Origin: an uncultured Bacilli bacterium
GTDB taxonomy: Bacteria > Bacillota_I > Bacilli_A > RF39 > UBA660
Direction of reading: 5' to 3'
Assembly (NCBI GenBank): GCA_934132925.1
Contig: CAKPAL010000002.1
Coordinates: forward strand, 1-47,228
Length of the DNA stretch: 47,228 nucleotides
Below, one piece after another: positions 1 to 47,228 of this stretch (the stretch's first letter is position 1; the number at the start of each line of letters is the position of its first letter). The position numbers were made by a program, and so were the translations under genes. The notes under the pieces were generated by a model, which was not told where the DNA came from, did no database searches, and saw only the letters and a list, made by a program, of their open reading frames with translations.

Positions 1-463
1 AAAATGTAAACTGGAATTTTGTTAAGTCGGCTTCAAACATATTGGCTACTAAGATACTCATTAGTTGTGATAAAACTGTTCCTAGGGCTAGGCCTACTCC
101 TAAAGAGATGACTCCTATTATAAGAGTTTCAAAGAAAAGTATTAGAGATATTTTTCTTTTGGGCATTCCTAGGGTTAAGTAGATTCCAAATTCTTTGTTT
201 CTTCTTTTTATGAGAAAACGACTGGCATAGATGATTAGAAATCCTAGAATGAATGAGACAAAGACACTTACTCCTCCTAGAATGGTGGTCATTAGTTCTA
301 TTGCTTCATACTTTGATGATGAGACATTTAGCATTACTGTTTGACTATCTATGGCATTGAAGACATAGAAAATGGCTACTCCTAGTACTAGGGTAAAGAA
401 ATAGATGGCATAATCTTTGATACTTTTGGTTATGTTTTTTAGTGACAATTTAAAGAGCATCAT
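1..463 (-). CDS. BceB/FtsX-type ABC transporter permease, N-terminal part (gene runs off the left edge)
   Basis: Own translation of the minus strand from ATG at 463 (ATGATG overlapping the ATPase stop) gives MMLFKLSLKNITKSIKDYAIYFFTLVLGVAIFYVFNAIDSQ... with hydrophobic TM segments. It lies directly downstream of the ABC ATPase, as in BceAB-type modules. Confidence 0.8.
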   Translation of the reverse strand, partial: MMLFKLSLKNITKSIKDYAIYFFTLVLGVAIFYVFNAIDSQTVMLNVSSSKYEAIELMTTILGGVSVFVSFILGFLIIYASRFLIKRRNKEFGIYLTLGMPKRKISLILFFETLIIGVISLGVGLALGTVLSQLMSILVANMFEADLTKFQFTF

Positions 464-1217
464 TTATGTCTCCTCCTAGTAAGGTTACGACATCTATTAT
501 TTTATCAAAGAATTCTTTTCTGGTATCATTTCCTTTACGGATTTCGTTATATATTTTACCATCTTTTATGAAGATTATTCTAGTAGCGTAACTTGCGGCA
601 TAAGCATCATGAGTTACCATTAGAATAGTGGCTCCTAAAGCATTATTTAGGTATGTTAGTTTTTCTAGGAGCATTTTTGATGACTTAGAATCTAGAGCTC
701 CAGTTGGCTCGTCTGCTAGTATTAGGCATGGATTTGTTATTATGGCGCGAGCTGCTGCTACTCTTTGTTTTTGTCCTCCACTCATTTGGTAAGGATATTT
801 TTTTAGTACTGATTCGATATCTAGTTCTTTTGCAACTTTATTTATTCTTTTATCTATTTCTTTGGGACTTACATTTTGAATTGATAAGGCTAGTGCTATA
901 TTTTCATAGGCTGTTAAGGTATCTAATAAATTGAAGTCTTGAAAGATGAAACCTAAGTCTTCTCTTCTAAACTTGTTTAAATCATTTCCTTTTAGTTTTG
1001 TTATGTCAGTTCCTCCTACAAAAATATGTCCGGCGGTTACTTTATCAATTGTGGATATGCAGTTTAGTAATGTTGTTTTACCTGAACCTGAAGAACCCAT
1101 GATAGCGACAAACTCTCCTTTTTCTACTTCAAATGATATGTTATCTATGGCTTTAGTTAAACTTGATTTACTTCCATAGTATTTTTCAATATTTTCTATT
1201 TTTAGTATATTTTCCAT
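450..1217 (-). CDS. ABC transporter ATP-binding protein (BceA/MacB-FtsE type)
   Basis: Walker A GSSGSGKTT, signature MSGGQKQRVAAARA, Walker B LILADEPTGALD, H-loop VTHD. RBS GGAAGGAAAATAAT precedes the ATG. Confidence 0.92.
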   Translation of the reverse strand: MENILKIENIEKYYGSKSSLTKAIDNISFEVEKGEFVAIMGSSGSGKTTLLNCISTIDKVTAGHIFVGGTDITKLKGNDLNKFRREDLGFIFQDFNLLDTLTAYENIALALSIQNVSPKEIDKRINKVAKELDIESVLKKYPYQMSGGQKQRVAAARAIITNPCLILADEPTGALDSKSSKMLLEKLTYLNNALGATILMVTHDAYAASYATRIIFIKDGKIYNEIRKGNDTRKEFFDKIIDVVTLLGGDINDAL

Positions 1218-1291
1218 ATTATTTTCCTTCCTTTCGTAATTAATAATACTAGATAATAGGATATTTGTCGTAATTTTAATATTACAGTATA

Positions 1292-1305
1292 TTACTTTTT
1301 TGTAA
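1292..1305. promoter_or_regulatory. Candidate response-regulator box TTACTT-tt-TTGTAA(GG) upstream of the ABC transporter genes
   Basis: Same geometry as the perfect inverted repeat at 3045-3058. It lies 75-88 nt upstream of the ATPase start. Confidence 0.4.
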
Positions 1306-1307
1306 GG

Positions 1308-2327
1308 TTAGTCTTCTGGGTGATAAAGTTTATTTTTACCAAAGGTTATTTTGACAATGGTATATTCTTTTTCTTCAGATTCTATCTCTATTTTATGACC
1401 TAGTTTGGTACATAATTTTTTGGCTATGTATAGGCCCATGCCTGTTGATTTGATTTTATCTCTGCCATTAGTACCGGTAAAGGATTTTTTGAAAACATTA
1501 GGGATATCACTTTTTGGTATGCCAATACCGTTATCTTTGATGGATAGGACTATTTGATTGTTGTCTTCTTGTGTTTTTATTTGGATATAGGAGTTTGGAA
1601 TATCTTTTTTGTATTTGATACTGTTATTGATAATTTGATTTAAAATGAATTCTAACCATTTGGTATCGGTATAGACTTCAGTATTTTTTATATCGACGAT
1701 TAGGTCAATTTTATTTTCTAAGAAGTCATCTTTATTTTTAAGGGCTACTGATGAGATTATTTTTTCTAGTTTTACTTTTTTGAAGATGAAGTCCTCACTA
1801 GTATAGTTACTTCTTACATAGTAGAGGATTTGATCAATGTAGTTATCTAGTCTTCTTATTTCTTCGATATATTCTTTTGGTACTTGATTTTTATGATTAT
1901 GGGTCATAAGAATTAGACTTGATATTGGTATTTTTACTTCGTGTATCCACATCTCAATATAGTCTTTGAAGTCTTTGGTGCTATTTATGTAGCTACTGAC
2001 ATTTTCAATCATTGATTTATTGATGTCATATAAGGTGTTATATATTAGTTCTTCTTCATAAGTGGTTGGTTTGGGTAATGTTTCTAGGACCAGGTATTTT
2101 TTATCTAGATTTTTGGTATTGGTTATGATGGTGGTATAGAAGGTTCTTTTTTGGAAATATGATATTAAAAGGGCTATGATTAGTGTTAATAGTAGTAATA
2201 CTATGGTTACTATTATTAGTCCCTCTGGTACTTTGAAGGCTATGTCTAATAGGGTTATTAGAATTATTGATATGATAGTAATAATGATTATGGTTATTTT
2301 ATCTTTTAGATAGTTTGTTAATTTCAT
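1308..2327 (-). CDS. Sensor histidine kinase, BceS-like intramembrane-sensing type
   Basis: Two N-terminal TM helices with almost no extracellular loop. H-box region HEVKIPIS, N/G boxes NAIKY-like NSIKY, DNGIGIP, GMGLYIAK. ATGA start/stop overlap with the regulator gene. Confidence 0.88.
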   Translation of the reverse strand: MKLTNYLKDKITIIIITIISIILITLLDIAFKVPEGLIIVTIVLLLLTLIIALLISYFQKRTFYTTIITNTKNLDKKYLVLETLPKPTTYEEELIYNTLYDINKSMIENVSSYINSTKDFKDYIEMWIHEVKIPISSLILMTHNHKNQVPKEYIEEIRRLDNYIDQILYYVRSNYTSEDFIFKKVKLEKIISSVALKNKDDFLENKIDLIVDIKNTEVYTDTKWLEFILNQIINNSIKYKKDIPNSYIQIKTQEDNNQIVLSIKDNGIGIPKSDIPNVFKKSFTGTNGRDKIKSTGMGLYIAKKLCTKLGHKIEIESEEKEYTIVKITFGKNKLYHPED

Positions 2328-2986
2328 AATAGTATATATCCTTGTCCTTTTCTTGTTTCTATGGCATCTGGGTAGCCAAAGCCCTCTAGTTTACTTCTTA
2401 ATCTACTTATATTTACGGTTAGAGCATTATCATTTATGTATTCTTCATTATTCCAAAGTATGGTCATTAGTTCATCTCTTGATACGATTCTATTTTGGTT
2501 ATTTAATAAGTGCTGAAAGATTAGCATTTCATTTTTTGTTAGTTCTAATTCTTTATTACTACCAGATAAGGTACCTCTTGATGGTGATACTTCTAAATCT
2601 TTATATTTTAATACTTCAGTACTATTATCTAATCTTTTAAAAATATTTTGTATTCTTAGTAATAGGATGGTTGGGCTATAGGGCTTTGTTATGTAATCAT
2701 CTGCTCCATAAGAGATGGATAATATTTCATCGGTTTCACTTGCTCTTGAGGTTACCATTATTACAGGAATATTTGATTCTTTTCTTATTTCTTTAAGTAA
2801 CTGCTCACCATTTTGATATGGTATATTTATATCTAAGAGAATTAGGTCTATATTACTTTTTAATATTTCTTCTTTTGCATTTGAGAAGTCTTTTAGTATT
2901 AATGCTTCATAGCCAGCATTTACTAGTAGTTCATATAATTCTTTAGATATAATAGTATCATCTTCAATTATCATTATCTTTTTCAT
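2324..2986 (-). CDS. OmpR-family response regulator (BceR-like)
   Basis: Receiver domain (MIIEDD...LLDINIP...ITKP) plus winged-helix output (LTKNEMLIFQHL...IETRKGQGY). Confidence 0.92.
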   Translation of the reverse strand: MKKIMIIEDDTIISKELYELLVNAGYEALILKDFSNAKEEILKSNIDLILLDINIPYQNGEQLLKEIRKESNIPVIMVTSRASETDEILSISYGADDYITKPYSPTILLLRIQNIFKRLDNSTEVLKYKDLEVSPSRGTLSGSNKELELTKNEMLIFQHLLNNQNRIVSRDELMTILWNNEEYINDNALTVNISRLRSKLEGFGYPDAIETRKGQGYILL

Positions 2987-3044
2987 ATATTATATTCCCT
3001 TCTTTCTATAGTTCTATTATATCATTATTTTAATGTGTTTTATA

Positions 3045-3058
3045 TTACAAGTTTGTAA
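3045..3058. promoter_or_regulatory. Perfect inverted repeat TTACAA-gt-TTGTAA upstream of the regulator/kinase operon (candidate autoregulatory box)
   Basis: Read directly. It overlaps the -35 region relative to a TATAAT at 3016-3021 (minus strand). Confidence 0.45.
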
Positions 3059-3064
3059 GGTATG

Positions 3065-3108
3065 AAAAAAAGACTTAGCACATCATTGTGATGTGGGTAA
3101 GTCTTTTT
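3065..3108 (-). terminator. Rho-independent terminator closing the R-M/helicase operon
   Basis: AAAAAGACTTA...TAAGTCTTTTT outer stem with inner CACATCA/TGATGTG helix. U7 follows on the minus strand. Confidence 0.8.
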
Positions 3109-3178
3109 GACTATATAAAATTATAAAATAATTATTAAAATCTTAATTAATTTATCACATTGTATATAAAGTCGTAAT

Positions 3179-3850
3179 TTACAATTGCCATTCTAAATGT
3201 ATTCTTTTCTTTTCATTTTCTGTTATGGTTATATCATTTTTTTCGAATTTGGATTTAAAATCAAGTCTATCATCATAAAAGAAGTTCAATATAAAATCAA
3301 TAAAATTATATAATGATATTGGACCCATCATCGGAATTCTGCATTCGTCATAGTTACTTAACGTCATGTGAGTTATTGGGTGTATAACATCAATGTGATT
3401 ATCTTCATCATAATCAACTCGTATCATAACTGGTATTCCCATCTCATTATCAAACCAATCTGTTTCAAAATTATTAATATCCATATTAGAAATTTCCTCT
3501 TTTGTCCATAGATAATTATGCTTTTTTATAAAGGTCAATCGTTCTTTAATTATTTTTCCATCTTTGATCATAAAGTCATATTGAATTATGCTTCTATCAT
3601 ACAAAAGTATATTATATTCTTTTCTTTCTAATAAAGTACTCATAATTTTTTCTACTGATAAATGCTTATCATACAAAATATTAGATTCATTTTTTCTTCC
3701 GCTACGTGATATTTCTGAAATATCTTTATTTTCTATGACAGAATATGATTTTGAATCCCTAATCATATTTTTTTCATATAATTCTTTTTGTAAACTATTA
3801 TAGTCTATAGAAAATTTTTTTAAAAAAGTTTTATTACCATCACTTGTCAT
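3179..3850 (-). CDS. Hypothetical protein, translationally coupled partner of the upstream helicase
   Basis: 223-aa ORF whose start overlaps the helicase stop by 11 nt. I could not recognise any motif by eye; DUF2290 should be tested. Confidence 0.7.
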   Translation of the reverse strand: MTSDGNKTFLKKFSIDYNSLQKELYEKNMIRDSKSYSVIENKDISEISRSGRKNESNILYDKHLSVEKIMSTLLERKEYNILLYDRSIIQYDFMIKDGKIIKERLTFIKKHNYLWTKEEISNMDINNFETDWFDNEMGIPVMIRVDYDEDNHIDVIHPITHMTLSNYDECRIPMMGPISLYNFIDFILNFFYDDRLDFKSKFEKNDITITENEKKRIHLEWQL

Positions 3851-5912
3851 CTATAACAAAATCCCTTAGCCTATCTTTATATTTTTCTCCAAATAGTTCT
3901 TTTAAAAGTATTTCCATGTTACTTTGATTTTCATCAATGAATTTTTTTGTATTTGTTAATGCATCGGAATCGTTTTTACTAATATCTTTATTTAATATTA
4001 CCATTTGCTCTCTATCGCTCTCAGTTGGATACTTTTTAAAATATAATTTATAATTGTTTTCTTTAACTTTTTCATACTCATAGCATAGCTTTTCCATTGA
4101 ATTTCCATAACCATAAACTCTTACCCAACCTTTACTACGTGTAATTGCGGTAAAAAGTGCATTTCTATCTTTGGTTATACTTAAGGTCTCTATGCATCGT
4201 TGTGCATTTAATATATATACATAATATGCCTCATTACCTTTAGCCCTGAAAATGGTACTATAAACTATAGAATCATTTCTAAAAAAGTCTTCGGGATTTG
4301 CTGATCCAGCTTGATGGATATTTATTCCTGCATATTTATCTGAATTAGAATTTATTAATAATTGTATTTTTGATAAGTTAGCAGCTGCATTAATACCATC
4401 TAAATCAATAATCATTATATCGCTTGGATTTAAACTGTCTCTTGTAATATTGATTTTTATTGATTCTAGTAATTTAAGATAAACTTGATTTGAATCATCA
4501 AATTTATCTATTTTGATTAAATCACTCGAATCTGCTTTTAAAAAATCCGGGCTAGTTTCTTTATCCCTATACAAAGTAACTGGCCTTCCTTCAATTATAT
4601 TTTCATCGGATTTGTACCCTATACTTTTCCAAACGTCTGTGGAGTTTGGTATTTGTATCATCCCTTCTTCTCTGTACAGCCCCATTCCCAGTGCATGTGC
4701 TGTTACTATAACTCTTAGTTGATTTCTATAACAGGTTATTAACGGAGTATCCTTGCTTATATTAAAACCAAATATTTTTTCTGGTGATTCCATTGATAAT
4801 TCATTTAATCTTTGCAATTCATCATATGCATAAACTAATCTATTTTCATTTCCCAATACCTTACAGCATAATTTTAGAAACGAATCATTAAAATCTTGAG
4901 CCTCATCTATTAATATACAATCATATTGTTTGGTAAATACTTTTCCACTATTTAAAACTTCTTCACATAATAAATCGAATGGCCTGCTGGCAAATGGATA
5001 TTTTTTCTTTGCTTCGTAATATGTGTATGATTTGATTTCCATATTCTTACATATATCGTAGTATAAACCATCCGATGACGATGAACCCCATGCATGCATT
5101 ACTTTTACTTTAGTAAAGTCAGGATGCTTACCGTCATTTCTTGTCATGTAAAACTTATCAATCAAGCTATACAACTGATTTTTTAATGTTCTTGTATAAT
5201 AAGTTACAACTATTGTCCATTCCGGATGTGCAATATGTAATTCTACTGCTTTTCTGGCTAAAATAACAGTCTTACCCGAACCAGCCATGCCTCTAATCCT
5301 TTGTACTCCTATTGGATCCTCCATGATTGCGTTCATTTGACTGCAATCATATTTTTCAATGATATTATTCATTTCATCAATTAACAGAGCTTTTGAGTTT
5401 TCATTAGCATTTATATGGTAATTTTTTCTGTTTAAACCTTGAGCCTCTTGTAAGCCGGATAGAATCATATCAACCTTTTGATTTTCGATTGTTTCCAAAT
5501 TATCATTAATATATTCGTTTATATCATTAAAATTTGTAAATACAGGATAGTCATCAATCTTTTCCGTATTGACCATTGAATATGAGCATACATTTATTGT
5601 AAACGGTAAGTTTCTTTTGTTAACTAAAAAACTGCATCTTTTTAATCTTGATTCGATTTTATTATATAAATCATCTTGGATCTTTCCATAATTTAAAACT
5701 TCTTTATCAATAATGTTTATAATAAAGAAACCATAATTGGATACAACGGCTAAATCACAGATTAATTCCTCTTTAGTATATTCAATAGAATACACTGGAT
5801 AGCCTATGTATGCATCTCCATATACATCTTCTTTTACGTTGAATACATTTATTATATTTTCTATAATATTCTTTTTTTTATTATTTTCTATTTTTCCTGA
5901 AACATTTATCAT
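3840..5912 (-). CDS. SF1 (UvrD/DUF2075-like) helicase with an N-terminal nuclease-related (NERD-like) region
   Basis: Walker A GMAGSGKT, Walker B ILIDEAQDF, motifs TCYRN, FRAKGNEAYYVYI, LFTAITRSKGWVRVYG. Start moved to the ATG at 5912 behind GAGGTGA; the track start is 5933. Confidence 0.85.
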   Translation of the reverse strand: MINVSGKIENNKKKNIIENIINVFNVKEDVYGDAYIGYPVYSIEYTKEELICDLAVVSNYGFFIINIIDKEVLNYGKIQDDLYNKIESRLKRCSFLVNKRNLPFTINVCSYSMVNTEKIDDYPVFTNFNDINEYINDNLETIENQKVDMILSGLQEAQGLNRKNYHINANENSKALLIDEMNNIIEKYDCSQMNAIMEDPIGVQRIRGMAGSGKTVILARKAVELHIAHPEWTIVVTYYTRTLKNQLYSLIDKFYMTRNDGKHPDFTKVKVMHAWGSSSSDGLYYDICKNMEIKSYTYYEAKKKYPFASRPFDLLCEEVLNSGKVFTKQYDCILIDEAQDFNDSFLKLCCKVLGNENRLVYAYDELQRLNELSMESPEKIFGFNISKDTPLITCYRNQLRVIVTAHALGMGLYREEGMIQIPNSTDVWKSIGYKSDENIIEGRPVTLYRDKETSPDFLKADSSDLIKIDKFDDSNQVYLKLLESIKINITRDSLNPSDIMIIDLDGINAAANLSKIQLLINSNSDKYAGINIHQAGSANPEDFFRNDSIVYSTIFRAKGNEAYYVYILNAQRCIETLSITKDRNALFTAITRSKGWVRVYGYGNSMEKLCYEYEKVKENNYKLYFKKYPTESDREQMVILNKDISKNDSDALTNTKKFIDENQSNMEILLKELFGEKYKDRLRDFVIDDK

Positions 5913-5934
5913 AAACTTCACCTCAGAACACATG

Positions 5935-7452
5935 TTATAAATTGCAATTTATTTCGTTTGAAATTTGAAATTTTTCTTGACGTCTAGATAAGAATACCTT
6001 TGTTTTTGGAGTCAATATTTCTTCTGGTAATTCTTTGCTATCAGTACAAAAATCAAAGAAGTTTTTATCTATTTCATTTGCATTCAATTTTACAACAACT
6101 TTTCCAGTATTTGAATCAAAACAATAAAAATTTGAATCAAATAAGCCATGGTGATTACTGCATAACCAAACACCATTATCCCCGGAGTTTGCAAGCATAT
6201 ATTTTTTGTAAAACAATTCTGTTTTATGTTCACTTTCTTGATCTATAAGATCTCTCATTTCTGTATTTGACAGCAAATCATTTATTTCATGAGTACAACA
6301 TTTTTTTATTTCTGCAACGCCCCATAAATGTGCAGCTTCAAGAATACTTTCTATTTCACAACCACATAAATAACACTTGGTTTGTATTCCTTTCTTTCTA
6401 AGATTATTTTTAAATAATTCTTGATTTCTTATAGTTCCTTTTAATTTTGATATTTCATACTGATTAATTTCCCTATTAATTTGTTGTCTCACTTCATCTG
6501 TTGTCTCATACTCTTTATCTAAGCCAATTTTTTTCATTAACTCTATAATGGGATTAGTAAATCCATCTGTAAATTTTGGAACCTCTTGTCCCAATCTAAA
6601 ATTGTATTTTTCTGGAGCAAACATAAATTTTAGTTTTTTATGTTCTTTTTCCGCTAAAATACTTAATGCCCACATCGTTAAAAAACTATCATATCCCTCT
6701 GCTGATAATGTCTTGAATGTATATATATATTCCTGATTTCTTAAATCAATGAAATCTTCTTCTTTTTCTTCATCTGTTTCCTTTTCTATATCATATGAAT
6801 AATCTATGCATTTTACATACGATGGAACGTTACTACTATTTTTGCTTGATATAAAACTCAAATCATTTACGAACTTATTGAATGATATATATTTAATATC
6901 ATCTTTAATTTCGTCAACACTAAATCCCATTTCTATATACTCGTCAAACTTTATTTTTTCAATATTTAGTATATCAAAGCCGATTGTAGCCAATTTACGA
7001 TAAATCATAAGATTAGTTTTATCATGTGGGTGTGTTTTATTTAAATCCAACATATAAAAGTAAAGCTTTATATCTTTATTCTTAGCTTTTTCAGTTAAAT
7101 AATAATCAAATATTTTATTACTTCCCTGTGCAAAATAGGTATTTGCATGATATCCAGTGTGTCCATAATCAAAGTTTGGATTTTCTAGTAACTTATCTTC
7201 ATCGTAACCAGTATTACTTAAACCTACAATATACTTTATAATACCATCTTCGATTATTGTTATTGTTCTTGAACTTTCTTTTTTACTTCTTTGACTTTGC
7301 ACTGTATTACCATCAAGTGAAATGACTTGATAGCTAATATTATTTGAATCTATTGTTAAACCGTTTCTTTTATATGCACTTATCACTACATCTTTATATA
7401 TTTTTTTATATGTCTCTTTATATCCACTATATACTCTAGCTACTATTTCCAT
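5935..7452 (-). CDS. Putative restriction endonuclease with C-terminal HNH nuclease domain
   Basis: CYLCGC...EAAHLWG...WLCSNHHGLFDSNFY (HNH/beta-beta-alpha-Me). It lies 10 nt downstream of the methylase gene and has RBS AGGTGGTG. Confidence 0.75.
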   Translation of the reverse strand: MEIVARVYSGYKETYKKIYKDVVISAYKRNGLTIDSNNISYQVISLDGNTVQSQRSKKESSRTITIIEDGIIKYIVGLSNTGYDEDKLLENPNFDYGHTGYHANTYFAQGSNKIFDYYLTEKAKNKDIKLYFYMLDLNKTHPHDKTNLMIYRKLATIGFDILNIEKIKFDEYIEMGFSVDEIKDDIKYISFNKFVNDLSFISSKNSSNVPSYVKCIDYSYDIEKETDEEKEEDFIDLRNQEYIYTFKTLSAEGYDSFLTMWALSILAEKEHKKLKFMFAPEKYNFRLGQEVPKFTDGFTNPIIELMKKIGLDKEYETTDEVRQQINREINQYEISKLKGTIRNQELFKNNLRKKGIQTKCYLCGCEIESILEAAHLWGVAEIKKCCTHEINDLLSNTEMRDLIDQESEHKTELFYKKYMLANSGDNGVWLCSNHHGLFDSNFYCFDSNTGKVVVKLNANEIDKNFFDFCTDSKELPEEILTPKTKVFLSRRQEKFQISNEINCNL

Positions 7453-7462
7453 AATTCACCAC

Positions 7463-9343
7463 CTAATAATTTATTATTATAATTTCTTGCCTATCTTGAC
7501 GATTTCTTTTTGTTATTTGATTATTTACGATTAATTTATAATTATTGTTTTTAATCCATTCAGTTAATTTTGAATTAATTTTTTCATTTCTATTCTTCAT
7601 ATTGGACAACATAAATTTTATTTCTTTTTTATTCAACCTATCCAGGAAATCAAGAAGTTCTTGTTCTTGATTTTCATCCCACCCGTTGAACCCCCTTTTA
7701 CCATCGTTATAAGCACCACACGATATCAAATATGGCGGATCACAATAAACAAAGTCGTCTTTTGAAATTTCGTTTTCAAATGACTTGTAGTCCATAGACT
7801 TAAAAACTATATTAATTGATTTTGTTCTGTTAGAATAAGAGGTCAATTTTTCAAGCATTTCTTGATTATATCCTGAATTTCCACATGGATTATTAAATTC
7901 TAAATTATTATTAAATCTTATTTGATGTTCAAAGCCATAGCAGATTAACAAATATAAATCAAGTGGATTTCTACTTCCAATTTGGTTTGAGTTATATTTT
8001 TTTCTAAAATTGACATAGGCTTCTTTATTCTTTTTTTCTAAATTATATTTTTTTATTGTCTTTTCAATATAGTTATAAGTTGTTAAAAATTTATCTCTTG
8101 ATATTTTTTCTAAAAGATCCCTTACCATCCAATTTATATCATTATAAATTACTTTTTCACAATTTACATTTATTCCAACGGTACCACCGCCGCCAAACAA
8201 ATCATAAAAAGTATTTATGTTTTTTGGTAAGTTACTTTTTATCAATGGCAATATTTCATATTTACCGCCAATATAATTAAGTGGTGATATGTAATATGGT
8301 TCCTCTTTTTTTTCAATGTAAAATAACCATTCATAATGTCTTTTATTTTTAGTATTTTCCTTTAGTTCACGATTCACAGCTCGAGTATTCTTATATTTTA
8401 CAAAATCTATTTTTTTAAATACATAAGTCCCTTCTTTTGCATACCTCTTCATAACTTTTTCAATAAATTCTTTTGACATTATACCGGCATCACTATAACT
8501 AAATATAATATGTTTAAATTTTGCATTCGCTATCAATTTTTCAAATTCCTCGTGTACGCAACCTTTTCTGCACCACATAGAAATTTGATTTCCATTATCT
8601 CTATGTGCACCTATTCCATGAATTTCTGGATTATCATTTTTTGCAATTGTTTCAAGCACATGATATTGACTTACATATTGAGTTGATGTATATGGCGGAT
8701 CCAAATACAAAATATCACCAGAAATTTTATTTATCAAATCATTAGCATCAAGCATATAAACCTCATTATTATATTTTGGTTCTCCATATGTTTCTAATGG
8801 TATAAATTCCATATTTTTTATAGCCCTAGGATCCCAAATTTTTAAATATGCAGAATAAACTCCTGCTACATTTGACACTTTGCTTGCACTTTCTAATAGA
8901 CTTCCTATTAAATAATATTTTTCATTTTCATCTATCTTTTTCTCATCAAACCATATATCTATAGTATTTCTAATATAATCTATTTTTTTTGCATTTTCAT
9001 CTGAAAAATATTGCCTACCAGAAATTTCTGGAGCAAAATTATTATAACAAAAACCATCTTTATATTTGCTTGTATCAACATTATTAAAGTATTCAAATGG
9101 ATCAAATCCTAATTTTTTAAAGAAAGTTTTTGATTTATATTTTAACTTGCCATTACAAATAGTATATGAAAAATAAAGATTATCATTTGCAATTATTTCA
9201 TATCTGTTTTTGAAATAATCTCCAACTGTACAAGTTCCGGAGAAAAGATCACAAAATATCATCCCTTTTTTGTTAATTTTCTTTGAAATTAAAAACTTAT
9301 CAATAACTTCTAAAAGTTTTGTTTTATTTCCTATATATCTCAT
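7463..9343 (-). CDS. Tandem two-domain N6-adenine DNA methyltransferase (D12/Dam class x2, M.FokI-like architecture)
   Basis: Two complete modules. The first is MRYIGNK...DLFSGTCTVG...YLDPPYTSTQY and the second is LNYIGGK...DLFGGGGTVG...YCDPPYLIS. Confidence 0.9.
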   Translation of the reverse strand: MRYIGNKTKLLEVIDKFLISKKINKKGMIFCDLFSGTCTVGDYFKNRYEIIANDNLYFSYTICNGKLKYKSKTFFKKLGFDPFEYFNNVDTSKYKDGFCYNNFAPEISGRQYFSDENAKKIDYIRNTIDIWFDEKKIDENEKYYLIGSLLESASKVSNVAGVYSAYLKIWDPRAIKNMEFIPLETYGEPKYNNEVYMLDANDLINKISGDILYLDPPYTSTQYVSQYHVLETIAKNDNPEIHGIGAHRDNGNQISMWCRKGCVHEEFEKLIANAKFKHIIFSYSDAGIMSKEFIEKVMKRYAKEGTYVFKKIDFVKYKNTRAVNRELKENTKNKRHYEWLFYIEKKEEPYYISPLNYIGGKYEILPLIKSNLPKNINTFYDLFGGGGTVGINVNCEKVIYNDINWMVRDLLEKISRDKFLTTYNYIEKTIKKYNLEKKNKEAYVNFRKKYNSNQIGSRNPLDLYLLICYGFEHQIRFNNNLEFNNPCGNSGYNQEMLEKLTSYSNRTKSINIVFKSMDYKSFENEISKDDFVYCDPPYLISCGAYNDGKRGFNGWDENQEQELLDFLDRLNKKEIKFMLSNMKNRNEKINSKLTEWIKNNNYKLIVNNQITKRNRQDRQEIIIINY

Positions 9344-9395
9344 GTTTTACCGCCTTCTATTTTATAATAGCATTAATACTAACTGCATATTAATA

Positions 9396-10289
9396 CTATT
9401 TTTTATTAACTTTTAAGGACTGTTTTATTAATGGCATAACATTATCTATATCATCTTCATCAGATATTTCTACTCTATAATCACCATTGCCCCAATGGCC
9501 AACATTTGTTATATCCCGTGTTATACCTAGTGGATCATTTAATGTTCCTTTTTTCATATTAATATCTAGTCTCAATTTATTCTGAGTAAACTCTACATCA
9601 ACTATGTTTTTTCTTCCTTTAAAAGCAATATATACTTTCTTTACATCTATATCAATATCATCTAATTCTAATATTCTATTTTTTAATATATTATAAAGTC
9701 TTCTGGTTTTTTCAGATACTTTGTTTAAATGATCATCTTCTATATATACTTTAATTTCTTTATTAATTTCTTTTTGTTCTGATTCTATTTGTATATCTTC
9801 TACTTTTACATTGCTTGTCTTCTTTATAAATTCTATATCCACTATATCTTCTTCATATCTTGTAACTTTAATCAAATCTACAGGAATGTTTTTAAAATCA
9901 GTAGCATTAAGTTGATAACTTGTATAAATTGGCGACGCAAATATAATTCTTGACTGACTCCAATCTACGTCTGATAATTTTAAATTAGAATCATTTTTTT
10001 CATTATACTTTAGTACAAACTCCGCTTTTCTCTCTAATAACAATTTTAAATACGTATATCCTTGATCTACTAAACTATGATTTTTAATGTTCTTATATTC
10101 TATAATTCTAAACGATTTACTCTCCTCATCATATGCTAAGGTATCTAGTCTAAAATTGCCCACAGCAAATTCTGTCTCTACAAATTTATATCCAAGAATC
10201 TTTTGCAAATTTTCCTCAAAGTATTTTTGTAATTCTTTTTCATTTTTAAAATCTTTTTGTTTTAATTCTTTATTATCTTTTATTATCAT
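9396..10289 (-). CDS. PD-(D/E)xK nuclease-like N-domain fused to a DUF5655-like C-domain
   Basis: N-terminal FRLDTLAYDE...RIIEYKN (D...ExK). C-terminal ...YIAFKGRKNIVDVEF...NVGHWGNGDYRVEISDEDDIDNVMPLIKQS, typical of DUF5655 as I recall it. Confidence 0.7.
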   Translation of the reverse strand: MIIKDNKELKQKDFKNEKELQKYFEENLQKILGYKFVETEFAVGNFRLDTLAYDEESKSFRIIEYKNIKNHSLVDQGYTYLKLLLERKAEFVLKYNEKNDSNLKLSDVDWSQSRIIFASPIYTSYQLNATDFKNIPVDLIKVTRYEEDIVDIEFIKKTSNVKVEDIQIESEQKEINKEIKVYIEDDHLNKVSEKTRRLYNILKNRILELDDIDIDVKKVYIAFKGRKNIVDVEFTQNKLRLDINMKKGTLNDPLGITRDITNVGHWGNGDYRVEISDEDDIDNVMPLIKQSLKVNKK

Positions 10290-10425
10290 CTAAATCACCT
10301 ATACTTCATCTCTTATTTAATTATAACATATAAACAGTGCTTTTAGATATTTAACTTTCATTAAATGAATAAATTTATATTTTATGTCAATTTAAAACCC
10401 AATTTCTAAAAAAATCGGGTTATTT

Positions 10426-11697
10426 TTACTCCATATTTAATATTTTTTTTATTTCTTCTATCAAAGGATTATTAAGAGTCAAATAGTTATCTATATTTTT
10501 AGAAAGTTTTGCTTTCACTGTATCTTCATTTCGCTTACCTTCAATAACTGTTACATCAAAAAATTCTTTTTTTGTTGATGGAACTTCTTTTATATTTAAA
10601 TTTAATATTTTATTTACTGCATCTAACGGTGCATACAATTCAATACATTCTCTTTTTAATGCTCTTTCTTCATTAGTATCGCCGTCTTTTACTACAAAGC
10701 ACTTTTTACCAGAAGTTTCAAGTTCTTTCTTTAAATATTCAATGTTGTCGCAACCACCTCCCGGTAGTACAAAATACTCATCTGCTTTTCCTAGAAGTTT
10801 AAGTGCTGACTTAATCCACTCCAAATCGTATGCACCTTCAACTAATATATAATTTTTAGAATTTACGTTATCTAGACTCTCAAGTAATTCTATCAATGAA
10901 CTATTCTTGTCATTAAACAACGGATATATATTTGCTCCATTTCTTGCATTTAAAATTTGTGCTGAATGTGTCGTTATTAATGTCTGCCCTATTTTGTTGT
11001 GTATTTTTTTTATCATGCTTTTTGCATTGTTAATAGAAAAAGAGTTTTCTATTTCATCAATCCCTAAAATTACATTATCAAATTTATTTCCTATAATCAA
11101 TGCATATAATAAATTTTTTTGAAAACCCGAACCTCTCGCTTCTATTGGAATACCATTTGCGGTAATATCAAATTTCAAGCTTGCATCATATTTAAATTTT
11201 TGTTCTCCAACAATTTCCGTAGAACTCTCATCCAATATTATAAAATTTCTATCAACGCCTTTTATTACCTCAGTTATAGAATTTTGAGATATGTCTTTAA
11301 GTTTCTGTAATAAGTCTTCATCTGTATTTTCCAATGTTTTTGCTATTGACAATTGTTGTATCATTTGTTTTACATCATAATTACCAACAGGAATATAAAT
11401 ATACTTTATTCCACTTAGGTCATCAATATTTTCAGGGACTACATTTAGTTTATAAGATGCACCAGTGTATTCTTTTTTATAAAATTTTCCATTATACATA
11501 ATTCCTATTTCAACTGTTTTCCCCTGCTCTCTTACAAATGATTTGTCAATTTTCTCTTGATTAAAAAATATGTCTAGGGCCTGCAGTATTGTAGATTTTC
11601 CAGAATCATTTTCTCCAATAAATAAATTGTGCTTTTTGATAACAATCGTTGCGCGTTCAAACTTTTTAAAATTTTTTATATAGATACTTTCTATCAT
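10426..11697 (-). CDS. OLD-family nuclease (ABC-type ATPase + C-terminal Toprim), compact 423-aa form
   Basis: Walker A GENDSGKST, Walker B ILGIDEIENS, H-loop TTHS. Toprim motifs ILVEGAYDLEWI and VVKDGDTNEE. Confidence 0.8.
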   Translation of the reverse strand: MIESIYIKNFKKFERATIVIKKHNLFIGENDSGKSTILQALDIFFNQEKIDKSFVREQGKTVEIGIMYNGKFYKKEYTGASYKLNVVPENIDDLSGIKYIYIPVGNYDVKQMIQQLSIAKTLENTDEDLLQKLKDISQNSITEVIKGVDRNFIILDESSTEIVGEQKFKYDASLKFDITANGIPIEARGSGFQKNLLYALIIGNKFDNVILGIDEIENSFSINNAKSMIKKIHNKIGQTLITTHSAQILNARNGANIYPLFNDKNSSLIELLESLDNVNSKNYILVEGAYDLEWIKSALKLLGKADEYFVLPGGGCDNIEYLKKELETSGKKCFVVKDGDTNEERALKRECIELYAPLDAVNKILNLNIKEVPSTKKEFFDVTVIEGKRNEDTVKAKLSKNIDNYLTLNNPLIEEIKKILNME

Positions 11698-11726
11698 TTT
11701 TATTTCCTCCTACTTCTAGTTAACAT

Positions 11727-11772
11727 AAAAAACGCCAGCACAAAAAATCTATTAAATAGACCTGTACTAGCG
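11727..11772 (-). terminator. Terminator-like leader hairpin + U6 ending 13 nt before the OLD-gene RBS
   Basis: On the minus strand, CGCUAGUACA...UGUGCUGGCG gives 10 bp, two of them G-U (C/A mismatches on the plus strand). There is an inner UCUAU/AUAGA helix, followed by UUUUUU. Confidence 0.65.
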
Positions 11773-12164
11773 TCTTTCTTTAACTAACTTAAGTATATCA
11801 AATTATTTTTATTTAATCAACAAATTTAGACAAATTTCTCCATACTAAAATAATATTAGTATATATCTATTGCTTATATATAATAGATGCAATAGGCATA
11901 TTGTTATTAGACCTAGGCTAATAACAACACTAATAAGACTTACATAGTAAGGCTTATAGTGAACATAATAAAATATATATAATTATTTATTATTAACTAT
12001 TTCTTCTAATATACTTCTTATAATGCTTTCTTCTCTACTACCATTAGTAGTTAATCTAATTAATGGTATATTATATTTAGATATAATATTACTCTTTAAT
12101 ATATCTCTTTCTTTTTGTTTATTATCTTCTTTATGATATTTATATCCATCTACTTCTACTGCTG
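11737..12164. repeat. Junction module copy 1 (about 428 bp, direct repeat of 16664-17092)
   Basis: By-eye alignment gives about 90 percent identity at a constant offset of 4927-4928 bp. Confidence 0.9.
11792..11820 (-). promoter_or_regulatory. Predicted sigma-70-type promoter TTGATT-17-TATACT inside junction module copy 1
   Basis: Hexamers and the 17-nt spacer read directly. Conserved in copies 2 and 3. Confidence 0.5.
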
Positions 12165-12201
12165 TAATGACATTTTTGAAAAAATAAACCTTAAGTTTCA
12201 T
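11983..12201 (-). pseudogene. Truncated DUF2726/DUF559-type (Vsr-like fold) endonuclease-domain remnant
   Basis: ...AVEVDGYKYHKEDNKQKERDIL...IPLIRLTTN. Only the C-terminal half of the domain is present, and the repeat boundary falls inside the domain at VEVDG. Confidence 0.6.
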
Positions 12202-13051
12202 TTTTTTCGTTTTTATATTGTTTTTCTATTTCATATATTTGATTAAAATAATTGTTAATTCTTTTTTTATCATCTTCAAAAGAAGAGGTGTCGTCGTTAT
12301 ACATATTTAATAGTTCTTTATATAGATTTAATCCATAACGTTTTATAAATTCTTCTTTATACTCTTTGGATAGTAAATAGTCTTTTAGTTTAAAGTAAAT
12401 ATAATCTAACTGTTCAATCGTAGTATTCTTAAAATCTATATTTTTAAAATCTTCAATCATTAAACGGTTAAACTCATATATATTTGGAAACTCATTTTTA
12501 TTTTTTTCATTTGCCTCTTCTAAAACTATTATTGATTTTTCATAAGATACTCGTATCTCTATATTTGATAAAATGAAATCTAACAATTCGTTTTTTTGTA
12601 ATTTGTTTAATTCATAATTTAAAACATAATTACAAACATCATATAGTCTAAAAAACTTTTCTTTATCTATACTGGTTTTAAAAATAATATATTCTTCTTC
12701 ACAATTAACTTTATCATAATGCTCATTCTTATTTCTAAAAGCCCTATATAATTCGGCAAATATATATTCTTTGGACTGACACTTCAAATTTTTTGATATT
12801 ATTGTTTCATTAAATAAACATTCTAGCTTGTGAGCATTTTCAAAATATTCCTTTTTATCAACAATTGCTCTGGCATAATTATATAAATTTATTTGAAACT
12901 GTTCAAATTTAGAATTTATATCATTTTGAATATCTGTATCAAATTTTTTCTGAATATTATTGATTAATCTTTTATATTCATTTAGATATTTATCAACTTT
13001 ATTTTTTCCAATCAATATAGATGATAAAATATGTTTCTTTTTTTCTTCCAT
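12191..13051 (-). CDS. Hypothetical protein with an Rx4H motif (possible HEPN-like), last gene of the KAP NTPase operon
   Basis: 286-aa ORF with RBS GGTGA, starting 10 nt after the upstream stop. The motif YRAFRNKNEHYD fits R-x4-H. This is weak single-motif evidence. Confidence 0.6.
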   Translation of the reverse strand: MEEKKKHILSSILIGKNKVDKYLNEYKRLINNIQKKFDTDIQNDINSKFEQFQINLYNYARAIVDKKEYFENAHKLECLFNETIISKNLKCQSKEYIFAELYRAFRNKNEHYDKVNCEEEYIIFKTSIDKEKFFRLYDVCNYVLNYELNKLQKNELLDFILSNIEIRVSYEKSIIVLEEANEKNKNEFPNIYEFNRLMIEDFKNIDFKNTTIEQLDYIYFKLKDYLLSKEYKEEFIKRYGLNLYKELLNMYNDDTSSFEDDKKRINNYFNQIYEIEKQYKNEKNET

Positions 13052-13061
13052 CGGTTCACCA

Positions 13062-14852
13062 CTAAATTTTTGTTTTATTATATGTCACACGAATTTTATT
13101 TTTTTTAATCTCGCAATTATTTATAATACCTTTTAATTGTAAATAGTTCATTAATGTATACATATAGTCAACATTTTCAAATGATAAAGATGTAGTAACA
13201 CCATTTCTTATTTTGCTTATTCTTTCATTTATTTCATATAAATATTTAATATTTATAGGATTAGATTTATGTAAATATATAAAATAATTAATTTTATCTT
13301 TTATTTCTAAGCAGAAAAATAACTGTTCTACTATGGAATCATTTAAGAAAATATTATTTTTTATTATTTCATTTATCAGATATGATAATCCTTTTTTAGA
13401 AATTATTGATATGTCAATAACATCTAACAATTGTATTTTTTTATTAATATCAATATTACTATTTATTATCTCGTCTATAATAAATGTGTCATGTTCAATA
13501 TTATTTTTTAAATTCAAATAATCATCATATTTATTAACCACCAATTTAGACAATAGGATTATATTTTTTTTAAATAAATAATTATATGTATCTATGTTTA
13601 AATCTACTTTATTAAAATTTATTAATTCTTCAACAAATTCTTCATTGATTTCTAATTCGTAATTAAATAAAGAAATAATATAATCAAATTTTTCGGCTAT
13701 AATTTTATAATTTATTAGTGAATTTGAAGTAGAATAAATCATTTTTGATTCAAAATCTTTGAAATTATCATCATTAATTACATTATAGTCGTTTCCAATT
13801 TCTGATAATAAGTATTGTATTACTTCATCTATTTCACCAACTTCATTATAATAACATAAAATATTTTTCATTGATATATTAATATAATTTTCAGTAATAA
13901 TTTCTTTCCATAAACTAGTGTCTTCAATATCATTAATATTAGTAATATTTTCATTTTCTTTCTCTAATATTAAAATTTTCTCCTTTTTATTTAAATTAGA
14001 AGAATTAATAGCTTTTAAAATATTAAGTTCTTTACTATCATATATTTTAAAACTATTATAAAATTTGGCAAACGAATTTGATTCAATAAGTTTATCTTTG
14101 AAATTAGTAAAATTGTCATTTTCAAATAGCATGTCTATTACATCAGCATCTTTATAATAGTTATCAATTTCATACAAATCTATTAATTTATCATAAAACG
14201 ATTTATTTGGAACATAAAATTTGTTATTGTAAAATATATCTATAATTGCCACCACTATTTCATCATAATCTTTAAATGATGGTTTCAAATAATTAATGTT
14301 TAAAATGCTTGTTTCATTAATTTTTAATTTATTTAAAAAATCAACATTTTGTTCTAAAAATTCTTTTAATTTTACATAGCAATTTTCTTTTAAATCAAGT
14401 TTAATATTTTCTAATATTAATTTTAACCATTTTTTATTATTAGTTATGATTTCTAAATTATTAAAGAAATATAAAATTAATTCATTATCAAATATTTTTT
14501 GCAACACTTTTGTGAAATTAATTTCATTATAATTACAATATTCATCTAAAAATTTTAGTTTATAATTATTCATTTGTTTAAATTGAGAGTAAAATTTCTG
14601 CTGCTTGAGAGAAGAAATATTATTTATTAGATAGTCACATATATAAAAATTTAAAACTGTTTCTTTATTAAAATCTTTTGCTTGAATAATGTTAACAATC
14701 TTTTCTACATTTTTTAATTCATAATTATAATTTGCTTTTTCATTAGTATCAACCATTATTAAGAATGAATAATCCATTTGAGTTAAATCCCCTGACTTAA
14801 AATAAGACAAATTATTTTCATAGTTTTCTTTAATAAAGCCATTTTTTACCAA
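13062..14852 (-). CDS. C-terminal continuation of the KAP/YobI-like NTPase frame (annotated ORF has only a TTG start and no RBS)
   Basis: Same reading frame as 14907-16583. The 18 codons between them are open, and only one TAG separates the two ORFs. Confidence 0.6.
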   Translation of the reverse strand: MVKNGFIKENYENNLSYFKSGDLTQMDYSFLIMVDTNEKANYNYELKNVEKIVNIIQAKDFNKETVLNFYICDYLINNISSLKQQKFYSQFKQMNNYKLKFLDEYCNYNEINFTKVLQKIFDNELILYFFNNLEIITNNKKWLKLILENIKLDLKENCYVKLKEFLEQNVDFLNKLKINETSILNINYLKPSFKDYDEIVVAIIDIFYNNKFYVPNKSFYDKLIDLYEIDNYYKDADVIDMLFENDNFTNFKDKLIESNSFAKFYNSFKIYDSKELNILKAINSSNLNKKEKILILEKENENITNINDIEDTSLWKEIITENYINISMKNILCYYNEVGEIDEVIQYLLSEIGNDYNVINDDNFKDFESKMIYSTSNSLINYKIIAEKFDYIISLFNYELEINEEFVEELINFNKVDLNIDTYNYLFKKNIILLSKLVVNKYDDYLNLKNNIEHDTFIIDEIINSNIDINKKIQLLDVIDISIISKKGLSYLINEIIKNNIFLNDSIVEQLFFCLEIKDKINYFIYLHKSNPINIKYLYEINERISKIRNGVTTSLSFENVDYMYTLMNYLQLKGIINNCEIKKNKIRVTYNKTKI

Positions 14853-14906
14853 AGAAATTAGAATTTTATTGTTTAGTAGTTCTTTATAATTATCATCATT
14901 ACTTAA

Positions 14907-16583
14907 CTATTCGTTTATACTATCAATGTTCAGTATTTCTTCCATAGACATTTCTTTATATTTTTCTATTAATTCTTTATTATAGATAATTTTTTCTTCC
15001 ATTTTTTCAAATTCATAATCTAATTTCTCTACTTTATCTAAAAATTCATTTTTAATTTTTGCTTCAATAGATTTTGTGTTATAACTAGAAAAGTTACAGC
15101 GAATATCTTTATTTCGTAAATCCTCAATATTTATTTCAGAATTAATAAAACCATCAAGAGATAATTCTTGTTCACCAATATAAATTTTTGTTTTATTTAT
15201 GTAATTATTAAAATATTCATTTTTTAAAATGTCTAGTAAAAATGATTTTTTTAAATCTTTTAAATCCTTAATTTTTTGACTTTTTGCATCATTAATTTCT
15301 TTAACAATTTGATTATTATTTTCAATTAATTCATTAATTAGCATTCTTATAAACTCTTTTTTAGAATTAAATATATTATACAAATCACCATCATATTCAA
15401 GTCTTTTATCAAAATCAGAAGGGTTGATATTTTTATAACTAATGATAGCAAACAATTGTGTATAGTCGATATCCTGATTATCTTTTAATACATCAATATA
15501 CATCTTAAATTCCATAAAAATATTATTTAATAATCTTCTATCTTGTATGTGTAGGCTTAATATGCTAAACAAATTCTCATTAATTGTTAACTCATATTTA
15601 TTTTGAATTTTTTTATATAATTCCATTATATATTGTTTTGCATTTTGGCTTGAAAACTTTGAGATGACTGGTATTATATTATCAAAAAATTTCACTCGAT
15701 CCTCCGGATTTAAAAACAAATCATCCCTCAAAGCGTAAATAAAAATTACACCACCATTTTTAGAAATAGTTTCATTAGAATTCAACATGAAATTAAGTTC
15801 TTTCAATTTTTTAAATATTTCTAATGATATTTTCTCATATCTATCTAAGTCTTCTATGATAAGAATTTTAGTTTTTGTTTGTTTAAAAAAATATACAATT
15901 TCATCTAGATATTTATTAAATACCGACTTTTCATCATTATTCGAAAATGAAATTTCTAAGTCTTTATATTTCAGTGCTAAAGTATTTATATATATTTGAA
16001 TTATACTAATTAATTTATATATGCATAGAAATATAACTATAAAATATATATAATATATAATAAAGATAATACTATCAGAAAGGTATTGATGAAAAAAATT
16101 GTACAATGGAGTGAGCATGGCCTCATAAACCTCTGGAAAATAAAAATTTATACATAACATTATGAAACATGAAATTATTGCTAATGAAATTTTTTTTAAT
16201 CCACTAATATATTTAATTCTTTTAAATCTAGACAATGGCAATTTATTTTCATCAATAGTGTAAATTATTTGTTGTAATATTTTTGTTTCTATTTCATTAG
16301 AAACAATATTGGTTTCATCACCTGTTGCTTGTTTATAATTACCTAATGATATTCTTATACTTTTGTAACTATTATCTATTTTTTTTAATATTGAATTTAT
16401 TATACTAGTTTTACCAATTCCATATCTTCCTGTAAAAGCAATTATTTTATTTTTATGTTTAATTGCCTCCATAAAACTATTAAAATATATATTTTTTTCA
16501 TCAACATCATCTCTTGGAGCTAATGAAAAAAATATTTCATCTTTATTTTGCAATTCCTTCCTTTTAAAAACTTTTTTACTCAT
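14907..16583 (-). CDS. KAP-family P-loop NTPase with TM helices inserted in the NTPase domain (YobI/Tmn-like), ends at an in-frame TAG
   Basis: Walker A TGRYGIGKTS. Two to four hydrophobic helices at about aa 125-200. KAP-type Walker B ILIIEDLDRY. Confidence 0.85.
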   Translation of the reverse strand: MSKKVFKRKELQNKDEIFFSLAPRDDVDEKNIYFNSFMEAIKHKNKIIAFTGRYGIGKTSIINSILKKIDNSYKSIRISLGNYKQATGDETNIVSNEIETKILQQIIYTIDENKLPLSRFKRIKYISGLKKISLAIISCFIMLCINFYFPEVYEAMLTPLYNFFHQYLSDSIIFIIYYIYFIVIFLCIYKLISIIQIYINTLALKYKDLEISFSNNDEKSVFNKYLDEIVYFFKQTKTKILIIEDLDRYEKISLEIFKKLKELNFMLNSNETISKNGGVIFIYALRDDLFLNPEDRVKFFDNIIPVISKFSSQNAKQYIMELYKKIQNKYELTINENLFSILSLHIQDRRLLNNIFMEFKMYIDVLKDNQDIDYTQLFAIISYKNINPSDFDKRLEYDGDLYNIFNSKKEFIRMLINELIENNNQIVKEINDAKSQKIKDLKDLKKSFLLDILKNEYFNNYINKTKIYIGEQELSLDGFINSEINIEDLRNKDIRCNFSSYNTKSIEAKIKNEFLDKVEKLDYEFEKMEEKIIYNKELIEKYKEMSMEEILNIDSINE

Positions 16584-16602
16584 TCATGTACACCTCACTT
16601 CG

Positions 16603-16644
16603 AAAAAATAAGCAGTATCCATCTAAAAAAGAATAAATACTGCT
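16603..16644 (-). terminator. Second terminator-like hairpin + U-run immediately upstream of the KAP NTPase RBS
   Basis: On the minus strand, AGCAGTAT...ATACTGCT (8 bp) is followed by TATTTTTT, then GAAGTGAGGTG and the ATG. Confidence 0.55.
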
Positions 16645-16663
16645 ATCTTTCATTTATAATTAT

Positions 16664-17092
16664 AGCACAAAAAATCTATTAAATAGACCTGTACTAGCGT
16701 CTTTCTTTAACTAAATTAAGTATATCAAATTATTTTTATTTAATCAACAAATTTAGACAAATTTCTCTATACTAAAATAATATTAGTATATAGTTATTAC
16801 TTATATATAATAGATACAATAGGCATATTGTTATTAGACCTTAGGCTAATATCAACACTAATAAGACTTACATAGTAAGGCTTATAGTGAACATAATAAA
16901 ATATATATAATTATTTATTATTAACTATCCCTTCTAATTTACTTCTTATAATACTCTCTTCTCTACTACTATTAGTAGTTAATCTTATTAATGGTATATT
17001 ATATTTAGATAGTATATTATTCTTTAATATATCCCTTTCTTTTTGTTTATTATCTTCTTTATGATATTTATATCCATCTACTTCTACCGCTA
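16664..17092. repeat. Junction module copy 2
   Basis: Direct repeat of 11737-12164. Confidence 0.9.
16719..16747 (-). promoter_or_regulatory. Predicted promoter TTGATT-17-TATACT (module copy 2)
   Basis: Identical hexamers and spacing to copy 1. Confidence 0.5.
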
Positions 17093-17255
17093 ATAATGGT
17101 TTTTTACTTATATTATTATATATTAAGAAATCTATATGAGTATTATGGTGAGAAGTATATTTTCTTTCTTCTTCTGTTAATAATGTTTTATCTTTTATTA
17201 ATATATCTAAAATTTTATTTATGTTTTCTTTTATATAAATATACTCCTCCTGATA
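16911..17255 (-). pseudogene. DUF2726-like ORF (114 codons) lacking an ATG/GTG/TTG start
   Basis: Own translation gives ...HIDFLIYNNISKKPLLAVEVDGYKYHKEDNKQKERDIL...IPLIRLTTNSS...NNK*. The only candidate start is an ATT behind AGGAGG. It overlaps the end of the upstream gene by 41 nt. Confidence 0.55.
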
Positions 17256-17757
17256 TTACTCCTATACCTAAGATTGTGTTTAATAAACTATTGCTATCCT
17301 TTTCATCTTCACTATCATTATCTTCAATATTTTTACTAGTGGATATTATACAACTTCCATCATCCACCTCTGCCTTCGGATCATAGTTATCTGCTGATGG
17401 ATTTTTACATCCTAGTACATAATATTCACAGGTTCCGTTATCTTTATTTGCTGATGAATTATAGTTCTTTGCTGTTTCATCTGTGCATCCATATGTATAA
17501 TAGATACAACTTCCATCATCTCTATTAGCACTAGAATTATAATTACTTGCATTTTTGTCTGTGCACCCATAAGTATAGGTAACTGTTGGTGTACATGTAC
17601 AATTAGGACTTAAAGTACCATCATTACAAACCAATCTTCCAGAACTACTACAACCGCTAACACCACCATGATGAGAACAGCAACCCCTCGTTGCATTAAC
17701 CTTTAATGGCATCAATAGTATAATGCACACTAAAATTACTATTATTTTTTTCTTCAT
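17215..17757 (-). CDS. Secreted/membrane-anchored Cys-rich protein with three tandem YGC(T/K)...NY...A..D(D/N)G(S/T)C repeats
   Basis: Signal peptide MKKKIIVILVCIILLMPLKVNA, a GCCSHHGGVSGC motif, three repeats of about 32 aa, and a C-terminal TM helix plus KRKHK. Confidence 0.8.
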   Translation of the reverse strand: MKKKIIVILVCIILLMPLKVNATRGCCSHHGGVSGCSSSGRLVCNDGTLSPNCTCTPTVTYTYGCTDKNASNYNSSANRDDGSCIYYTYGCTDETAKNYNSSANKDNGTCEYYVLGCKNPSADNYDPKAEVDDGSCIISTSKNIEDNDSEDEKDSNSLLNTILGIGVISGGVYLYKRKHK

Positions 17758-17775
17758 TCTATATCACCCTACCAC

Positions 17776-17823
17776 AAAAAAAACACCAGCACAAAAAATC
17801 TATTAAATAGACCTGTACTAGCG
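17776..17823 (-). terminator. Terminator-like leader hairpin + U8 ending just before the RBS of the Cys-rich gene
   Basis: Same hairpin as 11727-11772 (CGCUAGUACA...UGUGCUGGUG), followed by UUUUUUUU and then GGTAGGGTG and the ATG. Confidence 0.65.
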
Positions 17824-17890
17824 TCTTTCTTTAACTAAATTAAGTATATCAAATTATTTTTATTTATTCAATATATTTTGACAATTTTCT
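17784..17890. repeat. Junction module copy 3 (promoter + leader half only)
   Basis: Aligns to 11733-11840 and 16664-16765. Confidence 0.85.
17843..17871 (-). promoter_or_regulatory. Predicted promoter TTGAAT-17-TATACT (module copy 3)
   Basis: Read directly. Confidence 0.5.
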
Positions 17891-18069
17891 TATTCATCAT
17901 CTTCTGAATAATAATCATCATCTTCTAGTTCTTCTTCTTCAAAGTTAAATGAATCATACTTATTTTCTTTTACTAATTCTTTTTTCCAATCTTCTAAATC
18001 ATTATTATCTTTTTTATTATTGTCTTGAGTATCTGCAAATGCTTTTATTAAGTTCCATATCAAACACAT
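17890..18069 (-). CDS. Small, extremely acidic protein (59 aa from the ATG behind GGTGGTGAG)
   Basis: The C-terminal half is almost pure D/E/Y (FEEEELEDDDYYSEDDE). The track start at 18084 is a TTG. Confidence 0.55.
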   Translation of the reverse strand: MCLIWNLIKAFADTQDNNKKDNNDLEDWKKELVKENKYDSFNFEEEELEDDDYYSEDDE

Positions 18070-18117
18070 AGTCTCACCACCCAAAGTTATTATATCATTA
18101 TTGTATATAAATTTTAA

Positions 18118-18390
18118 TTAATATTTTATATCTTCCCCTAAGCCATTAACAAAATTAATATCAACATCAATTATTTTAAGCACTTCAAAATATTTACTAT
18201 TTTCTGTTATTCTTGGACTTATGTTTATATTAAACTTTTGATATAAATATTTTTGTAAAAAGTTGTATATGTCATGTCCTCTTATATAATTAGCATTATT
18301 TTCGAATTTTATTGATACATTATTAAAATAATCCATTATTAAATCATTTTTCCCTATTACTTCTTTAATCTTTTTATTTTGTCTTTCCAT
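18118..18390 (-). CDS. ORF that is probably the C-terminal part of the Toprim/DUF4435-like protein (reached by a -1 shift)
   Basis: No RBS. Its frame stays open for 44 codons upstream of its ATG, back into the A7 tract region of the upstream ORF. Confidence 0.5.
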   Translation of the reverse strand: MERQNKKIKEVIGKNDLIMDYFNNVSIKFENNANYIRGHDIYNFLQKYLYQKFNINISPRITENSKYFEVLKIIDVDINFVNGLGEDIKY

Positions 18391-19106
18391 TAAGTTTTTT
18401 CTAAAATAATAGTTATACTTTCCAGTAAAATCAAAGTCAAAAATATCTTCTGCTGTAATTTTTTTACCGGTTTTTTTCCATATAAGAATTCTACTCTGGT
18501 TGATGGTAAGTACGTATGATATTTACACTTTTTACATGCTATTGTAGTACTACACTTTAAACGATTATAGTATGAAACTTCTTTAATAAATCTATTTAAA
18601 TATATTATAAATTCATTTAGATCTGCTTCTGTTAATTTAAAATATTCAAATATTTTTCTTATATTTCTTTTTGAAAAGAAATAATTTTCAAATGCGTAAC
18701 CATTTGTAATATTAAAAACTTTTTTATTTAAATATTTTTCATCATAATATTCACTCAATAACCCATAATTATCGCTATCAATTATAAAAATAGATTTCTT
18801 TAGTAAGTATTTAAAGTTTACATATGAATTAATTTCATAATATTTTTTTATCACACTTTCTTTTCCTACACGGCATTCCTTTATTTCATCGTTTTTTGTG
18901 AGTCCAGTAATAAATTTTATTTTTTTGTTACTAATAGATAAATTTTGAATATTTCCATAAAAATCCTCATCTGTTGGTCCTTCAACATAGCAAATATAAT
19001 CTAAATCTTCATAATTTCTGATTATATTTGTATCTATAATTACTGATGATATTGGGGGATACGTTCTATTATTTAAGAACGAATCTTTAAAATTATTATA
19101 ATTCAT
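18390..19106 (-). CDS. Toprim/DUF4435-like nuclease (AriB-like), N-terminal frame
   Basis: CYVEGPTDEDFY (Toprim Glu) and FIIDSDNYG (DxD-like). Start overlaps the ATPase stop by 11 nt. The last roughly 27 aa (...PVKKLQQKIFLTLILLESITIILEKT) look out of frame. Confidence 0.7.
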   Translation of the reverse strand: MNYNNFKDSFLNNRTYPPISSVIIDTNIIRNYEDLDYICYVEGPTDEDFYGNIQNLSISNKKIKFITGLTKNDEIKECRVGKESVIKKYYEINSYVNFKYLLKKSIFIIDSDNYGLLSEYYDEKYLNKKVFNITNGYAFENYFFSKRNIRKIFEYFKLTEADLNEFIIYLNRFIKEVSYYNRLKCSTTIACKKCKYHTYLPSTRVEFLYGKKPVKKLQQKIFLTLILLESITIILEKT

Positions 19107-20553
19107 TATTTTTCTCCATTGGAAGGCATATTAAATAATCTAAATATTCATCGTGGCTAACTATATATGGTGATTGCGTTGCAATTATTAGCCTATTATA
19201 ATTACAGCTTATTATATCCTTAATTAATTCCTTTTGCCATACTGCTGACAAAGATGTTTCTGGTTCATCTATCAATACAATCATATTATCTGAAAAAACT
19301 AACGTCGTAAATAATATAATTATCTTTTTTTCACCTTCTGACAGTTCATTAAAATATATATCGTTTTTATAATCACTAGTAGATATTAAAATACCAAATG
19401 GCGTTGCTATAACTTCTTTGTTATTAAAATACTTCTTAAATATATTGTTTAATTTATCTAATTTATCGTTTTTTATATTTAAATATTTATTCCCAAATTT
19501 ATCAAGTAATGCGCAAAGTAACTCATAGCCATCACCATCTTTAAACCATATATCATTGTATCCTTCATTAAGCTTATTATTTAATATATTATTTTCAGGT
19601 AATAGTGGTTTTATATAAGCTAATATTTTATTATACTCTGTTTTACTTATGTTATGTTTTATTTGTAATTTTTCTGTATTATCAATATTTTCATAAATAA
19701 AATCATATAGATTTTCTTTAAAAGTATCGATATCTTTTTTACTATAAATATTACTAAACAACAATTTACTAATATTCAATTTATTTGATATTCTTTCTTT
19801 TTCAAAATTCATTTGATAATTTTCTTTTAGTTTATCAATATATTTTTTATCTAAGTACCTTTTTTCTTTTTTTGCTCTATAGCTAAGTAAAGGCTTTGCT
19901 TTGTATTCTTCATTTTGATCTATATCCTCTATTAATTCATTATTAAACAAATTAGTAACGTCATAATCATTTGATAATTTAAGAAAAAGAATATCATTAA
20001 ATTTTAATTCATTGATCATACTTTTAATTTTAACATGTAAATTACTCATATTACTATCTTGATAATAATAGCCATCTTCTACTACTATTTTTGATTTTAA
20101 ATATATATTTTTAATTATTGGTTCTATATAACTTAAAAAACCATCATTAAAACCATCATTAACAAAATACCTTAAATCTCTCTTATTATTTAAAAGTCTA
20201 AAATCCTTGTTTAATTTATATAGTTTTCTATAATCTAATTCATTTAGGAATTCCATTAACATATCTGATGGTTCTTCTGAATTATACTGAATTTTATAAT
20301 TTTCATATATATAATCATTTGTTAGACATAAGTCGCTATATTTTATAGTTACAGTATCATTATCATTTATTATTTCTATTGACTCAAAATAATAGTCCTG
20401 TAATTTAATGTATCTAAATTCTAATAAGCATTTCAAAATACTAATTGTAGTTGATTTTCCGATTCCATTTTCTCCGATAAAAATATTTATTTTATTATCA
20501 AAATTAATTTCATTATTATATTGACCAAATATTTTATTTATTTTTATTTTCAT
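19096..20553 (-). CDS. ABC/SMC-like AAA ATPase (AriA/PtuA-like)
   Basis: Walker A GENGIGKST, signature-like LSEGEKK, Walker B MIVLIDEPETSLS, ATQSPY. Start moved to the ATG at 20553 behind AAAGGAGAGAG; the track start is 20688. Confidence 0.8.
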   Translation of the reverse strand: MKIKINKIFGQYNNEINFDNKINIFIGENGIGKSTTISILKCLLEFRYIKLQDYYFESIEIINDNDTVTIKYSDLCLTNDYIYENYKIQYNSEEPSDMLMEFLNELDYRKLYKLNKDFRLLNNKRDLRYFVNDGFNDGFLSYIEPIIKNIYLKSKIVVEDGYYYQDSNMSNLHVKIKSMINELKFNDILFLKLSNDYDVTNLFNNELIEDIDQNEEYKAKPLLSYRAKKEKRYLDKKYIDKLKENYQMNFEKERISNKLNISKLLFSNIYSKKDIDTFKENLYDFIYENIDNTEKLQIKHNISKTEYNKILAYIKPLLPENNILNNKLNEGYNDIWFKDGDGYELLCALLDKFGNKYLNIKNDKLDKLNNIFKKYFNNKEVIATPFGILISTSDYKNDIYFNELSEGEKKIIILFTTLVFSDNMIVLIDEPETSLSAVWQKELIKDIISCNYNRLIIATQSPYIVSHDEYLDYLICLPMEKNNEL

Positions 20554-20659
20554 TAAACTCTCTCCTTTTAAATTTATTATATCATAACTTTTTACTAAAT
20601 ACGACATTTTGCTTATTTTTCTACTCTTATTTAGATATCTATTTGACAAATCTAATGAA

Positions 20660-20688
20660 ATTATAATGTTTATCATTAGTCTTGTCAA
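20660..20688 (-). promoter_or_regulatory. Consensus sigma-70 promoter TTGACA-17-TATAAT for the PARIS-like operon
   Basis: Perfect hexamers and a 17-nt spacer on the minus strand. Confidence 0.7.
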
Positions 20689-20700
20689 AATAAATATAAC

Positions 20701-20838
20701 TACTATAATATTATTAGTATATATCTATAACTTATATATAATAAGTATCTTGGATACTTTTAATTAAGATAAGTTTACTTAGCTTAATTAAACACTAATA
20801 AGACTTACATAGTAAGGCTTATAGTGAACATAATAAAG
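20701..20838. repeat. Junction module copy 4 (hairpin half only, central part substituted)
   Basis: Shares AATATTATTAGTATATATCTAT..CTTATATATAATA and ACACTAATAAGACTTACATAGTAAGGCTTATAGTGAACATAATAAA with copies 1 and 2. Confidence 0.8.
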
Positions 20839-20883
20839 ATAATTTATAGGTATATTAAAACTAAGACTTGATATCTTAGTTTA

Positions 20884-21222
20884 TTATTTAGTTAATGTTA
20901 ATGTTCTTATTTTAAATTCTTTAGTATCATAACCCCATAGATTAGATACGAATCTTGTATTATTTATTATTATATTTTCTTCTTTATGATCATGACCATA
21001 TATCCATACTGGTGATTTATATTCTTTTACTTCTGTATAGTAACAAGAGTTATTACCCCTACTATTACTTTTATTTCTAAATGGTGGTACATGAGTTATT
21101 ATTAAATCTATATTATTTGGTAAGTTATTATACCAGGATATGCTATCGTTATGTAGTTTTTGTATTTTTTCTTTTTTGGTACTTATATTATATTGAAATG
21201 TGTAAATTGTGTCAAATAAAAA
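20884..21222 (-). pseudogene. Metallophosphoesterase C-terminal remnant (no start codon)
   Basis: Own translation gives ...NNIDLIITHVPPFRNK...SPVWIYGHDHKEEN...TLTK*, with the GNH(D/E)-less tail motifs ITHxPP and GHxH. The open frame is only 112 codons and contains no Met. Confidence 0.6.
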
Positions 21223-21300
21223 CTATTGACACTTTTATAAATGTCTACCCTAAAGGGTGCATTTCATTTATCTGTCAACAGTTTTTGTGGATAAATAGTT

Positions 21301-22710
21301 TTACCTTACAATATATAAATATGGTTCTTTCTTTAACTCATTAAACTCTGATTGAGTTATTGTCTTAATTGTTACATCTGGTCCATTAATTAAAACATAA
21401 TATATTATACTATATTTACAATCGTAATCTTTGCATACTCCTTCTAGAATATCTATTTCTTTTTGGGTAATAAAGAATGGCTTATCTTTAGTTCCATAAG
21501 ATGTTTTAACTTCAATACAAATATGTTCTCTTGATTCATTAAAACTTATTATATCATAACCTAATCCATCAAAAGTTATTTCATCATTAACTTCTGCTAC
21601 TACTTTTACTTCATTAATTAAATCATTAAATCCTAGTTCTTGTAATTTTTGCTTTTCGGCTTCAAGTACTATTTTTTCTCCTACTTTTCCATGGGCTATT
21701 TTTGTTTCATTTTCTTTTGAATAATTATGATGTGCTCCTTTTGATCTTTTGCTACTACTTATTTTGGTATTTGTATGATATTTTTCATTAGAGAAATTTA
21801 TATTATATATTTCTTTTGTTTTAGTATTATCATTATCTATTATTACTTTATTCTTTTCTTCGTAAGTAATTTCATCTGACTTGTCGTATGTTTGTTCTAA
21901 TACTAACTTTAGCATTCTTTCATAGTCATAATTAGTAATATTTTCATCTCTTAGTCCTTTGCTTTCCATATAGTACATAAGTGCTTCTGGGTATGTTTCC
22001 ATTTTCTTCATAAATTTATTGGAAAGTCCTTGTTGTTTTCTCATGTAACGTAATTGATTTTTACTGATGTTAAAGAGATCTGCTACTAGTGAATCTGCTA
22101 TTCCTTCTTTTATGGATAATTCAAATAAAATATCATATGTTAAATCTTCTTTATTGAATTGTTTGCCACTTTTCTTCTCTTCACATAACTCATTATATAG
22201 TTCTTTATTATCGTTAAGTACATATTCTTTTTCTTGTCCTTTTAAGGTATTGGCCTTGTTAGTAGCATATTCTATTACTTTTTTCATATTATTTATGCGA
22301 TAATCTCTATCTATTTCTTTACTAATTAAATCTTTTTGTACTTTTTCTCTAGTAAAATCTATCTCTGATATTTTTTTGATGTAGTTATCTTTATGTGGAA
22401 CTCCCGTTAATAATAATTTTGCTAGTTCATCTGCTAATTCTTTCCTTATTTTATTACTTATGTATGAATTTTGGTAATCTATATAATCTAAAATAACTTC
22501 TATATTTCTTATGGTGTCTTCAAGATAAATGTTAGTTATTTCTTTTTGCTTTCTGATATTGTCAAATTCCCTGGTTGTTATATTAAAGGCTTCAGCAATC
22601 TCTTTAACAAGATATGGTTTATTAATTAATTTGATTAGTTCTTCAGATGATAAATCATATATACTATATTTATCTGCATAGTATTTTAAATCATGTTTAG
22701 TTAAATCCAT
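21301..22710 (-). CDS. DUF3883-type (restriction-endonuclease-like fold) C-terminal domain protein with two N-terminal HTH-like modules
   Basis: C-terminus HGKVGEKIVLEAEKQKLQELG...GYDIISFNESREHICIEVKTSYG...FFITQKEI. The N-terminus has repeated (I/F)N(I/T)(T/S)..(F/L)..(I/M)RKQ(K/Q) segments. Confidence 0.75.
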   Translation of the reverse strand: MDLTKHDLKYYADKYSIYDLSSEELIKLINKPYLVKEIAEAFNITTREFDNIRKQKEITNIYLEDTIRNIEVILDYIDYQNSYISNKIRKELADELAKLLLTGVPHKDNYIKKISEIDFTREKVQKDLISKEIDRDYRINNMKKVIEYATNKANTLKGQEKEYVLNDNKELYNELCEEKKSGKQFNKEDLTYDILFELSIKEGIADSLVADLFNISKNQLRYMRKQQGLSNKFMKKMETYPEALMYYMESKGLRDENITNYDYERMLKLVLEQTYDKSDEITYEEKNKVIIDNDNTKTKEIYNINFSNEKYHTNTKISSSKRSKGAHHNYSKENETKIAHGKVGEKIVLEAEKQKLQELGFNDLINEVKVVAEVNDEITFDGLGYDIISFNESREHICIEVKTSYGTKDKPFFITQKEIDILEGVCKDYDCKYSIIYYVLINGPDVTIKTITQSEFNELKKEPYLYIVR

Positions 22711-22727
22711 ATTTTCATCTCCTTAAA

Positions 22728-23474
22728 TTAGTTACTACATTTACTTATAAATTCTTCTTCATGTTCTTTTAAATAGTTATAACTTTCTTTAATAGCGGTC
22801 TCTACTCTATTATTTCTATATATACTTGTTATTTTATCTAATAAATTTATATTATCTATTTCTATATTATAAAAGATATCATAACATTTAAACTTATGTT
22901 TATATATTTTTTGTATGTTAGTACTATTTAGTATTGGGTCTATAACTATTTCACTTAAATACCATAATAAGCTTGGACTATCAAAATCCTCGTACTTCCA
23001 GTTTGGATATATTTCTTTACATTTCTCAAAGAAGAGAAAATGACATAACTCATGCATACATGTATCTATTAAATCTTCTTTACTTTTCTTATGAATATCA
23101 AAGGCTTTTTCTTTAATATATCTAGGGCATACTGGTATTAGACCTATTCCCACAATTATTTCTTTATAATCTTTTGGCCAATTTATATTAAAGTAATTAC
23201 TTATTTCTAGCATATATTTATCGTTATATTTATTCCAGATAGTGGTATATTCTTCGGGTAAGTTATTATTTTCCTTTATAAATCTATTGTATCTATCCTG
23301 AATTATGTCTTTGATATTATCTTCTTTAGTAAGTTTTTCTAATTCTGGATACAAGAATAATGTTCCTTCTTTTAATGGCAATACATTATTAGTATCTTTA
23401 AGAGTCCATGATAGAATGTCAGATGTTTCTTCAAGGGTTAAATATTTAAATTTTAATTTTGGTATGTTATTCAT
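22728..23474 (-). CDS. Hypothetical HExxH (zincin-like) protein
   Basis: CMHELCHFLF motif. RBS AGGAGG. Confidence 0.65.
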   Translation of the reverse strand: MNNIPKLKFKYLTLEETSDILSWTLKDTNNVLPLKEGTLFLYPELEKLTKEDNIKDIIQDRYNRFIKENNNLPEEYTTIWNKYNDKYMLEISNYFNINWPKDYKEIIVGIGLIPVCPRYIKEKAFDIHKKSKEDLIDTCMHELCHFLFFEKCKEIYPNWKYEDFDSPSLLWYLSEIVIDPILNSTNIQKIYKHKFKCYDIFYNIEIDNINLLDKITSIYRNNRVETAIKESYNYLKEHEEEFISKCSN

Positions 23475-23495
23475 ATTTCCTCCTATTTAATTATA

Positions 23496-25097
23496 TCATA
23501 TTTTGTTTATCATCTCACAATAATCATCATAATTACCAATATATCTAGTTATGTTCTTATTTTTTATTTCGATTATACTAGTAGCTATTTTATTTATGAA
23601 ATACCTGTCATGGGATACAAATAATATAGTACCAGTGAATTCTTGTAGTGACTCTTCGAGCATTTCTCTTGTATCGATATCAATGTGATTAGTTGGTTCA
23701 TCTAGGATTAAGAAGTTATATGAATCTTGAATTAGACAGAATATTTTTAATCTTACTTTTTCTCCTCCTGATAAGTATTTTATTTTTTTATGAATGTTTT
23801 CTCCTGCAAAAAGATATTTGAATAAAGCACTTCTTAAATATTGTTCTGGTCCAATGAAATATTTTCTGGCTTCTTCTAGTACTGATAAATTAATATTATC
23901 AAACTCTATCTCTTGAGGAATGTAACCTATCTTGATATTACTTCCTAGTTTTATATTATTATTTCCTTTTAATATTTCTTTGATTAAGGTTGATTTACCA
24001 ACTCCATTATTTCCAACTAAACAGAGTCTATCTTGATATTTAATACTTAAGTTAAGATTATTAAATATTTCTTTAGTGCCATAAGATAGATTTAGATTAT
24101 TTATTGTTAAGACATCTTTTCCTGACCTACTGGCGGTATCAAAAGTTATATTTGGTTTTTTCTTTTCTTCTGGTTTATCTAACTTTTCTAATTTTTCTAA
24201 TCTTTTTTCAATACTAGCAGCTCTTCTAAAGAATATTTCTCCGCCACTTGGTCCACAAAGTTTACCATATTCTTTTAATCTTTTGATACTATTTTCCATA
24301 GCGGTTATTTGTTTTTGTTGGTCTTTATAGTTTTTTAATTCTAGTAATAGTCTATTTTCACTTTCTTTAATATAATAACTATAATTACCATGATATACTT
24401 CTATTCCTCTTTTGGTTAATAAATATACTTTGTTTATGACATTATCCGTGAAATAGCGGTCATGGGATACTAGTATTATTGTTCCTTTATAGTTCTTTAA
24501 TGTTTTTTCTAACCAAATCATTTTATTTATATCTAAATGGTTAGTGGGTTCATCTAATAATAAGACATCTGGTTCTTGTAATAATAATCTTATTAGAGAT
24601 ATGATGGTTTTTTCTCCTCCGGATAGGGTATTGAAATTTCTATTTAATATTTCTTCAGTTATATTAAATACTGGTAGTATTTTTTGAATCTTTGTTTCGT
24701 ATTCATAGCCTCCTAGTGAGATAAACTTCTCTTGCATATTCATATACTTTGTTATTACTTTATAATCTTCAGTTAAAAGTTTATCTTCATATCTTTCTAG
24801 TTTTTCTTGTAGTTCTATTATTTCTTTGAAGGCACTATTTATATAGTCTTTTACTATTATATCTTTTTCTTCGGGTATTTGACTTAAATAGCCTATACTT
24901 ATATTATTTCTTATTGAAAGGGAACCGGAATCTATACTTTCTTGGCCTGCAATTATTTTTAGTATAGTACTCTTTCCACTTCCATTGGTTCCAATTAAAC
25001 CTACTTTTTCTCCTTTTTGTATTGTTATATCAATATTATTTAGTACTAAGTCAAAACCAAATGACTTACATACTTTACTTATATTTATATCTATCAT
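23496..25097 (-). CDS. ABC-F family ATPase (two ABC domains, inter-domain linker); possible antibiotic-resistance (ARE) type
   Basis: GTNGSGKST/LSGGEK/LLLDEPTNHLD and GNNGVGKST/LSGGEK/LILDEPTNHID, with no TM segments. Start moved to the ATG at 25097 behind GGGAGG; the track start is 25139. Confidence 0.88.
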   Translation of the reverse strand: MIDINISKVCKSFGFDLVLNNIDITIQKGEKVGLIGTNGSGKSTILKIIAGQESIDSGSLSIRNNISIGYLSQIPEEKDIIVKDYINSAFKEIIELQEKLERYEDKLLTEDYKVITKYMNMQEKFISLGGYEYETKIQKILPVFNITEEILNRNFNTLSGGEKTIISLIRLLLQEPDVLLLDEPTNHLDINKMIWLEKTLKNYKGTIILVSHDRYFTDNVINKVYLLTKRGIEVYHGNYSYYIKESENRLLLELKNYKDQQKQITAMENSIKRLKEYGKLCGPSGGEIFFRRAASIEKRLEKLEKLDKPEEKKKPNITFDTASRSGKDVLTINNLNLSYGTKEIFNNLNLSIKYQDRLCLVGNNGVGKSTLIKEILKGNNNIKLGSNIKIGYIPQEIEFDNINLSVLEEARKYFIGPEQYLRSALFKYLFAGENIHKKIKYLSGGEKVRLKIFCLIQDSYNFLILDEPTNHIDIDTREMLEESLQEFTGTILFVSHDRYFINKIATSIIEIKNKNITRYIGNYDDYCEMINKI

Positions 25098-25112
25098 AAT
25101 ATTCCTCCCATC

Positions 25113-25148
25113 AAAAAAAGTTATATGAATATATTGCATCCATATAAC
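25113..25148 (-). terminator. Leader (attenuator) terminator directly upstream of the ABC-F RBS
   Basis: On the minus strand, GTTATATG-13 nt-CATATAAC is followed by TTTTTTT, then GATGGGAGG and the ATG. Confidence 0.7.
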
Positions 25149-25213
25149 TTCTATTTATATATATAGATGCAGGCACGACAAAAACTCACACCCACATCTC
25201 ATTTTTTTTACTT

Positions 25214-25282
25214 TTATTTTTGATGAGATAAAGGTGTGATATTTATAGTAAACATGATTACATTACCTACATATTTATACAT
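25214..25282 (-). CDS. Candidate 22-aa leader peptide MYKYVGNVIMFTINITPLSHQK
   Basis: GGAGGG RBS 6 nt upstream. Its 3' end lies inside the hairpin CACACC..ATCTCAT/ATGAGAT..GGGTGTG. Confidence 0.5.
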   Translation of the reverse strand: MYKYVGNVIMFTINITPLSHQK

Positions 25283-25300
25283 AAATATCCCTCCACTTAT

Positions 25301-25329
25301 AATATATTATAGTTTTTTACTTTTGTCAA
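25301..25329 (-). promoter_or_regulatory. Predicted promoter TTGACA-17-TATATT for the ABC-F leader
   Basis: Read directly on the minus strand. Confidence 0.55.
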
Positions 25330-25496
25330 TTGTTTTAGCACTGCAAGCCATTTGTCTTGCTAGTGTTATTTGGAGTCTTTGGTCTCCAAATAAGTATTAA
25401 TTATACTTATTATATATAAGTATGGAATATATACTTAAAGTAGTTTATTATTGGTATTTTTTTTGTTATTTTGAGTATAATAATAGTGCAATATAC

Positions 25497-25525
25497 TTGA
25501 CTTTTTATGATAGTTATAGTATCAT
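25497..25525 (+). promoter_or_regulatory. Predicted promoter TTGACT-17-TATCAT for a plus-strand small RNA
   Basis: Read directly. There is no plus-strand CDS downstream. Confidence 0.45.
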
Positions 25526-25531
25526 TGTATT

Positions 25532-25645
25532 ACCGGAGAGAAATCTCGTCAGGTCGATAGCTCAATGTCGATTTTATTAAATTAAGTGTATGTTAAGTAC
25601 ACCGCTTGAGTTGGGGAGAGACTATTTTATAGTCTCTTTTCTTTT
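25532..25645 (+). ncRNA. Candidate orphan small RNA (about 110 nt) ending in a strong intrinsic terminator
   Basis: The most GC-rich non-coding patch in the window. Elements: GAGA-GAAA-UCUC (GNRA) hairpin, CTCAA/TTGAG long-range pair, GTGTA/TACAC hairpin, and terminator AGAGACTA-ttta-TAGTCTCT followed by TTTCTTTT, which has a U-run only on the plus strand. Confidence 0.45.
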
Positions 25646-25671
25646 AAATTATCAACAGATTCTGTTGATAA

Positions 25672-26649
25672 CTACTTTAAATCTATATCAAAAGAATAGT
25701 CATAGCTTATTTTTTCACATTTATTAGTATTTTTGAATGCTTCTTCTTTATGAGAATAATCCACAATTTCTTTAACAGTATAATTTTTAAAATATTTTTT
25801 TATTTTATTTAATACATCTAATTCTTCTTTGGTAAATAAATCTTTATTAAATTCTTTCTTTGGTGTTATTTCATAATATTCTTTAGATGTGGTTATTATT
25901 GGTTCGTAGTCTATTATATCTTCTTGATATCCTTTTGATAATATTGTTTCAAAGCGATCCGGAACTGGGCCAAATGGTAATTTACAATATTCTAGTCCTG
26001 TTATTGACTTACAATTTTCTTTATAAAATAAGAAGTCAGCATAAAACATTTCTTTTAATAGTTTGGTTTTTAATATTGTATTATCCGCGAGATAAATAAT
26101 CATATTATATACCTTTTCTTTATTTAATTTAGTATAACCGTTATACTCTGTTGGATTATATTCTTCGCTTAGCAATAATTGCTTTTCGTTATTAGCTAAG
26201 AATATAGATATCTTATCATTAATCTTATTATATTCTTTATCAGTAAATTGTACTTTATTGGCTTCAACTAAGTTTGTTATTATTTCTGGACTAGCTATTA
26301 AACTTTTTATTAGTATTAGATAACTATCATTTGGTATAGATACTCCTTTTTCATAACTTATTAATGTCTTTTTAGCACAACCGATTACTTTAGAAAATAA
26401 TTCTTGGGATAGGTTATATTTTTTTCTTAAGGCTATTATTTCTTCTTTTGTTACTCCATACAATTTATTATATATTTCTATACCTTTTTCAGAAGCAATA
26501 TTATCTAATTTCTCGTCATATACTAAATTATTACATTTTGAGCAAAATCTTCTATCTGAATTAAATTTTATCTCTTTTCCTTTTATTTGGTAGATATGTT
26601 CATGATTCTTAACATAAGTATCAGTACTACCACAATTATCACATCTCAT
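25672..26649 (-). CDS. MqsA-like antitoxin (Zn-ribbon + XRE HTH) fused to a C-terminal Panacea/DUF4065 (SocA-like) domain
   Basis: CDNCGS...CSKCNN zinc ribbon. HTH LSQELFSKVIGCAKKTLISYEKG. C-terminus MFYADFLFYKENCKSITGLEYCKLPFGPVP, typical of DUF4065. Confidence 0.75.
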   Translation of the reverse strand: MRCDNCGSTDTYVKNHEHIYQIKGKEIKFNSDRRFCSKCNNLVYDEKLDNIASEKGIEIYNKLYGVTKEEIIALRKKYNLSQELFSKVIGCAKKTLISYEKGVSIPNDSYLILIKSLIASPEIITNLVEANKVQFTDKEYNKINDKISIFLANNEKQLLLSEEYNPTEYNGYTKLNKEKVYNMIIYLADNTILKTKLLKEMFYADFLFYKENCKSITGLEYCKLPFGPVPDRFETILSKGYQEDIIDYEPIITTSKEYYEITPKKEFNKDLFTKEELDVLNKIKKYFKNYTVKEIVDYSHKEEAFKNTNKCEKISYDYSFDIDLK

Positions 26650-26659
26650 AATTTTCCTC

Positions 26660-26986
26660 CTAATTATAATCTATATGAAATGATAGACATACTGTCATTT
26701 CTTTATTATTATATTCTTCTATCTTTAATTTAATATATACTCTATTTCCATTAATATCTTTTTTAAATACCAGTGAATTTTCACTTTTTGAATAAAAAGG
26801 TTTATAATCTTGAACATAGTTATATGAAGATAATGTTAATATTTCTTGCCATGCTAAACTTTCAGTTATCCCAATTTCTAATAACTCTTCAAGATAATCT
26901 CTATCTTTTCTATTAGCAAATCTTTTATTTCCTTTAGTTATTAACTTTTTCATTTTTGTTAGTAGTTTGAGCTGCTCTCCAGTCAT
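26660..26986 (-). CDS. MqsR-family toxin-like protein (108 aa)
   Basis: Resembles MqsR in size and pattern (...VKKLI..G...F...A..ELLEIGI...A...I..L....Y...........VF.....G..VYIKL.I......V.SFH). Start moved to the ATG at 26986 behind GAGGGGG. Confidence 0.65.
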   Translation of the reverse strand: MTGEQLKLLTKMKKLITKGNKRFANRKDRDYLEELLEIGITESLAWQEILTLSSYNYVQDYKPFYSKSENSLVFKKDINGNRVYIKLKIEEYNNKEMTVCLSFHIDYN

Positions 26987-27047
26987 ATAATTCCCCCTCA
27001 CGCTTATCTTTCTATTACATAATATATCTTTTCCTTTCTGTATTAAT

Positions 27048-27063
27048 GGTAACATATGTAACC
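27048..27063. promoter_or_regulatory. Imperfect 16-bp palindrome GGTaACATATGTaACC, candidate operator of the TA operon
   Basis: Lies between a TTGACA (27070-27075, minus strand) and the toxin start. Confidence 0.45.
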
Positions 27064-27120
27064 TATTTTTGTCAATATATAAATTATAATTTTATATATT
27101 TTTTTATCAATACTTGTGAC

Positions 27121-27247
27121 ATAATAAAAACTATAGACATAAATCTATAGCTTATATAAATAATTTTTTTCAGAGACGTTTGGCTCTGAAATATTTTGAA
27201 ACACCTTAGGCTTTCAAAAACTCGAACAATGTAATGTGAGAGGAATA
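27121..27247 (+). repeat. Composite hairpin element A1 (3 hairpins + tail CAATGTAATGTGAGAGGAA)
   Basis: Aligns to 32501-32600 along its length and to 35893-35968 in architecture and tail. Confidence 0.85.
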
Positions 27248-27252
27248 TACTA

Positions 27253-27675
27253 TTATCTACTTTTACCTTTAGGTGATAATAGTTCTTCTCTTAAATATCT
27301 ATAATATTCAATGCAATTGACATATCTATTTTCTTGGTTATTAAATATCCAAATGGCAGTTAAATCTTCTAGTGGAATGGCTCCCATTTGACCATCTTGT
27401 ACTTTTGGATATGGTGCTTCTAGTACTGGCATTTTATTATAGTAAAATAATTTATCACCACCTCTAGTCCAAAATAATTCATTATTATGACCACCTTTTA
27501 CTTTTGCTTTACTTCTTACATATCCAGTAGTTATAATATCTTTTACTTGATCCATACCAGTTACTCTATATACAAAATTATCATTTGTTTTCATAGCAAT
27601 AGGATTATCTTTACCAAATGCTAGTTCTCGCTTAAAAACTCTATTTCTAGTACTTTCTATTCTATCGTCTTCCAT
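27253..27675 (-). CDS. Hypothetical protein (140 aa)
   Basis: ORF with RBS AAAGGAG, last gene of the ATPase operon. No motif recognised. Confidence 0.7.
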   Translation of the reverse strand: MEDDRIESTRNRVFKRELAFGKDNPIAMKTNDNFVYRVTGMDQVKDIITTGYVRSKAKVKGGHNNELFWTRGGDKLFYYNKMPVLEAPYPKVQDGQMGAIPLEDLTAIWIFNNQENRYVNCIEYYRYLREELLSPKGKSR

Positions 27676-27677
27676 AT

Positions 27678-28052
27678 TTACTCCTTTTCTATGGTAGTTC
27701 TACCACTTATTCTATTATCACTATCTTTAATCCAAAGATAATATTTTTTATATGTAAAGTAAGAACTTTCTGCTTTATTATTTTCTATTTTATTCCAGCA
27801 TAATGAATCTACACTGGGAACACTCTTGGTTGTTTTTAGGCAGTATTCAGTAGGGTTTCCTGTTGTTGTTATTATTAATTTACCATTTTCTTTAGTGACA
27901 TCTTCTATTTTAGCAGTCATATTTTCATTAGGTTTAGCGTAATACTGATTATTATCACTATCTGGTAAGATATTTTTAGCAACAATGAAACTAAATACTG
28001 ATAAGACGAGAATACCTCCAAGTGCTATGAATGTGCTATTATTATTTTTCAT
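27678..28052 (-). CDS. Small membrane-anchored/secreted hypothetical protein
   Basis: N-terminal TM/signal FIALGGILVLSVFSFIV. Start overlaps the ATPase stop. Confidence 0.7.
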   Translation of the reverse strand: MKNNNSTFIALGGILVLSVFSFIVAKNILPDSDNNQYYAKPNENMTAKIEDVTKENGKLIITTTGNPTEYCLKTTKSVPSVDSLCWNKIENNKAESSYFTYKKYYLWIKDSDNRISGRTTIEKE

Positions 28053-30657
28053 TTTTAACCTCCCTGTAATCTTTAAATAATTTTGTATATATTGGTTTTA
28101 CTAGTTCTCCTAATACAAACATTATAAGACATATTCCAATAGTTATCAAGATATAACTTATTTTTATATTTGGTACTATGAAGTATTTACTTATTGGAGT
28201 TACTAATACTATGATTTGAACTAATAGTATTAATGATACTCCTAGTGTTAATTTTTTATTTGAAAAGATATCTTTATTTAGTACTGATTTTTTTATGTTA
28301 CGACAAGAGAATGAGAATAATAATTCATGAGTTACTAAGTAGATAAATAATAATGAACCTGCGGTATTTACATCTACTGTTTTAGCAAAGTAAATGAATA
28401 TTATCAACATTACTACTGATTTTATGATAGCTCCAATTACTATTTTGGCTGTTAATAATGGGGTAAAGAAACTTTCGTTGTATTTATTAGCAAGAGTATT
28501 TTCCATTTGGTCATCTTGTTTCTTTTCAAAGGCTAACATAATAGCAGGTATACTATCTGTTACTAGGTTTATCCATAGTAATTGCAAAGTTGTAAACATT
28601 TCCATATTTAGTACCATGGATATGAATACTAGAAGTACTTCAACTATATTGCCTGCTAGTAAGTATAGAATTATTTTCTTGATATTAGCAGTTATTCTTC
28701 TTCCTTCTTCAACGCCATCGACAATGGTTGAAAAACTATCATCTACAAGGATACAATCTGCAACTTTTTTTACTACTTCAGTTCCGGTTATACCCATACC
28801 TATTCCGATATCAGCTTTTTGAATAGCAGGAGCATCATTTACACCATCACCAGTCATGGCTACGACATAACCATTGCTTTGAAGAGCATCCACTATTCTT
28901 AATTTGGTACTTGGTGATATTCTAGCATAAACATTATATTTTTTTACGGCTTCTTTTAATTCATCATCAGTCATTTTGTCTACTATTTTACCAGTAGTGG
29001 CTCCCTCATCAGTATCGATAATGCCAACACTTTTAGCGATAGCACGAGCAGTATTTATACTATCTCCGGTTATCATAACTATTTTTATTCCAGAATTTTT
29101 ACATGTATTAATAGCAGTTGGTACGGAACTTCTTGGTGGATCCATCATACCTATTAATCCGATAAATATCATATCTTTTTCTGGATTAGTTGTATTTTCA
29201 TTTTTATAGGCTAAGGCTAGGATACGAAGAGACTTTTCTGATTCTTCCTCTTCTATTTTGAATATTTTTTCTTTATATTCTGTAGTTATATTATATAGTT
29301 TGTTATCTTCTAGATAATAAGTACAATTATGTAAGACAGAGTCTAGACTTCCTTTAGTAAAAGAATATTCTTTATTATCTATTATATTTATAGTACTCAT
29401 CATTTTTCTATCGAAATCAAATGGATACTCTTTTACTCTAGGGATATTTGTTAGAGTATTTTTTTCTTCTAGATATTTATAGATTGCTACTTCGGTTTCA
29501 TCTCCTAAATATTTATCGTTATTCTTAGTTACATTTTGACAACTTGATAAACAATAGTTATATAGATTTATGTTAGCAATGCTGTCTTTTTCGGTATATA
29601 ATTTATTGTTTACATAGATACTTTTTACTTGCATTTTATTTTCGGTAATGGTTCCTGTTTTATCAGAACAGATTATGTCAGTAGAACCTAATGTTTCAAC
29701 AGAAGCCATTTTTCTTATAATTACATTTCTTTTAGCCATCTCAGACATTCCTAGGGATAATATTATGGTTATTACTGAGGACATACCTTCAGGAATAGCG
29801 GCGACCGCTAGGGAGATTGATAGCATTAGGATATCAAAGAAATCATTCTTTTTAAGGAGACCTACAGCCATCATAACTATTATTATACCGATTATGATAT
29901 AGGTTAATACTTTACTTATTTGGTTTACTTTCTTTTGAAGGGGAGTTAGTTCATTCTTATTATTCATAAGACTAGCTCCTATTTTACCTAATTCGGTATT
30001 CATAGCGGTATTACACACTACGACAAAGGAATGACCATTTGTTACATTACATCCAGCATAGACCATATTTTTTCTTTCATATAATTCTTTTTCTTCAGTT
30101 ATATCTATATTGTCTTTCTTAATACTTTTTGATTCTCCAGTTAGGGTTGATTCATTTACTTCAAGAACTTCTGATGATATTATTCTAGCATCAGCGGATA
30201 CATAGTCACCGGCTTCTAGTTCTATTATATCTCCTGGTACGATCTTTCTTACATCAATTGTTTCTTTCTTACCATCTCTTATAACATTATTGTTAGTTAT
30301 AAACATTTTATTTAGTTCTTCGATAGCTTTATCGGCTTTCTTCTCTTCAATAAAACTTAGGGTAGCATTTATTATGACAATTATTAGAATTATTACTGAG
30401 TCAGCATATGATTCTTTTTGAATATAAGATATTACCGCAGAAAATACTGAAGCAAAGATAAGTAATATTATCATGAGGTCATTAAACTGACTTAAAAAGA
30501 TTATGATATTTGGTTTCTTTTTGCGTTCTGCTAATTTGTTTTCACCATATTTTTCTAATCTCTTACTTGCTTCTTCTTCAGTTAAGCCATTTATACTTGT
30601 ATTTAATTCTTTATATAATTCTTCTACTTTTTTATTATAATAATTATTTTCTTTCAT
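28042..30657 (-). CDS. P-type (P2, Ca2+/cation-translocating) ATPase
   Basis: ICSDKTGTITENKM, MITGD, TGDGVNDAPA, about 10 TM segments, N-terminal cation-ATPase-N motif. Confidence 0.92.
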   Translation of the reverse strand: MKENNYYNKKVEELYKELNTSINGLTEEEASKRLEKYGENKLAERKKKPNIIIFLSQFNDLMIILLIFASVFSAVISYIQKESYADSVIILIIVIINATLSFIEEKKADKAIEELNKMFITNNNVIRDGKKETIDVRKIVPGDIIELEAGDYVSADARIISSEVLEVNESTLTGESKSIKKDNIDITEEKELYERKNMVYAGCNVTNGHSFVVVCNTAMNTELGKIGASLMNNKNELTPLQKKVNQISKVLTYIIIGIIIVMMAVGLLKKNDFFDILMLSISLAVAAIPEGMSSVITIILSLGMSEMAKRNVIIRKMASVETLGSTDIICSDKTGTITENKMQVKSIYVNNKLYTEKDSIANINLYNYCLSSCQNVTKNNDKYLGDETEVAIYKYLEEKNTLTNIPRVKEYPFDFDRKMMSTINIIDNKEYSFTKGSLDSVLHNCTYYLEDNKLYNITTEYKEKIFKIEEEESEKSLRILALAYKNENTTNPEKDMIFIGLIGMMDPPRSSVPTAINTCKNSGIKIVMITGDSINTARAIAKSVGIIDTDEGATTGKIVDKMTDDELKEAVKKYNVYARISPSTKLRIVDALQSNGYVVAMTGDGVNDAPAIQKADIGIGMGITGTEVVKKVADCILVDDSFSTIVDGVEEGRRITANIKKIILYLLAGNIVEVLLVFISMVLNMEMFTTLQLLWINLVTDSIPAIMLAFEKKQDDQMENTLANKYNESFFTPLLTAKIVIGAIIKSVVMLIIFIYFAKTVDVNTAGSLLFIYLVTHELLFSFSCRNIKKSVLNKDIFSNKKLTLGVSLILLVQIIVLVTPISKYFIVPNIKISYILITIGICLIMFVLGELVKPIYTKLFKDYREVKNEK

Positions 30658-30669
30658 CTTTTTACTCCT

Positions 30670-30846
30670 TTATATTAGATATGATAGAATAAACATTACT
30701 ATCATGATTATTAATATTATTATTAAGAGTACTTTGGTTATGTTTATCAGGATGTTTTGATATGGCTTTAGTACTCTTAGGCCACAGTTACGACAATATT
30801 TGTCACTATCTCTTACGACTTTTTTACAATTTAGACATTCTTTCAT
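30670..30846 (-). CDS. 58-aa zinc-ribbon + single-TM protein (not in the ORF track)
   Basis: Own translation gives MKECLNCKKVVRDSDKYCRNCGLRVLKPYQNILINITKVLLIIILIIMIVMFILSYLI*. It has a TAATG overlap with the upstream gene and ends 12 nt before the ATPase start. Confidence 0.6.
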   Translation of the reverse strand: MKECLNCKKVVRDSDKYCRNCGLRVLKPYQNILINITKVLLIIILIIMIVMFILSYLI

Positions 30847-31964
30847 TATTGTAACCTCTCTTTTAGGATATTTATTATTTCTAATGAACTAGCACTAGAG
30901 GAATCTCTATGTAAGTAATAGTCATGAATGGCTTCGGCGATTACTTCATCATAATTTACACTTTCTTTTACTTTTTGACTAGCATAGCCTGATATGTTTT
31001 TGGTAAAGTCCTCGAGTGAGATATTGATATTATACTTCTTGTTATAATTAGTTATTGCTTCTTCGACTAGTTCTTTAGAGTACACTCCTTCTTTTAAGAT
31101 ATTTAGGATATTTTGATAATTATTTATATTATCTTTTGTTACTAGTGTTATGTTATCAATATTATTTTGTTTTAATAATGTTACGAAGGCTATGTAATGA
31201 CCTAGTTCGTGAGCTATTAGTGATTCATAACTAGCATCATTGGGATACCAGTTTTCTTTTAATCCTTTGTTTAGAATATCTTTATTTAAGAAATAATAAC
31301 TATTTAGTAGGATTTCTGTTTTGTTTACTTTGTTATATTCATTTATATTTAGGTTATTATTTACAAAGTTATTCGTGGGATTGAAATAGGCTATATAGTC
31401 TTCATTTCTTGGAGCATTGGTTACTGTTATGTTGGTTAGATAACCTTTTATATTAGGAAACAACTGATATGTTGCACTTATTACTTCTTTTATTTTACTT
31501 GATATATCTTCATCAATATCACATAAACTTACACTGGGAATATCATAGTTTTCACTTATTTCTTTTTCGATTAGAGACACATTTATATTTCTTTTACATT
31601 TCCAAGATTGTTTTGTGATATCTTGTTTTATTAGATTTATGGCTTCTTCTTTGGTACTTAAGGTTACATTTGTATATTTATTATTAGTATTCATAATGGA
31701 TACTTTATAACCATATTTTAAACTTGATATTTCTTTTTGTAATTCTATATATGGTCTAAACATGTCCTTACCACTTATTAGAGTCATGATAATAAAACTT
31801 ATTATGATAATGGAAGTTATGGTAAATAGCGAACCAATATTATTTTCTTTATATCTTAGTTTGTTATCCTTTAGAGATAAATAGCCATGTGGTGTTAGTT
31901 CTCCGCAGGAAGGACAAAAGTTATCATCTACTTCTAGTTCTTCATTACACTTTATACATTTCAT
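30846..31964 (-). CDS. Zinc-ribbon, single-TM, extracytoplasmic HExxH metallopeptidase-like protein
   Basis: MKCIKCNEE...CPSCG, TM IIIISFIIMTLI, IAHELGHYIAF. Confidence 0.75.
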   Translation of the reverse strand: MKCIKCNEELEVDDNFCPSCGELTPHGYLSLKDNKLRYKENNIGSLFTITSIIIISFIIMTLISGKDMFRPYIELQKEISSLKYGYKVSIMNTNNKYTNVTLSTKEEAINLIKQDITKQSWKCKRNINVSLIEKEISENYDIPSVSLCDIDEDISSKIKEVISATYQLFPNIKGYLTNITVTNAPRNEDYIAYFNPTNNFVNNNLNINEYNKVNKTEILLNSYYFLNKDILNKGLKENWYPNDASYESLIAHELGHYIAFVTLLKQNNIDNITLVTKDNINNYQNILNILKEGVYSKELVEEAITNYNKKYNINISLEDFTKNISGYASQKVKESVNYDEVIAEAIHDYYLHRDSSSASSLEIINILKERLQ

Positions 31965-32070
31965 AACTCCTCCTTTGCTACTTTATTTAATTATACCATA
32001 TTTTGTCGTATTTGTTTGTAAAAATTTAATAATTTTATTTTTAATGGGAAAATTGTATTAGGTGTTAGAT

Positions 32071-32517
32071 ATGAATTTTCAAAAACTAATAGAATTAAGA
32101 GAAGACTTTAATCTTAAACAAAAGGATATTGCTAAGCTATTAAACATTACTCAGCAGACTTATTCACTATGGGAAAATGGTACAAAGATTATTCCTTTAA
32201 AGCATTTGAATTCTTTGTGTAATTATTATAATGTTAGTATGGATTATGTACTTGGACTTTCTAATGTTAAACATTATGATGTTATTAATAGTGTTATTGA
32301 TAAGAATTTAATTGGTAAGCGATTAAAGAGTTTTAGAAATGAATATAATATTACCCAGGAAGAACTTGCTAATATTCTTAATACTACTCATTCTACTATT
32401 AGCGCTTATGAAAATGGAAAGACTACTATTCTTACCGCATTTGCTTATGAGATATGTAAGAAATATCATATTTCGATGGATTATTTATGTGGAAGAATTA
32501 ATAATAAAAAACTATAG
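32071..32517 (+). CDS. XRE-family transcriptional regulator with two HTH_3 domains
   Basis: LKQKDIAKLLNITQQTYSLWENG and ITQEELANILNTTHSTISAYENG. ATG at 32071 behind GGTG; the track start is GTG at 32062. Confidence 0.85.
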   Translation: MNFQKLIELREDFNLKQKDIAKLLNITQQTYSLWENGTKIIPLKHLNSLCNYYNVSMDYVLGLSNVKHYDVINSVIDKNLIGKRLKSFRNEYNITQEELANILNTTHSTISAYENGKTTILTAFAYEICKKYHISMDYLCGRINNKKL

Positions 32518-32628
32518 ACATAAATCTATAGCTTATATAAATACTTTTATTTCAGAGACATTTGGCTCTGAAATTTTTTTGAAAGACCTTAGGCTTTCAA
32601 AAGCCATGAGTGACCTTAGGCACGATGG
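32501..32628 (+). repeat. Composite hairpin element A2 (4 hairpins); overlaps the last codons of the XRE gene
   Basis: Hairpins at 32512-32531, 32553-32570, 32579-32600 and 32604-32628. Confidence 0.85.
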
Positions 32629-32631
32629 ATA

Positions 32632-32769
32632 CTACTTCTTTTTTAAGGTCTTTTCTTTTGGTTTATTTTGATTTTGTTCATTATTTTGTTGTTCATTTCG
32701 AGGTACCTGTTCCGGTAGCTGGCCTGTTACAAATAGATACTCTAAATAATCTTCAAAATTAAAGTTCAT
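32632..32769 (-). CDS. Possible 45-aa ORF MNFNFEDYLEYLFVTGQLPEQVPRNEQQNNEQNQNKPKEKTLKKK
   Basis: GGAGATAAAG RBS. Divergent from the HerA-like gene. It may be non-coding. Confidence 0.3.
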   Translation of the reverse strand: MNFNFEDYLEYLFVTGQLPEQVPRNEQQNNEQNQNKPKEKTLKKK

Positions 32770-32878
32770 CTTTATCTCCTTTTCTTTATATTATATTAAC
32801 ATAAGTGTGAATTTTTTGCAATTTTATTATATACTTTTTTATATTTATATGATAAAATTATAATAGGTGAAAAAGAAT

Positions 32879-34639
32879 ATGTTGGGGAAGATTGTTGCTA
32901 TTAATGATAATATTGTTTCTGTACAATTACAGGTTAATGTTTATGATTATGATGGTTTAATTAGTAAAAATGTTATTTTTAAAGATAATGATACTACTAA
33001 TATAGGTGAAGTTATTGCTATTGGTAATGGTATTATGCAAGTATCTTTAGTTGGTGAAATTAAGAATGGTAGATTTTTATATGGTGATATCTCAAAGCCT
33101 TCTTTTAGAGCAGAATGTCACATGATAGATAATGCTACTTTAGATATTATTTTAAATAATGATGCCTCTAATAACATTAAACTTGGTAAATCTTTTATTT
33201 ATCCTAACTATGATATTAAACTTGATGTTGGTAATTTCTTTTCTAATCATTTTGCTATTCTAGGTAATTCTGGTAGTGGTAAATCTTATTCTGTTGCTAA
33301 AATACTACAGGGTATCTTCTACCAATGTAAGAGTTTACCTTTCTATTCTAATATCTTTTTGTTTGATGCTTATGGTGAGTATCAAAGGGCTTTTTCGAGA
33401 ATTCATGAGGTTAATGAAAATATTAATTACAAAGTTTATACTACTGATCTTAATAGTAGTGAATTTGAAATTCTTCAAATGCCTTTTTGGCTTCTTGGAC
33501 TTGATGATTTATGTTTACTTATGAACGTTACTTCTAAAGAACAAATTCCTTTTATTGAAAAGGCTCTTAAGTTAGTTAGTTATTTTTCTAGAAATGAAGA
33601 CGAAGTTATTAATCAGAAAAATGATATTATTGCAAGGTGTTTGCTTGATGTTTTGTTTTCTGGTAAGTCTCCTAGTATGATTAGAAACAAGTTTATTTCG
33701 ATTCTAACTAAATTTAGTACAAGAAATCTTAATTTAGATGTTAGTCTAGTAAAAGGCGGTTGGACAAGAACTATTAGGCAGTGTTTATTTGTAGAGGCTG
33801 GCGGTGAATTCTCTGATGTTGAGGTTGTTATTGAATATCTAGAAAGTTTATGTCTTGATAACTTTGAGCTTTCTATGCCAAATGGGGAATATATGTATAC
33901 AATGAAAGACTTTAGTACTGCTCTTGACTTTGCTCTTATTTCCGAGGGGGCTCTTAATAGTGATTCGGCCTTTGAACTTTCTAATGTTCTTAAGGTTAGA
34001 TTTAATAGTTTGATGAATAGTAATTATGCTAGATATTTTGAATATAATGGTTATATTAATAGAGAAAGTTATATTAATTATTTGCTTACTGCTCCTAGTG
34101 GTAGAAAGGCTCAAATAGTTAACTTTAATATTAATTATGTTGATGATAGATTTGCTAAAACTTTAGTTAAAATTTATTCTAAACTTCTTTTTGATTATCT
34201 TGTTTCATTAAATCAAAGGGGCTCTATTCCTTTTCACATCGTTTTAGAAGAGGCCCATAGGTATGTTCAAAATGATGATGATGCTGCTACTCTTGGATAT
34301 AATATTTTTGAAAGGATTACTAAAGAGGGTAGAAAGTATGGTTTGTTTTTGGGTATTGTATCACAGAGACCATCAGAACTTTCGGAAACTACAATATCGC
34401 AATGTAGTAACTTTCTTCTATTTAAGATGTTCCATCCTAGAGATTTACAATTTGTTAGGGATATTATTTCTAGTGCAGATATTACACTGACAAATAAGAT
34501 TAAGACTTTGCATCCTGGTAGTTGTATTATGTTTGGTACAGCATTTAAGATGCCTACAATTGCTATTTTGGATAAGCCTAATCCTGAACCTCTTAGTCAG
34601 ACTTGTGATATTAATCAAACTTGGTATATTCATAATTAG
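32879..34639 (+). CDS. HerA/DUF87-type (FtsK-HerA superfamily) ATPase with N-terminal HAS-barrel-like region
   Basis: Walker A GNSGSGKSYS, Walker B HIVLEEAHRYV, SQRPSELSETTISQCSNFLLFKM. ATG at 32879 behind AGGTGA; the track start is GTG at 32867. Confidence 0.85.
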   Translation: MLGKIVAINDNIVSVQLQVNVYDYDGLISKNVIFKDNDTTNIGEVIAIGNGIMQVSLVGEIKNGRFLYGDISKPSFRAECHMIDNATLDIILNNDASNNIKLGKSFIYPNYDIKLDVGNFFSNHFAILGNSGSGKSYSVAKILQGIFYQCKSLPFYSNIFLFDAYGEYQRAFSRIHEVNENINYKVYTTDLNSSEFEILQMPFWLLGLDDLCLLMNVTSKEQIPFIEKALKLVSYFSRNEDEVINQKNDIIARCLLDVLFSGKSPSMIRNKFISILTKFSTRNLNLDVSLVKGGWTRTIRQCLFVEAGGEFSDVEVVIEYLESLCLDNFELSMPNGEYMYTMKDFSTALDFALISEGALNSDSAFELSNVLKVRFNSLMNSNYARYFEYNGYINRESYINYLLTAPSGRKAQIVNFNINYVDDRFAKTLVKIYSKLLFDYLVSLNQRGSIPFHIVLEEAHRYVQNDDDAATLGYNIFERITKEGRKYGLFLGIVSQRPSELSETTISQCSNFLLFKMFHPRDLQFVRDIISSADITLTNKIKTLHPGSCIMFGTAFKMPTIAILDKPNPEPLSQTCDINQTWYIHN

Positions 34640-34650
34640 TTATATTAAAA

Positions 34651-34685
34651 AGATAATTCTATGTTTATTAGAACTATCTTTTTTC
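34651..34685 (+). terminator. Rho-independent terminator of the HerA-like gene
   Basis: AGATAATTCTA-7 nt-TAGAACTATCT (one mismatch) followed by TTTTTT. Confidence 0.7.
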
Positions 34686-34696
34686 TTTGGTTCCTT

Positions 34697-34717
34697 TAGC
34701 CTTACTATGTAAGTCTA
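34697..34717 (-). repeat. Inverted-orientation copy of the B-type hairpin (TAGACTTACATAGTAAGGCTA on the minus strand)
   Basis: Core identical to 11936-11954. The outer stem differs. Confidence 0.8.
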
Positions 34718-34751
34718 TTAGGGTAAATTAAAGTCTATGGTCTCTAATTTA

Positions 34752-35810
34752 TTAATTTGCTTTTCTTTTTACTTTTATTTTAGATTTCATATTACTAAAT
34801 ATATTACTTATTTCTTCATAGGCTTCTTTATTTTCTTGATAGAAATCCTCTAGTAAATATTGATTTTCTGTATACTTTTGATTTGTATTGTGGATATATT
34901 TTTGACTTTCACTAAACGGTATAGTTGGATATTGATATTGTGGTAGTATTTTTTTGTTTGCGGATGTCTGCACTATTTTGGTATCTCTTAATCCATTTGA
35001 ATCTACTAGTGAATTTTCTTCATATTTACTTGGTAGATATAATCTTTCGTTGGTTGGGTCTATATAGTAGGTATTTCCTTTATAATTGGCTATTGTTATT
35101 TTATGATTACTTGCATTTCTTTTTATCTTATTAAATATATAGTATTTATTTATTTCTTCTTCGTGTTCATATAATTCATCTACTAAACTCAAATTCTGGT
35201 CAATTGCTTTTCTTATTATATCTTTTAGAAATTCCGTTGTTTTATCTATATCTGCCATTTCATAACTTCTAATATTTACTGATATGGCTTCACTTTGTAT
35301 TCCGTAAGCATTATATATATCTTTTAACATTACCGCTATATGTCTACATACTGCTTGTCCACATATTATGTTAGATGGCCATATTCCTTTTATATCTTTT
35401 ACTTTGTCTGCTCCAAATTCGAACTTTTTATCTTTAGATAGATATCCTTCATATAAAGCTTTATTATATAAGGTATATATTTCTACGGGATTTTCTAACT
35501 CTAGTGTTTTATTTAATTTTATATACTCTTTTAATACTTCGTTATATATTGTTTGTATTTCTTTTACATCCTTCGTATATTGTTCTGGTTTAGCAAATAT
35601 ATTAAAACCATTGAAGGCAATATTTAACCATATAGTTGCAGAAATTATGGAACTTAGCTGCATTTGTGCACAACTATCTAAAGGTAATACTATCCCTAAT
35701 ATATTAAAAAATGGCATTATTATTGGTGTTATTCCCGCTATTAATTCTATTTTTCTATTTGTATTATAATCTATCTTATTATATACTTCTTCAATTGCTT
35801 TCTTACTCAT
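34752..35810 (-). CDS. Membrane-associated transglutaminase-like cysteine protease family protein
   Basis: Cys-His-Asp pattern GQAVCRHIA...NHKITIA...YYIDPTN. N-terminal TM helices. ATG at 35810 behind GAGGGGG; the track start is 35876. Confidence 0.75.
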   Translation of the reverse strand: MSKKAIEEVYNKIDYNTNRKIELIAGITPIIMPFFNILGIVLPLDSCAQMQLSSIISATIWLNIAFNGFNIFAKPEQYTKDVKEIQTIYNEVLKEYIKLNKTLELENPVEIYTLYNKALYEGYLSKDKKFEFGADKVKDIKGIWPSNIICGQAVCRHIAVMLKDIYNAYGIQSEAISVNIRSYEMADIDKTTEFLKDIIRKAIDQNLSLVDELYEHEEEINKYYIFNKIKRNASNHKITIANYKGNTYYIDPTNERLYLPSKYEENSLVDSNGLRDTKIVQTSANKKILPQYQYPTIPFSESQKYIHNTNQKYTENQYLLEDFYQENKEAYEEISNIFSNMKSKIKVKRKAN

Positions 35811-35892
35811 TGTTTTTCCCCCTCTTTGTTTGAATGCCATTATTTTATCACTTTGTTTCTTTATTGTCAATACCACCTACTACTTTAGAGAC

Positions 35893-35968
35893 TTTGGGCT
35901 CTAAAGTTTATAGAAAGACTACAGGCTTTCTATAACGGCAAGCAATGAAATGTGAGACGAACAAAAAA
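35893..35968 (+). repeat. Composite hairpin element A3 (2 hairpins + tail CAATGAAATGTGAGACGAA)
   Basis: Hairpins at 35893-35914 and 35918-35943. Stems differ from A1 and A2 by compensatory changes. Confidence 0.8.
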
Positions 35969-35989
35969 ATAGTCTAGATTCTTTCTAAA

Positions 35990-38809
35990 CTATTTATTTT
36001 TTAGTACTTCTTTTAGATACTGGCCAGTATATGATGTTGGAATTTCTGCTAATTCCTCTGGAGTCCCAGTTGCTACGATTGTTCCACCACCAGTTCCTCC
36101 TTCAGGGCCTAAATCTATTATATAATCTGCTACTTTAATAACATCTAGATTATGTTCAATAATAATAACAGTATCTCCATTATCGACGATTCTTTCTAGA
36201 ATAGCTAATAGTTTCTTGATATCGGCTTGATGTAATCCTGTTGTTGGTTCATCAAGGATAAAGACTGTCTTGCCAGTTGGTTTCTTTTGTAATTCTTTGG
36301 CTAGTTTTACACGAGCAGCTTCTCCTCCGGATAGTGTAGGAGCAGACTGCCCTAGTTTTACATAACCTAGTCCTACTTCATTTAATACTTTTAGTTTATT
36401 TAATACCTTAGGATGATTTTCAAAGAAGGTCATAGCCTCTTCTACTCGCATATTTAAAACATCATAGATATTTTTGTCTTTATATTTTATTTCTAGGGTT
36501 TCACTATTGTATCTTGTTCCATTACATACTTCACATGGGACATAAACATCTGGTAAGAAGTGCATTTCTATTTTCTTTACACCATCACCCCAGCAGGCCT
36601 CACATCTTCCACCTTTAACATTAAAACTAAATCTTCCTTTGTCATAGCCTCTTATTTTGGCTTCTTTGGTTTCTGCAAAAATATCTCTTATATCATCAAA
36701 GACACCAGTATAAGTTGCAGGATTACTTCGTGGGGTTCTTCCAATTGGTGCCTGCGATATTTGTACAACTTTATCGACATTGTCTAATCCTTTTATTTCT
36801 TTATATTTTCCTGGTTTATCTTTAGAACCATAAATATTTTGGGCTAATGCTTTATATAATATTTCATTTATTAAACTTGACTTTCCTGAACCTGATACTC
36901 CAGTTATTAAAGTCATTGTTCCTAATGGGATTTTTACATTAATATTCTTTAGATTATTTTCTTTGGCTCCTTTTATTTCAAGGTATTTTTTGTTTCCTTT
37001 TCTTCTCTTTGTTGGCACTTCTATTTTTTCGGTTCCTTTTAGATATCTTCCTGTTATGCTATTTTCATTATTCATTACTTCTTCAGGAGTGCCCGCTGCT
37101 ACTACATAGCCTCCGTGTTCTCCGGCTCCTGGGCCAATATCAACTAAATAATCGGCCGCTAGCATAGTATCGGTATCATGTTCTACCACGATTAGGGAAT
37201 TACCTAAATCACGCATTTCTAGTAGTGAATTTATTAATCTTTGATTATCTCTTTGATGCAGTCCAATACTTGGTTCATCTAGGACATATAATACGCCGGT
37301 CAATCTTGAACCTATTTGAGTTGCTAATCTGATTCTTTGACTTTCTCCTCCTGATAATGTCCCTGCTTCTCTTGAAAGTGTTAAGTAAGATAGGCCAACA
37401 TTTTTTAGGAAGGTTAATCTTGAATCTATTTCTTTAATAATTATTTCAGATATTTCTTTTTGTTCTTTAGTTAGTTTTAGATTAGTTATAAAGTCTTTTA
37501 AGTCAGAGATTGATAAGCAAGTTACTTCATAAATATTTTTATTATTTATTAGGACATTTAAAACTGATGGCTTTAATCTTGAGCCATGACAGGTAGGACA
37601 CTCTAATTCGGTCATATATCCTTCTATCCATTCTCTTATCCAAGTACTTTTTGTTTCTATATATCTTCTTTCTAAATTGGTTATTATTCCTTCATAGTAA
37701 CTTGTTGTTTTTCTGGTATTACCATTTTTTGCTTTGTAATTGAAGGTTAGTGTTTCTGGAGAACCGTATAAGATAATGTCTAACTCTTCCTTAGTTAAAT
37801 CTTTTACTGGTTTATTTAAATCGATATGGTAATGATCCGCTAGTGTAGTTAATTCGGTATACATTATGCTAGCTTCTTCATCTAGATTTATTGGTTTTAT
37901 AGCTCCTTCAATAATGGAAAGGTTTTTATTTGGTATTACTAAATCAACATCGATTTTATATTTAACTCCTAATCCTTTACAGTCGGGGCATGACCCATAA
38001 GGGGCATTGAAAGAAAATATTCTTGGTTCTAGTTCTTCTAGTGAATAATCGCAATATGGGCAGGCATAGTCTTCACTCATGGTTATCTCTTCGCCTCCTA
38101 CGACATCAATAACCACTTTACCATGGCTCAATTTACTAGCGGTTTCTAGTGAAGAATATAATCTACTTCTAATGCCATCTTTTATTACTAATCTATCAAT
38201 AATTACAGATATGTTGTGTTTTTTGTTTTTTTCTAGTTCTAAATCTAATGATAGGTCTTTTATTTCACCATCAACTTTTATTCTTATATATCCTTCTTTT
38301 CGTAGTTTCTCAAGTAAGTCTTTTTGGGTTCCTTTTTCGCCTTTTACTACTGGAGCCATTACCATTATCTTAGTATTTTCTTCTAGTTCTAATAGTTTAT
38401 TGGTCATTTCCTCTACTGACTGGGAAGAGATTGGAATATGATGGTTTGGACAGTATGGTACACCAACTCTAGCAAACAATAATCTTAAGTAATCATATAT
38501 TTCGGTTACGGTACCCACTGTACTTCTAGGATTCTTGTTAGTTGTCTTTTGGTCTATTGATATACTAGGTGATAATCCTTCAATAACATCAACATCTGGT
38601 TTTCCTGATGAGCCTAGAAATTGTCTTGCATAAGCAGATAGACTCTCAACATATCTTCTTTGACCTTCAGCATAAATTGTATCAAAGGCTAATGATGATT
38701 TCCCTGAACCAGATACTCCTGTCATTACAACTAGTTTGTTTTTAGGTATTTCTATATTTATATTTTTTAGGTTATTTTCTCTTGCTCCTTTTATTATTAT
38801 TTTATCCAT
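35990..38809 (-). CDS. uvrA: Excinuclease ABC subunit A
   Basis: Full-length UvrA signature: [14 protein letters not shown], zinc modules CPxC, two ABC modules, LSGGE...LDEPT twice. Start at 38809 ([12 protein letters not shown]...); the track start is 38869. TGTGATATAAT extended -10 at 38838-38848. Confidence 0.97.
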
Positions 38810-38899
38810 ATTTATCACTGCTTCCTTTTTCTTTGTTATTATATCACATTTTTGTTTTTTTATAAACATGAAAAAAATGCTAATTTTAGCACTTTATTG

Positions 38900-39358
38900 T
38901 TAATTTAAATTTAGTTCTCCGGGGGCTACTGTTCTGGCTCCTGATGCTGCCCATGGATTGTTTGTTGTTCTTTCTAATACTTTTGGTTCATTTTTAGGAG
39001 GATTTTCTTCAGATAATCCAAGTGTTGGGGCAGTACTTTTGATGGCTGAGTTACCTTCTGGTACTTCTGATGAAAGTTTAACATTTTCTCTTGGATGATT
39101 TTGTTTATCTAAATTTACTAATTCACGATATTTTTGTGAATAGATACTTGGTGTTTCTACTTGTCTTGACTCTGATTTTAATAGTGGCCCTTCTGTAGGT
39201 GGTAGTTCTTCTTCAATTGGCAATGAAAGTTCTTTTTCTGGCACCACTGTTTCTGTTAAGTAGTCTTCTAGCGAGGTTTTTAATTCTTGCTTTGTTTGAA
39301 CTTGTGCTATTAAATTAATAATCTTTAATTTAGTTTCTGCTGTTAAATTATTATTCAT
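38900..39358 (-). CDS. Hypothetical P/E-rich protein
   Basis: ORF with an AGGAGG RBS. Low-complexity sequence. Confidence 0.6.
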
Positions 39359-39421
39359 TTCATTACCTCCTATTTTATTATAGTATATATTATAATGGAC
39401 AAAAAGTAAATATTGCTTTTA

Positions 39422-39982
39422 TTATTTGCTTTCATTTGACATTATATTTGATATTTTTTCTTTGATTCTTTTTATTATATTATATACTGTTCTTTTATTA
39501 TTATCCATTATTTCGGCGATTTCTTTAATTTGATAATTTTGTTCTTTTAATTCAAATACTAACTCTTCTTTCCAGGTTAGATGATTTAATATTTTTTGTC
39601 TTAAGTTGATATAATTTGTTTTATTAATAAGTATTTCTTCTGGATTTTGTATTGATGCCGCTATACCTTCAATTGTTACTTTATCTAATAAAATAGAATT
39701 ACTTTGAATTAACTTATCTTTTTGTGTCGTTCTTCGATAATAGTTATATAGCCTACTATCAAGGCATTTATTTAGATAGACTATGAACGGAGCCTTATCA
39801 ATATAGTTATCAATAGTTTCATATACTATTAGTCTGGCTTCATTTAAGTAATCTTCAATGTTATTTAAATTACTATATTTGATAATTTTTTTATATATAA
39901 GGTTCTTATATTTTTCATATACAGCTTCTTTTAGGCTTTCATCTTCTTTAGCTAAATATATTAGTTCATAGTCATTATCCAT
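39422..39982 (-). CDS. Sigma-70-family RNA polymerase sigma factor (SigH-like by synteny)
   Basis: Region 2-like and region 4 HTH (IKEIAEIMDNNKRTVYNIIKRIKEKI). Its position after mrnC-rlmB matches the Bacillus yazC-yacO-(yacP)-sigH order. Confidence 0.7.
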   Translation of the reverse strand: MDNDYELIYLAKEDESLKEAVYEKYKNLIYKKIIKYSNLNNIEDYLNEARLIVYETIDNYIDKAPFIVYLNKCLDSRLYNYYRRTTQKDKLIQSNSILLDKVTIEGIAASIQNPEEILINKTNYINLRQKILNHLTWKEELVFELKEQNYQIKEIAEIMDNNKRTVYNIIKRIKEKISNIMSNESK

Positions 39983-40690
39983 TTATATCCCCCTTGATTT
40001 AGTTATTTCTGCTAGAAAGATACCACTAGCAACAGAAGCATTAAGACTATTTACAGTTCCTTTCATTGGTATTTTTGCTAAATAATCACAATTTTCACTG
40101 ACTAACCTACTTATGCCTTTACCCTCATTTCCAATTACTAAAACAGTTTTCATTTTGTAATCTATATTTGTATAATCTTCACCTTCCATATCAGTTCCTA
40201 CAACCCAATATCCTTCTTCTTTTAGTTTTTTTATGGTACTTGTTAAGTTGGTTACAGTTATTATTTTTACTTTTTCGATTGTTCCTACTGATGTTTTTAC
40301 TACTACTGATGTTATGCCTACTGATCGATCATTTGGTATGATGATAGCATCAACTCCAAAGGCTTCACATGATCTAATTATGGCCCCAAAGTTATGAGGA
40401 TCTTCAATATGATCTAACATCACTATTAATGGATATTCACTTTTGATAGTTGGTAATACTTCTTCTAGAGTATAGGTCTTTATATCTTCTACTTCAAGAA
40501 TTATTCCTTGATGTAGTCCTTTGCACATCTTATCTAGTTTTTTGATATCAAGTATTATTGGTTCGATATTTCTTTTTGTTATTAAATTTAATATTTCTTT
40601 ATCATTAAATTTGTTACTTAAATATATTTTTTTTATTTTATCTTTTGTTTGTAATTTCTCTTTAGCTACATTTTTTCCGTATATTTGCAT
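39983..40690 (-). CDS. rlmB: TrmH/SpoU-family 23S rRNA 2'-O-methyltransferase
   Basis: SpoU motifs DHIEDPHNFGAIIRS, VIGNEGKGIS, SLNASVASGI. Synteny with mrnC. Confidence 0.8.
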   Translation of the reverse strand: MQIYGKNVAKEKLQTKDKIKKIYLSNKFNDKEILNLITKRNIEPIILDIKKLDKMCKGLHQGIILEVEDIKTYTLEEVLPTIKSEYPLIVMLDHIEDPHNFGAIIRSCEAFGVDAIIIPNDRSVGITSVVVKTSVGTIEKVKIITVTNLTSTIKKLKEEGYWVVGTDMEGEDYTNIDYKMKTVLVIGNEGKGISRLVSENCDYLAKIPMKGTVNSLNASVASGIFLAEITKSRGI

Positions 40691-41061
40691 TATTTCACCT
40701 CTATTGCATTTAATATTTCTTTTAATCTTTTTTTATTATTTAGATATAAGTCTCCTAATAAGGCTTCGAATCCAGTTGATAATTTGTAGGTTATAATATC
40801 AGTGTTTTTAGGATGATTTTCTTTTTTATTATTTCTACCTCTTTTTACGATATCTAATTCTTCTTCTGTTAGAAGGTTATCTTCAATTAGTTTATTTAGT
40901 ATGGCTACTTCTCCTTTAGCTGATACATACTTTATTGACATATCCTGTAATTTATTGGCATTATTTATTCCTTGGTTTAGGAGTTCTTCTCTTATATATA
41001 GAGATAGGACTGCATCTCCTAATAAGGCTAATACTTGAATATTTATTGTTTTGGTATTCAT
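40690..41061 (-). CDS. mrnC: Mini-ribonuclease 3
   Basis: LALLGDAVLSLYIRE...TGFEALLGDLYL (RNase III signature without a dsRBD), about 123 aa. Confidence 0.85.
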   Translation of the reverse strand: MNTKTINIQVLALLGDAVLSLYIREELLNQGINNANKLQDMSIKYVSAKGEVAILNKLIEDNLLTEEELDIVKRGRNNKKENHPKNTDIITYKLSTGFEALLGDLYLNNKKRLKEILNAIEVK

Positions 41062-41157
41062 TTTGGCACTTCCTTTTAAAATATTTATTTTTCTTTATAA
41101 ATTAATGACACATATAGTTTATCATATATGTTTTATTTTGTCTATATTTGTTTGTGG

Positions 41158-41185
41158 AAAAAAAGAAAAACAGCATTGTCTGCTG
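41158..41185 (-). terminator. Rho-independent terminator after the P/N/Q-rich gene
   Basis: On the minus strand, CAGCA-gacaa-TGCTG is followed by TTTTTCTTTTTTT. Confidence 0.6.
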
Positions 41186-41186
41186 C

Positions 41187-41858
41187 TTACTGATTGTTAT
41201 TCATTATTTGTCCAAACATTGATGGTCCAGTTTGAATATTTGGTTGTGGTCCATTTGGCATTGGTGAACCAAAGAATGGATTACTATTTAAATTTGTATT
41301 CATGTTTGGTGATACCATTTGCTGATTTATGTTAGTACTAGGTTGTGGTGCTGTAAAATTATTTGTATTTGGCTGTGTTTCAAAAATGTTTCCTTGGAAC
41401 TCTAATGGTGGAGTATTTTGCAATGTTGGTGCTCCTGGTAATGGTGTACTCTGACTAGCATTAGCCATATTTAATTCTCCTGGATTATGAATTTTGAATT
41501 CTGGAAAACCTGTAGCCATAGTATTTTCAGATGCTGGTAGAGGTGCCGATACTGGTGGCTCTGGCATTTGAGGTGATTCTATTGTTGGCACCACCGCTGG
41601 CTCTTCTACTTTGGTCTCTGGTACGACATTTGGTGCTGGAATGGGATTTACTCCAACTGTTTCAGTACTTGCTGGAATAGTAGTCTCCACTCCTATACTA
41701 GGAATTGCTGGTTCTATTACTGGTGTCATGTCTTCTTGTTTTTTTTGTTCTTCAATTCCATTATATTTGATATTTAGTTCTTTCAATGTTTCACGACTAG
41801 GATTTTCTAATAATGAGTTTGTTATATCCTCTAACTCTTCTTTTGTAAAATAATTCAT
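41187..41858 (-). CDS. Hypothetical low-complexity (P/N/Q/T-rich) protein
   Basis: ORF with an AGGAGGGG RBS. Confidence 0.6.
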   Translation of the reverse strand: MNYFTKEELEDITNSLLENPSRETLKELNIKYNGIEEQKKQEDMTPVIEPAIPSIGVETTIPASTETVGVNPIPAPNVVPETKVEEPAVVPTIESPQMPEPPVSAPLPASENTMATGFPEFKIHNPGELNMANASQSTPLPGAPTLQNTPPLEFQGNIFETQPNTNNFTAPQPSTNINQQMVSPNMNTNLNSNPFFGSPMPNGPQPNIQTGPSMFGQIMNNNQ

Positions 41859-41942
41859 ATTATGCCCCTCCTTATTATAAATAAATTATAATATAAAAAG
41901 GAAAAAAAGTAAATAGAAATATTACTTTTTTATGTGGTATTT

Positions 41943-43142
41943 TTATTCTTCGTTTGTTAGTGTTTTAGTATGTTCTACTACCTGCCAACCAATATCTTTT
42001 TTTACTATAGCATTTATTAGGCAGATTATATAACTTAATAAGAATACGGGGTTATATAATATTAATTTTGTTTTTGATATTTCTAGATTTAATTTATTAT
42101 CCTCTTTTTTTATGATTAAATAGCTTATTAATACTAAATCAATATATATTGTAAATGATATTATCAAAACTACTTTTAAAAGACCAATCAATCCCGACTG
42201 AACGGATGATATTAATAATAAAATTACTCCTACTATAAGATAGATATATGGTTTTACTCCTATTATGGCATTTATCTTTGAACCATAATTTATATCTTTT
42301 AAATCAATACTTTTTCTTATCTTTCTTATATATTTTTTTCTTGCTTCAAAATAACCTTTAACCCATCTTGTTCTTTGAACTATTGATACTTTAAAACTAT
42401 CTGGCTGCTCATCATAAAAGATGGCCTTTTCATTATAAGTTGTTGTTATATTATTTAATGTACTATAAAGAGTTAATTCATAGTCTTCAGTTAAAGTGTT
42501 AAAGGGGAAACCTTCCAATTCTTCTAATAATGATCCTTTTATATAATAACCTGTTCCTGATATAGTTAAATTGTTACTATATTTATTTTTTAAAGTATTA
42601 CCTAATGTATTTATCATAGAAAAGGTAAGAGCTGATGAAGCCGCTACTAAGGTTTTACTATTTTTGGTATTCCGATAACTTATCCCAATATCATAGCCCT
42701 CATTAATACTTTTTTGCATTTCTTTAATGTAGTTTTTGTCTAATATATTATCGGCATCAAAAATAAAATATGCTGAATAATGTTTATTCTCTCTTAGTAT
42801 TTCTTTGATAGCATCATCTAGGGCATAGCCTTTTCTTTTTTTAGTTAAATCTTTTCGATAAATAATATTCATTTTATGCTTATGTACTATATCTACTGTT
42901 TTGTCTTTTGGGGTTTCTACTATTATGTAAACATCTTCTGAGTCTATTTTTTGAGTTTGGTTTTCAATACTTATAAGTAAATCCTCAATTACTTTTGACT
43001 CGTTTCTAGCGGGTATCAATATACAATTTTTCCCTTTTGATGTTGTTTTTTTGGGATAATTATTATTTTTTATAGTTACTAAAAAACTATATATTAACAT
43101 TACTAGTGATATTAGTATTATTATTAAACTTATTTTTTCCAT
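41943..43142 (-). CDS. Family 2 glycosyltransferase with N- and C-terminal TM segments
   Basis: ILIPARNE, FDADN, QRTRW-type motif VQRTRWVKG. Confidence 0.85.
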   Translation of the reverse strand: MEKISLIIILISLVMLIYSFLVTIKNNNYPKKTTSKGKNCILIPARNESKVIEDLLISIENQTQKIDSEDVYIIVETPKDKTVDIVHKHKMNIIYRKDLTKKRKGYALDDAIKEILRENKHYSAYFIFDADNILDKNYIKEMQKSINEGYDIGISYRNTKNSKTLVAASSALTFSMINTLGNTLKNKYSNNLTISGTGYYIKGSLLEELEGFPFNTLTEDYELTLYSTLNNITTTYNEKAIFYDEQPDSFKVSIVQRTRWVKGYFEARKKYIRKIRKSIDLKDINYGSKINAIIGVKPYIYLIVGVILLLISSVQSGLIGLLKVVLIISFTIYIDLVLISYLIIKKEDNKLNLEISKTKLILYNPVFLLSYIICLINAIVKKDIGWQVVEHTKTLTNEE

Positions 43143-43831
43143 TATTTTACCACCATATTTGTATAACTTTTTTTCATTCTTTCATCATTATAAATTCTGT
43201 CTAAAAACTCGCCATATTCTGTTAATGGTTTGTACCCTTCATGTCTTAATCCCATTCTTATACATGCTGAAAATGATATAAACATATCTACTGTTATGAC
43301 TACTAGTAAAATATAATAGATTATATTTCCTAAATTAGATGGCACCTTTTCTATCATTGCGGATACAAAAGGATATATTTTAACCATAAGAATATAACAT
43401 AGTAAGCCCCAAAACAACATATACGGAAGTGTGGTTCTACCATTTATATTTAGAAAATATGTTGAATAATCCCATGATGTTGTACTGGTAAAAGTCTCTT
43501 GAAGGAAACTTATTAAGTACTCAAAAGATCCTCCTATTAAAGAACCAATTAAAAAATAATCTAATTTTTGCCTAGGCTTTCTTGCTAGTATATAAATCAT
43601 AATGCAGGCACCCCAACCATATATTGGCGATAATTCTAAATACAATAAACCTCTTTTTGTTGTATAGTCTAATATTCCATAATTTATATAATTTTTTGTC
43701 ATAAATAATAAATCTTCATATATGCAACCTAGAAAACTAAAAATGATAAATATTATAAACATCTTCTTAAATGATAGACCTTCCGCGAAGGGAGTTTTAT
43801 CTTCTAATAAATATTCTTTTATTTTGTTCAT
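43142..43831 (-). CDS. Polytopic membrane protein, PF06541 (putative ABC-transporter type IV/DUF1113)-like
   Basis: FIIFSFLGCIYEDLLF...SPIYGWGA pattern. Start/stop overlap with the GT2 gene. Confidence 0.65.
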   Translation of the reverse strand: MNKIKEYLLEDKTPFAEGLSFKKMFIIFIIFSFLGCIYEDLLFMTKNYINYGILDYTTKRGLLYLELSPIYGWGACIMIYILARKPRQKLDYFLIGSLIGGSFEYLISFLQETFTSTTSWDYSTYFLNINGRTTLPYMLFWGLLCYILMVKIYPFVSAMIEKVPSNLGNIIYYILLVVITVDMFISFSACIRMGLRHEGYKPLTEYGEFLDRIYNDERMKKSYTNMVVK

Positions 43832-43845
43832 ACTGCCTAACTCCT

Positions 43846-44823
43846 TTATATTAGATTATTTCTTTCATATATGTTAATATCATATTTGGTATAAATATCT
43901 ATTTTTCCTTTTTTTGTTAATTTAATAAAACATAGGTCCTCAATGACAATATCTTTATCTTTTTCTAAATTAAATGTTATTTTTTGACATTCTTTTAATT
44001 TAGGATTGTTTTGTGTCATTTTAGTTATGTTTAAGTTATTTGCTAGATAGATAGTTATATTATTATCGGCAAAATAATCTAGTCTTATATAGTCCTCAAT
44101 GACAAGAGAACCTTTTCCCTTTAACTGATAACTTCTTGGTTTTATTTCTTTTTTAGGAGTTATCTTTTTTATTTCTTTTAATGGAAGATTATTTAATATA
44201 CTTCCTTCATTTAATAGTCCTGGTGTATCTACAATGGTAAAGTCTTCTAGTTCTATTTCTACTTTATCTAAAGTAGTAGAGGGATAAAGACTAGTTGTTA
44301 CCTCAAGTTGTTTATCAGTATAGTTTTTTATTATTTTATTTATTAGTGTAGATTTACCTGAATTAGTCATTCCAACAAAATATACTTTATTATTATTTTT
44401 ATTATAGTTTTTTATTTTACTTAAAAGATTATCTAAATTATAGTTTTTTATAGTACTTATTATTTCTATGTCTAAATAATTATTTGTTACATTTTTTATA
44501 TAATTTATTAGTTTATAATCTTGTACTGATTTGGGAAGTAAATCTTTTTTTGTTAGAACTAGTATAACATTATTAAAGTTATTTATATAGTTTAAGTTTA
44601 TATTTAGTAATGATGTTAAATAAACTACTAGTGCATCTTTTGGAATATTATTTAAGATGCTAGTGTAATCTTGATTAGTTAATGATACTTGTTTATATTC
44701 GCCATAATTTTTTAATTTGAAGCATCTTGTACATAATTCTTTATTTATATCTTCGGTATAACCCTCTTTTTGTGGGTCTTCTACTTGTAGTAGTACTCCG
44801 CAACCGGTACATCTTTTAATCAT
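43846..44823 (-). CDS. yqeH: Ribosome biogenesis GTPase YqeH (circularly permuted)
   Basis: N-terminal CxGC...CxRC zinc finger. Permuted order TKKD (G4), then GMTNSGKST (G1), then DTPG (G3). Confidence 0.88.
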   Translation of the reverse strand: MIKRCTGCGVLLQVEDPQKEGYTEDINKELCTRCFKLKNYGEYKQVSLTNQDYTSILNNIPKDALVVYLTSLLNINLNYINNFNNVILVLTKKDLLPKSVQDYKLINYIKNVTNNYLDIEIISTIKNYNLDNLLSKIKNYNKNNNKVYFVGMTNSGKSTLINKIIKNYTDKQLEVTTSLYPSTTLDKVEIELEDFTIVDTPGLLNEGSILNNLPLKEIKKITPKKEIKPRSYQLKGKGSLVIEDYIRLDYFADNNITIYLANNLNITKMTQNNPKLKECQKITFNLEKDKDIVIEDLCFIKLTKKGKIDIYTKYDINIYERNNLI

Positions 44824-45337
44824 AATATTCTCCTACTCTAAATATTCCTTTTTTGGTCATTTTATTTATTTCTTTCTTCTCTATATATCTATGTATCTTG
44901 GTAAATGGCATATCTATGTCTGACATAGGGTTTACGAGAACTGTTGTTATTCCTACTCTATTTCCTCCGTAGATATCTGTAACTAATTGGTCTCCAATAA
45001 TAGCGACTTCGGATAAGTCTAGTTTATATGTTTTTAGTATTTTCAAAAATTTCGTTTTACTAGGTTTTCTAGCAGATGGGCAGCAGTCGACATTTAAATA
45101 TTTTTTAAATGGTTCTAATCTCTCTCTTGGTGAATTTGAGAATATTACTACAATAAAGCCTTGTTCTTTTAATTTATCAAAATGGTCTTTTAATTTTTTC
45201 GTTGGTTTTTTATCAACATAAGGAACGCATGTATTGTCTAAATCAAATAATAGACACTTTATTCCGTTTTCTTTTAAGTTGCTATAGTTTATGGTATAAA
45301 TACTTTTTTGATAAACATCTGGATAGAAATAATTCAT
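44816..45337 (-). CDS. yqeG: YqeG-family HAD phosphatase
   Basis: LLFDLDNT, SNS, GDQLVTDIYGGNRVG. Sits upstream of yqeH, as in Bacillus. Confidence 0.88.
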   Translation of the reverse strand: MNYFYPDVYQKSIYTINYSNLKENGIKCLLFDLDNTCVPYVDKKPTKKLKDHFDKLKEQGFIVVIFSNSPRERLEPFKKYLNVDCCPSARKPSKTKFLKILKTYKLDLSEVAIIGDQLVTDIYGGNRVGITTVLVNPMSDIDMPFTKIHRYIEKKEINKMTKKGIFRVGEYYD

Positions 45338-45448
45338 AGTAATTCACCTCTCTATAGATATTATACTATATTTTTTTTATTATTGAAAGAGAGTTTGTAA
45401 TCTTACTATTTTTTATTTTGCATAAGTTTTATTAGGAGGATGTATTTT

Positions 45449-46147
45449 ATGTTGTTTAACTTGTTTAATATTTTGATTGGTAACCTTACCTTTTTTACTG
45501 GTGCTTATTCTAATAATGTTTTTCCTGATCCTTTATCTAAAGAGGAAGAAGAAAAATATATAGAAAGAATGATTAATGGAGATAAGGAGGCTAGAAGTAA
45601 ACTTATCGAACATAATCTCAGATTAGTTGCACATATTGTTAAAAAATTTGAATCCACTTATAATGATGTCGATGATCTTATTGGAATAGGTACCGTTGGC
45701 CTTATCAAGGGTATTGATAGTTTTTCTCCGAATAAGAATGTTAGACTTACCACTTATATTGCTAAGTGTGCTGAAAATGAAATCCTTATGCACTTTAGAT
45801 CGGATAAGAAAAATGCTAAAAATGTAAGTATTTATGACGGCATTAGTTATGATAAAGAAGGTAATGAGGTTACTATTTTAGATGTTCTTAAAACGGAAGA
45901 TCCTGATTTTAATGAGGAAATATATAAAAACGATAATATTAAATTATTAAAGGAGTATATGAATGTCCTTACTCCTAGAGAGAAAGATGTTCTTACTAAA
46001 AGATATGGCCTTGACAATAATGATGAAATTACGCAAAAAGAAATTGCTAAAAATCTTGGTATATCTAGAAGTTATGTTTCTAGAATTGAAAAAAGGGCCA
46101 TTACAAAAATTTTAAGAGAATTTATTAAAAATGACAGTAAGAAATAG
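45449..46147 (+). CDS. sigK: Sporulation sigma factor SigK (pro-sigma-K, uninterrupted)
   Basis: Pro-sequence ...GAYSNNVFPDPLSKEEEEKY, then IEHNLRLVAHIVKKF, GTVGLIKGIDSF, AKCAENEILMHFR, and region 4 ISRSYVSRIEKRA. Second ATG used, 9 nt after AGGAGG. Confidence 0.9.
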   Translation: MLFNLFNILIGNLTFFTGAYSNNVFPDPLSKEEEEKYIERMINGDKEARSKLIEHNLRLVAHIVKKFESTYNDVDDLIGIGTVGLIKGIDSFSPNKNVRLTTYIAKCAENEILMHFRSDKKNAKNVSIYDGISYDKEGNEVTILDVLKTEDPDFNEEIYKNDNIKLLKEYMNVLTPREKDVLTKRYGLDNNDEITQKEIAKNLGISRSYVSRIEKRAITKILREFIKNDSKK

Positions 46148-46223
46148 TAAAATTGTAAATAAATGTTGACTAAAATGCTTTTTTATGGTAAAGTTAATTA
46201 CGAACTGATGAGGAGGGAATACG

Positions 46224-46403
46224 ATGAAGAAAGTAACAACTAAAAAAACTAGATCTGTAAATAATAGACCTAACTGTTTAAAAATAACTAAAGGTACTCA
46301 AAAGGTTAATTTTACTACTGTTGTTGATAAAGATGGTAACAAAGTTAAGACTAGTGTTAGAGAAGCTAGAACTATGAAGAAGAATAATAAGAAAGATGCT
46401 TAA
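46224..46403 (+). CDS. Small basic protein (59 aa), not in the ORF track
   Basis: TTGACT-17-TAAAGT promoter, GAGGAGGG RBS, ORF MKKVTTKKTRSVNNRPNCLKITKGTQKVNF...KKNNKKDA*, then a terminator. Confidence 0.6.
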   Translation: MKKVTTKKTRSVNNRPNCLKITKGTQKVNFTTVVDKDGNKVKTSVREARTMKKNNKKDA

Positions 46404-46405
46404 TG

Positions 46406-46429
46406 AAATGGATTTATATCCATTTTTTT
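46406..46429 (+). terminator. Rho-independent terminator of the small basic ORF
   Basis: ATGGAT-ttat-ATCCAT followed by TTTTTT. Confidence 0.6.
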
Positions 46430-46481
46430 GTTTGTCCACAACTACTGTTGATAAATAAAAAGAAGACTAGTACTAGTCATT

Positions 46482-47081
46482 CTATTTAAAATATTCATCA
46501 AATATACTTTCGACGTTTCCTTCTATTGCATAGTAATAGAAAGACCCTTCTTGATTTTTATACTCAGTGTTTTTCTCTTCATAATTATTATTATTAAAGA
46601 TATTTTTTAATTCTTCATCGGCAAAGTCTAACACTATTGAACTGTAAAATATTTGAAAAGTATAATTTTGATTATTTACTTGATAAGAAACAGTCAATTG
46701 GTCCCTTAATGGTCCACCTCTTCCTAAACTATATGTTTTTACTAATTTGTTTGTATTTACTTTATCTAGTATTTGTTTAAGCTGATCCTTAGATAAAGAG
46801 ATTTCTTTATCTATGTCTTGAGCATCTCCGAGATCTTTTTTCCTAGATCTAGATAATTTTACCTCTGAGATATTGTAAGATAATAATTTATCAATCCAAG
46901 TTTCTTTAGCATCATTATTGCTATTATTATTTTCAATCACTTCATTTTTATTATCTAAATTGTCATTTTTATTATTTACATTTATTTTTCCAGTTAAAAA
47001 TAATGCAATAATTATCAATAATATAATTATAATTACTGTTAGAAATATAATTATAATATTTTTACTTTTGTCTTCTTTCAT
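46482..47081 (-). CDS. Membrane-anchored hypothetical protein
   Basis: N-terminal TM IIIIFLTVIIIILLIIIALFL. RBS AAGGAGGTG. The palindrome GACTAGTACTAGTC plus a U-run lies downstream (46452-46478). Confidence 0.7.
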   Translation of the reverse strand: MKEDKSKNIIIIFLTVIIIILLIIIALFLTGKINVNNKNDNLDNKNEVIENNNSNNDAKETWIDKLLSYNISEVKLSRSRKKDLGDAQDIDKEISLSKDQLKQILDKVNTNKLVKTYSLGRGGPLRDQLTVSYQVNNQNYTFQIFYSSIVLDFADEELKNIFNNNNYEEKNTEYKNQEGSFYYYAIEGNVESIFDEYFK

Positions 47082-47170
47082 GGCTTAATTCACCTCCTTA
47101 CTTTCTTTTATTTTATTATATCATATTATAATTATAATTACTAGTATTTATAAAAAAATATGGCCATTTT

Positions 47171-47228
47171 CTAGTCATACTTTTCTTTTTCTTCTGGTAA
47201 TTTTTTTAATAGTTTATTATAATATTCT
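47171..47228 (-). CDS. 3' end of an unidentified gene entering from the right edge
   Basis: Open frame ...EYYNKLLKKLPEEKEKYD* read on the minus strand. Too short to classify. Confidence 0.3.
   Translation of the reverse strand, partial: EYYNKLLKKLPEEKEKYD

Follow-up and report, generated by a model that had tools for sequence, protein, structure and literature searches.

Unrelated gene cassettes in one hypervariable defence hotspot of a narrow clade of uncultured, small-genome, low-G+C human-gut bacteria begin with one and the same head, a leader of ~125 bases that joins a promoter-like site, a terminator-type RNA hairpin and a ribosome-binding site. From comparison of its copies, we read it as a portable promoter, leaky terminator and Shine-Dalgarno (SD) head that would throttle and insulate each cassette and would also supply homology for its exchange, an interpretation to which we give an even chance. 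Since every unit of the hotspot starts with this head, the level of expression would be set by terminator read-through. The observed pattern suggests that the head serves both as a shared expression gate and as a shared recombination handle for gene swapping. One short element in this clade provides a concrete and testable answer to two open questions, namely by what means defence systems stay harmless but ready, and why islands can gain and lose them so fast.

The leader in its hotspot

The DNA we analyzed (the window, 47,228 nucleotides) is chromosomal, has a G+C content of ~25% and carries nearly all genes between 450 and 31964 on the minus strand. A variable, defence-rich segment extends from ~3179 to 22710 and encodes DUF2290 with a helicase, an HNH protein, a D12 methylase, a DUF5655 protein, an OLD/AriA/GajA-like ATPase (10426–11697), a Tmn/KAP (YobI) NTPase, an AAA_21 ATPase and a NOV_C protein. 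The frame genes on its upstream side are an ABC-F gene and an MqsRA-like pair, and those on its downstream side are a two-component system. Segments of the frame recur in other loci (window 22732–25645, 20701–21177, 17779–18098 and 1–3108), and the content between them differs from locus to locus.

Three leader copies lie on the minus strand within this segment, at 11698–11830, 16584–16760 and 17758–17880, where the initial annotation had placed them. They share the 38-mer GACGCTAGTACAGGTCTATTTAATAGATTTTTTGTGCT, which is present exactly three times (11737–11774, 16664–16701 and 17788–17825, minus strand) and in none of 100 shuffles. In each copy, TTGAWT and TATACT, spaced by 17 nt and with a TG extended −10, lie upstream of GACGCTAGTACAGGTCTATTTAATAGATTTTTTGTGCT. 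In the two complete copies, which precede the OLD-like and the Cys-rich genes, the 3' arm of the hairpin is followed by a run of six or eight U and then by the SD of the next gene. The main features are:

3073–3102: terminator-like hairpin, bidirectional, marking the downstream edge of the variable island, where the conserved frame DNA 1–3108 starts
11698–11830, minus strand: leader copy 1, head of the OLD/AriA/GajA-like operon 10426–11697; covariance model (CM) score 94.7 bits
11815–11820 and 11792–11797, minus strand: promoter of copy 1, −35 TTGATT and −10 TATACT, with a 17-nt spacer ending in TG-A
11733–11772, minus strand: terminator-type hairpin of copy 1, with an outer helix of 11–13 bp, an inner helix of 5–6 bp and a U-rich internal loop
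11727–11732, 11706–11710 and 11697, minus strand: U6, GGAGG and ATG of copy 1
16649–16760, minus strand: leader copy 2, head of the Tmn/KAP cassette; CM score 68.1 bits
16742–16747 and 16719–16724, minus strand: −35 and −10 of copy 2
16601–16644, minus strand: unrelated replacement hairpin (13 pairs) and TATTTTTT; the hairpin (16611–16644) and its T-run were flagged by the terminator scan
17758–17880, minus strand: leader copy 3, head of the Cys-rich secreted-protein gene 17215–17757; CM score 94.6 bits
17866–17871 and 17843–17848, minus strand: promoter of copy 3, −35 TTGAAT and −10
17784–17823, 17776–17783 and 17764–17770, minus strand: hairpin, U8 and SD AGGGTGA of copy 3

The sequence TTGATT-17-TATACT before the OLD-like gene and the U8 before the ribosome-binding site of the Cys-rich gene are thus as initially annotated, and the hairpins do adjoin the SD, with no space for a normal promoter between the two. 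The distance between U6 and GGAGG had been given as 13 nt and is in fact 16 nt. Copy 3 directly follows a small acidic ORF (17890–18084).

Copy 2 had been described as having a shortened stem and a second, unrelated hairpin, and this proved accurate. Its 5' arm and loop are intact, but homology to the other copies stops after GTGCT (16664), and the 3' arm and U-run are missing; the remnant folds with −10.3 kcal/mol and lacks a U-run. The junction with the KAP cassette falls inside the stem and is identical in locus L011. At the corresponding place, 40 nt past the end of homology, the KAP head has a non-homologous hairpin with a U-run, located directly before the SD GAGGTG (16591–16596) and the ATG (16583) of the KAP/Tmn gene.

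A young and narrow family

To find further copies we used two patterns. The first, restricted to the 5' arm and loop, detected 14 copies in 12 species-representative gut genomes; the second, anchored on the −10 and SD regions and leaving the hairpin free, detected the leader on 38 human-gut metagenome contigs. A covariance model built from 28 distinct copies yielded 67 sense-strand matches at E ≤1e-5 in 51 sources. The initial annotation had proposed such a search across genomes as a way of seeing whether the leader precedes other defence genes, and these are indeed among the downstream families. The matched genomes carry titles of uncultured Bacilli or Tenericutes, of Firmicutes CAG:321 and of Clostridium sp. 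CAG:302, one of them being a chromosome of 1.46 Mb; judging by these titles, the leader-bearing MAGs probably represent the RF39-type reduced-genome gut lineage.

All leader copies were found in one chromosomal locus, with one to three copies per genome. The covariance model detected no leader in the loci of more distant relatives, reached through homologues of the frame gene 22728–23474 (46–74% identity) that occur in other contexts; deeper covariation is therefore out of reach. Orthologous loci share 84% identity in the promoter part, 92% in the hairpin part and 92% in the neighbouring coding sequences. That the promoter part is less conserved than the hairpin, and the hairpin no better than the coding sequences, speaks against our preferred reading. 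The leader family is young and narrow. Exact searches of viral contigs gave no match, nor did blastn against 50,697 phage and 72,556 plasmid records, and we rejected a phage origin or a phage late-promoter module.

Directly behind the leader we found ORFs of at least 17 unrelated families, many of them anti-phage. They comprise the Cys-rich secreted protein, the OLD/AriA/GajA-like ATPase and Tmn/KAP; several PHP+ATPase proteins, one of which, that of L002, was scanned and had a weak Ppl-like match; a reverse transcriptase of the DRT type (RT_UG31, 5e-50); a RelA/SpoT-domain protein of 938 aa; a ResIII/PbeA-like helicase; and, among others, a membrane protein, a receiver-domain protein and a small protein of 68 aa. 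The claim that unrelated cassettes share one control element consequently holds on a wider basis, that of 67 copies, ≥12 species and ≥17 families of downstream genes. The further claim that the genes so controlled are potentially toxic effectors is too narrow, as the leader also precedes secreted and small proteins; such a function is not obvious for the Cys-rich gene, whose product is membrane-anchored and has a signal peptide.

The hairpin resembles an intrinsic terminator

The leader hairpin combines a G+C base (GACGC/GCGUC or CGC/GCG) with an A-tract on the 5' side and a U-run on the 3' side, both of which extend the stem, and is specific to the sense strand. These traits agree with the initial reading of the hairpins as terminator-like and make them candidate intrinsic terminators. 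In RNA folding against shuffles, the hairpin of the OLD copy alone reached −21.3 kcal/mol (z −6.7) and that of the Cys copy −19.4 kcal/mol (z −5.9). The full OLD leader folds with −30.7 kcal/mol (z −6.3) on the minus strand and with only −12.2 kcal/mol on the plus strand, in agreement with the strand-specific structure that had been deduced from two G-U stem pairs. Both pairs (U10-G37 and U7-G40) were confirmed, and a third such pair is present in the Cys copy.

Only five sites in the window exceeded the threshold of a scan for hairpins with T-runs, and the two complete leader hairpins were the strongest on the coding strand (copy 1, −17.6). When 468 kb were scanned, 23 of the 25 such sites that had an SD and an ORF next to them belonged to the leader family, showing that the arrangement is a property of the element and not a genome-wide style.

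The hairpin lies ~55–60 nt from the presumed transcription start and 5–16 nt before the SD, and the 5' tail between the presumed start and the stem spans only ~12–17 nt. Such a hairpin near the 5' end of an mRNA might, instead of terminating, protect it from 5'-dependent decay by RNase J or Y, and pairing of the A-tract with the U-run, which leaves few free 5' bases in addition to the short tail, would suit this role. It has, however, no need of a U-run, whereas five to nine U directly follow the stem in 54 of 57 copies, despite indels. Copies differ in the length of both T-runs. In the KAP head, the non-homologous replacement likewise carries a U-run. We consider a purely stabilizing function highly unlikely.

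RNA folding revealed a single hairpin, with neither a sensor domain nor a mutually exclusive antiterminator fold in the leader. An Rfam search of the whole window at gathering score gave no relevant match, and in 11650–12250 at E ≤10 the best matches had E-values of 3–4 and were to unrelated families. The attenuator-type leader of the initial annotation is hence not borne out: there are ~12–17 nt before the hairpin, no antiterminator fold and no Rfam match. Two additional candidate features were rejected. An outer helix around the terminator (UUAGUUAA/UUAACUAG) is broken without compensation in three loci (L006, L009, L011) and was for this reason left out of the structure. A leader peptide starting at an ATG in the U-run (MLTRSRRK*) exists only in the OLD copy, the other copies having GTA there. 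As a separate observation, locus L016 contains one weak, unrelated example of a hairpin and T-run directly before an SD and ORF.

The stem is constrained as RNA

The copies show hardly any variation in the 5' arm and loop. Their 3' arm occurs in two registers, GUGCUGG(C/U)G or GUGCU-GCGUC with U7 bulged, and in several point variants. Hairpins of all variants except three degenerate ones fold on the sense strand with −12 to −21 kcal/mol (most with −16 to −21), compared to −1.5 to −14 kcal/mol on the antisense strand; a few copies have a weak stem or no U-run (L046_2162, L050_997). Most changes in the 3' arm are between G and A opposite U, or between C and U opposite G, and thus keep pairing on the sense strand only.

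In the covariance-model alignment, 90.3% of cells were paired, against 30–50% with slid partners. This alignment makes no register shift for the GCGUC stem class and undercounts pairing at four positions, so that we used per-sequence folds instead. Double changes between C-G and U-A were found at two pairs, with a cell count that none of 500 shuffles reached; covariation is nevertheless thin, being limited to 2 of 16 pairs in the main set with a score only slightly above that of shuffles. The diverged copy L016_4081 has two further compensatory pairs (GGUGC...GCAC(U)), and the diverged copies L050_405, L023_5019 and L028_184 have GAUGC...GCAUC and AGUAU...AUACU. In total, four C-G/U-A or A-U/G-C double changes occur across the stem. 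As the variation, by wobbles and by these double changes, pairs only on the sense strand, the stem is an RNA feature. Due to the young age of the family and a hairpin identity equal to that of the adjacent coding sequence, we regard the covariation evidence as supportive, not as statistically strong.

The putative promoter part

Matches to promoter hexamers are by themselves not significant at a G+C content of 25%; the window contains 134 promoter-like sites, where 131 are expected. Our argument for a sigma-A-type promoter in the leader (TTGAWT, 17 nt, TG-n-TATACT) is therefore comparative, and its activity is presumed. All three sequence variants (−10 TATACT, TACAAT or TATATT) retain T1, A2 and T6 of the −10 together with the TG, the 17-nt spacing and the −35 (TTGAWT/TTGCTT), whereas any of the four nucleotides is found 4 nt after the −10. 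A fourth, unrelated upstream sequence again carries an extended −10 (TGgTAAAAT). The spacer between −35 and −10, AAATAAAAATAATTTGA, is almost invariant, beyond what promoter function needs. A promoter hidden in the hairpin is unlikely, since the best candidate, TTTAAT in the loop, is without A2, TG or any −35.

If the hexamers were inert, the hairpin could simply terminate transcription from the operon of the acidic ORF or from the preceding cassette, and the genes downstream would be a largely silent stock, expressed by leakage only. The hairpin is located ~75 nt after the stop codon of the acidic ORF, where there is no other terminator, and the diverged hairpin L016_4081 lies 5 nt after a stop codon and lacks the head promoter, showing that the hairpin can work, or persist, without it. 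The chance density of promoter-like sites and the decay of several cassettes, seen in a TTG>TAG nonsense change in the KAP/Tmn gene of the window and in truncated ORFs of some others, would also agree with such a view. It does not, however, explain why the −35, the spacing, the TG and A2/T6 of the −10 are retained in three diverged variants and why an independent fourth upstream sequence has an extended −10 as well. Further, homology of the head continues through GTATTAACTAGAAGTAGGAG and partly up to the ATG, and the variants of the 3' arm travel with the downstream cassette. Since conservation extends across the SD as far as the ATG, the block is linked to the gene that follows and not to the one before it. 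We therefore judge a plain upstream terminator to be unlikely.

Proposed throttling and insulation, and possible conditional control

In the reading we prefer, the promoter, leaky terminator and SD head, the sense-strand RNA hairpin would stop most polymerases, whether they come from the promoter of the head itself or from upstream genes. The downstream operon would be made only by read-through, resulting in low expression that is shielded from the promoter-like sequences so pervasive at a G+C content of 25%. The leader is independent of the gene it precedes and the terminator of the KAP head has been replaced by another, both of which favour a gene-independent role in transcription. New genes would become 'plug-compatible' once recombined behind the head. 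If this throttle model is true, the element is a natural and compact insulator part.

Alternatively, termination might be near-complete in uninfected cells and a trans-acting factor might permit read-through, so that the cassettes are co-induced; a host regulator, a phage antiterminator or a phage-modified polymerase could act in this way. A strong predicted terminator at ~55–60 nt from the presumed start, ahead of long operons of potentially harmful genes, would be well placed for such a gate, the near-invariant spacer AAATAAAAATAATTTGA could be the binding site of the factor, and one gate on every cassette would permit co-induction. Conversely, the leader has no sensor or alternative fold and no Rfam antitermination motif, no NusG paralogue and no BglG/LicT, Q or N-like protein is found among window ORFs of ≥80 aa (such a gene may lie outside the window or be of a novel family), phage or plasmid DNA shows no similarity to it, and the secreted and small proteins behind some copies have no need of infection-dependent control. 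Conditional expression by antitermination, as proposed in the initial annotation, thus finds no support in a sensor fold, an Rfam match or an antiterminator gene in the window, and we consider it possible but doubtful. The data agree with constitutive throttling and insulation no less well than with conditional control. If read-through proved inducible, it would constitute a new route for sensing infection.

Cassette exchange

The KAP/Tmn cassette (12191–16583) is bracketed by direct repeats of 450 nt, both of which end in the leader:

11711–12163, minus strand: direct repeat unit A, composed of the 3' remnant of a DUF2726-like gene, a hairpin-rich spacer and leader copy 1
16638–17091, minus strand: direct repeat unit B, 91–95% identical to unit A

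Upstream of the heads we found two contexts, either a small acidic ORF or the DUF2726 remnant with its hairpin-rich spacer, and each of four cassettes (OLD, KAP, Cys-rich and RelA/SpoT) was found with the one as well as with the other. Bases specific to the context end before the hairpin and bases specific to the cassette begin in the 3' arm, which places the crossovers in the invariant 5' arm and loop. The exchange pattern is directly visible in these sequences; as its pathway we infer general recombination, with the head as homology tract. Being common to every unit, the head would double as such a tract, through which cassettes could be swapped, inserted or excised.

The hotspot resembles the cassette arrays of integrons in that a copy of one imperfect, strand-specific hairpin marks off every unrelated gene, and in that content changes rapidly inside a fixed frame. 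In contrast to integrons, however, there is no IntI-type integrase in the window, and the hairpin is located 5' of the gene, with its own promoter and SD. Unlike attC, a single-stranded DNA hairpin that stands at the 3' end of each cassette and is conserved in structure, it is conserved in sequence and stable as RNA but weak as DNA, and exchange appears to be driven by homology.

The hairpin might still act as single-stranded DNA, as the target of a site-specific recombinase or transposase in the manner of attC or REP elements. That it is repeated, imperfect and strand-biased, that it lies at cassette boundaries and that the KAP junction falls inside its stem would be expected in this case. 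Yet no recombinase domain, integrase, transposase or RAYT was found among the genes of the window, and as DNA the hairpin folds with only −5 to −8 kcal/mol (−8.1 for copy 1, or −4.8), its stem depending on G-U wobbles. Moreover, the element is conserved in sequence and not only in structure, the breakpoints have no fixed position and most of the homology reaches the ATG. On these grounds, chiefly the missing recombinase and the weak DNA fold, we rejected an integron or transposon site, and we consider a DNA recombination site very improbable.

An extension of the exchange model would be an integrase-free analogue of integrons for defence genes, with the head as common switch and docking site at once; cassettes would loop out and re-enter at any other leader copy by general recombination, and one event in trans would open all terminators. 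A host factor, a phage antiterminator or a modification of the polymerase could be responsible for this event, such that takeover of transcription by a phage would itself induce the arsenal of the host. We think this extension decidedly unlikely.

Comparison with known systems

Terminators in promoter-proximal leaders are known from attenuators, from lambda PR'-tR' with 6S RNA and Q, and from processive antitermination by LoaP, RfaH and UpxY. As in these systems, the predicted terminator of the head is located tens of nucleotides past the promoter, where every mRNA of the operon must pass it, and just before the first SD. The head differs from them in having no aptamer, leader peptide, antiterminator helix or ops, boxA or RAT motif, in lacking an Rfam match, in that no cognate antiterminator gene was found in the window, and in being one leader for many unrelated operons.

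Putative mobile promoters have been defined by ≥80% identity over ≥50 nt upstream of unrelated coding sequences (PMC3575422). The head falls under this definition, and like these elements (PMC3575422) it is common to several species and has no Rfam match. It differs from them (PMC3575422) in that it includes a terminator and an SD and extends up to the ATG. Also, it is confined to one hotspot per genome, with one to three copies, where putative mobile promoters are scattered, and its exchange pattern points to recombination within the element.

In type III toxin-antitoxin (TA) operons (ToxIN, CptIN, TenpIN), a promoter and a short non-coding RNA are followed by a Rho-independent terminator and a harmful gene (PMC5086642). 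This layout recurs in the head, whose terminator directly precedes a potentially harmful gene that would be expressed at a low level by read-through (PMC5086642), and one could imagine that the terminated transcript of ~58 nt is itself the product, a small RNA or RNA antitoxin that neutralizes or regulates the downstream protein. Type III antitoxins are, however, defined by tandem repeats, and there is none within 11698–11840, 16584–16760 or 17758–17880. The scanned downstream proteins (OLD-like, Tmn, DRT, Ppl-like and others) show no match to ToxN/AbiQ- or CptN-type toxin families, all downstream proteins are mutually unrelated, and it is implausible for one RNA to bind 17 unrelated proteins. 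We therefore rejected an identity with type III TA systems, the defining repeats being absent, and consider a role as an RNA antitoxin extremely improbable.

Defence hotspots flanked by core genes, such as the P2/P4 hotspots, combine a fixed genomic frame with a content that varies among close relatives and includes many anti-phage systems (PMC9122126). The locus described here shares the fixed frame and the variable, anti-phage-rich content (PMC9122126). It differs in that each of its units begins with one common regulatory head. To our knowledge, such a head has not been described for defence hotspots of the P2/P4 type. As the head falls under the definition of mobile promoters and departs from TA operons, integrons and attenuators in the features compared, we describe it as a terminator-bearing, reused promoter head that organizes a defence hotspot. 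Its 67 copies, with two stem classes and natural weak variants, are a ready-made set of mutants for reporter tests.

Variation among leader copies

In the copies of the leader found in the window and in the related loci compared with it (L001-L050), the T tract of the internal loop varies from T4 to T8 and the terminal T-run from T5 to T9, and all four nucleotides are found 4 nt past the −10 hexamer. The length of the T-run could set terminator strength cassette by cassette. One of the related loci, L016, holds an unrelated unit with the layout of the leader:

L016 10180-10260, minus strand: promoter-like TGTATAAT, unrelated to the leader

Next to this promoter-like sequence, on its downstream side, come a weak hairpin (CUAUAC/GUAUAG) and U8, which abut the Shine-Dalgarno sequence of a gene for a 255-aa protein. 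A leader copy lacking an ORF is found upstream of the unit, which constitutes a second, non-homologous case of the leader-type layout.

Cassettes of the hotspot

Two cassettes of the window are described by the following features:

18098-20700: insertion of the AAA_21 ATPase cassette, with the ATPase at 19096-20688
about 14907-14909, within 13062-16583, minus strand: nonsense change TTG>TAG in the Tmn/KAP NTPase gene

The AAA_21 cassette, in which the ATPase is accompanied by proteins of 238 and 90 aa, is absent from most related loci, where the position corresponding to window 20701 lies at most about 65 nt from that corresponding to 18098. It has its own consensus promoter (TTGACA-17-TATAAT, 20688-20660) and no leader hairpin.

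The nonsense change divides the Tmn/KAP NTPase into ORFs of 558 and 596 aa; the homolog in the related locus L011 is unbroken (1173 aa) and 99.25% identical. The gene of the window genome is probably a pseudogene.

Small elements and gene remnants

The window also holds a small repeated segment and the remnants of two genes:

11901-11963 and 16829-16891, with a related copy at 20782-20837: 64-nt two-hairpin segment
11990-12163 and 16920-17210, minus strand: two copies of what is left of the 3' part of a DUF2726-like gene (AVEVDGYKYHKEDNKQKERDILK...)
20850-21080, minus strand: remnant of a metallophosphoesterase C-terminus (..VWIYGHDHKEEN..), from an alignment read by eye

The hairpins of the 64-nt segment are formed by CACTATAAGCCTTAC..GTAAGTCTTATTAGTG and TTATTAG..CTAATAA. 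The segment is present or absent between loci that are otherwise collinear, with TATG at each junction, and may be a miniature insertion element. The DUF2726-like remnant is a component of the 450-nt repeat; the related locus L004 carries a 148-aa version of it. The metallophosphoesterase remnant sits within the frame segment 20701-21177, which is kept in most loci, and this suggests that the hotspot frame contains old gene debris.

RNA motif and repeat

25525-25649, plus strand: DUF3800-I RNA motif (Rfam; score 67 bits, gathering threshold 44.2)
27126-27170 and 32507-32551: two copies of a 45-nt repeat, 96% identical

The RNA motif is flanked by an ABC-F gene and a MqsA/SocA-like gene, both of which are encoded on the other strand. 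Locus comparison showed its segment to be kept in several related loci; no DUF3800 gene was seen near the motif. In the 45-nt repeat, reading by eye shows a hairpin (CTATAGA..TCTATAG) and, on the minus strand, a T-run; the repeat is probably an ordinary terminator common to both sites.

Follow-up and report, generated by a model that had tools for sequence, protein, structure and literature searches.

The KAP family (PF07693; PifA, Kidins220/ARMS) comprises membrane-associated P-loop NTPases that are implicated in defence or signalling. YobI of Bacillus subtilis is about 1,200 aa long, close to the length of the uninterrupted frame described here, and to our knowledge no function of YobI itself has been demonstrated. 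YobI is regarded as a family apart from KAP, and is defined by two transmembrane (TM) helices inside the P-loop domain (PMC13001434). Tmn is represented by E. coli Tmn-25 (Wu et al., 2026, preprint; PMC13001434) and by the PADLOC model PDLC02220. Only for E. coli Tmn variants is it known that a trigger activates ATP turnover and plasmolysis and so confers phage resistance, and the arms of Tmn set its specificity (PMC13001434).

The gene studied here lies in a stretch of 47,228 nucleotides (the window) from an uncultured gut Bacilli bacterium, and its similarity to Tmn is extensive. Both have a YobI-type P-loop NTPase with two TM helices inside the NTPase domain, and a long C-terminal region that is helical and has a solenoid as its distal arm. 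Tmn and the intact alleles of the window gene are single polypeptides of about 1,170-1,270 aa. In addition, the gene stands in a defence island beside OLD/Gabija-like and Septu/PARIS-like (PtuA/AriA-type) ATPases, and has no universally conserved partner gene. Unlike Tmn, the window gene belongs to an uncultured gut Bacilli lineage of very high AT content, in which its defence role is putative, and past about residue 600 its sequence has diverged to the point that the PADLOC model aligns only weakly. Moreover, the gene of the window strain is cut by a TAG at the junction of the proximal and distal arms, and in this lineage it is followed 10 nt downstream by a gene for a 286-aa Rx4H protein. 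The locus is most likely a young broken gene of a known defence type and not a new system, and we put at about 80% the probability that one strain here carries a known defence gene whose function was lost recently.

Family assignment and domain layout

The features of the predicted protein are as follows.
14910..16583, minus strand: codons 1-558, P-loop NTPase and membrane hairpin, then a helical region (PF20693, PADLOC Tmn)
16407..16430, minus strand: Walker A GRYGIGKT, codons 52-59 (motif in the translation)
15972..16193, minus strand: two hydrophobic predicted TM segments, codons 131-153 and 166-204 (Kyte-Doolittle)
15840..15866, minus strand: Walker B region ILIIEDLDR, codons 240-248 (motif in the translation)
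13062..14906, minus strand: codons 560-1173 and the terminal TAG, alpha-solenoid with a small alpha/beta end (AF2, Foldseek, phmmer)

Codons 1-558 correspond to the NTPase hub and proximal arm of Tmn. The YobI-ATPase model PF20693 was matched with an E-value of 7.3e-83 and 279.5 bits (cut-off 27), and residues 37-401 aligned to model positions 5-362 of 363. Compared with the family model of B. subtilis YobI, these residues thus span it end to end (7e-83); the window copy differs in being interrupted. The PADLOC Tmn model matched the 558-aa part at 1.3e-42 (residues 31-543 on model positions 40-582 of 1273) and the intact allele L006 at 7.6e-32 (residues 31-995 on model positions 40-1017 of 1273), and the C-terminal half alone gave no match to this profile. 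The order of elements is Walker A, two hydrophobic helices and Walker B; the two segments reached Kyte-Doolittle maxima of 2.06 and 2.57 in a 19-residue window and were called TM from hydropathy only. Judging from these profile matches, the window gene belongs to the YobI/Tmn family. This agrees with the first-pass annotation, which had recognized a YobI-like or Tmn-type transmembrane NTPase and had placed the two nucleotide-binding motifs correctly (GRYGIGKT at 16430..16407 and ILIIEDLDR at 15866..15840). However, it had read them as a hallmark of KAP, from which the YobI family is held distinct. The 558-aa part resembles KAP proteins as a membrane-associated P-loop NTPase, but gave no match to Pfam KAP_NTPase (PF07693) at E<=0.01; a few distant relatives show weak PF07693 matches.

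Codons 560-1173 correspond to the distal sensor arm of Tmn and lie 3' of the premature stop. The AF2 model of this part has a mean pLDDT of 87.4 and is nearly all helical, with about 40 helices and a small alpha/beta end, so that an alpha-solenoid is predicted with confidence. The best Foldseek matches of the C-terminal half were weak and generic, and all were HEAT/ARM/PUF solenoids. A phmmer search with this half gave 202 matches, mostly to proteins of 1,200-1,260 aa, aligned at residues of about 590-1240. A sequence search of the PDB with the intact protein as query gave no match.

Reading frame and premature stop

The following elements define the interruption.
16583..14907, minus strand: upstream ORF, 558 aa, ATG start, GAGGTG 8 nt 5' of the ATG
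14852..13062, minus strand: downstream ORF, 596 aa, TTG start
14907..14909, minus strand: premature stop TAG, codon 559, formerly TTG (Leu), T>A at window position 14908 (coding strand)

The segment 16583..13062 on the minus strand is a single frame of 1,173 codons, and its translation over 1,174 codons contains one internal stop, the TAG at 14909..14907 (codon 559), before the terminal TAG. The two ORFs share this frame, and the intervening 54 nt translate to LSNDDNYKELLNNKILIS. Within the window this is the only pair of long open segments in the same frame parted by a TAG. Since homologues are also continuous across the position, the 558-aa and 596-aa ORFs are not chance neighbours. A search of the 20 nt 5' of the TTG (ACAATAAAATTCTAATTTCT) revealed no Shine-Dalgarno-like run. 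However, the ATG at codon 603 has an AGGGGA about 11 nt 5' of it, a long spacing, and gene callers annotate a 571-aa product from this ATG; some independent translation of the arm is therefore possible. The first-pass annotation had described one gene of about 1,173 codons interrupted by a lone TAG, with two ORFs in one frame, an open gap of 54 nt and no ribosome-binding site ahead of the TTG, and all of this was confirmed. Neither a two-gene form nor a lack of colinearity, which it had named as possible objections, was encountered: homologues run without a break across codon 559, and the 596-aa part aligns colinearly with the C-terminal halves of YobI-family proteins of about 1,200 aa.

Ancestral state and age of the TAG allele

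Codon 559 is TTG (Leu) in all 11 near-identical alleles that span it (L001, L006, L012, L013, and L017-L023), and seven of these (L006 and L017-L022) have the complete 1,173-aa ORF. More distant relatives also have undivided ORFs of 1,173-1,198 aa, at identities of 81% (L025 and L028), 54% (L007 and L008), and 24% (L009 and L010). Together these make it clear that the TAG arose by a single T>A change. A single polypeptide of about 1,170-1,270 aa is thus encoded by L006, L017-L022, L025, L028, and L007-L010, whereas the window copy, with its TAG at codon 559, is a disrupted family member. Exact look-up found intact 1,173-aa sequences on at least 64 contigs. Intact and truncated alleles, both from the gut metagenomes of a single set of cohorts, differ at only 15-19 of 3,522 nt.

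The TAG mutation is real, because an identical clone recurs in several metagenomes. The exact 558-aa product was found on 14 contigs, and the TAG is present in five separate gut metagenome assemblies (L033-L037) with 0-3 differences over 4.5 kb, one of them at 21x coverage according to its contig name. The clone has spread through several hosts, so the lesion has at least no strongly deleterious effect. The changes derived in the window gene are two synonymous, three missense, and one nonsense. Downstream of the TAG they are limited to E840K and one synonymous change, with no extra stop or frameshift, and the absence of further lesions in the remnant indicates that the mutation is recent. No copy of the TAG allele has a break in the 614-codon remnant, a state that is expected of a young lesion and is equally compatible with continued use.

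Other alleles of the clade are broken at different sites.
L001: frameshift at codon 695
L002/L003: 26-bp duplication near codon 650
L005: truncation at codon 708

Several further sequences were set aside. P0155 (559 aa, 81% identity) at first resembled a second, independent case of a stop at this site, but its 2,249-nt contig runs out 10 nt beyond it and its tail is divergent, so it is uninformative on the stop. P0162 and P0163 (697 and 693 aa, Bacteroidota-like context) are truncated relatives followed by unrelated DNA, and have no bearing on the window lineage. The frame break of L004 is only apparent and corresponds to a run of 10 N in the scaffold.

Proposed function and consequence of the stop

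We propose that the locus carries an anti-phage defence system of the Tmn type (YobI family) that consists of one gene and lies in a defence island on the chromosome of an uncultured gut Bacilli bacterium. The intact form would be one 1,173-aa protein, with an N-terminal P-loop NTPase carrying two TM helices between Walker A and Walker B, followed by helical cytosolic arms, with the distal arm predicted to form an alpha-solenoid. As in E. coli Tmn, the solenoid may sense a phage protein and thereby switch on ATP turnover and a membrane-linked cytoplasmic collapse. In the sampled strain, the change of Leu-559 from TTG to TAG by T>A would end translation at about the junction of the proximal and distal arms. 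According to the alignment, codon 559 lies at about position 600 of the PADLOC Tmn model. Because the stop falls at about the arm junction of the characterized Tmn, the sensor arm would be removed; the product would then be a membrane-anchored NTPase hub, and the 614-codon remnant would be left without a convincing translation start of its own. The N-604 fragment of E. coli Tmn-25, which consists of the NTPase and proximal arm, did not bind the trigger RIIB, and such arm-lacking fragments were assayed for trigger binding only (PMC13001434). The TAG allele has probably lost its function, and the likeliest outcome would be that Tmn defence was lost in the sampled strain through the ordinary turnover of a costly defence gene.

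For annotation, the two ORFs should be read as one disrupted Tmn/YobI-family defence gene rather than as a novel abortive-infection system of two or three genes. The first-pass annotation had suggested an uncharacterised system of the abortive-infection type, but Tmn is a named system that has a PADLOC model and whose mechanism has been published (PMC13001434). Experiments on E. coli Tmn have defined a boundary of hub and sensor arm, and the stop coincides with it. The intact and truncated alleles form a natural matched pair for the contribution of the distal arm, from a Gram-positive and very AT-rich lineage that is new to the study of Tmn.

Leader, flanking repeats, and downstream gene

The surroundings of the gene contain the following features.
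16584..16760, minus strand: promoter-like region and 5' leader, TTGATT-17-TATACT, with a U-run after each of its two hairpins
16644..16611, minus strand: second leader hairpin, specific to the Tmn/YobI-family gene (alignment of leader copies)
16638..17091, unstranded: upstream copy of a direct repeat of about 450 bp, 91-95% identical to 11711-12163
11711..12163, unstranded: downstream copy of this repeat, with a 3' fragment of a DUF2726 gene and the shared promoter and leader
12191..13051, minus strand: gene for a 286-aa all-helical protein with RNxxEH (Rx4H), 10 nt downstream, with its own GGTG ribosome-binding site

The predicted fold of the 5' leader has -29.8 kcal/mol (z -2.7), and a terminator search flagged a terminator-like site in it; Rfam gave no match to the leader at E<=1. 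A promoter scan returned 74 sites against 64.5 expected, which is uninformative because the DNA is AT-rich. The direct repeats bracket the cassette; their DUF2726 label was taken from precomputed Pfam matches. A 34-mer of the shared leader was absent from viral contigs, and megablast of 12000-17000 against phage and plasmid collections gave no match.

The 286-aa protein was compared with the HEPN superfamily, which is characterized by an Rx4-6H motif in a four-helix fold. RNxxEH is invariant in 22 homologues of the 286-aa protein. Searches of this protein against Pfam, NCBIfam, and PADLOC gave no match, and two of the 22 homologues had a weak match to Ribonuc_2-5A (0.0043). Its AF2 model is all-helical with a pLDDT of 85, and Foldseek of the model against the PDB returned no significant match. 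The gene accompanies the Tmn-like gene only in the lineages at 99% and about 80% identity; Fic or other genes take its place beside other Tmn-like relatives, and its homologues at 58% identity stand alone. Judging from this sequence context, it is a lineage-specific neighbour, and the obligatory operon with the Rx4H protein envisaged earlier is not supported.

Alternative explanations

A sequencing or assembly error, with a true codon TTG and an intact gene, would fit the one-base difference from closely related intact alleles. However, the exact truncated product occurs on 14 contigs and the TAG in five separately assembled metagenomes, including the one at 21x, and an error was rejected as extremely improbable. 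It is also very unlikely that low-level read-through or suppression of the amber codon yields a little full-length Tmn and acts as an expression throttle on a toxic protein. Such a throttle would agree with the perfectly kept frame after the TAG and with the two terminator-like hairpins of the leader, which suggest tight expression control. However, TAG is a normal stop in the window, where it ends 8 of 36 long minus-strand ORFs, including this gene at its own end. A suppressor tRNA was sought in the window and none was found, the window being without any tRNA, and it contains no other gene with an in-frame TAG, so recoding and suppression were rejected. In addition, the codon was ancestrally an ordinary Leu, as it is in every relative, and the stop is hence no conserved element of regulation.

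In a functional split, the 558-aa hub with the proximal arm would be accompanied by a separately initiated distal arm, starting at ATG codon 603 or TTG codon 578. The two might reassemble non-covalently into an active Tmn, or a hub-only or arm-only product might have a modified role, such as an altered specificity or a decoy. A split would be in line with the unbroken remnant in all copies of the TAG allele, the AGGGGA about 11 nt 5' of ATG codon 603, the coincidence of the stop with a domain boundary, and the three other alleles broken at codons 650-708, likewise close to where the distal arm begins. Arm fragments of E. coli Tmn bind the trigger without the hub, but the distal-arm-only fragments of Tmn-25 bound it weakly (PMC13001434). 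Among the compared relatives, at any distance, none has a two-gene form with a stop at codon 559; Leu occupies the position in each of the 11 near-identical alleles, and the more distant relatives have undivided ORFs. The remaining breaks, by frameshift, 26-bp duplication, and truncation, lie at differing sites and show no conserved restart signal. The first in-frame start lacks a Shine-Dalgarno sequence, and the spacing of the AGGGGA is long. Moreover, the TAG copies are one clone, so the intactness of the remnant carries no sign of selection. We consider a split, in either variant, unlikely. Of the three options raised in the first-pass annotation, the evidence thus favours a recent nonsense mutation over a functional split or read-through, given the TTG in 11 of 11 near-identical alleles and no further decay downstream.

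Clustering of lesions at the distal arm

Four independent lesions in a small clade (the TAG at codon 559, and those at codons of about 650, 695, and 708) all fall within the approximately 150 codons that open the distal arm. Simple random decay predicts no such clustering. It is conceivable, if quite improbable, that the parting of the sensor arm from the membrane NTPase hub is a recurrent selected event and not random decay. If so, the hub, alone or together with a free arm, could act as a Tmn that is naturally disarmed or re-tuned, and might for example avoid autoimmunity to the trigger of a resident prophage while keeping ATP-linked cross-talk with the neighbouring Gabija/Septu-like systems. 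The TAG clone has spread between hosts with its arm ORF unbroken.

Identity of the Interrupted Gene

The interrupted Tmn-like gene belongs to the known Tmn/YobI defence family, and its interruption is best explained as a genuine nonsense mutation of recent date. Translation confirmed two ORFs in one frame, with the 54 nt between the 558-aa and 596-aa ORFs open and a single in-frame TAG as the sole internal stop in 1,173 codons. Nowhere else in the window does a TAG separate two long open segments of the same frame.

16583..14907, minus strand: ATG ORF, 558 aa, same frame as the TTG ORF
14909..14907, minus strand: premature stop TAG, codon 559
14852..13062, minus strand: TTG ORF, 596 aa, same frame as the ATG ORF

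[quoted passage not shown] The motifs quoted in the first-pass annotation were found in place in the 558-aa part. Walker A (residues 52-59) is followed by two strongly hydrophobic segments (residues 131-153 and 166-204) and then by Walker B (residues 240-248), the order that characterises the YobI family in the 2026 Tmn preprint (PMC13001434). The annotation had named a KAP/YobI-like transmembrane NTPase; this identification was essentially right in its YobI part, while the KAP part fell away, as the Pfam KAP_NTPase model did not match the protein.

The 614 codons beyond the TAG gave no family hit on their own in Pfam, NCBIfam, and PADLOC searches. An exhaustive phmmer search with this C-terminal half found 202 relatives, most of 1,200-1,260 aa and matched at residues ~590-1240, so that both halves line up with full-length proteins of the family; the colinearity of the 596-aa part with the C-terminal halves of long homologs, raised as a check, was thus found. 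AlphaFold2 confidently predicted a long helix array with a small α/β unit at its end (mean pLDDT 87.4), and Foldseek against the PDB returned weak matches only, every one a HEAT/ARM/PUF-type solenoid. The predicted fold is consistent with the distal arm of Tmn, which is an α-solenoid (PMC13001434).

Origin and Age of the Stop Codon

Codon 559 is TTG (Leu) in all 11 near-identical alleles (≥98.9% aa; contigs L001, L006, L012, L013, and L017-L023), and the complete ones among them (L006, L017-L022) are 1,173-aa ORFs without interruption. Relatives at ~81% (L025, L028), ~54% (L007, L008), and ~24% identity (L009 and L010, 1,198 and 1,180 aa) are likewise single ORFs, continuous across this codon. 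It follows that the TAG arose by a single T>A change and is the derived state. At least 64 contigs carry an exact intact 1,173-aa sequence, indicating that the intact gene is the common state. The exact 558-aa product is on record in 14 contigs, and the TAG is present in five separately assembled gut metagenomes, four of them from a Hadza/Nepal cohort, which rules out a sequencing artefact. Over 4.5 kb, these copies and the window have 0-3 differences, and one TAG-carrying contig, L033, matches window 9907-21583 with 100% identity; they are so close that all represent one clone. The differences among TAG-allele copies from other samples (L035, L036) all fall in a 20-nt stretch of the C-terminal remnant (window 14411-14430), and could stem from mixed strains or a local assembly error.

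When changes were polarised against the 81% relatives, those assigned to the window lineage were 2 synonymous, 3 missense, and 1 nonsense. The only ones lying past the TAG are the missense E840K and one of the synonymous changes, and no additional stops or frameshifts occur there. Judged from sequence, the lesion is young. The ancestral TTG and the otherwise undamaged remnant favor the recent nonsense mutation, one of the options raised in the first-pass annotation.

Alternative Readings and Consequence of the Truncation

With regard to recoding, TAG terminates 8 of the 36 long minus-strand ORFs in the window, the natural stop of the Tmn-like gene is also TAG, and the window contains no tRNA genes. 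With regard to separate translation of the second half, no purine-rich sequence precedes the TTG at codon 578, in agreement with the earlier description of a TTG start lacking a ribosome-binding site, and AGGGGA ~11 nt upstream of the ATG at codon 603 is a weak, badly spaced candidate site. Both codons are used as starts by gene callers, which is annotation and not evidence. A selected split of the gene has a low probability, and is suggested by independent lesions in alleles closely related to this gene, all within ~150 codons of the window TAG.

Lesions in other alleles of the Tmn-like gene
L001 (99.65% identical), position 2194: A6→A5 frameshift, codon 695
L002/L003 (82%), L002 ~3690-3745: 26-bp tandem duplication near codon 650
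L005, 1-96: starts at codon 708, fused to unrelated DNA

Taken at face value, these lesions fall together where the distal arm begins, the one observation that would not be expected under random decay; L001, L002, and L003 are Logan assemblies, and their lesions may be assembly artefacts.

As for the consequence of the nonsense mutation, the PADLOC alignment places codon 559 at about position 600 of E. coli-type Tmn, about where the published N-604 construct (NTPase and proximal arm) ends. Binding to the phage trigger RIIB was seen with constructs containing both arms and not with the N-604 fragment, and a distal-arm point mutation altered phage specificity (PMC13001434). By analogy with N-604, we infer that the 558-aa product would be a membrane hub without a sensor, and that defence would be lost.

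The Downstream Neighbor

12191..13051, minus strand: 286-aa gene, starting 10 nt past the Tmn-like stop, with its own GGTG ribosome-binding site

The two genes had been proposed to form one operon and an uncharacterised abortive-infection-type system. They are paired in the 99% and ~80% lineages, but other relatives differ on the 3' side: in L004 and L007 the gene after the Tmn-like one encodes a Fic protein, in L005 and L008 there are unrelated ORFs, and in L002 nothing follows. The 58% homologs of the 286-aa protein stand alone. These results agree with the published absence of a conserved Tmn operon (PMC13001434) and speak against an obligatory operon of the two genes; nor is an uncharacterised system supported, since the gene belongs to the Tmn/YobI family by PF20693 and PADLOC. 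The 286-aa protein has a confident all-helical model, its family carries an invariant RNxxEH motif, and neither a family hit (Pfam, NCBIfam, PADLOC) nor a significant structural match (Foldseek) was obtained. It may plausibly be a HEPN protein.

Genomic Context and Shared Leader

The window is chromosomal, encoding UvrA, a P-type ATPase, a two-component system, and ABC transporters. A defence island spans ~3.2 to 27 kb, with 19-25% GC against ~27-30% elsewhere. Besides the Tmn-like gene, it contains a DUF2290 protein with a helicase, a D12 methyltransferase, PDC-S18, an OLD/Gabija-like ATPase, a PtuA/AriA-like ATPase, a NOV_C protein, and a SocA/Panacea pair.

11711-12163 and 16638-17091: ~450-bp direct repeat, 91-95% identical, flanking the cassette of the Tmn-like and 286-aa genes
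17762-17965 and 20701-20837: partial copies of this repeat
11741-11774, 16668-16701, and 17792-17825, minus strand: identical 34-mer GACGCTAGTACAGGTCTATTTAATAGATTTTTTG
16611-16644, minus strand: 5' leader hairpin of 13 bp with a U-run after it, ~27 nt ahead of the Tmn-like start codon

The repeat is made up of the 3' part of a small DUF2726-type ORF, then a hairpin and a shared promoter/leader. In the related strains L006, L012, and L017, the same cassette lies between the same repeats beside different neighbors, so recombination between the repeats appears to exchange cassettes within the island. The 34-mer, of which no copies are expected by chance, lies within a ~110-nt conserved promoter/5' leader that precedes three unrelated cassettes (the OLD-like ATPase, the Tmn-like gene, and a Cys-rich secreted protein). 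The leader may be a shared regulatory element; it matched nothing in Rfam, and the 34-mer was absent from viral contigs. The hairpin at 16611-16644 is unique to the leader copy of the Tmn-like gene and, together with the upstream hairpin, gives two terminator-like structures before the gene (fold z -2.7).

Two further features were observed in the island. The gene at 17215-17757 (minus strand), located between defence cassettes beneath the shared leader, codes for a protein of 180 aa that has a signal/TM segment at the N terminus, repeats of a Cys-rich 'GCTD..NYNSSAN.D.G.C' unit, a TM helix at the C terminus, and a weak NCBIfam PRK10040 match. At 25525-25649 (plus strand), just 5' of the SocA/Panacea-MqsA-like gene region, there is an Rfam DUF3800-I RNA motif that scores 67 bits, above the gathering score of 44.2.

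Follow-up and report, generated by a model that had tools for sequence, protein, structure and literature searches.

A one-base contraction splits the nuclease gene of a remotely PARIS-like gene pair in a human-gut bacterium, probably as a heritable loss-of-function allele

PARIS (AriA/AriB; E. coli B185 and P4-like satellites; PDB 8UX9 and 8V46; PMC11464382, PMC9122126) is the closest described system to the gene pair studied here; in it, the gene for an ABC-type ATPase of ~55 kDa precedes that for a Toprim nuclease of ~35-38 kDa. The present pair has the same layout, its nuclease has five acidic Toprim residues and an RGH motif in common with AriB, and both systems lie within defence islands. 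Unlike PARIS, it is chromosomal in a low-GC gut bacterium rather than carried on a phage satellite, with a 52%-identical relative in an uncultured Bacilli MAG, and its nuclease is very distant from AriB, being missed by Pfam DUF4435 and by all PADLOC models. It also differs in that the nuclease copy analysed is frameshifted.

Two other groups of systems resemble the frameshift itself. In B. subtilis swrA (A8/A9) and C. coli flhA (T8/T7), a one-base change in a coding A/T run of 8 likewise turns the gene off (PMC2831843). There, the run is 5'-proximal in the gene and both states interconvert measurably in one strain, whereas only one event is seen here, about two-thirds along the gene, with neither revertants nor recurrences in public data. 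In dnaX and the IS1/IS3 transposases, which use programmed -1 frameshifting, the same slippery heptamer likewise occupies the zero frame, with the remainder of the protein encoded in the -1 frame. Their two-frame arrangement is conserved, with stimulators at defined spacing; here it is confined to one clone-like allele whose in-frame ancestor is circulating.

The window, meaning the whole stretch of 47,228 nt that was analysed, belongs to a low-GC (~21-30%) human-gut bacterium and contains no tRNA genes. The ATPase gene, a 238-aa ORF and a 90-aa ORF follow one another on the minus strand, with these features:

20905..21180, minus strand: remnant of a Metallophos (calcineurin-like phosphoesterase) gene, 5'-truncated; by tblastn, residues 170-261 of a 267-aa protein at 92% identity
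20660..20688, minus strand: candidate operon promoter TTGACA-17-TATAAT, ~100 nt upstream of the ATPase start, consensus matched at 12 of 12 positions
19096..20553, minus strand: AriA-like ABC/SMC-type ATPase, 485 aa, intact, with Pfam, PADLOC and PDB sequence matches
18390..19106, minus strand: 5' part of the AriB-like Toprim nuclease gene (238-aa ORF), 212 native residues and an out-of-frame tail of 26 residues
18471..18477, minus strand: A7 run (plus-strand T7), where 1 nt has been lost by comparison with the A8 of intact alleles
18459..18465, minus strand: second A7 run, 5 nt past the first, where both frames are open; A8 in P0017-type alleles
18118..18470, minus strand: 3' part of the nuclease gene in the -1 frame, aligning with residues 213-329 of single-ORF homologues
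17890..18069, minus strand: 59-aa ORF immediately downstream of the nuclease gene, strongly acidic at its C-terminus

The promoter is proposed solely from its match to the consensus, and promoter-like sites are no commoner in the region than in shuffled sequence. The ATPase starts at an ATG preceded by a GGAGAG ribosome-binding site, carries the motifs GENGIGKST, LSEGEKK and LIDEPETS, and its stop overlaps the nuclease start by 11 nt. The 238-aa ORF has the motifs YVEGPTDEDFY and IIDSD and ends in PVKKLQQKIFLTLILLESITIILEKT. The 90-aa ORF (18118-18390) represents the last 90 codons of the 3' part, in the -1 frame; it overlaps the 238-aa ORF at TAATG, no Shine-Dalgarno sequence was found ahead of its ATG, and its frame is open upstream of this ATG, beyond GGAAAAAAACC (A7). 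The original prediction, made from the sequence of the window, had described this ORF layout and these motifs, the lack of a ribosome-binding site and the open upstream frame, all of which were borne out. It had further proposed that a -1 shift on A_AAA_AAA joins the two ORFs into a protein of about 330 aa. The join is exactly right, intact alleles encoding GKKTGKK from GGA AAA AAA ACC (A8), and the fusion, of 329 aa, is identical at every residue to a natural protein in public data, P0025.

Kinship of the ATPase with AriA was apparent from direct searches. Pfam AAA_21 matched at 1.1e-13 (52.4 bits for a cut-off of 27) and AAA_15 spanned residues 9-465. The best PADLOC match was AriA (4e-18); as the PtuA and GajA models also matched, more weakly, the ATPase alone is not diagnostic of PARIS. 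Against PDB sequences (E<=0.01), only AriA was recovered, as chains 8ux9_B and 8v45_A (1.3e-14).

The nuclease required more sensitive comparisons. No Pfam or PADLOC model, DUF4435 and AriB included, matched the 238-aa ORF, the 90-aa ORF or the 329-aa fusion at E<=1, no NCBIfam model matched the nuclease, and scanning 12 close homologues singly gave at best Toprim_4 at 0.055. A profile built from just these 12 matched nothing in the PDB, and the link with AriB appeared only with a broader profile of 84 sequences and with a structure model. The 84-relative profile retrieved only AriB from the PDB, with modest E-values (8ux9_A, 4.3e-4; 8v46_D, 9.3e-4), and 17 of the 84 relatives matched DUF4435, the best at 7.2e-15. 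Foldseek comparison of the AlphaFold model (pLDDT 82) with the PDB placed AriB 8v46_D and 8ux9_A on top, with probabilities of 0.98 and 0.96 over 324-327 aligned columns, all other matches having E>2. The two folds align over their full length, with a TM score of 0.40-0.43 and ~16% identity in the structural alignment.

Conserved residues fall on both sides of the junction. In the 5' part, the acidic residues E42, D46, D110, D112 and E140 are invariant in the family, and the profile aligns the motifs that hold invariant acidic residues (VEG..D, F..D and ENYF) with AriB residues 18-160. The metal-binding residues of AriB, E26, D30, D88, E90 and E122 (PMC11464382), fall within this span. The 3' part holds conserved DIFxFxF, RGH (R276 G277 H278) and NGxGE motifs; R276, G277, H278, N321, G322, G324, E325 and I222/F223/F225/F227 are invariant in close homologues, and the 84-relative profile aligns the RGH motif with AriB residues 233-248. 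An ATPase gene followed by a nuclease gene in the same orientation was found in the window, in a Bacilli MAG (L012) and at three further loci (L014-L016), while L013 is a solo nuclease homologue. Taken together, these remote homologies support the view that the two genes form an anti-phage module of the PARIS type, distantly related to PARIS. The PARIS-like architecture that had been proposed thus stands by remote homology, through the AriA-like ATPase and through the family profile and predicted fold of the nuclease, and not by a direct match to an AriB model. Of the suggested comparison of both ORFs with DUF4435 and AriB models, it is the expected fit of the 90-aa ORF to the C-terminal part of homologues that was confirmed.

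In close homologues of the nuclease, one ORF of 320-329 aa runs across the junction. More widely, the family numbers 169 clusters at 50% identity among 1.84 billion representatives, and its full-length members, typically of ~300-330 aa, cover the whole profile. The 238-aa and 90-aa ORFs together are collinear with single-ORF homologues over their whole length, beyond chance. Homologues ending with the 238-aa ORF and followed by a separate conserved 90-aa gene, which would have spoken against a split gene, were not what these searches returned. No other family member has the frameshift, a derived condition found in a minority of alleles; L016, once considered as a second frameshifted nuclease, proved intact and was dropped. 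Phage genomes, searched with the region by megablast, gave no match, and a scan of GTDB genomes gave 5 loci only, none from the species of the window.

Intact alleles of the same species were found on well over 100 contigs. Within one 90%-identity cluster, intact 329-aa alleles were present on 34 (P0016), 39 (P0017), 20 (P0018) and 18 (P0019) contigs, and the split allele, as its 238-aa and 90-aa products, was recorded on 17-19. At the tract, the window and ten further loci (L002-L011) read GGAAAAAAACCGGT (A7). The intact loci L017, L018 and L025-L028 read GGAAAAAAAACCGGT and L029 reads GGAAAAAAAACAGGT (A8). The DNA encoding P0025 carries GGAAAAAAAACC (A8), and P0016 alleles also have A8 at the position of the window's A7. 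In the P0017-type loci L019-L024, which read GGGAAAAAAACCGGAAAAAAAATT, it is the second run that is A8. As intact alleles of the same species carry A8, including the one encoding the predicted fusion, the window carries an A8-to-A7 contraction. A reading of the lesion as loss of a G beside the run, from comparison with L001 (A7-GCT against A7-CC), was dropped once closer alleles with A8-CC were found.

The ten other A7 loci, from ~10 samples, are 100% identical to the window across a 2650-nt operon stretch, or across as much of it as is available. They come from Hadza and other human-gut studies and from SPAdes-style (NODE), MEGAHIT-style (k141) and Logan assemblies, one contig having ~21x coverage according to its name. 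Their flanks are 99.65-99.96% identical to the window. The split allele is thus real and inherited and, within these data, arose once. Relative to the intact L001 allele, the 3' part shows 9 synonymous and 0 non-synonymous differences, a count that continued constraint and a very recent frameshift would fit equally well and that cannot date the frameshift. Because all split alleles are identical, dN/dS is blind to selection after the frameshift.

The gene pair sits in a hypervariable defence island. Its neighbours in the window include Tmn-like, PDC-S18, PDC-S36-like and MTase genes, and the corresponding site of sister strains houses DarTG, AbiE, GmrSD, type I RM and Shedu genes. In sister strains (L019-L029), the ATPase gene is closely preceded by an intact gene for a 267-aa phosphoesterase, of which the window retains the 5'-truncated remnant. 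Elsewhere, damaged nuclease copies include a fusion (P0007) and a C-terminal remnant (P0011) whose upstream 4 kb contain no called ATPase. Among same-species loci that extend far enough, most have the 59-aa ORF next to the nuclease gene, despite differing flanking genes; it is missing from L025 and from the 52%-identical locus L012, and it has no NCBIfam match.

From these data we infer, with a probability of roughly 0.7, that the split nuclease is a pseudogene, a loss-of-function allele passed on within one strain clade of a human-gut bacterium, and that its defence module is in decay. By analogy with PARIS, the ATPase of the intact system would hold the nuclease until a phage trigger frees it, and the freed nuclease would dimerise and cut host RNA, probably tRNA, so that translation stops; the ATPase would be translationally coupled to the nuclease in this intact module. 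Loss of one A from A8, most likely by replication slippage, has turned GGA AAA AAA ACC into GGA AAA AAA CC. Translation now leaves the native frame after residue 212 and stops 26 codons on. The predicted 238-aa product would retain the Toprim metal-binding residues and lose the last 117 residues, with the DIFxFxF, RGH and NGxGE motifs. In AriB, E285 is one of two predicted dimerisation-interface residues whose mutation abolishes defence, as E285R does (PMC11464382), and it falls in the part equivalent to the C-terminal region lost here; a paper on AriB specificity (PMC12409363) contains nothing on C-terminal residues. Slippage is a plausible route given the rates reported for homopolymers, 3e-4 for T8 to T7 in C. 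coli flhA and 1e-4 for A9 to A8 in B. subtilis swrA (PMC2831843).

Set against loss of function are a perfect zero-frame A_AAA_AAA, at which ribosomal or RNA-polymerase slippage could yield some full-length protein, a 3' part that shows no further damage, and an ATPase gene that is still intact. The split allele has spread to many hosts and so is not strongly deleterious; selection could even favour it, whether because function is lost or because the dose is low. The original prediction had offered a sequencing error, a phase-variable switch or programmed frameshifting; a fixed heritable loss-of-function allele, absent from these three, is the most likely explanation, and such an allele is most likely part of the normal turnover of defence islands.

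Reversible phase variation, in which the tract would be a contingency device for a toxic nuclease with A8 as ON and A7 as OFF, the window being caught in the OFF phase, seems unlikely. It draws on a length polymorphism lying exactly at the run among alleles 97-99% identical (A8 in L017, L018 and L025-L029; A7 in the window and L002-L011), on the use that a self-toxic effector would have for an OFF switch, on the two adjacent runs, which give two ways of restoring frame, and on the switching of A/T runs of 8 in B. subtilis swrA and C. coli flhA at 1e-4 to 1e-5 (PMC2831843). However, all A7 contigs are of a single haplotype, for which consensus assemblies, in which minority variants stay hidden, yielded no A8 copy. 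P0025, the sole protein that an A8 revertant of the window haplotype could encode, was found only on DNA diverged by ~2.5%. Ten modelled +1/-1 slippage products of the P0016, P0017 and P0025 haplotypes, among them a revertant in which the second tract compensates for the lesion of the window allele, were all absent, as exact matches, from a collection of 15 billion proteins, though A8 haplotypes are far more abundant. Reversion from 7 to 8 is also reported to be ~40 times rarer than contraction (PMC2831843).

Nor does the run look like a special device. Outside the species it is not kept, relatives reading SKAGEK, PKTGQK and similar, and within the species some synonymous variants shorten or shift the first run (GGG-A7, or A7-GCT). 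A/T runs of at least 7 number 85 in the window for 84.7 expected under a first-order Markov model, 15 runs being of 8, so that the A7 run itself is not beyond chance there and its presence points to composition. The run-length polymorphism expected of such a switch is seen among close relatives; neither the two phases on one haplotype nor recurrent switching was found among consensus sequences and exact protein matches. A broader reading, that the A7 allele leaves this highly diverged PARIS-like system reversible or active at low dose, through -1 slippage, RNA-polymerase slippage or A7-to-A8 reversion, is similarly doubtful.

Rather improbable too is programmed or tolerated recoding, by which -1 ribosomal frameshifting or transcriptional slippage on the A7 allele would give full-length nuclease at a low level and keep the toxic dose small. 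A canonical X_XXY_YYZ heptamer does stand in the correct zero frame (GG A_AAA_AAA CC) at the frame overlap, the -1 product is the natural full-length P0025, and the 3' part is undamaged. A modest hairpin is also predicted just after the run (99-nt fold, MFE -14.3 kcal/mol, z -2.58, 4 of 200 shuffles as good), but it is A-U rich, has a spacer of 0 nt and is equally present in in-frame alleles. Stimulators of -1 frameshifting are typically spaced 5-9 nt from the slippery site, and no Shine-Dalgarno-like stimulator was seen upstream. Efficient RNA-polymerase slippage requires runs of ~9 or more, for which A7 is short. The two-frame state is moreover derived and in the minority, absent from the rest of the family and even from intact same-species alleles that share the downstream sequence; programmed frameshifting, as had been envisaged, is therefore unsupported.

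A functional split gene, with the 238-aa Toprim fragment and the 90-aa peptide both made through TAATG coupling and assembling into an active nuclease, is very improbable. The stop/start overlap exists and the ATG of the 90-aa ORF is the conserved Met of the LMERQ motif, yet no ribosome-binding site precedes this ATG, residues 213-239 with DIFxFxF would be replaced by a hydrophobic out-of-frame tail, the arrangement is absent from all other family members, and the overlap is present, by coincidence, in intact alleles as well. Finally, an assembly or sequencing artefact hiding a true A8 and an intact gene, as had been suggested and as homopolymers, being classic error sites, and a single-base difference might invite, can be set aside, since several assemblers gave the identical A7 in at least 10 contigs, drawn from ~10 samples and several studies, other haplotypes are correctly given A8 by these kinds of assembly, and both products occur on 17-19 contigs.

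The frameshift as such is unremarkable, being a homopolymer contraction expected to knock out a defence effector, and region 18118-19106 is properly annotated as one frameshifted pseudogene rather than as two hypothetical proteins. Because the intact ancestor allele is still circulating in the same species, the heritable loss-of-function allele provides a clean example of how function may be lost in a defence island. If instead the A7 allele were low-dose or reversible, it would be the first slippage-controlled PARIS-type effector and would equip a lineage of gut commensals with an abortive-infection response that is tunable or bet-hedged. The gene pair itself represents a small branch, of 169 clusters at 50% identity, of the PARIS/DUF4435 superfamily. 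As the nuclease is too diverged for Pfam and PADLOC models, similar systems of low-GC gut bacteria are probably under-counted, and adding this family to defence-system HMM sets would bring a modest practical gain.

The ATPase and nuclease genes, with the features adjoining them, are arranged as follows.

20905-21180, minus strand: phosphoesterase remnant, residues 170 to 261 of a 267-aa calcineurin-like phosphoesterase, 92% identity, 5'-truncated
19096-20553, minus strand: ATPase ORF, 485 aa, counted from the ATG behind a GGAGAG ribosome-binding site
18390-19106, minus strand: 238-aa ORF, 5' part of the nuclease, C-terminal end PVKKLQQKIFLTLILLESITIILEKT
18471-18477, minus strand: first A7 run (T7 on the plus strand), context GGAAAAAAACC
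18459-18465, minus strand: second A7 run
18118-18390, minus strand: 90-aa ORF, 3' part of the nuclease, in the -1 frame
17890-18069, minus strand: 59-aa ORF 3' of the nuclease, behind a good ribosome-binding site, C-terminus extremely acidic (…EEEELEDDDYYSEDDE)

The mechanically called ATPase ORF reaches further, to a TTG at 20688. Between the ATPase stop and the start of the 238-aa ORF there is an 11-nt overlap, and the ATG of the 90-aa ORF takes its first base from the TAA before it (TAATG); no Shine-Dalgarno sequence was found ahead of this ATG. The -1 frame stays open 5' of it, beyond GGAAAAAAACC, and a -1 shift on A_AAA_AAA yields a 329-aa protein. The split ORFs, the A7 run and the -1 join described in the original prediction were thus all recovered, as were the motifs that it quoted.

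Close homologues of the nuclease are single ORFs of 320-329 aa, whose alignment crosses the junction and continues to the stop of the 90-aa ORF. About 300-330 aa is the usual size of full-length proteins in the wider family. The 90%-identity cluster containing both window fragments also holds many intact 329-aa alleles (P0016, P0017, P0018 and P0019, on 34, 39, 20 and 18 contigs, respectively), the split fragments being found on 17-19 contigs. Another intact allele, P0025, is identical to the predicted fusion protein, and the join had been correctly placed at A7. The DNA of P0025 and P0016 reads GGA AAA AAA ACC/ACA GGT (A8), whereas the window reads GGAAAAAAACCGGT (A7). Synonymous variants occur in two other alleles, one with GGG-A7-CC followed by GGA-A8-TT and one with A7-GCT. 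Judged from A8 in the intact alleles against A7 in the window, the lesion is an A8 run shortened by one base.

The ATPase matches Pfam AAA_21 (1.1e-13) and AAA_15, its top PADLOC match is AriA (4e-18), and the only PDB entries that it matches by sequence (E≤0.01) are AriA chains of PARIS structures (1.3e-14). The nuclease failed the direct DUF4435/AriB model test: neither split nor fused did it match anything in Pfam, PADLOC or NCBIfam, so that the DUF4435 call is without direct model support. Its family is small (169 clusters at 50% identity in an exhaustive profile search of 1.84 billion representatives), and 17 of 84 members match Pfam DUF4435, the best at 7.2e-15. The 84-member profile matches AriB alone in the PDB (8ux9_A, 4.3e-4; 8v46_D, 9.3e-4), through VEG..D, F..D.(D/E) and ENYF. 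The family-invariant E42, D46, D110, D112 and E140 sit in motifs aligned with AriB residues 18-160, the region that holds the AriB metal-binding residues E26, D30, D88, E90 and E122 (PMC11464382). The fused protein, modelled with AlphaFold2 (pLDDT 82, pTM 0.79), gave AriB 8v46_D and 8ux9_A as its two top Foldseek PDB matches (probabilities 0.98 and 0.96; 324-327 columns, TM 0.40-0.43), the remaining ones all having E>2. The ATPase-then-nuclease adjacency is seen again in distant relatives, L012 from a Bacilli MAG and L014-L016. The PARIS-like assignment thus stood on remote profile homology, invariant residues and the fold model, and failed on direct model matching. Remote homology places the pair in the AriA/AriB superfamily, and we conclude that it is a highly diverged PARIS-like system, homologous to PARIS and outside the reach of current curated models. 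By analogy, its working mode may be PARIS-like.

The most economical reading of the window allele is a heritable loss of function. The Toprim acidic residues are still present in the 238-aa product, but the last 117 residues are gone, and with them RGH and NGxGE, two motifs that do not vary among close homologues. In AriB, the predicted dimerisation interface includes the C-terminal residue E285, and E285R abolishes defence (PMC11464382). Apart from the frameshift, the 3' nuclease part bears no damage: against the intact allele L001 it has 9 synonymous and 0 non-synonymous differences. No variation was found among the split alleles; both observations fit a recent event and neither discriminates further.

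Phase variation at the A8/A7 run, proposed originally as an on/off switch, is unproven and keeps some weight, since consensus assemblies cannot exclude minority variants. The run is of a kind able to switch: C. coli flhA goes from T8 to T7 at 3e-4 and back at 7e-6, and the swrA run changes at rates of 1e-4 and 1e-5 (PMC2831843). However, the consensus data gave no sign of switching. P0025, the sole protein that an A8 revertant of this haplotype could encode, is confined to DNA with about 2.5% divergence. Ten +1/-1 slippage products, modelled for either run on the abundant P0016, P0017 and P0025 haplotypes (including a compensatory second-run revertant of the window allele), are absent from a collection of 15 billion proteins, and the run is not conserved beyond the species. 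It seems improbable that the allele supplies a toxic effector at low dose, through leakiness or reversion. A functional split gene is unlikely, as the ribosome-binding site is missing and the protein would lose residues 213-239, which hold the conserved DIFxFxF motif. Programmed -1 frameshifting is unsupported: the heptamer is of canonical form, with a modest predicted hairpin behind it (99-nt fold, z -2.58), but the spacer is 0 nt, in-frame alleles have the same sequence, and the two-frame arrangement is derived, minority and confined to one allele. The homopolymer sequencing error first suggested, or any assembly artefact, is excluded by the identical A7 in ten loci from about 10 samples, several studies and several assemblers (100% identity over the 2650-nt operon stretch, or over as much of it as is available; coverage of one contig about 21x, per its name), A8 being called on other haplotypes by the same kinds of assembly. 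With flanks 99.65-99.96% identical to the window, the A7 loci form a single strain clade that is spread among hosts.

The module is decayed elsewhere too, its phosphoesterase gene being reduced to the 5'-truncated remnant listed above, in keeping with a loss of function. Sister strains L019-L029 have an intact 267-aa phosphoesterase gene immediately 5' of the ATPase, and the enzyme may be a third module component in this species, lost in the window. Further damaged nuclease copies exist elsewhere. P0011, read on 24 contigs of a different lineage (L030-L032, 4001-4600), retains 199 aa of the C-terminal part; no ATPase gene was called in the 4 kb upstream, and integrase genes lie nearby in 2 of the 3 loci shown. 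P0007, the first 157 nuclease residues joined to a GNAT acetyltransferase on a single 2.2-kb contig, may be a chimeric assembly.

The 59-aa ORF is called at this position in most same-species loci reaching past the nuclease, despite differing outer flanks, and is lacking in L025 and in the 52%-identical locus L012. It had no match in an NCBIfam scan. A role as accessory or regulatory partner is conceivable, and so is one resembling that of a DNA mimic.

An A7 run by itself is not unusual in the window (G+C content 19-33%), where 85 A/T runs of at least 7 were observed against 84.7 expected (Markov). Runs of 8 number 15 where 34 are expected, a mild depletion, and no run of at least 9 occurs in 47 kb at about 25% G+C. 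This abrupt stop at 8 suggests selection against longer runs in the organism.

The surroundings of the pair are a defence island. This hypervariable region, about 7400-28000, adjoins a P-type cation ATPase gene (28042-30657) and also includes the following members.

7463-9343: type II methylase
9396-10289: PDC-S18/DUF5655
10426-11697, minus strand: second AAA_15 ATPase, 423 aa, top PADLOC match another AriA model (2.4e-23)
14907-16583: Tmn-like YobI ATPase
21301-22710: NOV_C/PDC-S36-like protein
23496-25139: ABC-F-like ATPase
25672-26649: SocA/Panacea-type pair

The N-terminus of the second AAA_15 ATPase also matches GajA and Old, and no obvious Toprim partner adjoins it. The corresponding site of sister strains is occupied by DarTG, AbiE, GmrSD, Shedu-like and type I RM systems, the latter with an integrase and multiple hsdS. 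BLAST of the window against sister loci revealed a repeat of ~435 nt (11737-12169 and 16664-17098, roughly 95% identical), a single copy in each of two island intergenic regions; it is perhaps a small mobile element or one involved in recombination.

The frameshift belongs to a known type of event, homopolymer slippage inactivating a defence gene; its main value lies in annotation and in the natural pair of intact and broken alleles. The ATPase-nuclease pair is most aptly regarded as a new, diverged representative of the AriA/AriB kind, perhaps a subtype.

Follow-up and report, generated by a model that had tools for sequence, protein, structure and literature searches.

A dispersed family of intergenic hairpins with a conserved A·G mismatch in an uncultured low-GC gut Bacilli clade

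REP families comprise subfamilies with complementary stem changes, contain unpaired GA residues, form head-tail dimers, and are marked at one foot by the hallmark tetranucleotide GTAG (or CGTC) (PMC3733652). In E. coli REPs a conserved stem mismatch is required for TnpA-REP activity, and the IS608 and ISDra2 transposases touch unpaired or mismatched stem bases (PMC8266576).

We analysed a 47,228-nt stretch of DNA from an uncultured Bacilli bacterium (the window), for which a hairpin family had been proposed, together with related loci. The hairpins share with REPs, BIMEs and REPINs that they are short extragenic palindromes of high copy number, located near gene 3′-ends, in both orientations and in groups; the original prediction of REP-like placement and behaviour thus holds. 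As in REPs, subfamilies differ by complementary changes in the stem, and a mismatch is kept, just as recognition of a REP depends on a conserved mismatch or bulge in its stem, which sets the active strand (PMC3733652, PMC8266576). Unlike REPs, the family has no GTAG or CGTC tag at its feet, which read TT..AA, CAC..GTG or CCT..AGG; GTAG is found only as the loop of some copies of a small hairpin, H0, 7 nt from hairpin H1, while other copies of H0 have other loops. The conserved motif adjoins the apex, which also differs from REPs. Doublets are head-to-tail rather than inverted as in REPINs and BIMEs, and the BIME-like alternation suggested earlier was not seen, all hairpins of a module lying head-to-tail on one strand. 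Compared with typical REPIN populations, arm sequences vary far more and pair more perfectly. The host belongs to a low-GC Bacilli clade that is not mentioned in PMC3733652 or PMC8266576, and, in contrast to REP/RAYT systems, no RAYT was found in the window and the 1.06 Mb sampled for the family.

Another likeness is to the ends of IS200/IS605 elements and to PATE-type MITEs, since the whole element consists of two imperfect hairpins on the same strand. As with IS200/IS605 MITEs, terminal inverted repeats are lacking; the one exact insertion or deletion observed, without target duplication, may be a further likeness. The family element ends at the hairpin feet, so that the guide and cleavage tetranucleotides of IS608 and ISDra2 have no place in it. 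No autonomous copy was detected: in about 0.9 Mb, an incomplete sample, no gene ever intervenes between H1 and H2, and there is no tnpA or tnpB. Integron attC sites are similar in being folded single-strand hairpins at cassette junctions with variable sequence and terminal structure and a conserved unpaired feature; the family differs from them in having no R-box core sites, no IntI, doublets, and copies that also lie beside core genes. BOX, RUP and Correia elements are modular, foldable intergenic repeats of about 60–130 nt that vary in module number and may carry promoter-like sequence. The family resembles these repeats of Firmicutes and Neisseria in being modular, foldable and intergenic, with possible promoter-like sequence, but RUP and Correia have terminal inverted repeats and target duplications, and the modules of pneumococcal BOX are conserved in sequence. 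A variable stem of fixed length that keeps an A·G mismatch is not known from any of the three.

Seventeen intergenic hairpins in eight modules

The hairpin repeats are a real, intergenic family in which the A·G mismatch is kept throughout. Dinucleotide shuffles of the window predict 1.33 occurrences of GACN4GGC; 8 are observed, a number that none of 100 shuffles reached. An extended core, GACTTACATAGTAAGGC, is present 4 times against 0.08 expected. GACN3GGC by itself is not enriched in the window (3 against 1.46 expected from dinucleotide shuffles). Every real copy in the window is flanked by complementary arms. When a covariance model built from the family was run on the window, it returned 10 matches with E < 0.001 and 7 weaker or variant copies, giving 17 hairpins in 8 modules (W1–W8). 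They span 11.9–35.9 kb and all 17 are intergenic. The proposal of a genuine family with a G-C / A·G / C-G motif is thus borne out. Its coordinates needed partial revision, some of them being about 10 nt off.

Module W1 (plus strand) opens with a promoter-like box, TTAGTA-N17-TATAAT, read in the sequence at 11856–11884. It is followed by H0, a small hairpin ATGC-aatag-GCAT at 11887–11899 predicted in both RNA and DNA folds, by H1 at 11901–11927 (ttgttatta-GAC-cta-GGC-taataacaa; covariance model 26.8 bits, E 3e-5) and by H2 at 11928–11961 (CACT-A-ATAA-GAC-TTACataGTAA-GGC-TTAT-AGTG, with a bulged A). W2 (16783–16889, plus strand; 31.8 bits) has a box, H0, H1 at 16828–16855 and H2 at 16856–16889, and is a paralogue of W1; the 11.9-kb and 16.8-kb copies are not independent, because both lie inside a 450-nt segmental duplication. 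W3 (20714–20826, plus strand; 17.2 and 13.7 bits) contains a box, H0 at about 20745–20757, H1 at 20759–20792 and H2 at 20793–20826; its H1, overlooked previously, has a compensated GAT..AGC apex. W4 lies on the minus strand (25338–25437; 25.7 and 22.8 bits), with a box whose TATAAT is at 25414–25409, H0, H1 at 25366–25393, which has an A·A mismatch, and H2 at 25338–25365, CACTAGCAA-GAC-aaat-GGC-TTGCAGTG.

The composite elements A1 and A2 of the original prediction correspond to W5 and W6, are 93% identical and are copies of one element. W5 (27131–27219, plus strand; 32.1 and 17.1 bits) consists of a hairpin at 27131–27150, the box-like sequence GCTTATATAAATA at 27150–27162, H1 at 27166–27193 and H2 at 27194–27219. 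The latter had been placed at 27196–27217; it is indeed a hairpin, but a degenerate CAC..GGC copy. W6 (32512–32628, plus strand; 34.1 and 35.5 bits) has a hairpin at 32512–32531, a box-like sequence at 32531–32543 and a triplet made of H1 (32548–32575), H2 (32576–32603) and H3 (32604–32628). W7 (34693–34751, minus strand; 24.9 bits), located between convergent genes, has no box; its H1 at 34724–34751 is of the GAC..GAC type with an A·A mismatch, and its H2 at 34693–34723 reads CCCTAATA-GAC-TTACataGTAA-GGC-TAAAGG. W8, the former A3 (35882–35962, plus strand; 26.6 and 35.6 bits), is also without a box. Its hairpins are H1 at 35882–35907 and H2 at 35908–35935, replacing the erroneous 35893–35914 and 35918–35943, and a conserved tail, CGGCAAGCAATGAAATGTGAGACGAAC, occupies 35936–35962.

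Rfam was searched at gathering thresholds over the window, with permissive E-values over 11–36.5 kb, and with two short module regions. In Rfam 15 the modules had nothing above 20 bits, compared with gathering scores of at least 40, in agreement with the earlier remark that the motif was not recognised as a described family. The only hit that passes its gathering threshold is a DUF3800-I small RNA in the defence island (25525–25649), which has its own promoter and lies on the strand opposite the genes. A tRNA/tmRNA scan found none.

Conserved anatomy and compensatory changes

From foot to apex, each hairpin consists of a variable AT-rich stem, an A-T pair, a G-C pair, the A·G mismatch, a C-G pair and a top. 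The top is free to vary, being either a 3–4-nt loop or an additional stem-loop, and the loops of the family show no conservation. The arm is exactly 9 bp long in 56 of 80 unique hairpins, with A-T as its innermost pair; the A-T pair adjoining GAC was present in 61 of 61 cases. Among all 9-bp hairpins in 408 kb of related loci (26% GC), GAC/GGC is the second commonest apex (57 unique hairpins). In the apex variants GAT..AGC, TAC..GGA and AAC..GAT the flanking pairs are altered and the purine·purine mismatch is retained. H2 may in addition contain a bulged A, or tandem G·A/A·G or A·A mismatches.

Covariation was measured at 28 sites picked solely by the sequence AGAC-N4-GGCT. At these sites 89.9% of cells were paired against 63.7% in shuffles, and 88 cells had double-sided changes against 29.7 in shuffles. 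The covariation score was 0.651 against 0.167 in shuffles, none of 500 shuffles reaching 0.651, and slid controls gave 0.11–0.18; the stem covariation claimed from the window is therefore substantiated. A compensatory change in place was seen at the orthologous site upstream of frr, where L045, L079 and L107 have A-T, A·G and C-G, respectively, at one position of the arm.

Hairpins are always grouped head-to-tail, in doublets or triplets. Upstream of many doublets are the conserved box TTAGTA-N17-TATAAT and H0, which together define the commonest subfamily; in related loci this box also stands before most Y-type modules, whereas X-type and A3-type doublets are without it. In about 58 unique modules the TATAAT is perfect, highly conserved and set at a constant spacing from H0, and H0 itself covaries among copies (ATAT/ATAT, ATGC/GCAT, GTATC/GATAC).

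Dispersal and presence/absence in related genomes

The hairpins form a previously undescribed family of dispersed small non-coding intergenic repeats in an uncultured low-GC gut Bacilli clade. In the literature we found no link of RF39 with REP, nor of Firmicutes with REPIN and RAYT. The family is scattered across at least 18 related gut assemblies; a 17-nt H2 core was found in 18 species-representative assemblies at up to 7 loci each, and H1 lies directly upstream of this core in 50 of 50 genuine matches. The X subfamily was found at 79 further gut-metagenome loci, in about 5–6 contexts and as a doublet every time. Among viral contigs, one related contig, L062, carries the same module, without further information.

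Good copies in related loci are all intergenic and occur in both orientations (52 vs 39 hairpins), and boxed modules are oriented at random relative to the flanking genes (22 vs 22). One end of the module is 0–50 nt from a stop codon; convergent gene pairs are commoner there than divergent ones (10 vs 3). Inverted pairs of whole modules occur in L007, L032 and L054. In L009 a module is flanked by a terminator and by the promoter belonging to the next gene itself (TTGTAT-N18-TATAAT, past the module), and the box was accordingly rejected as a promoter of the downstream gene. Modules in related genomes also adjoin housekeeping genes, namely xerD, frr, mnmA and the DUF362 gene of a DUF362-FBPase pair, so the family is not specific to accessory modules.

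One exact presence/absence event of a doublet was observed. L019 lacks a 59-nt doublet that is present in L007, L011 and about 20 metagenome loci, and its empty site has neither target duplication nor microhomology. At the place orthologous to W1, H1 and H2 are missing in L056 and L030; CATA microhomology is found there and the empty site may represent a deletion. In a systematic search for empty sites over 0.9 Mb, L019 alone was clean, the other indels being unrelated to hairpins. Copies at different places in L027 share arms and differ in tops and flanks. The doublet has CACAATAG... at one end and ...TTAATAGG at the other, and lacks a terminal inverted repeat. X doublets have YTTT as their 5′-flank (CTT in one case), which could be a target word but, in a genome of 26% GC, is weak evidence for one.

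Possible roles of the hairpins

With moderate confidence we interpret the family as a selfish or structural repeat similar to REPs or IS200/IS605 MITEs that is read as a folded single strand. The element would act either as single-stranded DNA at replication forks or as a transcript, and a protein would recognise the hairpin shape together with the strand-specific purine·purine mismatch, by analogy with RAYT on REPs, IS200/IS605 TnpA on end hairpins and IntI on attC. Doublets would be copied or cut out precisely as whole units, with no target duplication, and copies would survive where they are least harmful: just past stop codons and beside terminators, in either orientation. We propose that selection keeps the pairing, since a copy that no longer pairs would forfeit its recognition or function. 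The anatomy, dispersal, covariation, exact presence/absence event and in-place compensatory change are observed, whereas reading as a single strand, the type of enzyme and any advantage for the host are inferred. For Y1/RAYT proteins we ran tblastn with three query sequences, two of which were validated as PF01797; the E. coli RAYT query was disregarded because it had no Pfam match, and a small profile was built from the two validated sequences only. Neither the window nor 1.06 Mb of related DNA (a small, biased genome sample) contained a Y1_Tnp or PF01797-like ORF. Proteins of 180, 140 and 124 aa near modules, considered as HUH enzymes, turned out to be secreted or unknown proteins.

Tentatively, one can go further and suppose that a hairpin-reading enzyme not yet described acts on the doublets, in a lineage without a known REP system, and that these are a new class of miniature mobile elements. 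Such an enzyme could be a transposase or nuclease working on single-strand DNA, or else an RNA-binding protein; it would measure the 12-bp helix, read the A·G mismatch two pairs below the top, and move head-to-tail pairs precisely, foot to foot, with no duplication of the target. Such a class would be distinct from REPINs and IS200/IS605 MITEs, and its boxed form may also be a mobile promoter and structured-RNA unit. The REP-like system in these small-genome gut Bacilli, uncultured and almost unstudied, is a clean, readily scanned repeat family that can serve as a marker for strain typing and genome dynamics, and the 9-bp arm followed by A-T, G-C, A·G and C-G is a defined bait for the reading protein. 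Should this protein prove to be a novel enzyme of single-strand DNA, the family would add to the DNA transactions known to be guided by hairpins and help to explain how defence islands in these genomes are assembled around repeated junction units. If the hairpins are simply structural elements of 3′-ends, they are a natural case of compensatory evolution that preserves a deliberate mismatch.

Several observations fit instead a multi-copy structured RNA family, which we consider possible but doubtful. The boxed module would be a small transcription unit producing an RNA of about 100 nt composed of H0, H1 and H2, with TTAGTA-N17-TATAAT as its promoter and the G-C / A·G / C-G motif as the site of an RNA-binding protein; it would serve, for example, as a sponge, a 5′/3′ stabiliser or a put-type antitermination element, and modules without a box would be 3′-UTR structures of the upstream gene. 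The perfect TATAAT at its fixed distance from H0 is in line with this, as are the strong covariation, the predicted folding of H0, H1 and H2, an RNA fold z of -4.4 for the GAC strand (compared with -2.7 for the opposite one) and the presence in the same island of the DUF3800-I RNA with its own promoter. The bulged A and tandem mismatches of H2 are typical RNA motifs, and its purine-rich internal loops would suit a transcribed RNA. Yet with random orientation half of such RNAs would be antisense into a gene 3′-end, most copies have no terminator directly past H2, and the -35 match is poor (3/6). H0 begins only 2–3 nt past TATAAT, so that a normal start site would cut its 5′ arm. The existence of X-type and A3-type doublets lacking the box, the unconserved loops, the lack of an Rfam match and the exact insertion or deletion of a doublet at the DNA level also speak against an RNA. 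Counts of G·T and A·C (9 vs 5) separate neither RNA from DNA nor the strands. Intrinsic terminators, ordinary or lineage-specific, would account for positions 0–50 nt downstream of stop codons and between convergent genes, but we regard this as hardly probable at all: stems are not followed by a U-tract (5′ arms are T-rich and 3′ arms A-rich on either strand), a terminator scan gave 0 sites at the module, canonical A-tract/hairpin/T-tract terminators are often present beside modules as separate structures, and a conserved internal mismatch with a fixed 9-bp arm is not a terminator feature.

The arrangement of the defence island raises a further alternative, that the hairpins are attC-like folded recombination sites at which a tyrosine recombinase inserts or exchanges defence cassettes. 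Repeated junction units (leader plus module) do bound cassettes in the island, where nearly all genes point in one direction, and each hairpin combines a conserved strand-specific mismatch with a variable terminal structure. A 4.8-kb cassette bounded by two modules, which begins just past one and stops just short of the next, has a 99.25% identical counterpart in L056, and the content between W4 and W5 differs between genomes. The original designation of the hairpins as marks of accessory-module boundaries is nevertheless too narrow: the same modules also flank housekeeping genes, which argues against integron-like sites. We consider such sites improbable, since the arms contain no R′/R″ core sites (GTTRRRY / RYYYAAC), the window has no integrase or tyrosine recombinase, and the hairpins come as doublets rather than one per cassette. 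A tyrosine recombinase beside modules in L038 and L055 is ordinary housekeeping XerD, and no other recombinase adjoins a module. A single cassette swap could be mapped. It lies between the 25.4-kb and 27.2-kb modules, and its breakpoints, 25645 and 27099, are some 250 nt and 67 nt away from hairpins. For the W1 and W2 junctions, which are 450-nt duplicates, ordinary homologous recombination suffices. A secondary consequence of the REP- or MITE-like nature that we favour would be that repeated junction units would offer homology for cassette exchange in the island.

Structure and covariation of the hairpin family

The motif GACN4GGC occurs eight times in the window against 1.33 expected, indicating that the hairpin family is real; a 17-nt extended core is found four times against 0.08 expected, and complementary arms flank each real copy. 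A covariance model built from the family itself detected 17 hairpins in eight modules in the window, all within 11.9–35.9 kb, with the GAC strand always scoring far above the opposite one. The original prediction had thus recognized a genuine family, though it overlooked one copy (20759–20792, apex GAT..AGC) and misplaced the hairpin pair of the composite element A3 (35882–35962) by about 10 nt.

Pairing was assessed without selecting for it, by taking each AGAC-N4-GGCT site in 408 kb of related DNA. Among the 40 unique GAC-N4-GGC sites, 21 form Watson-Crick pairs at eight or more of the nine flanking positions, and the distribution is bimodal. The proposed stem covariation was borne out at 28 AGAC..GGCT sites: the score was 0.651 versus 0.167 in shuffles (none of 500 shuffles reached it) and 0.11–0.18 in slid controls, and 89.9% of cells were paired versus 63.7% in shuffles. 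At the site upstream of frr, which is orthologous across loci, three loci (L045, L080, L044) have A-T at one arm pair, L079 has A·G and L107 has C-G, a compensatory change in place.

The arms are AT-rich and highly variable (57 distinct arm pairs); of 80 unique hairpins, 56 have arms of exactly 9 bp and 15 others have arms of 8 bp. The innermost arm pair is A-T in 61/61 copies and is followed upwards by G-C, the A·G mismatch and C-G; the top is either a 3–4-nt loop of no fixed sequence or an extra small stem-loop with a 5–13-nt top. Natural variants (GAT..AGC, TAC..GGA, AAC..GAT) keep the mismatch while the pairs around it change, and a few copies carry A·A. No hairpin occurs singly. The first main hairpin of a module, H1, usually has a TT..AA foot and abuts the second, H2, whose foot is usually CAC..GTG and whose mid-stem carries a bulged A or G·A/A·A mismatches.

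In Y, the commonest subfamily, the doublet is preceded by a conserved box, (T)TAGTATATAGTTATGGCTTATATATAAT, reading TTAGTA-N17-TATAAT. Between box and H1 lies H0, a 4–7-bp hairpin that covaries too, and folding predictions for both RNA and DNA return exactly H0, H1 and H2. Elements A1 (27131–27219) and A2 (32512–32628, with three hairpins) form a second subfamily with a related box; the box is absent from A3 and from the 34.7-kb copy. A further box-less subfamily, X, is a doublet of a CACAATAGA hairpin followed by a CCTMTTAA hairpin, with no member in the window. In the DUF2726 and metallophosphatase groups of Y modules, the –35-like portion of the box is overlapped by a 7-bp inverted repeat, ATACTAA-N7-TTAGTAT (11847–11867 and homologous places), perhaps an operator or an additional hairpin.

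Genomic distribution and dynamics of copies

The H2 core GACTTACATAGTAAGGC matched 56 genome loci, eight of them chance matches in unrelated, GC-richer genomes. The remaining 48 lie in 18 species-representative assemblies (up to seven loci each) titled uncultured Bacilli or Tenericutes, Clostridium sp. CAG:302, Firmicutes bacterium CAG:321 and Bacilli bacterium nC33_bin.244, all of which we take to belong to RF39-like small-genome Bacilli. Among all 9-bp hairpins in the related loci, GAC/GGC is the second commonest apex.

Every good copy is intergenic, with one or other end 0–50 nt from a stop codon, and convergent gene pairs outnumber divergent ones 10 to 3. Orientation relative to flanking genes is even (52 versus 39 for hairpins, 22 versus 22 for boxed modules). 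Adjoining genes include xerD, mnmA, frr and the DUF362 gene of a DUF362-FBPase pair, so the family does not specifically mark accessory-module boundaries as had been suggested. Because of this intergenic placement and the housekeeping neighbours in related genomes, we regard it as a genome-wide intergenic repeat and not an island feature.

Comparison of related loci revealed changes at individual copies. An empty site in L019 reads ...TTTTTTATTA|AAAAAATTATG..., and L007 and L011 carry an X doublet of 54–59 nt exactly at this point, with no duplicated or shared base at either junction. The X doublet is found in the L019-type context at about 20 metagenome loci as well; overall, X doublets occupy 5–6 contexts, each with a 5′ foot YTTT (one CTT). 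A second presence/absence case is ambiguous: both H1 and H2 of the module at 11901–11961 are missing from L056 and L030, which may be a deletion because CATA microhomology is seen at the junction. In L037 (7289–7316) H1 is inverted in place, with GCC..GTC instead of GAC..GGC and the orientation of box, H0, H2 and flanks unchanged; the change amounts to flipping the centre of the palindrome. Within one genome (L027), paralogous copies at different places share arms and differ in tops and flanks.

Relation to known elements

The suspicion that the motif is not a described family was upheld by Rfam, where no family fits the hairpins. Terminators were rejected, since the arms are T-rich 5′ and A-rich 3′ without a U-tract and many modules have a separate canonical terminator alongside; attC sites were rejected for want of R boxes and of an integrase in the window. 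The nearest likeness is to REPs and to IS200/IS605 end hairpins: members of the family are extragenic, located at gene 3′ ends in both orientations, separated into subfamilies by complementary stem changes, and marked by a conserved strand-specific mismatch. In those systems an HUH enzyme reads such a mismatch (PMC3733652, PMC8266576). However, unlike REPs, the family lacks a GTAG or CGTC tag and its doublets are not inverted, and unlike IS200/IS605 elements it leaves no space for guide tetranucleotides. Searches of the window and of 1.06 Mb of sampled related sequence gave no Y1 transposase. The family is therefore not a member of either group as those are defined.

We give about an even chance to its being a REP-like selfish or structural repeat, putatively read as a folded single strand by some protein. 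The main rival, a structured RNA equipped with a promoter, is favoured by the RNA-like internal loops and by conservation of the TATAAT box, yet it appears less probable given random orientation, missing terminators, subfamilies without the box, and insertion or deletion at the DNA level. The two readings do not exclude each other, as E. coli REPs illustrate. We regard the family as a new REP-like one, set apart by its unusual recognition geometry and by its occurrence in a lineage so far unstudied, and its significance would grow if a new hairpin-reading enzyme were found.

The island and neighbouring elements

The window has a GC content of 26%, carries nearly all its genes on the minus strand and, from position 25990 onwards, matches a 48-kb contig of a Hadza gut metagenome with 100% identity. 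A defence-type/accessory island at 11–36 kb encodes AAA_15/AAA_21 ATPases, a YobI-like NTPase, an ABC-F protein, a P-type ATPase, a HerA-like ATPase and an MqsA/SocA plus MqsR-like pair; further defence-type genes, including a fused Dam methylase, an HNH protein and a helicase, adjoin it at about 3–10 kb. It is flanked by a two-component system and ABC transporter on one side and by uvrA and core genes (including Mini-III, SpoU methylase, sigma factors and RsgA) on the other.

Besides the 11.9-kb and 16.8-kb modules, a 450-nt duplication takes in a conserved leader and the tail of a gene for a DUF2726-domain helicase. This helicase gene is whole in L039 (886 aa); the window holds only C-terminal remnants downstream of other genes (11977–12190 and about 16905–17100, minus strand). 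A 4.8-kb cassette, 99.25% identical in L056, starts just past one module and stops just short of the next. The interval between the modules at 25.4 kb and 27.2 kb contains the MqsRA-like pair in the window, versus a DUF3800 gene in L052 and L054; the breakpoints of this swap (25645 and 27099) are close to hairpins, not inside them. Ordinary homologous recombination at repeated junction units can explain such cassette exchange.

A DUF3800-I RNA (RF02969, 67 bits) lies at 25525–25649 on the plus strand, opposite the genes, with its own promoter-like and terminator-like sequences, and adjoins the MqsA/SocA and MqsR-like pair (25672–27055). In L052 and L054, where the DUF3800 gene takes the place of this pair, homology to the window ends exactly at the 3′ end of this RNA (25645). 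The conserved leader, about 130 nt long, has three copies (11711–11840, 16638–16767 and 17762–17965), preceding two ATPase genes and a gene for a 180-aa secreted protein, and is also present at more than 10 related loci. This leader includes a terminator-like hairpin whose terminal T-run lies just 5′ of the ribosome-binding site, matches nothing in Rfam, and resembles an attenuator or a riboswitch-like leader. In the window, two minus-strand ORFs (13062–14852 and 14907–16583) share the YobI-like NTPase gene, versus one 1173-aa ORF in the 99.25% identical DNA of L056. A metallophosphatase gene, whole in L026 (267 aa), is a remnant at about 20870–21300 (minus strand), with a 515-nt deletion relative to L005. 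Finally, L032 has a non-coding 148-nt insert (1695–1842), higher in GC than its surroundings, relative to the otherwise 94–98% identical L055; it could be a small RNA or other small element.
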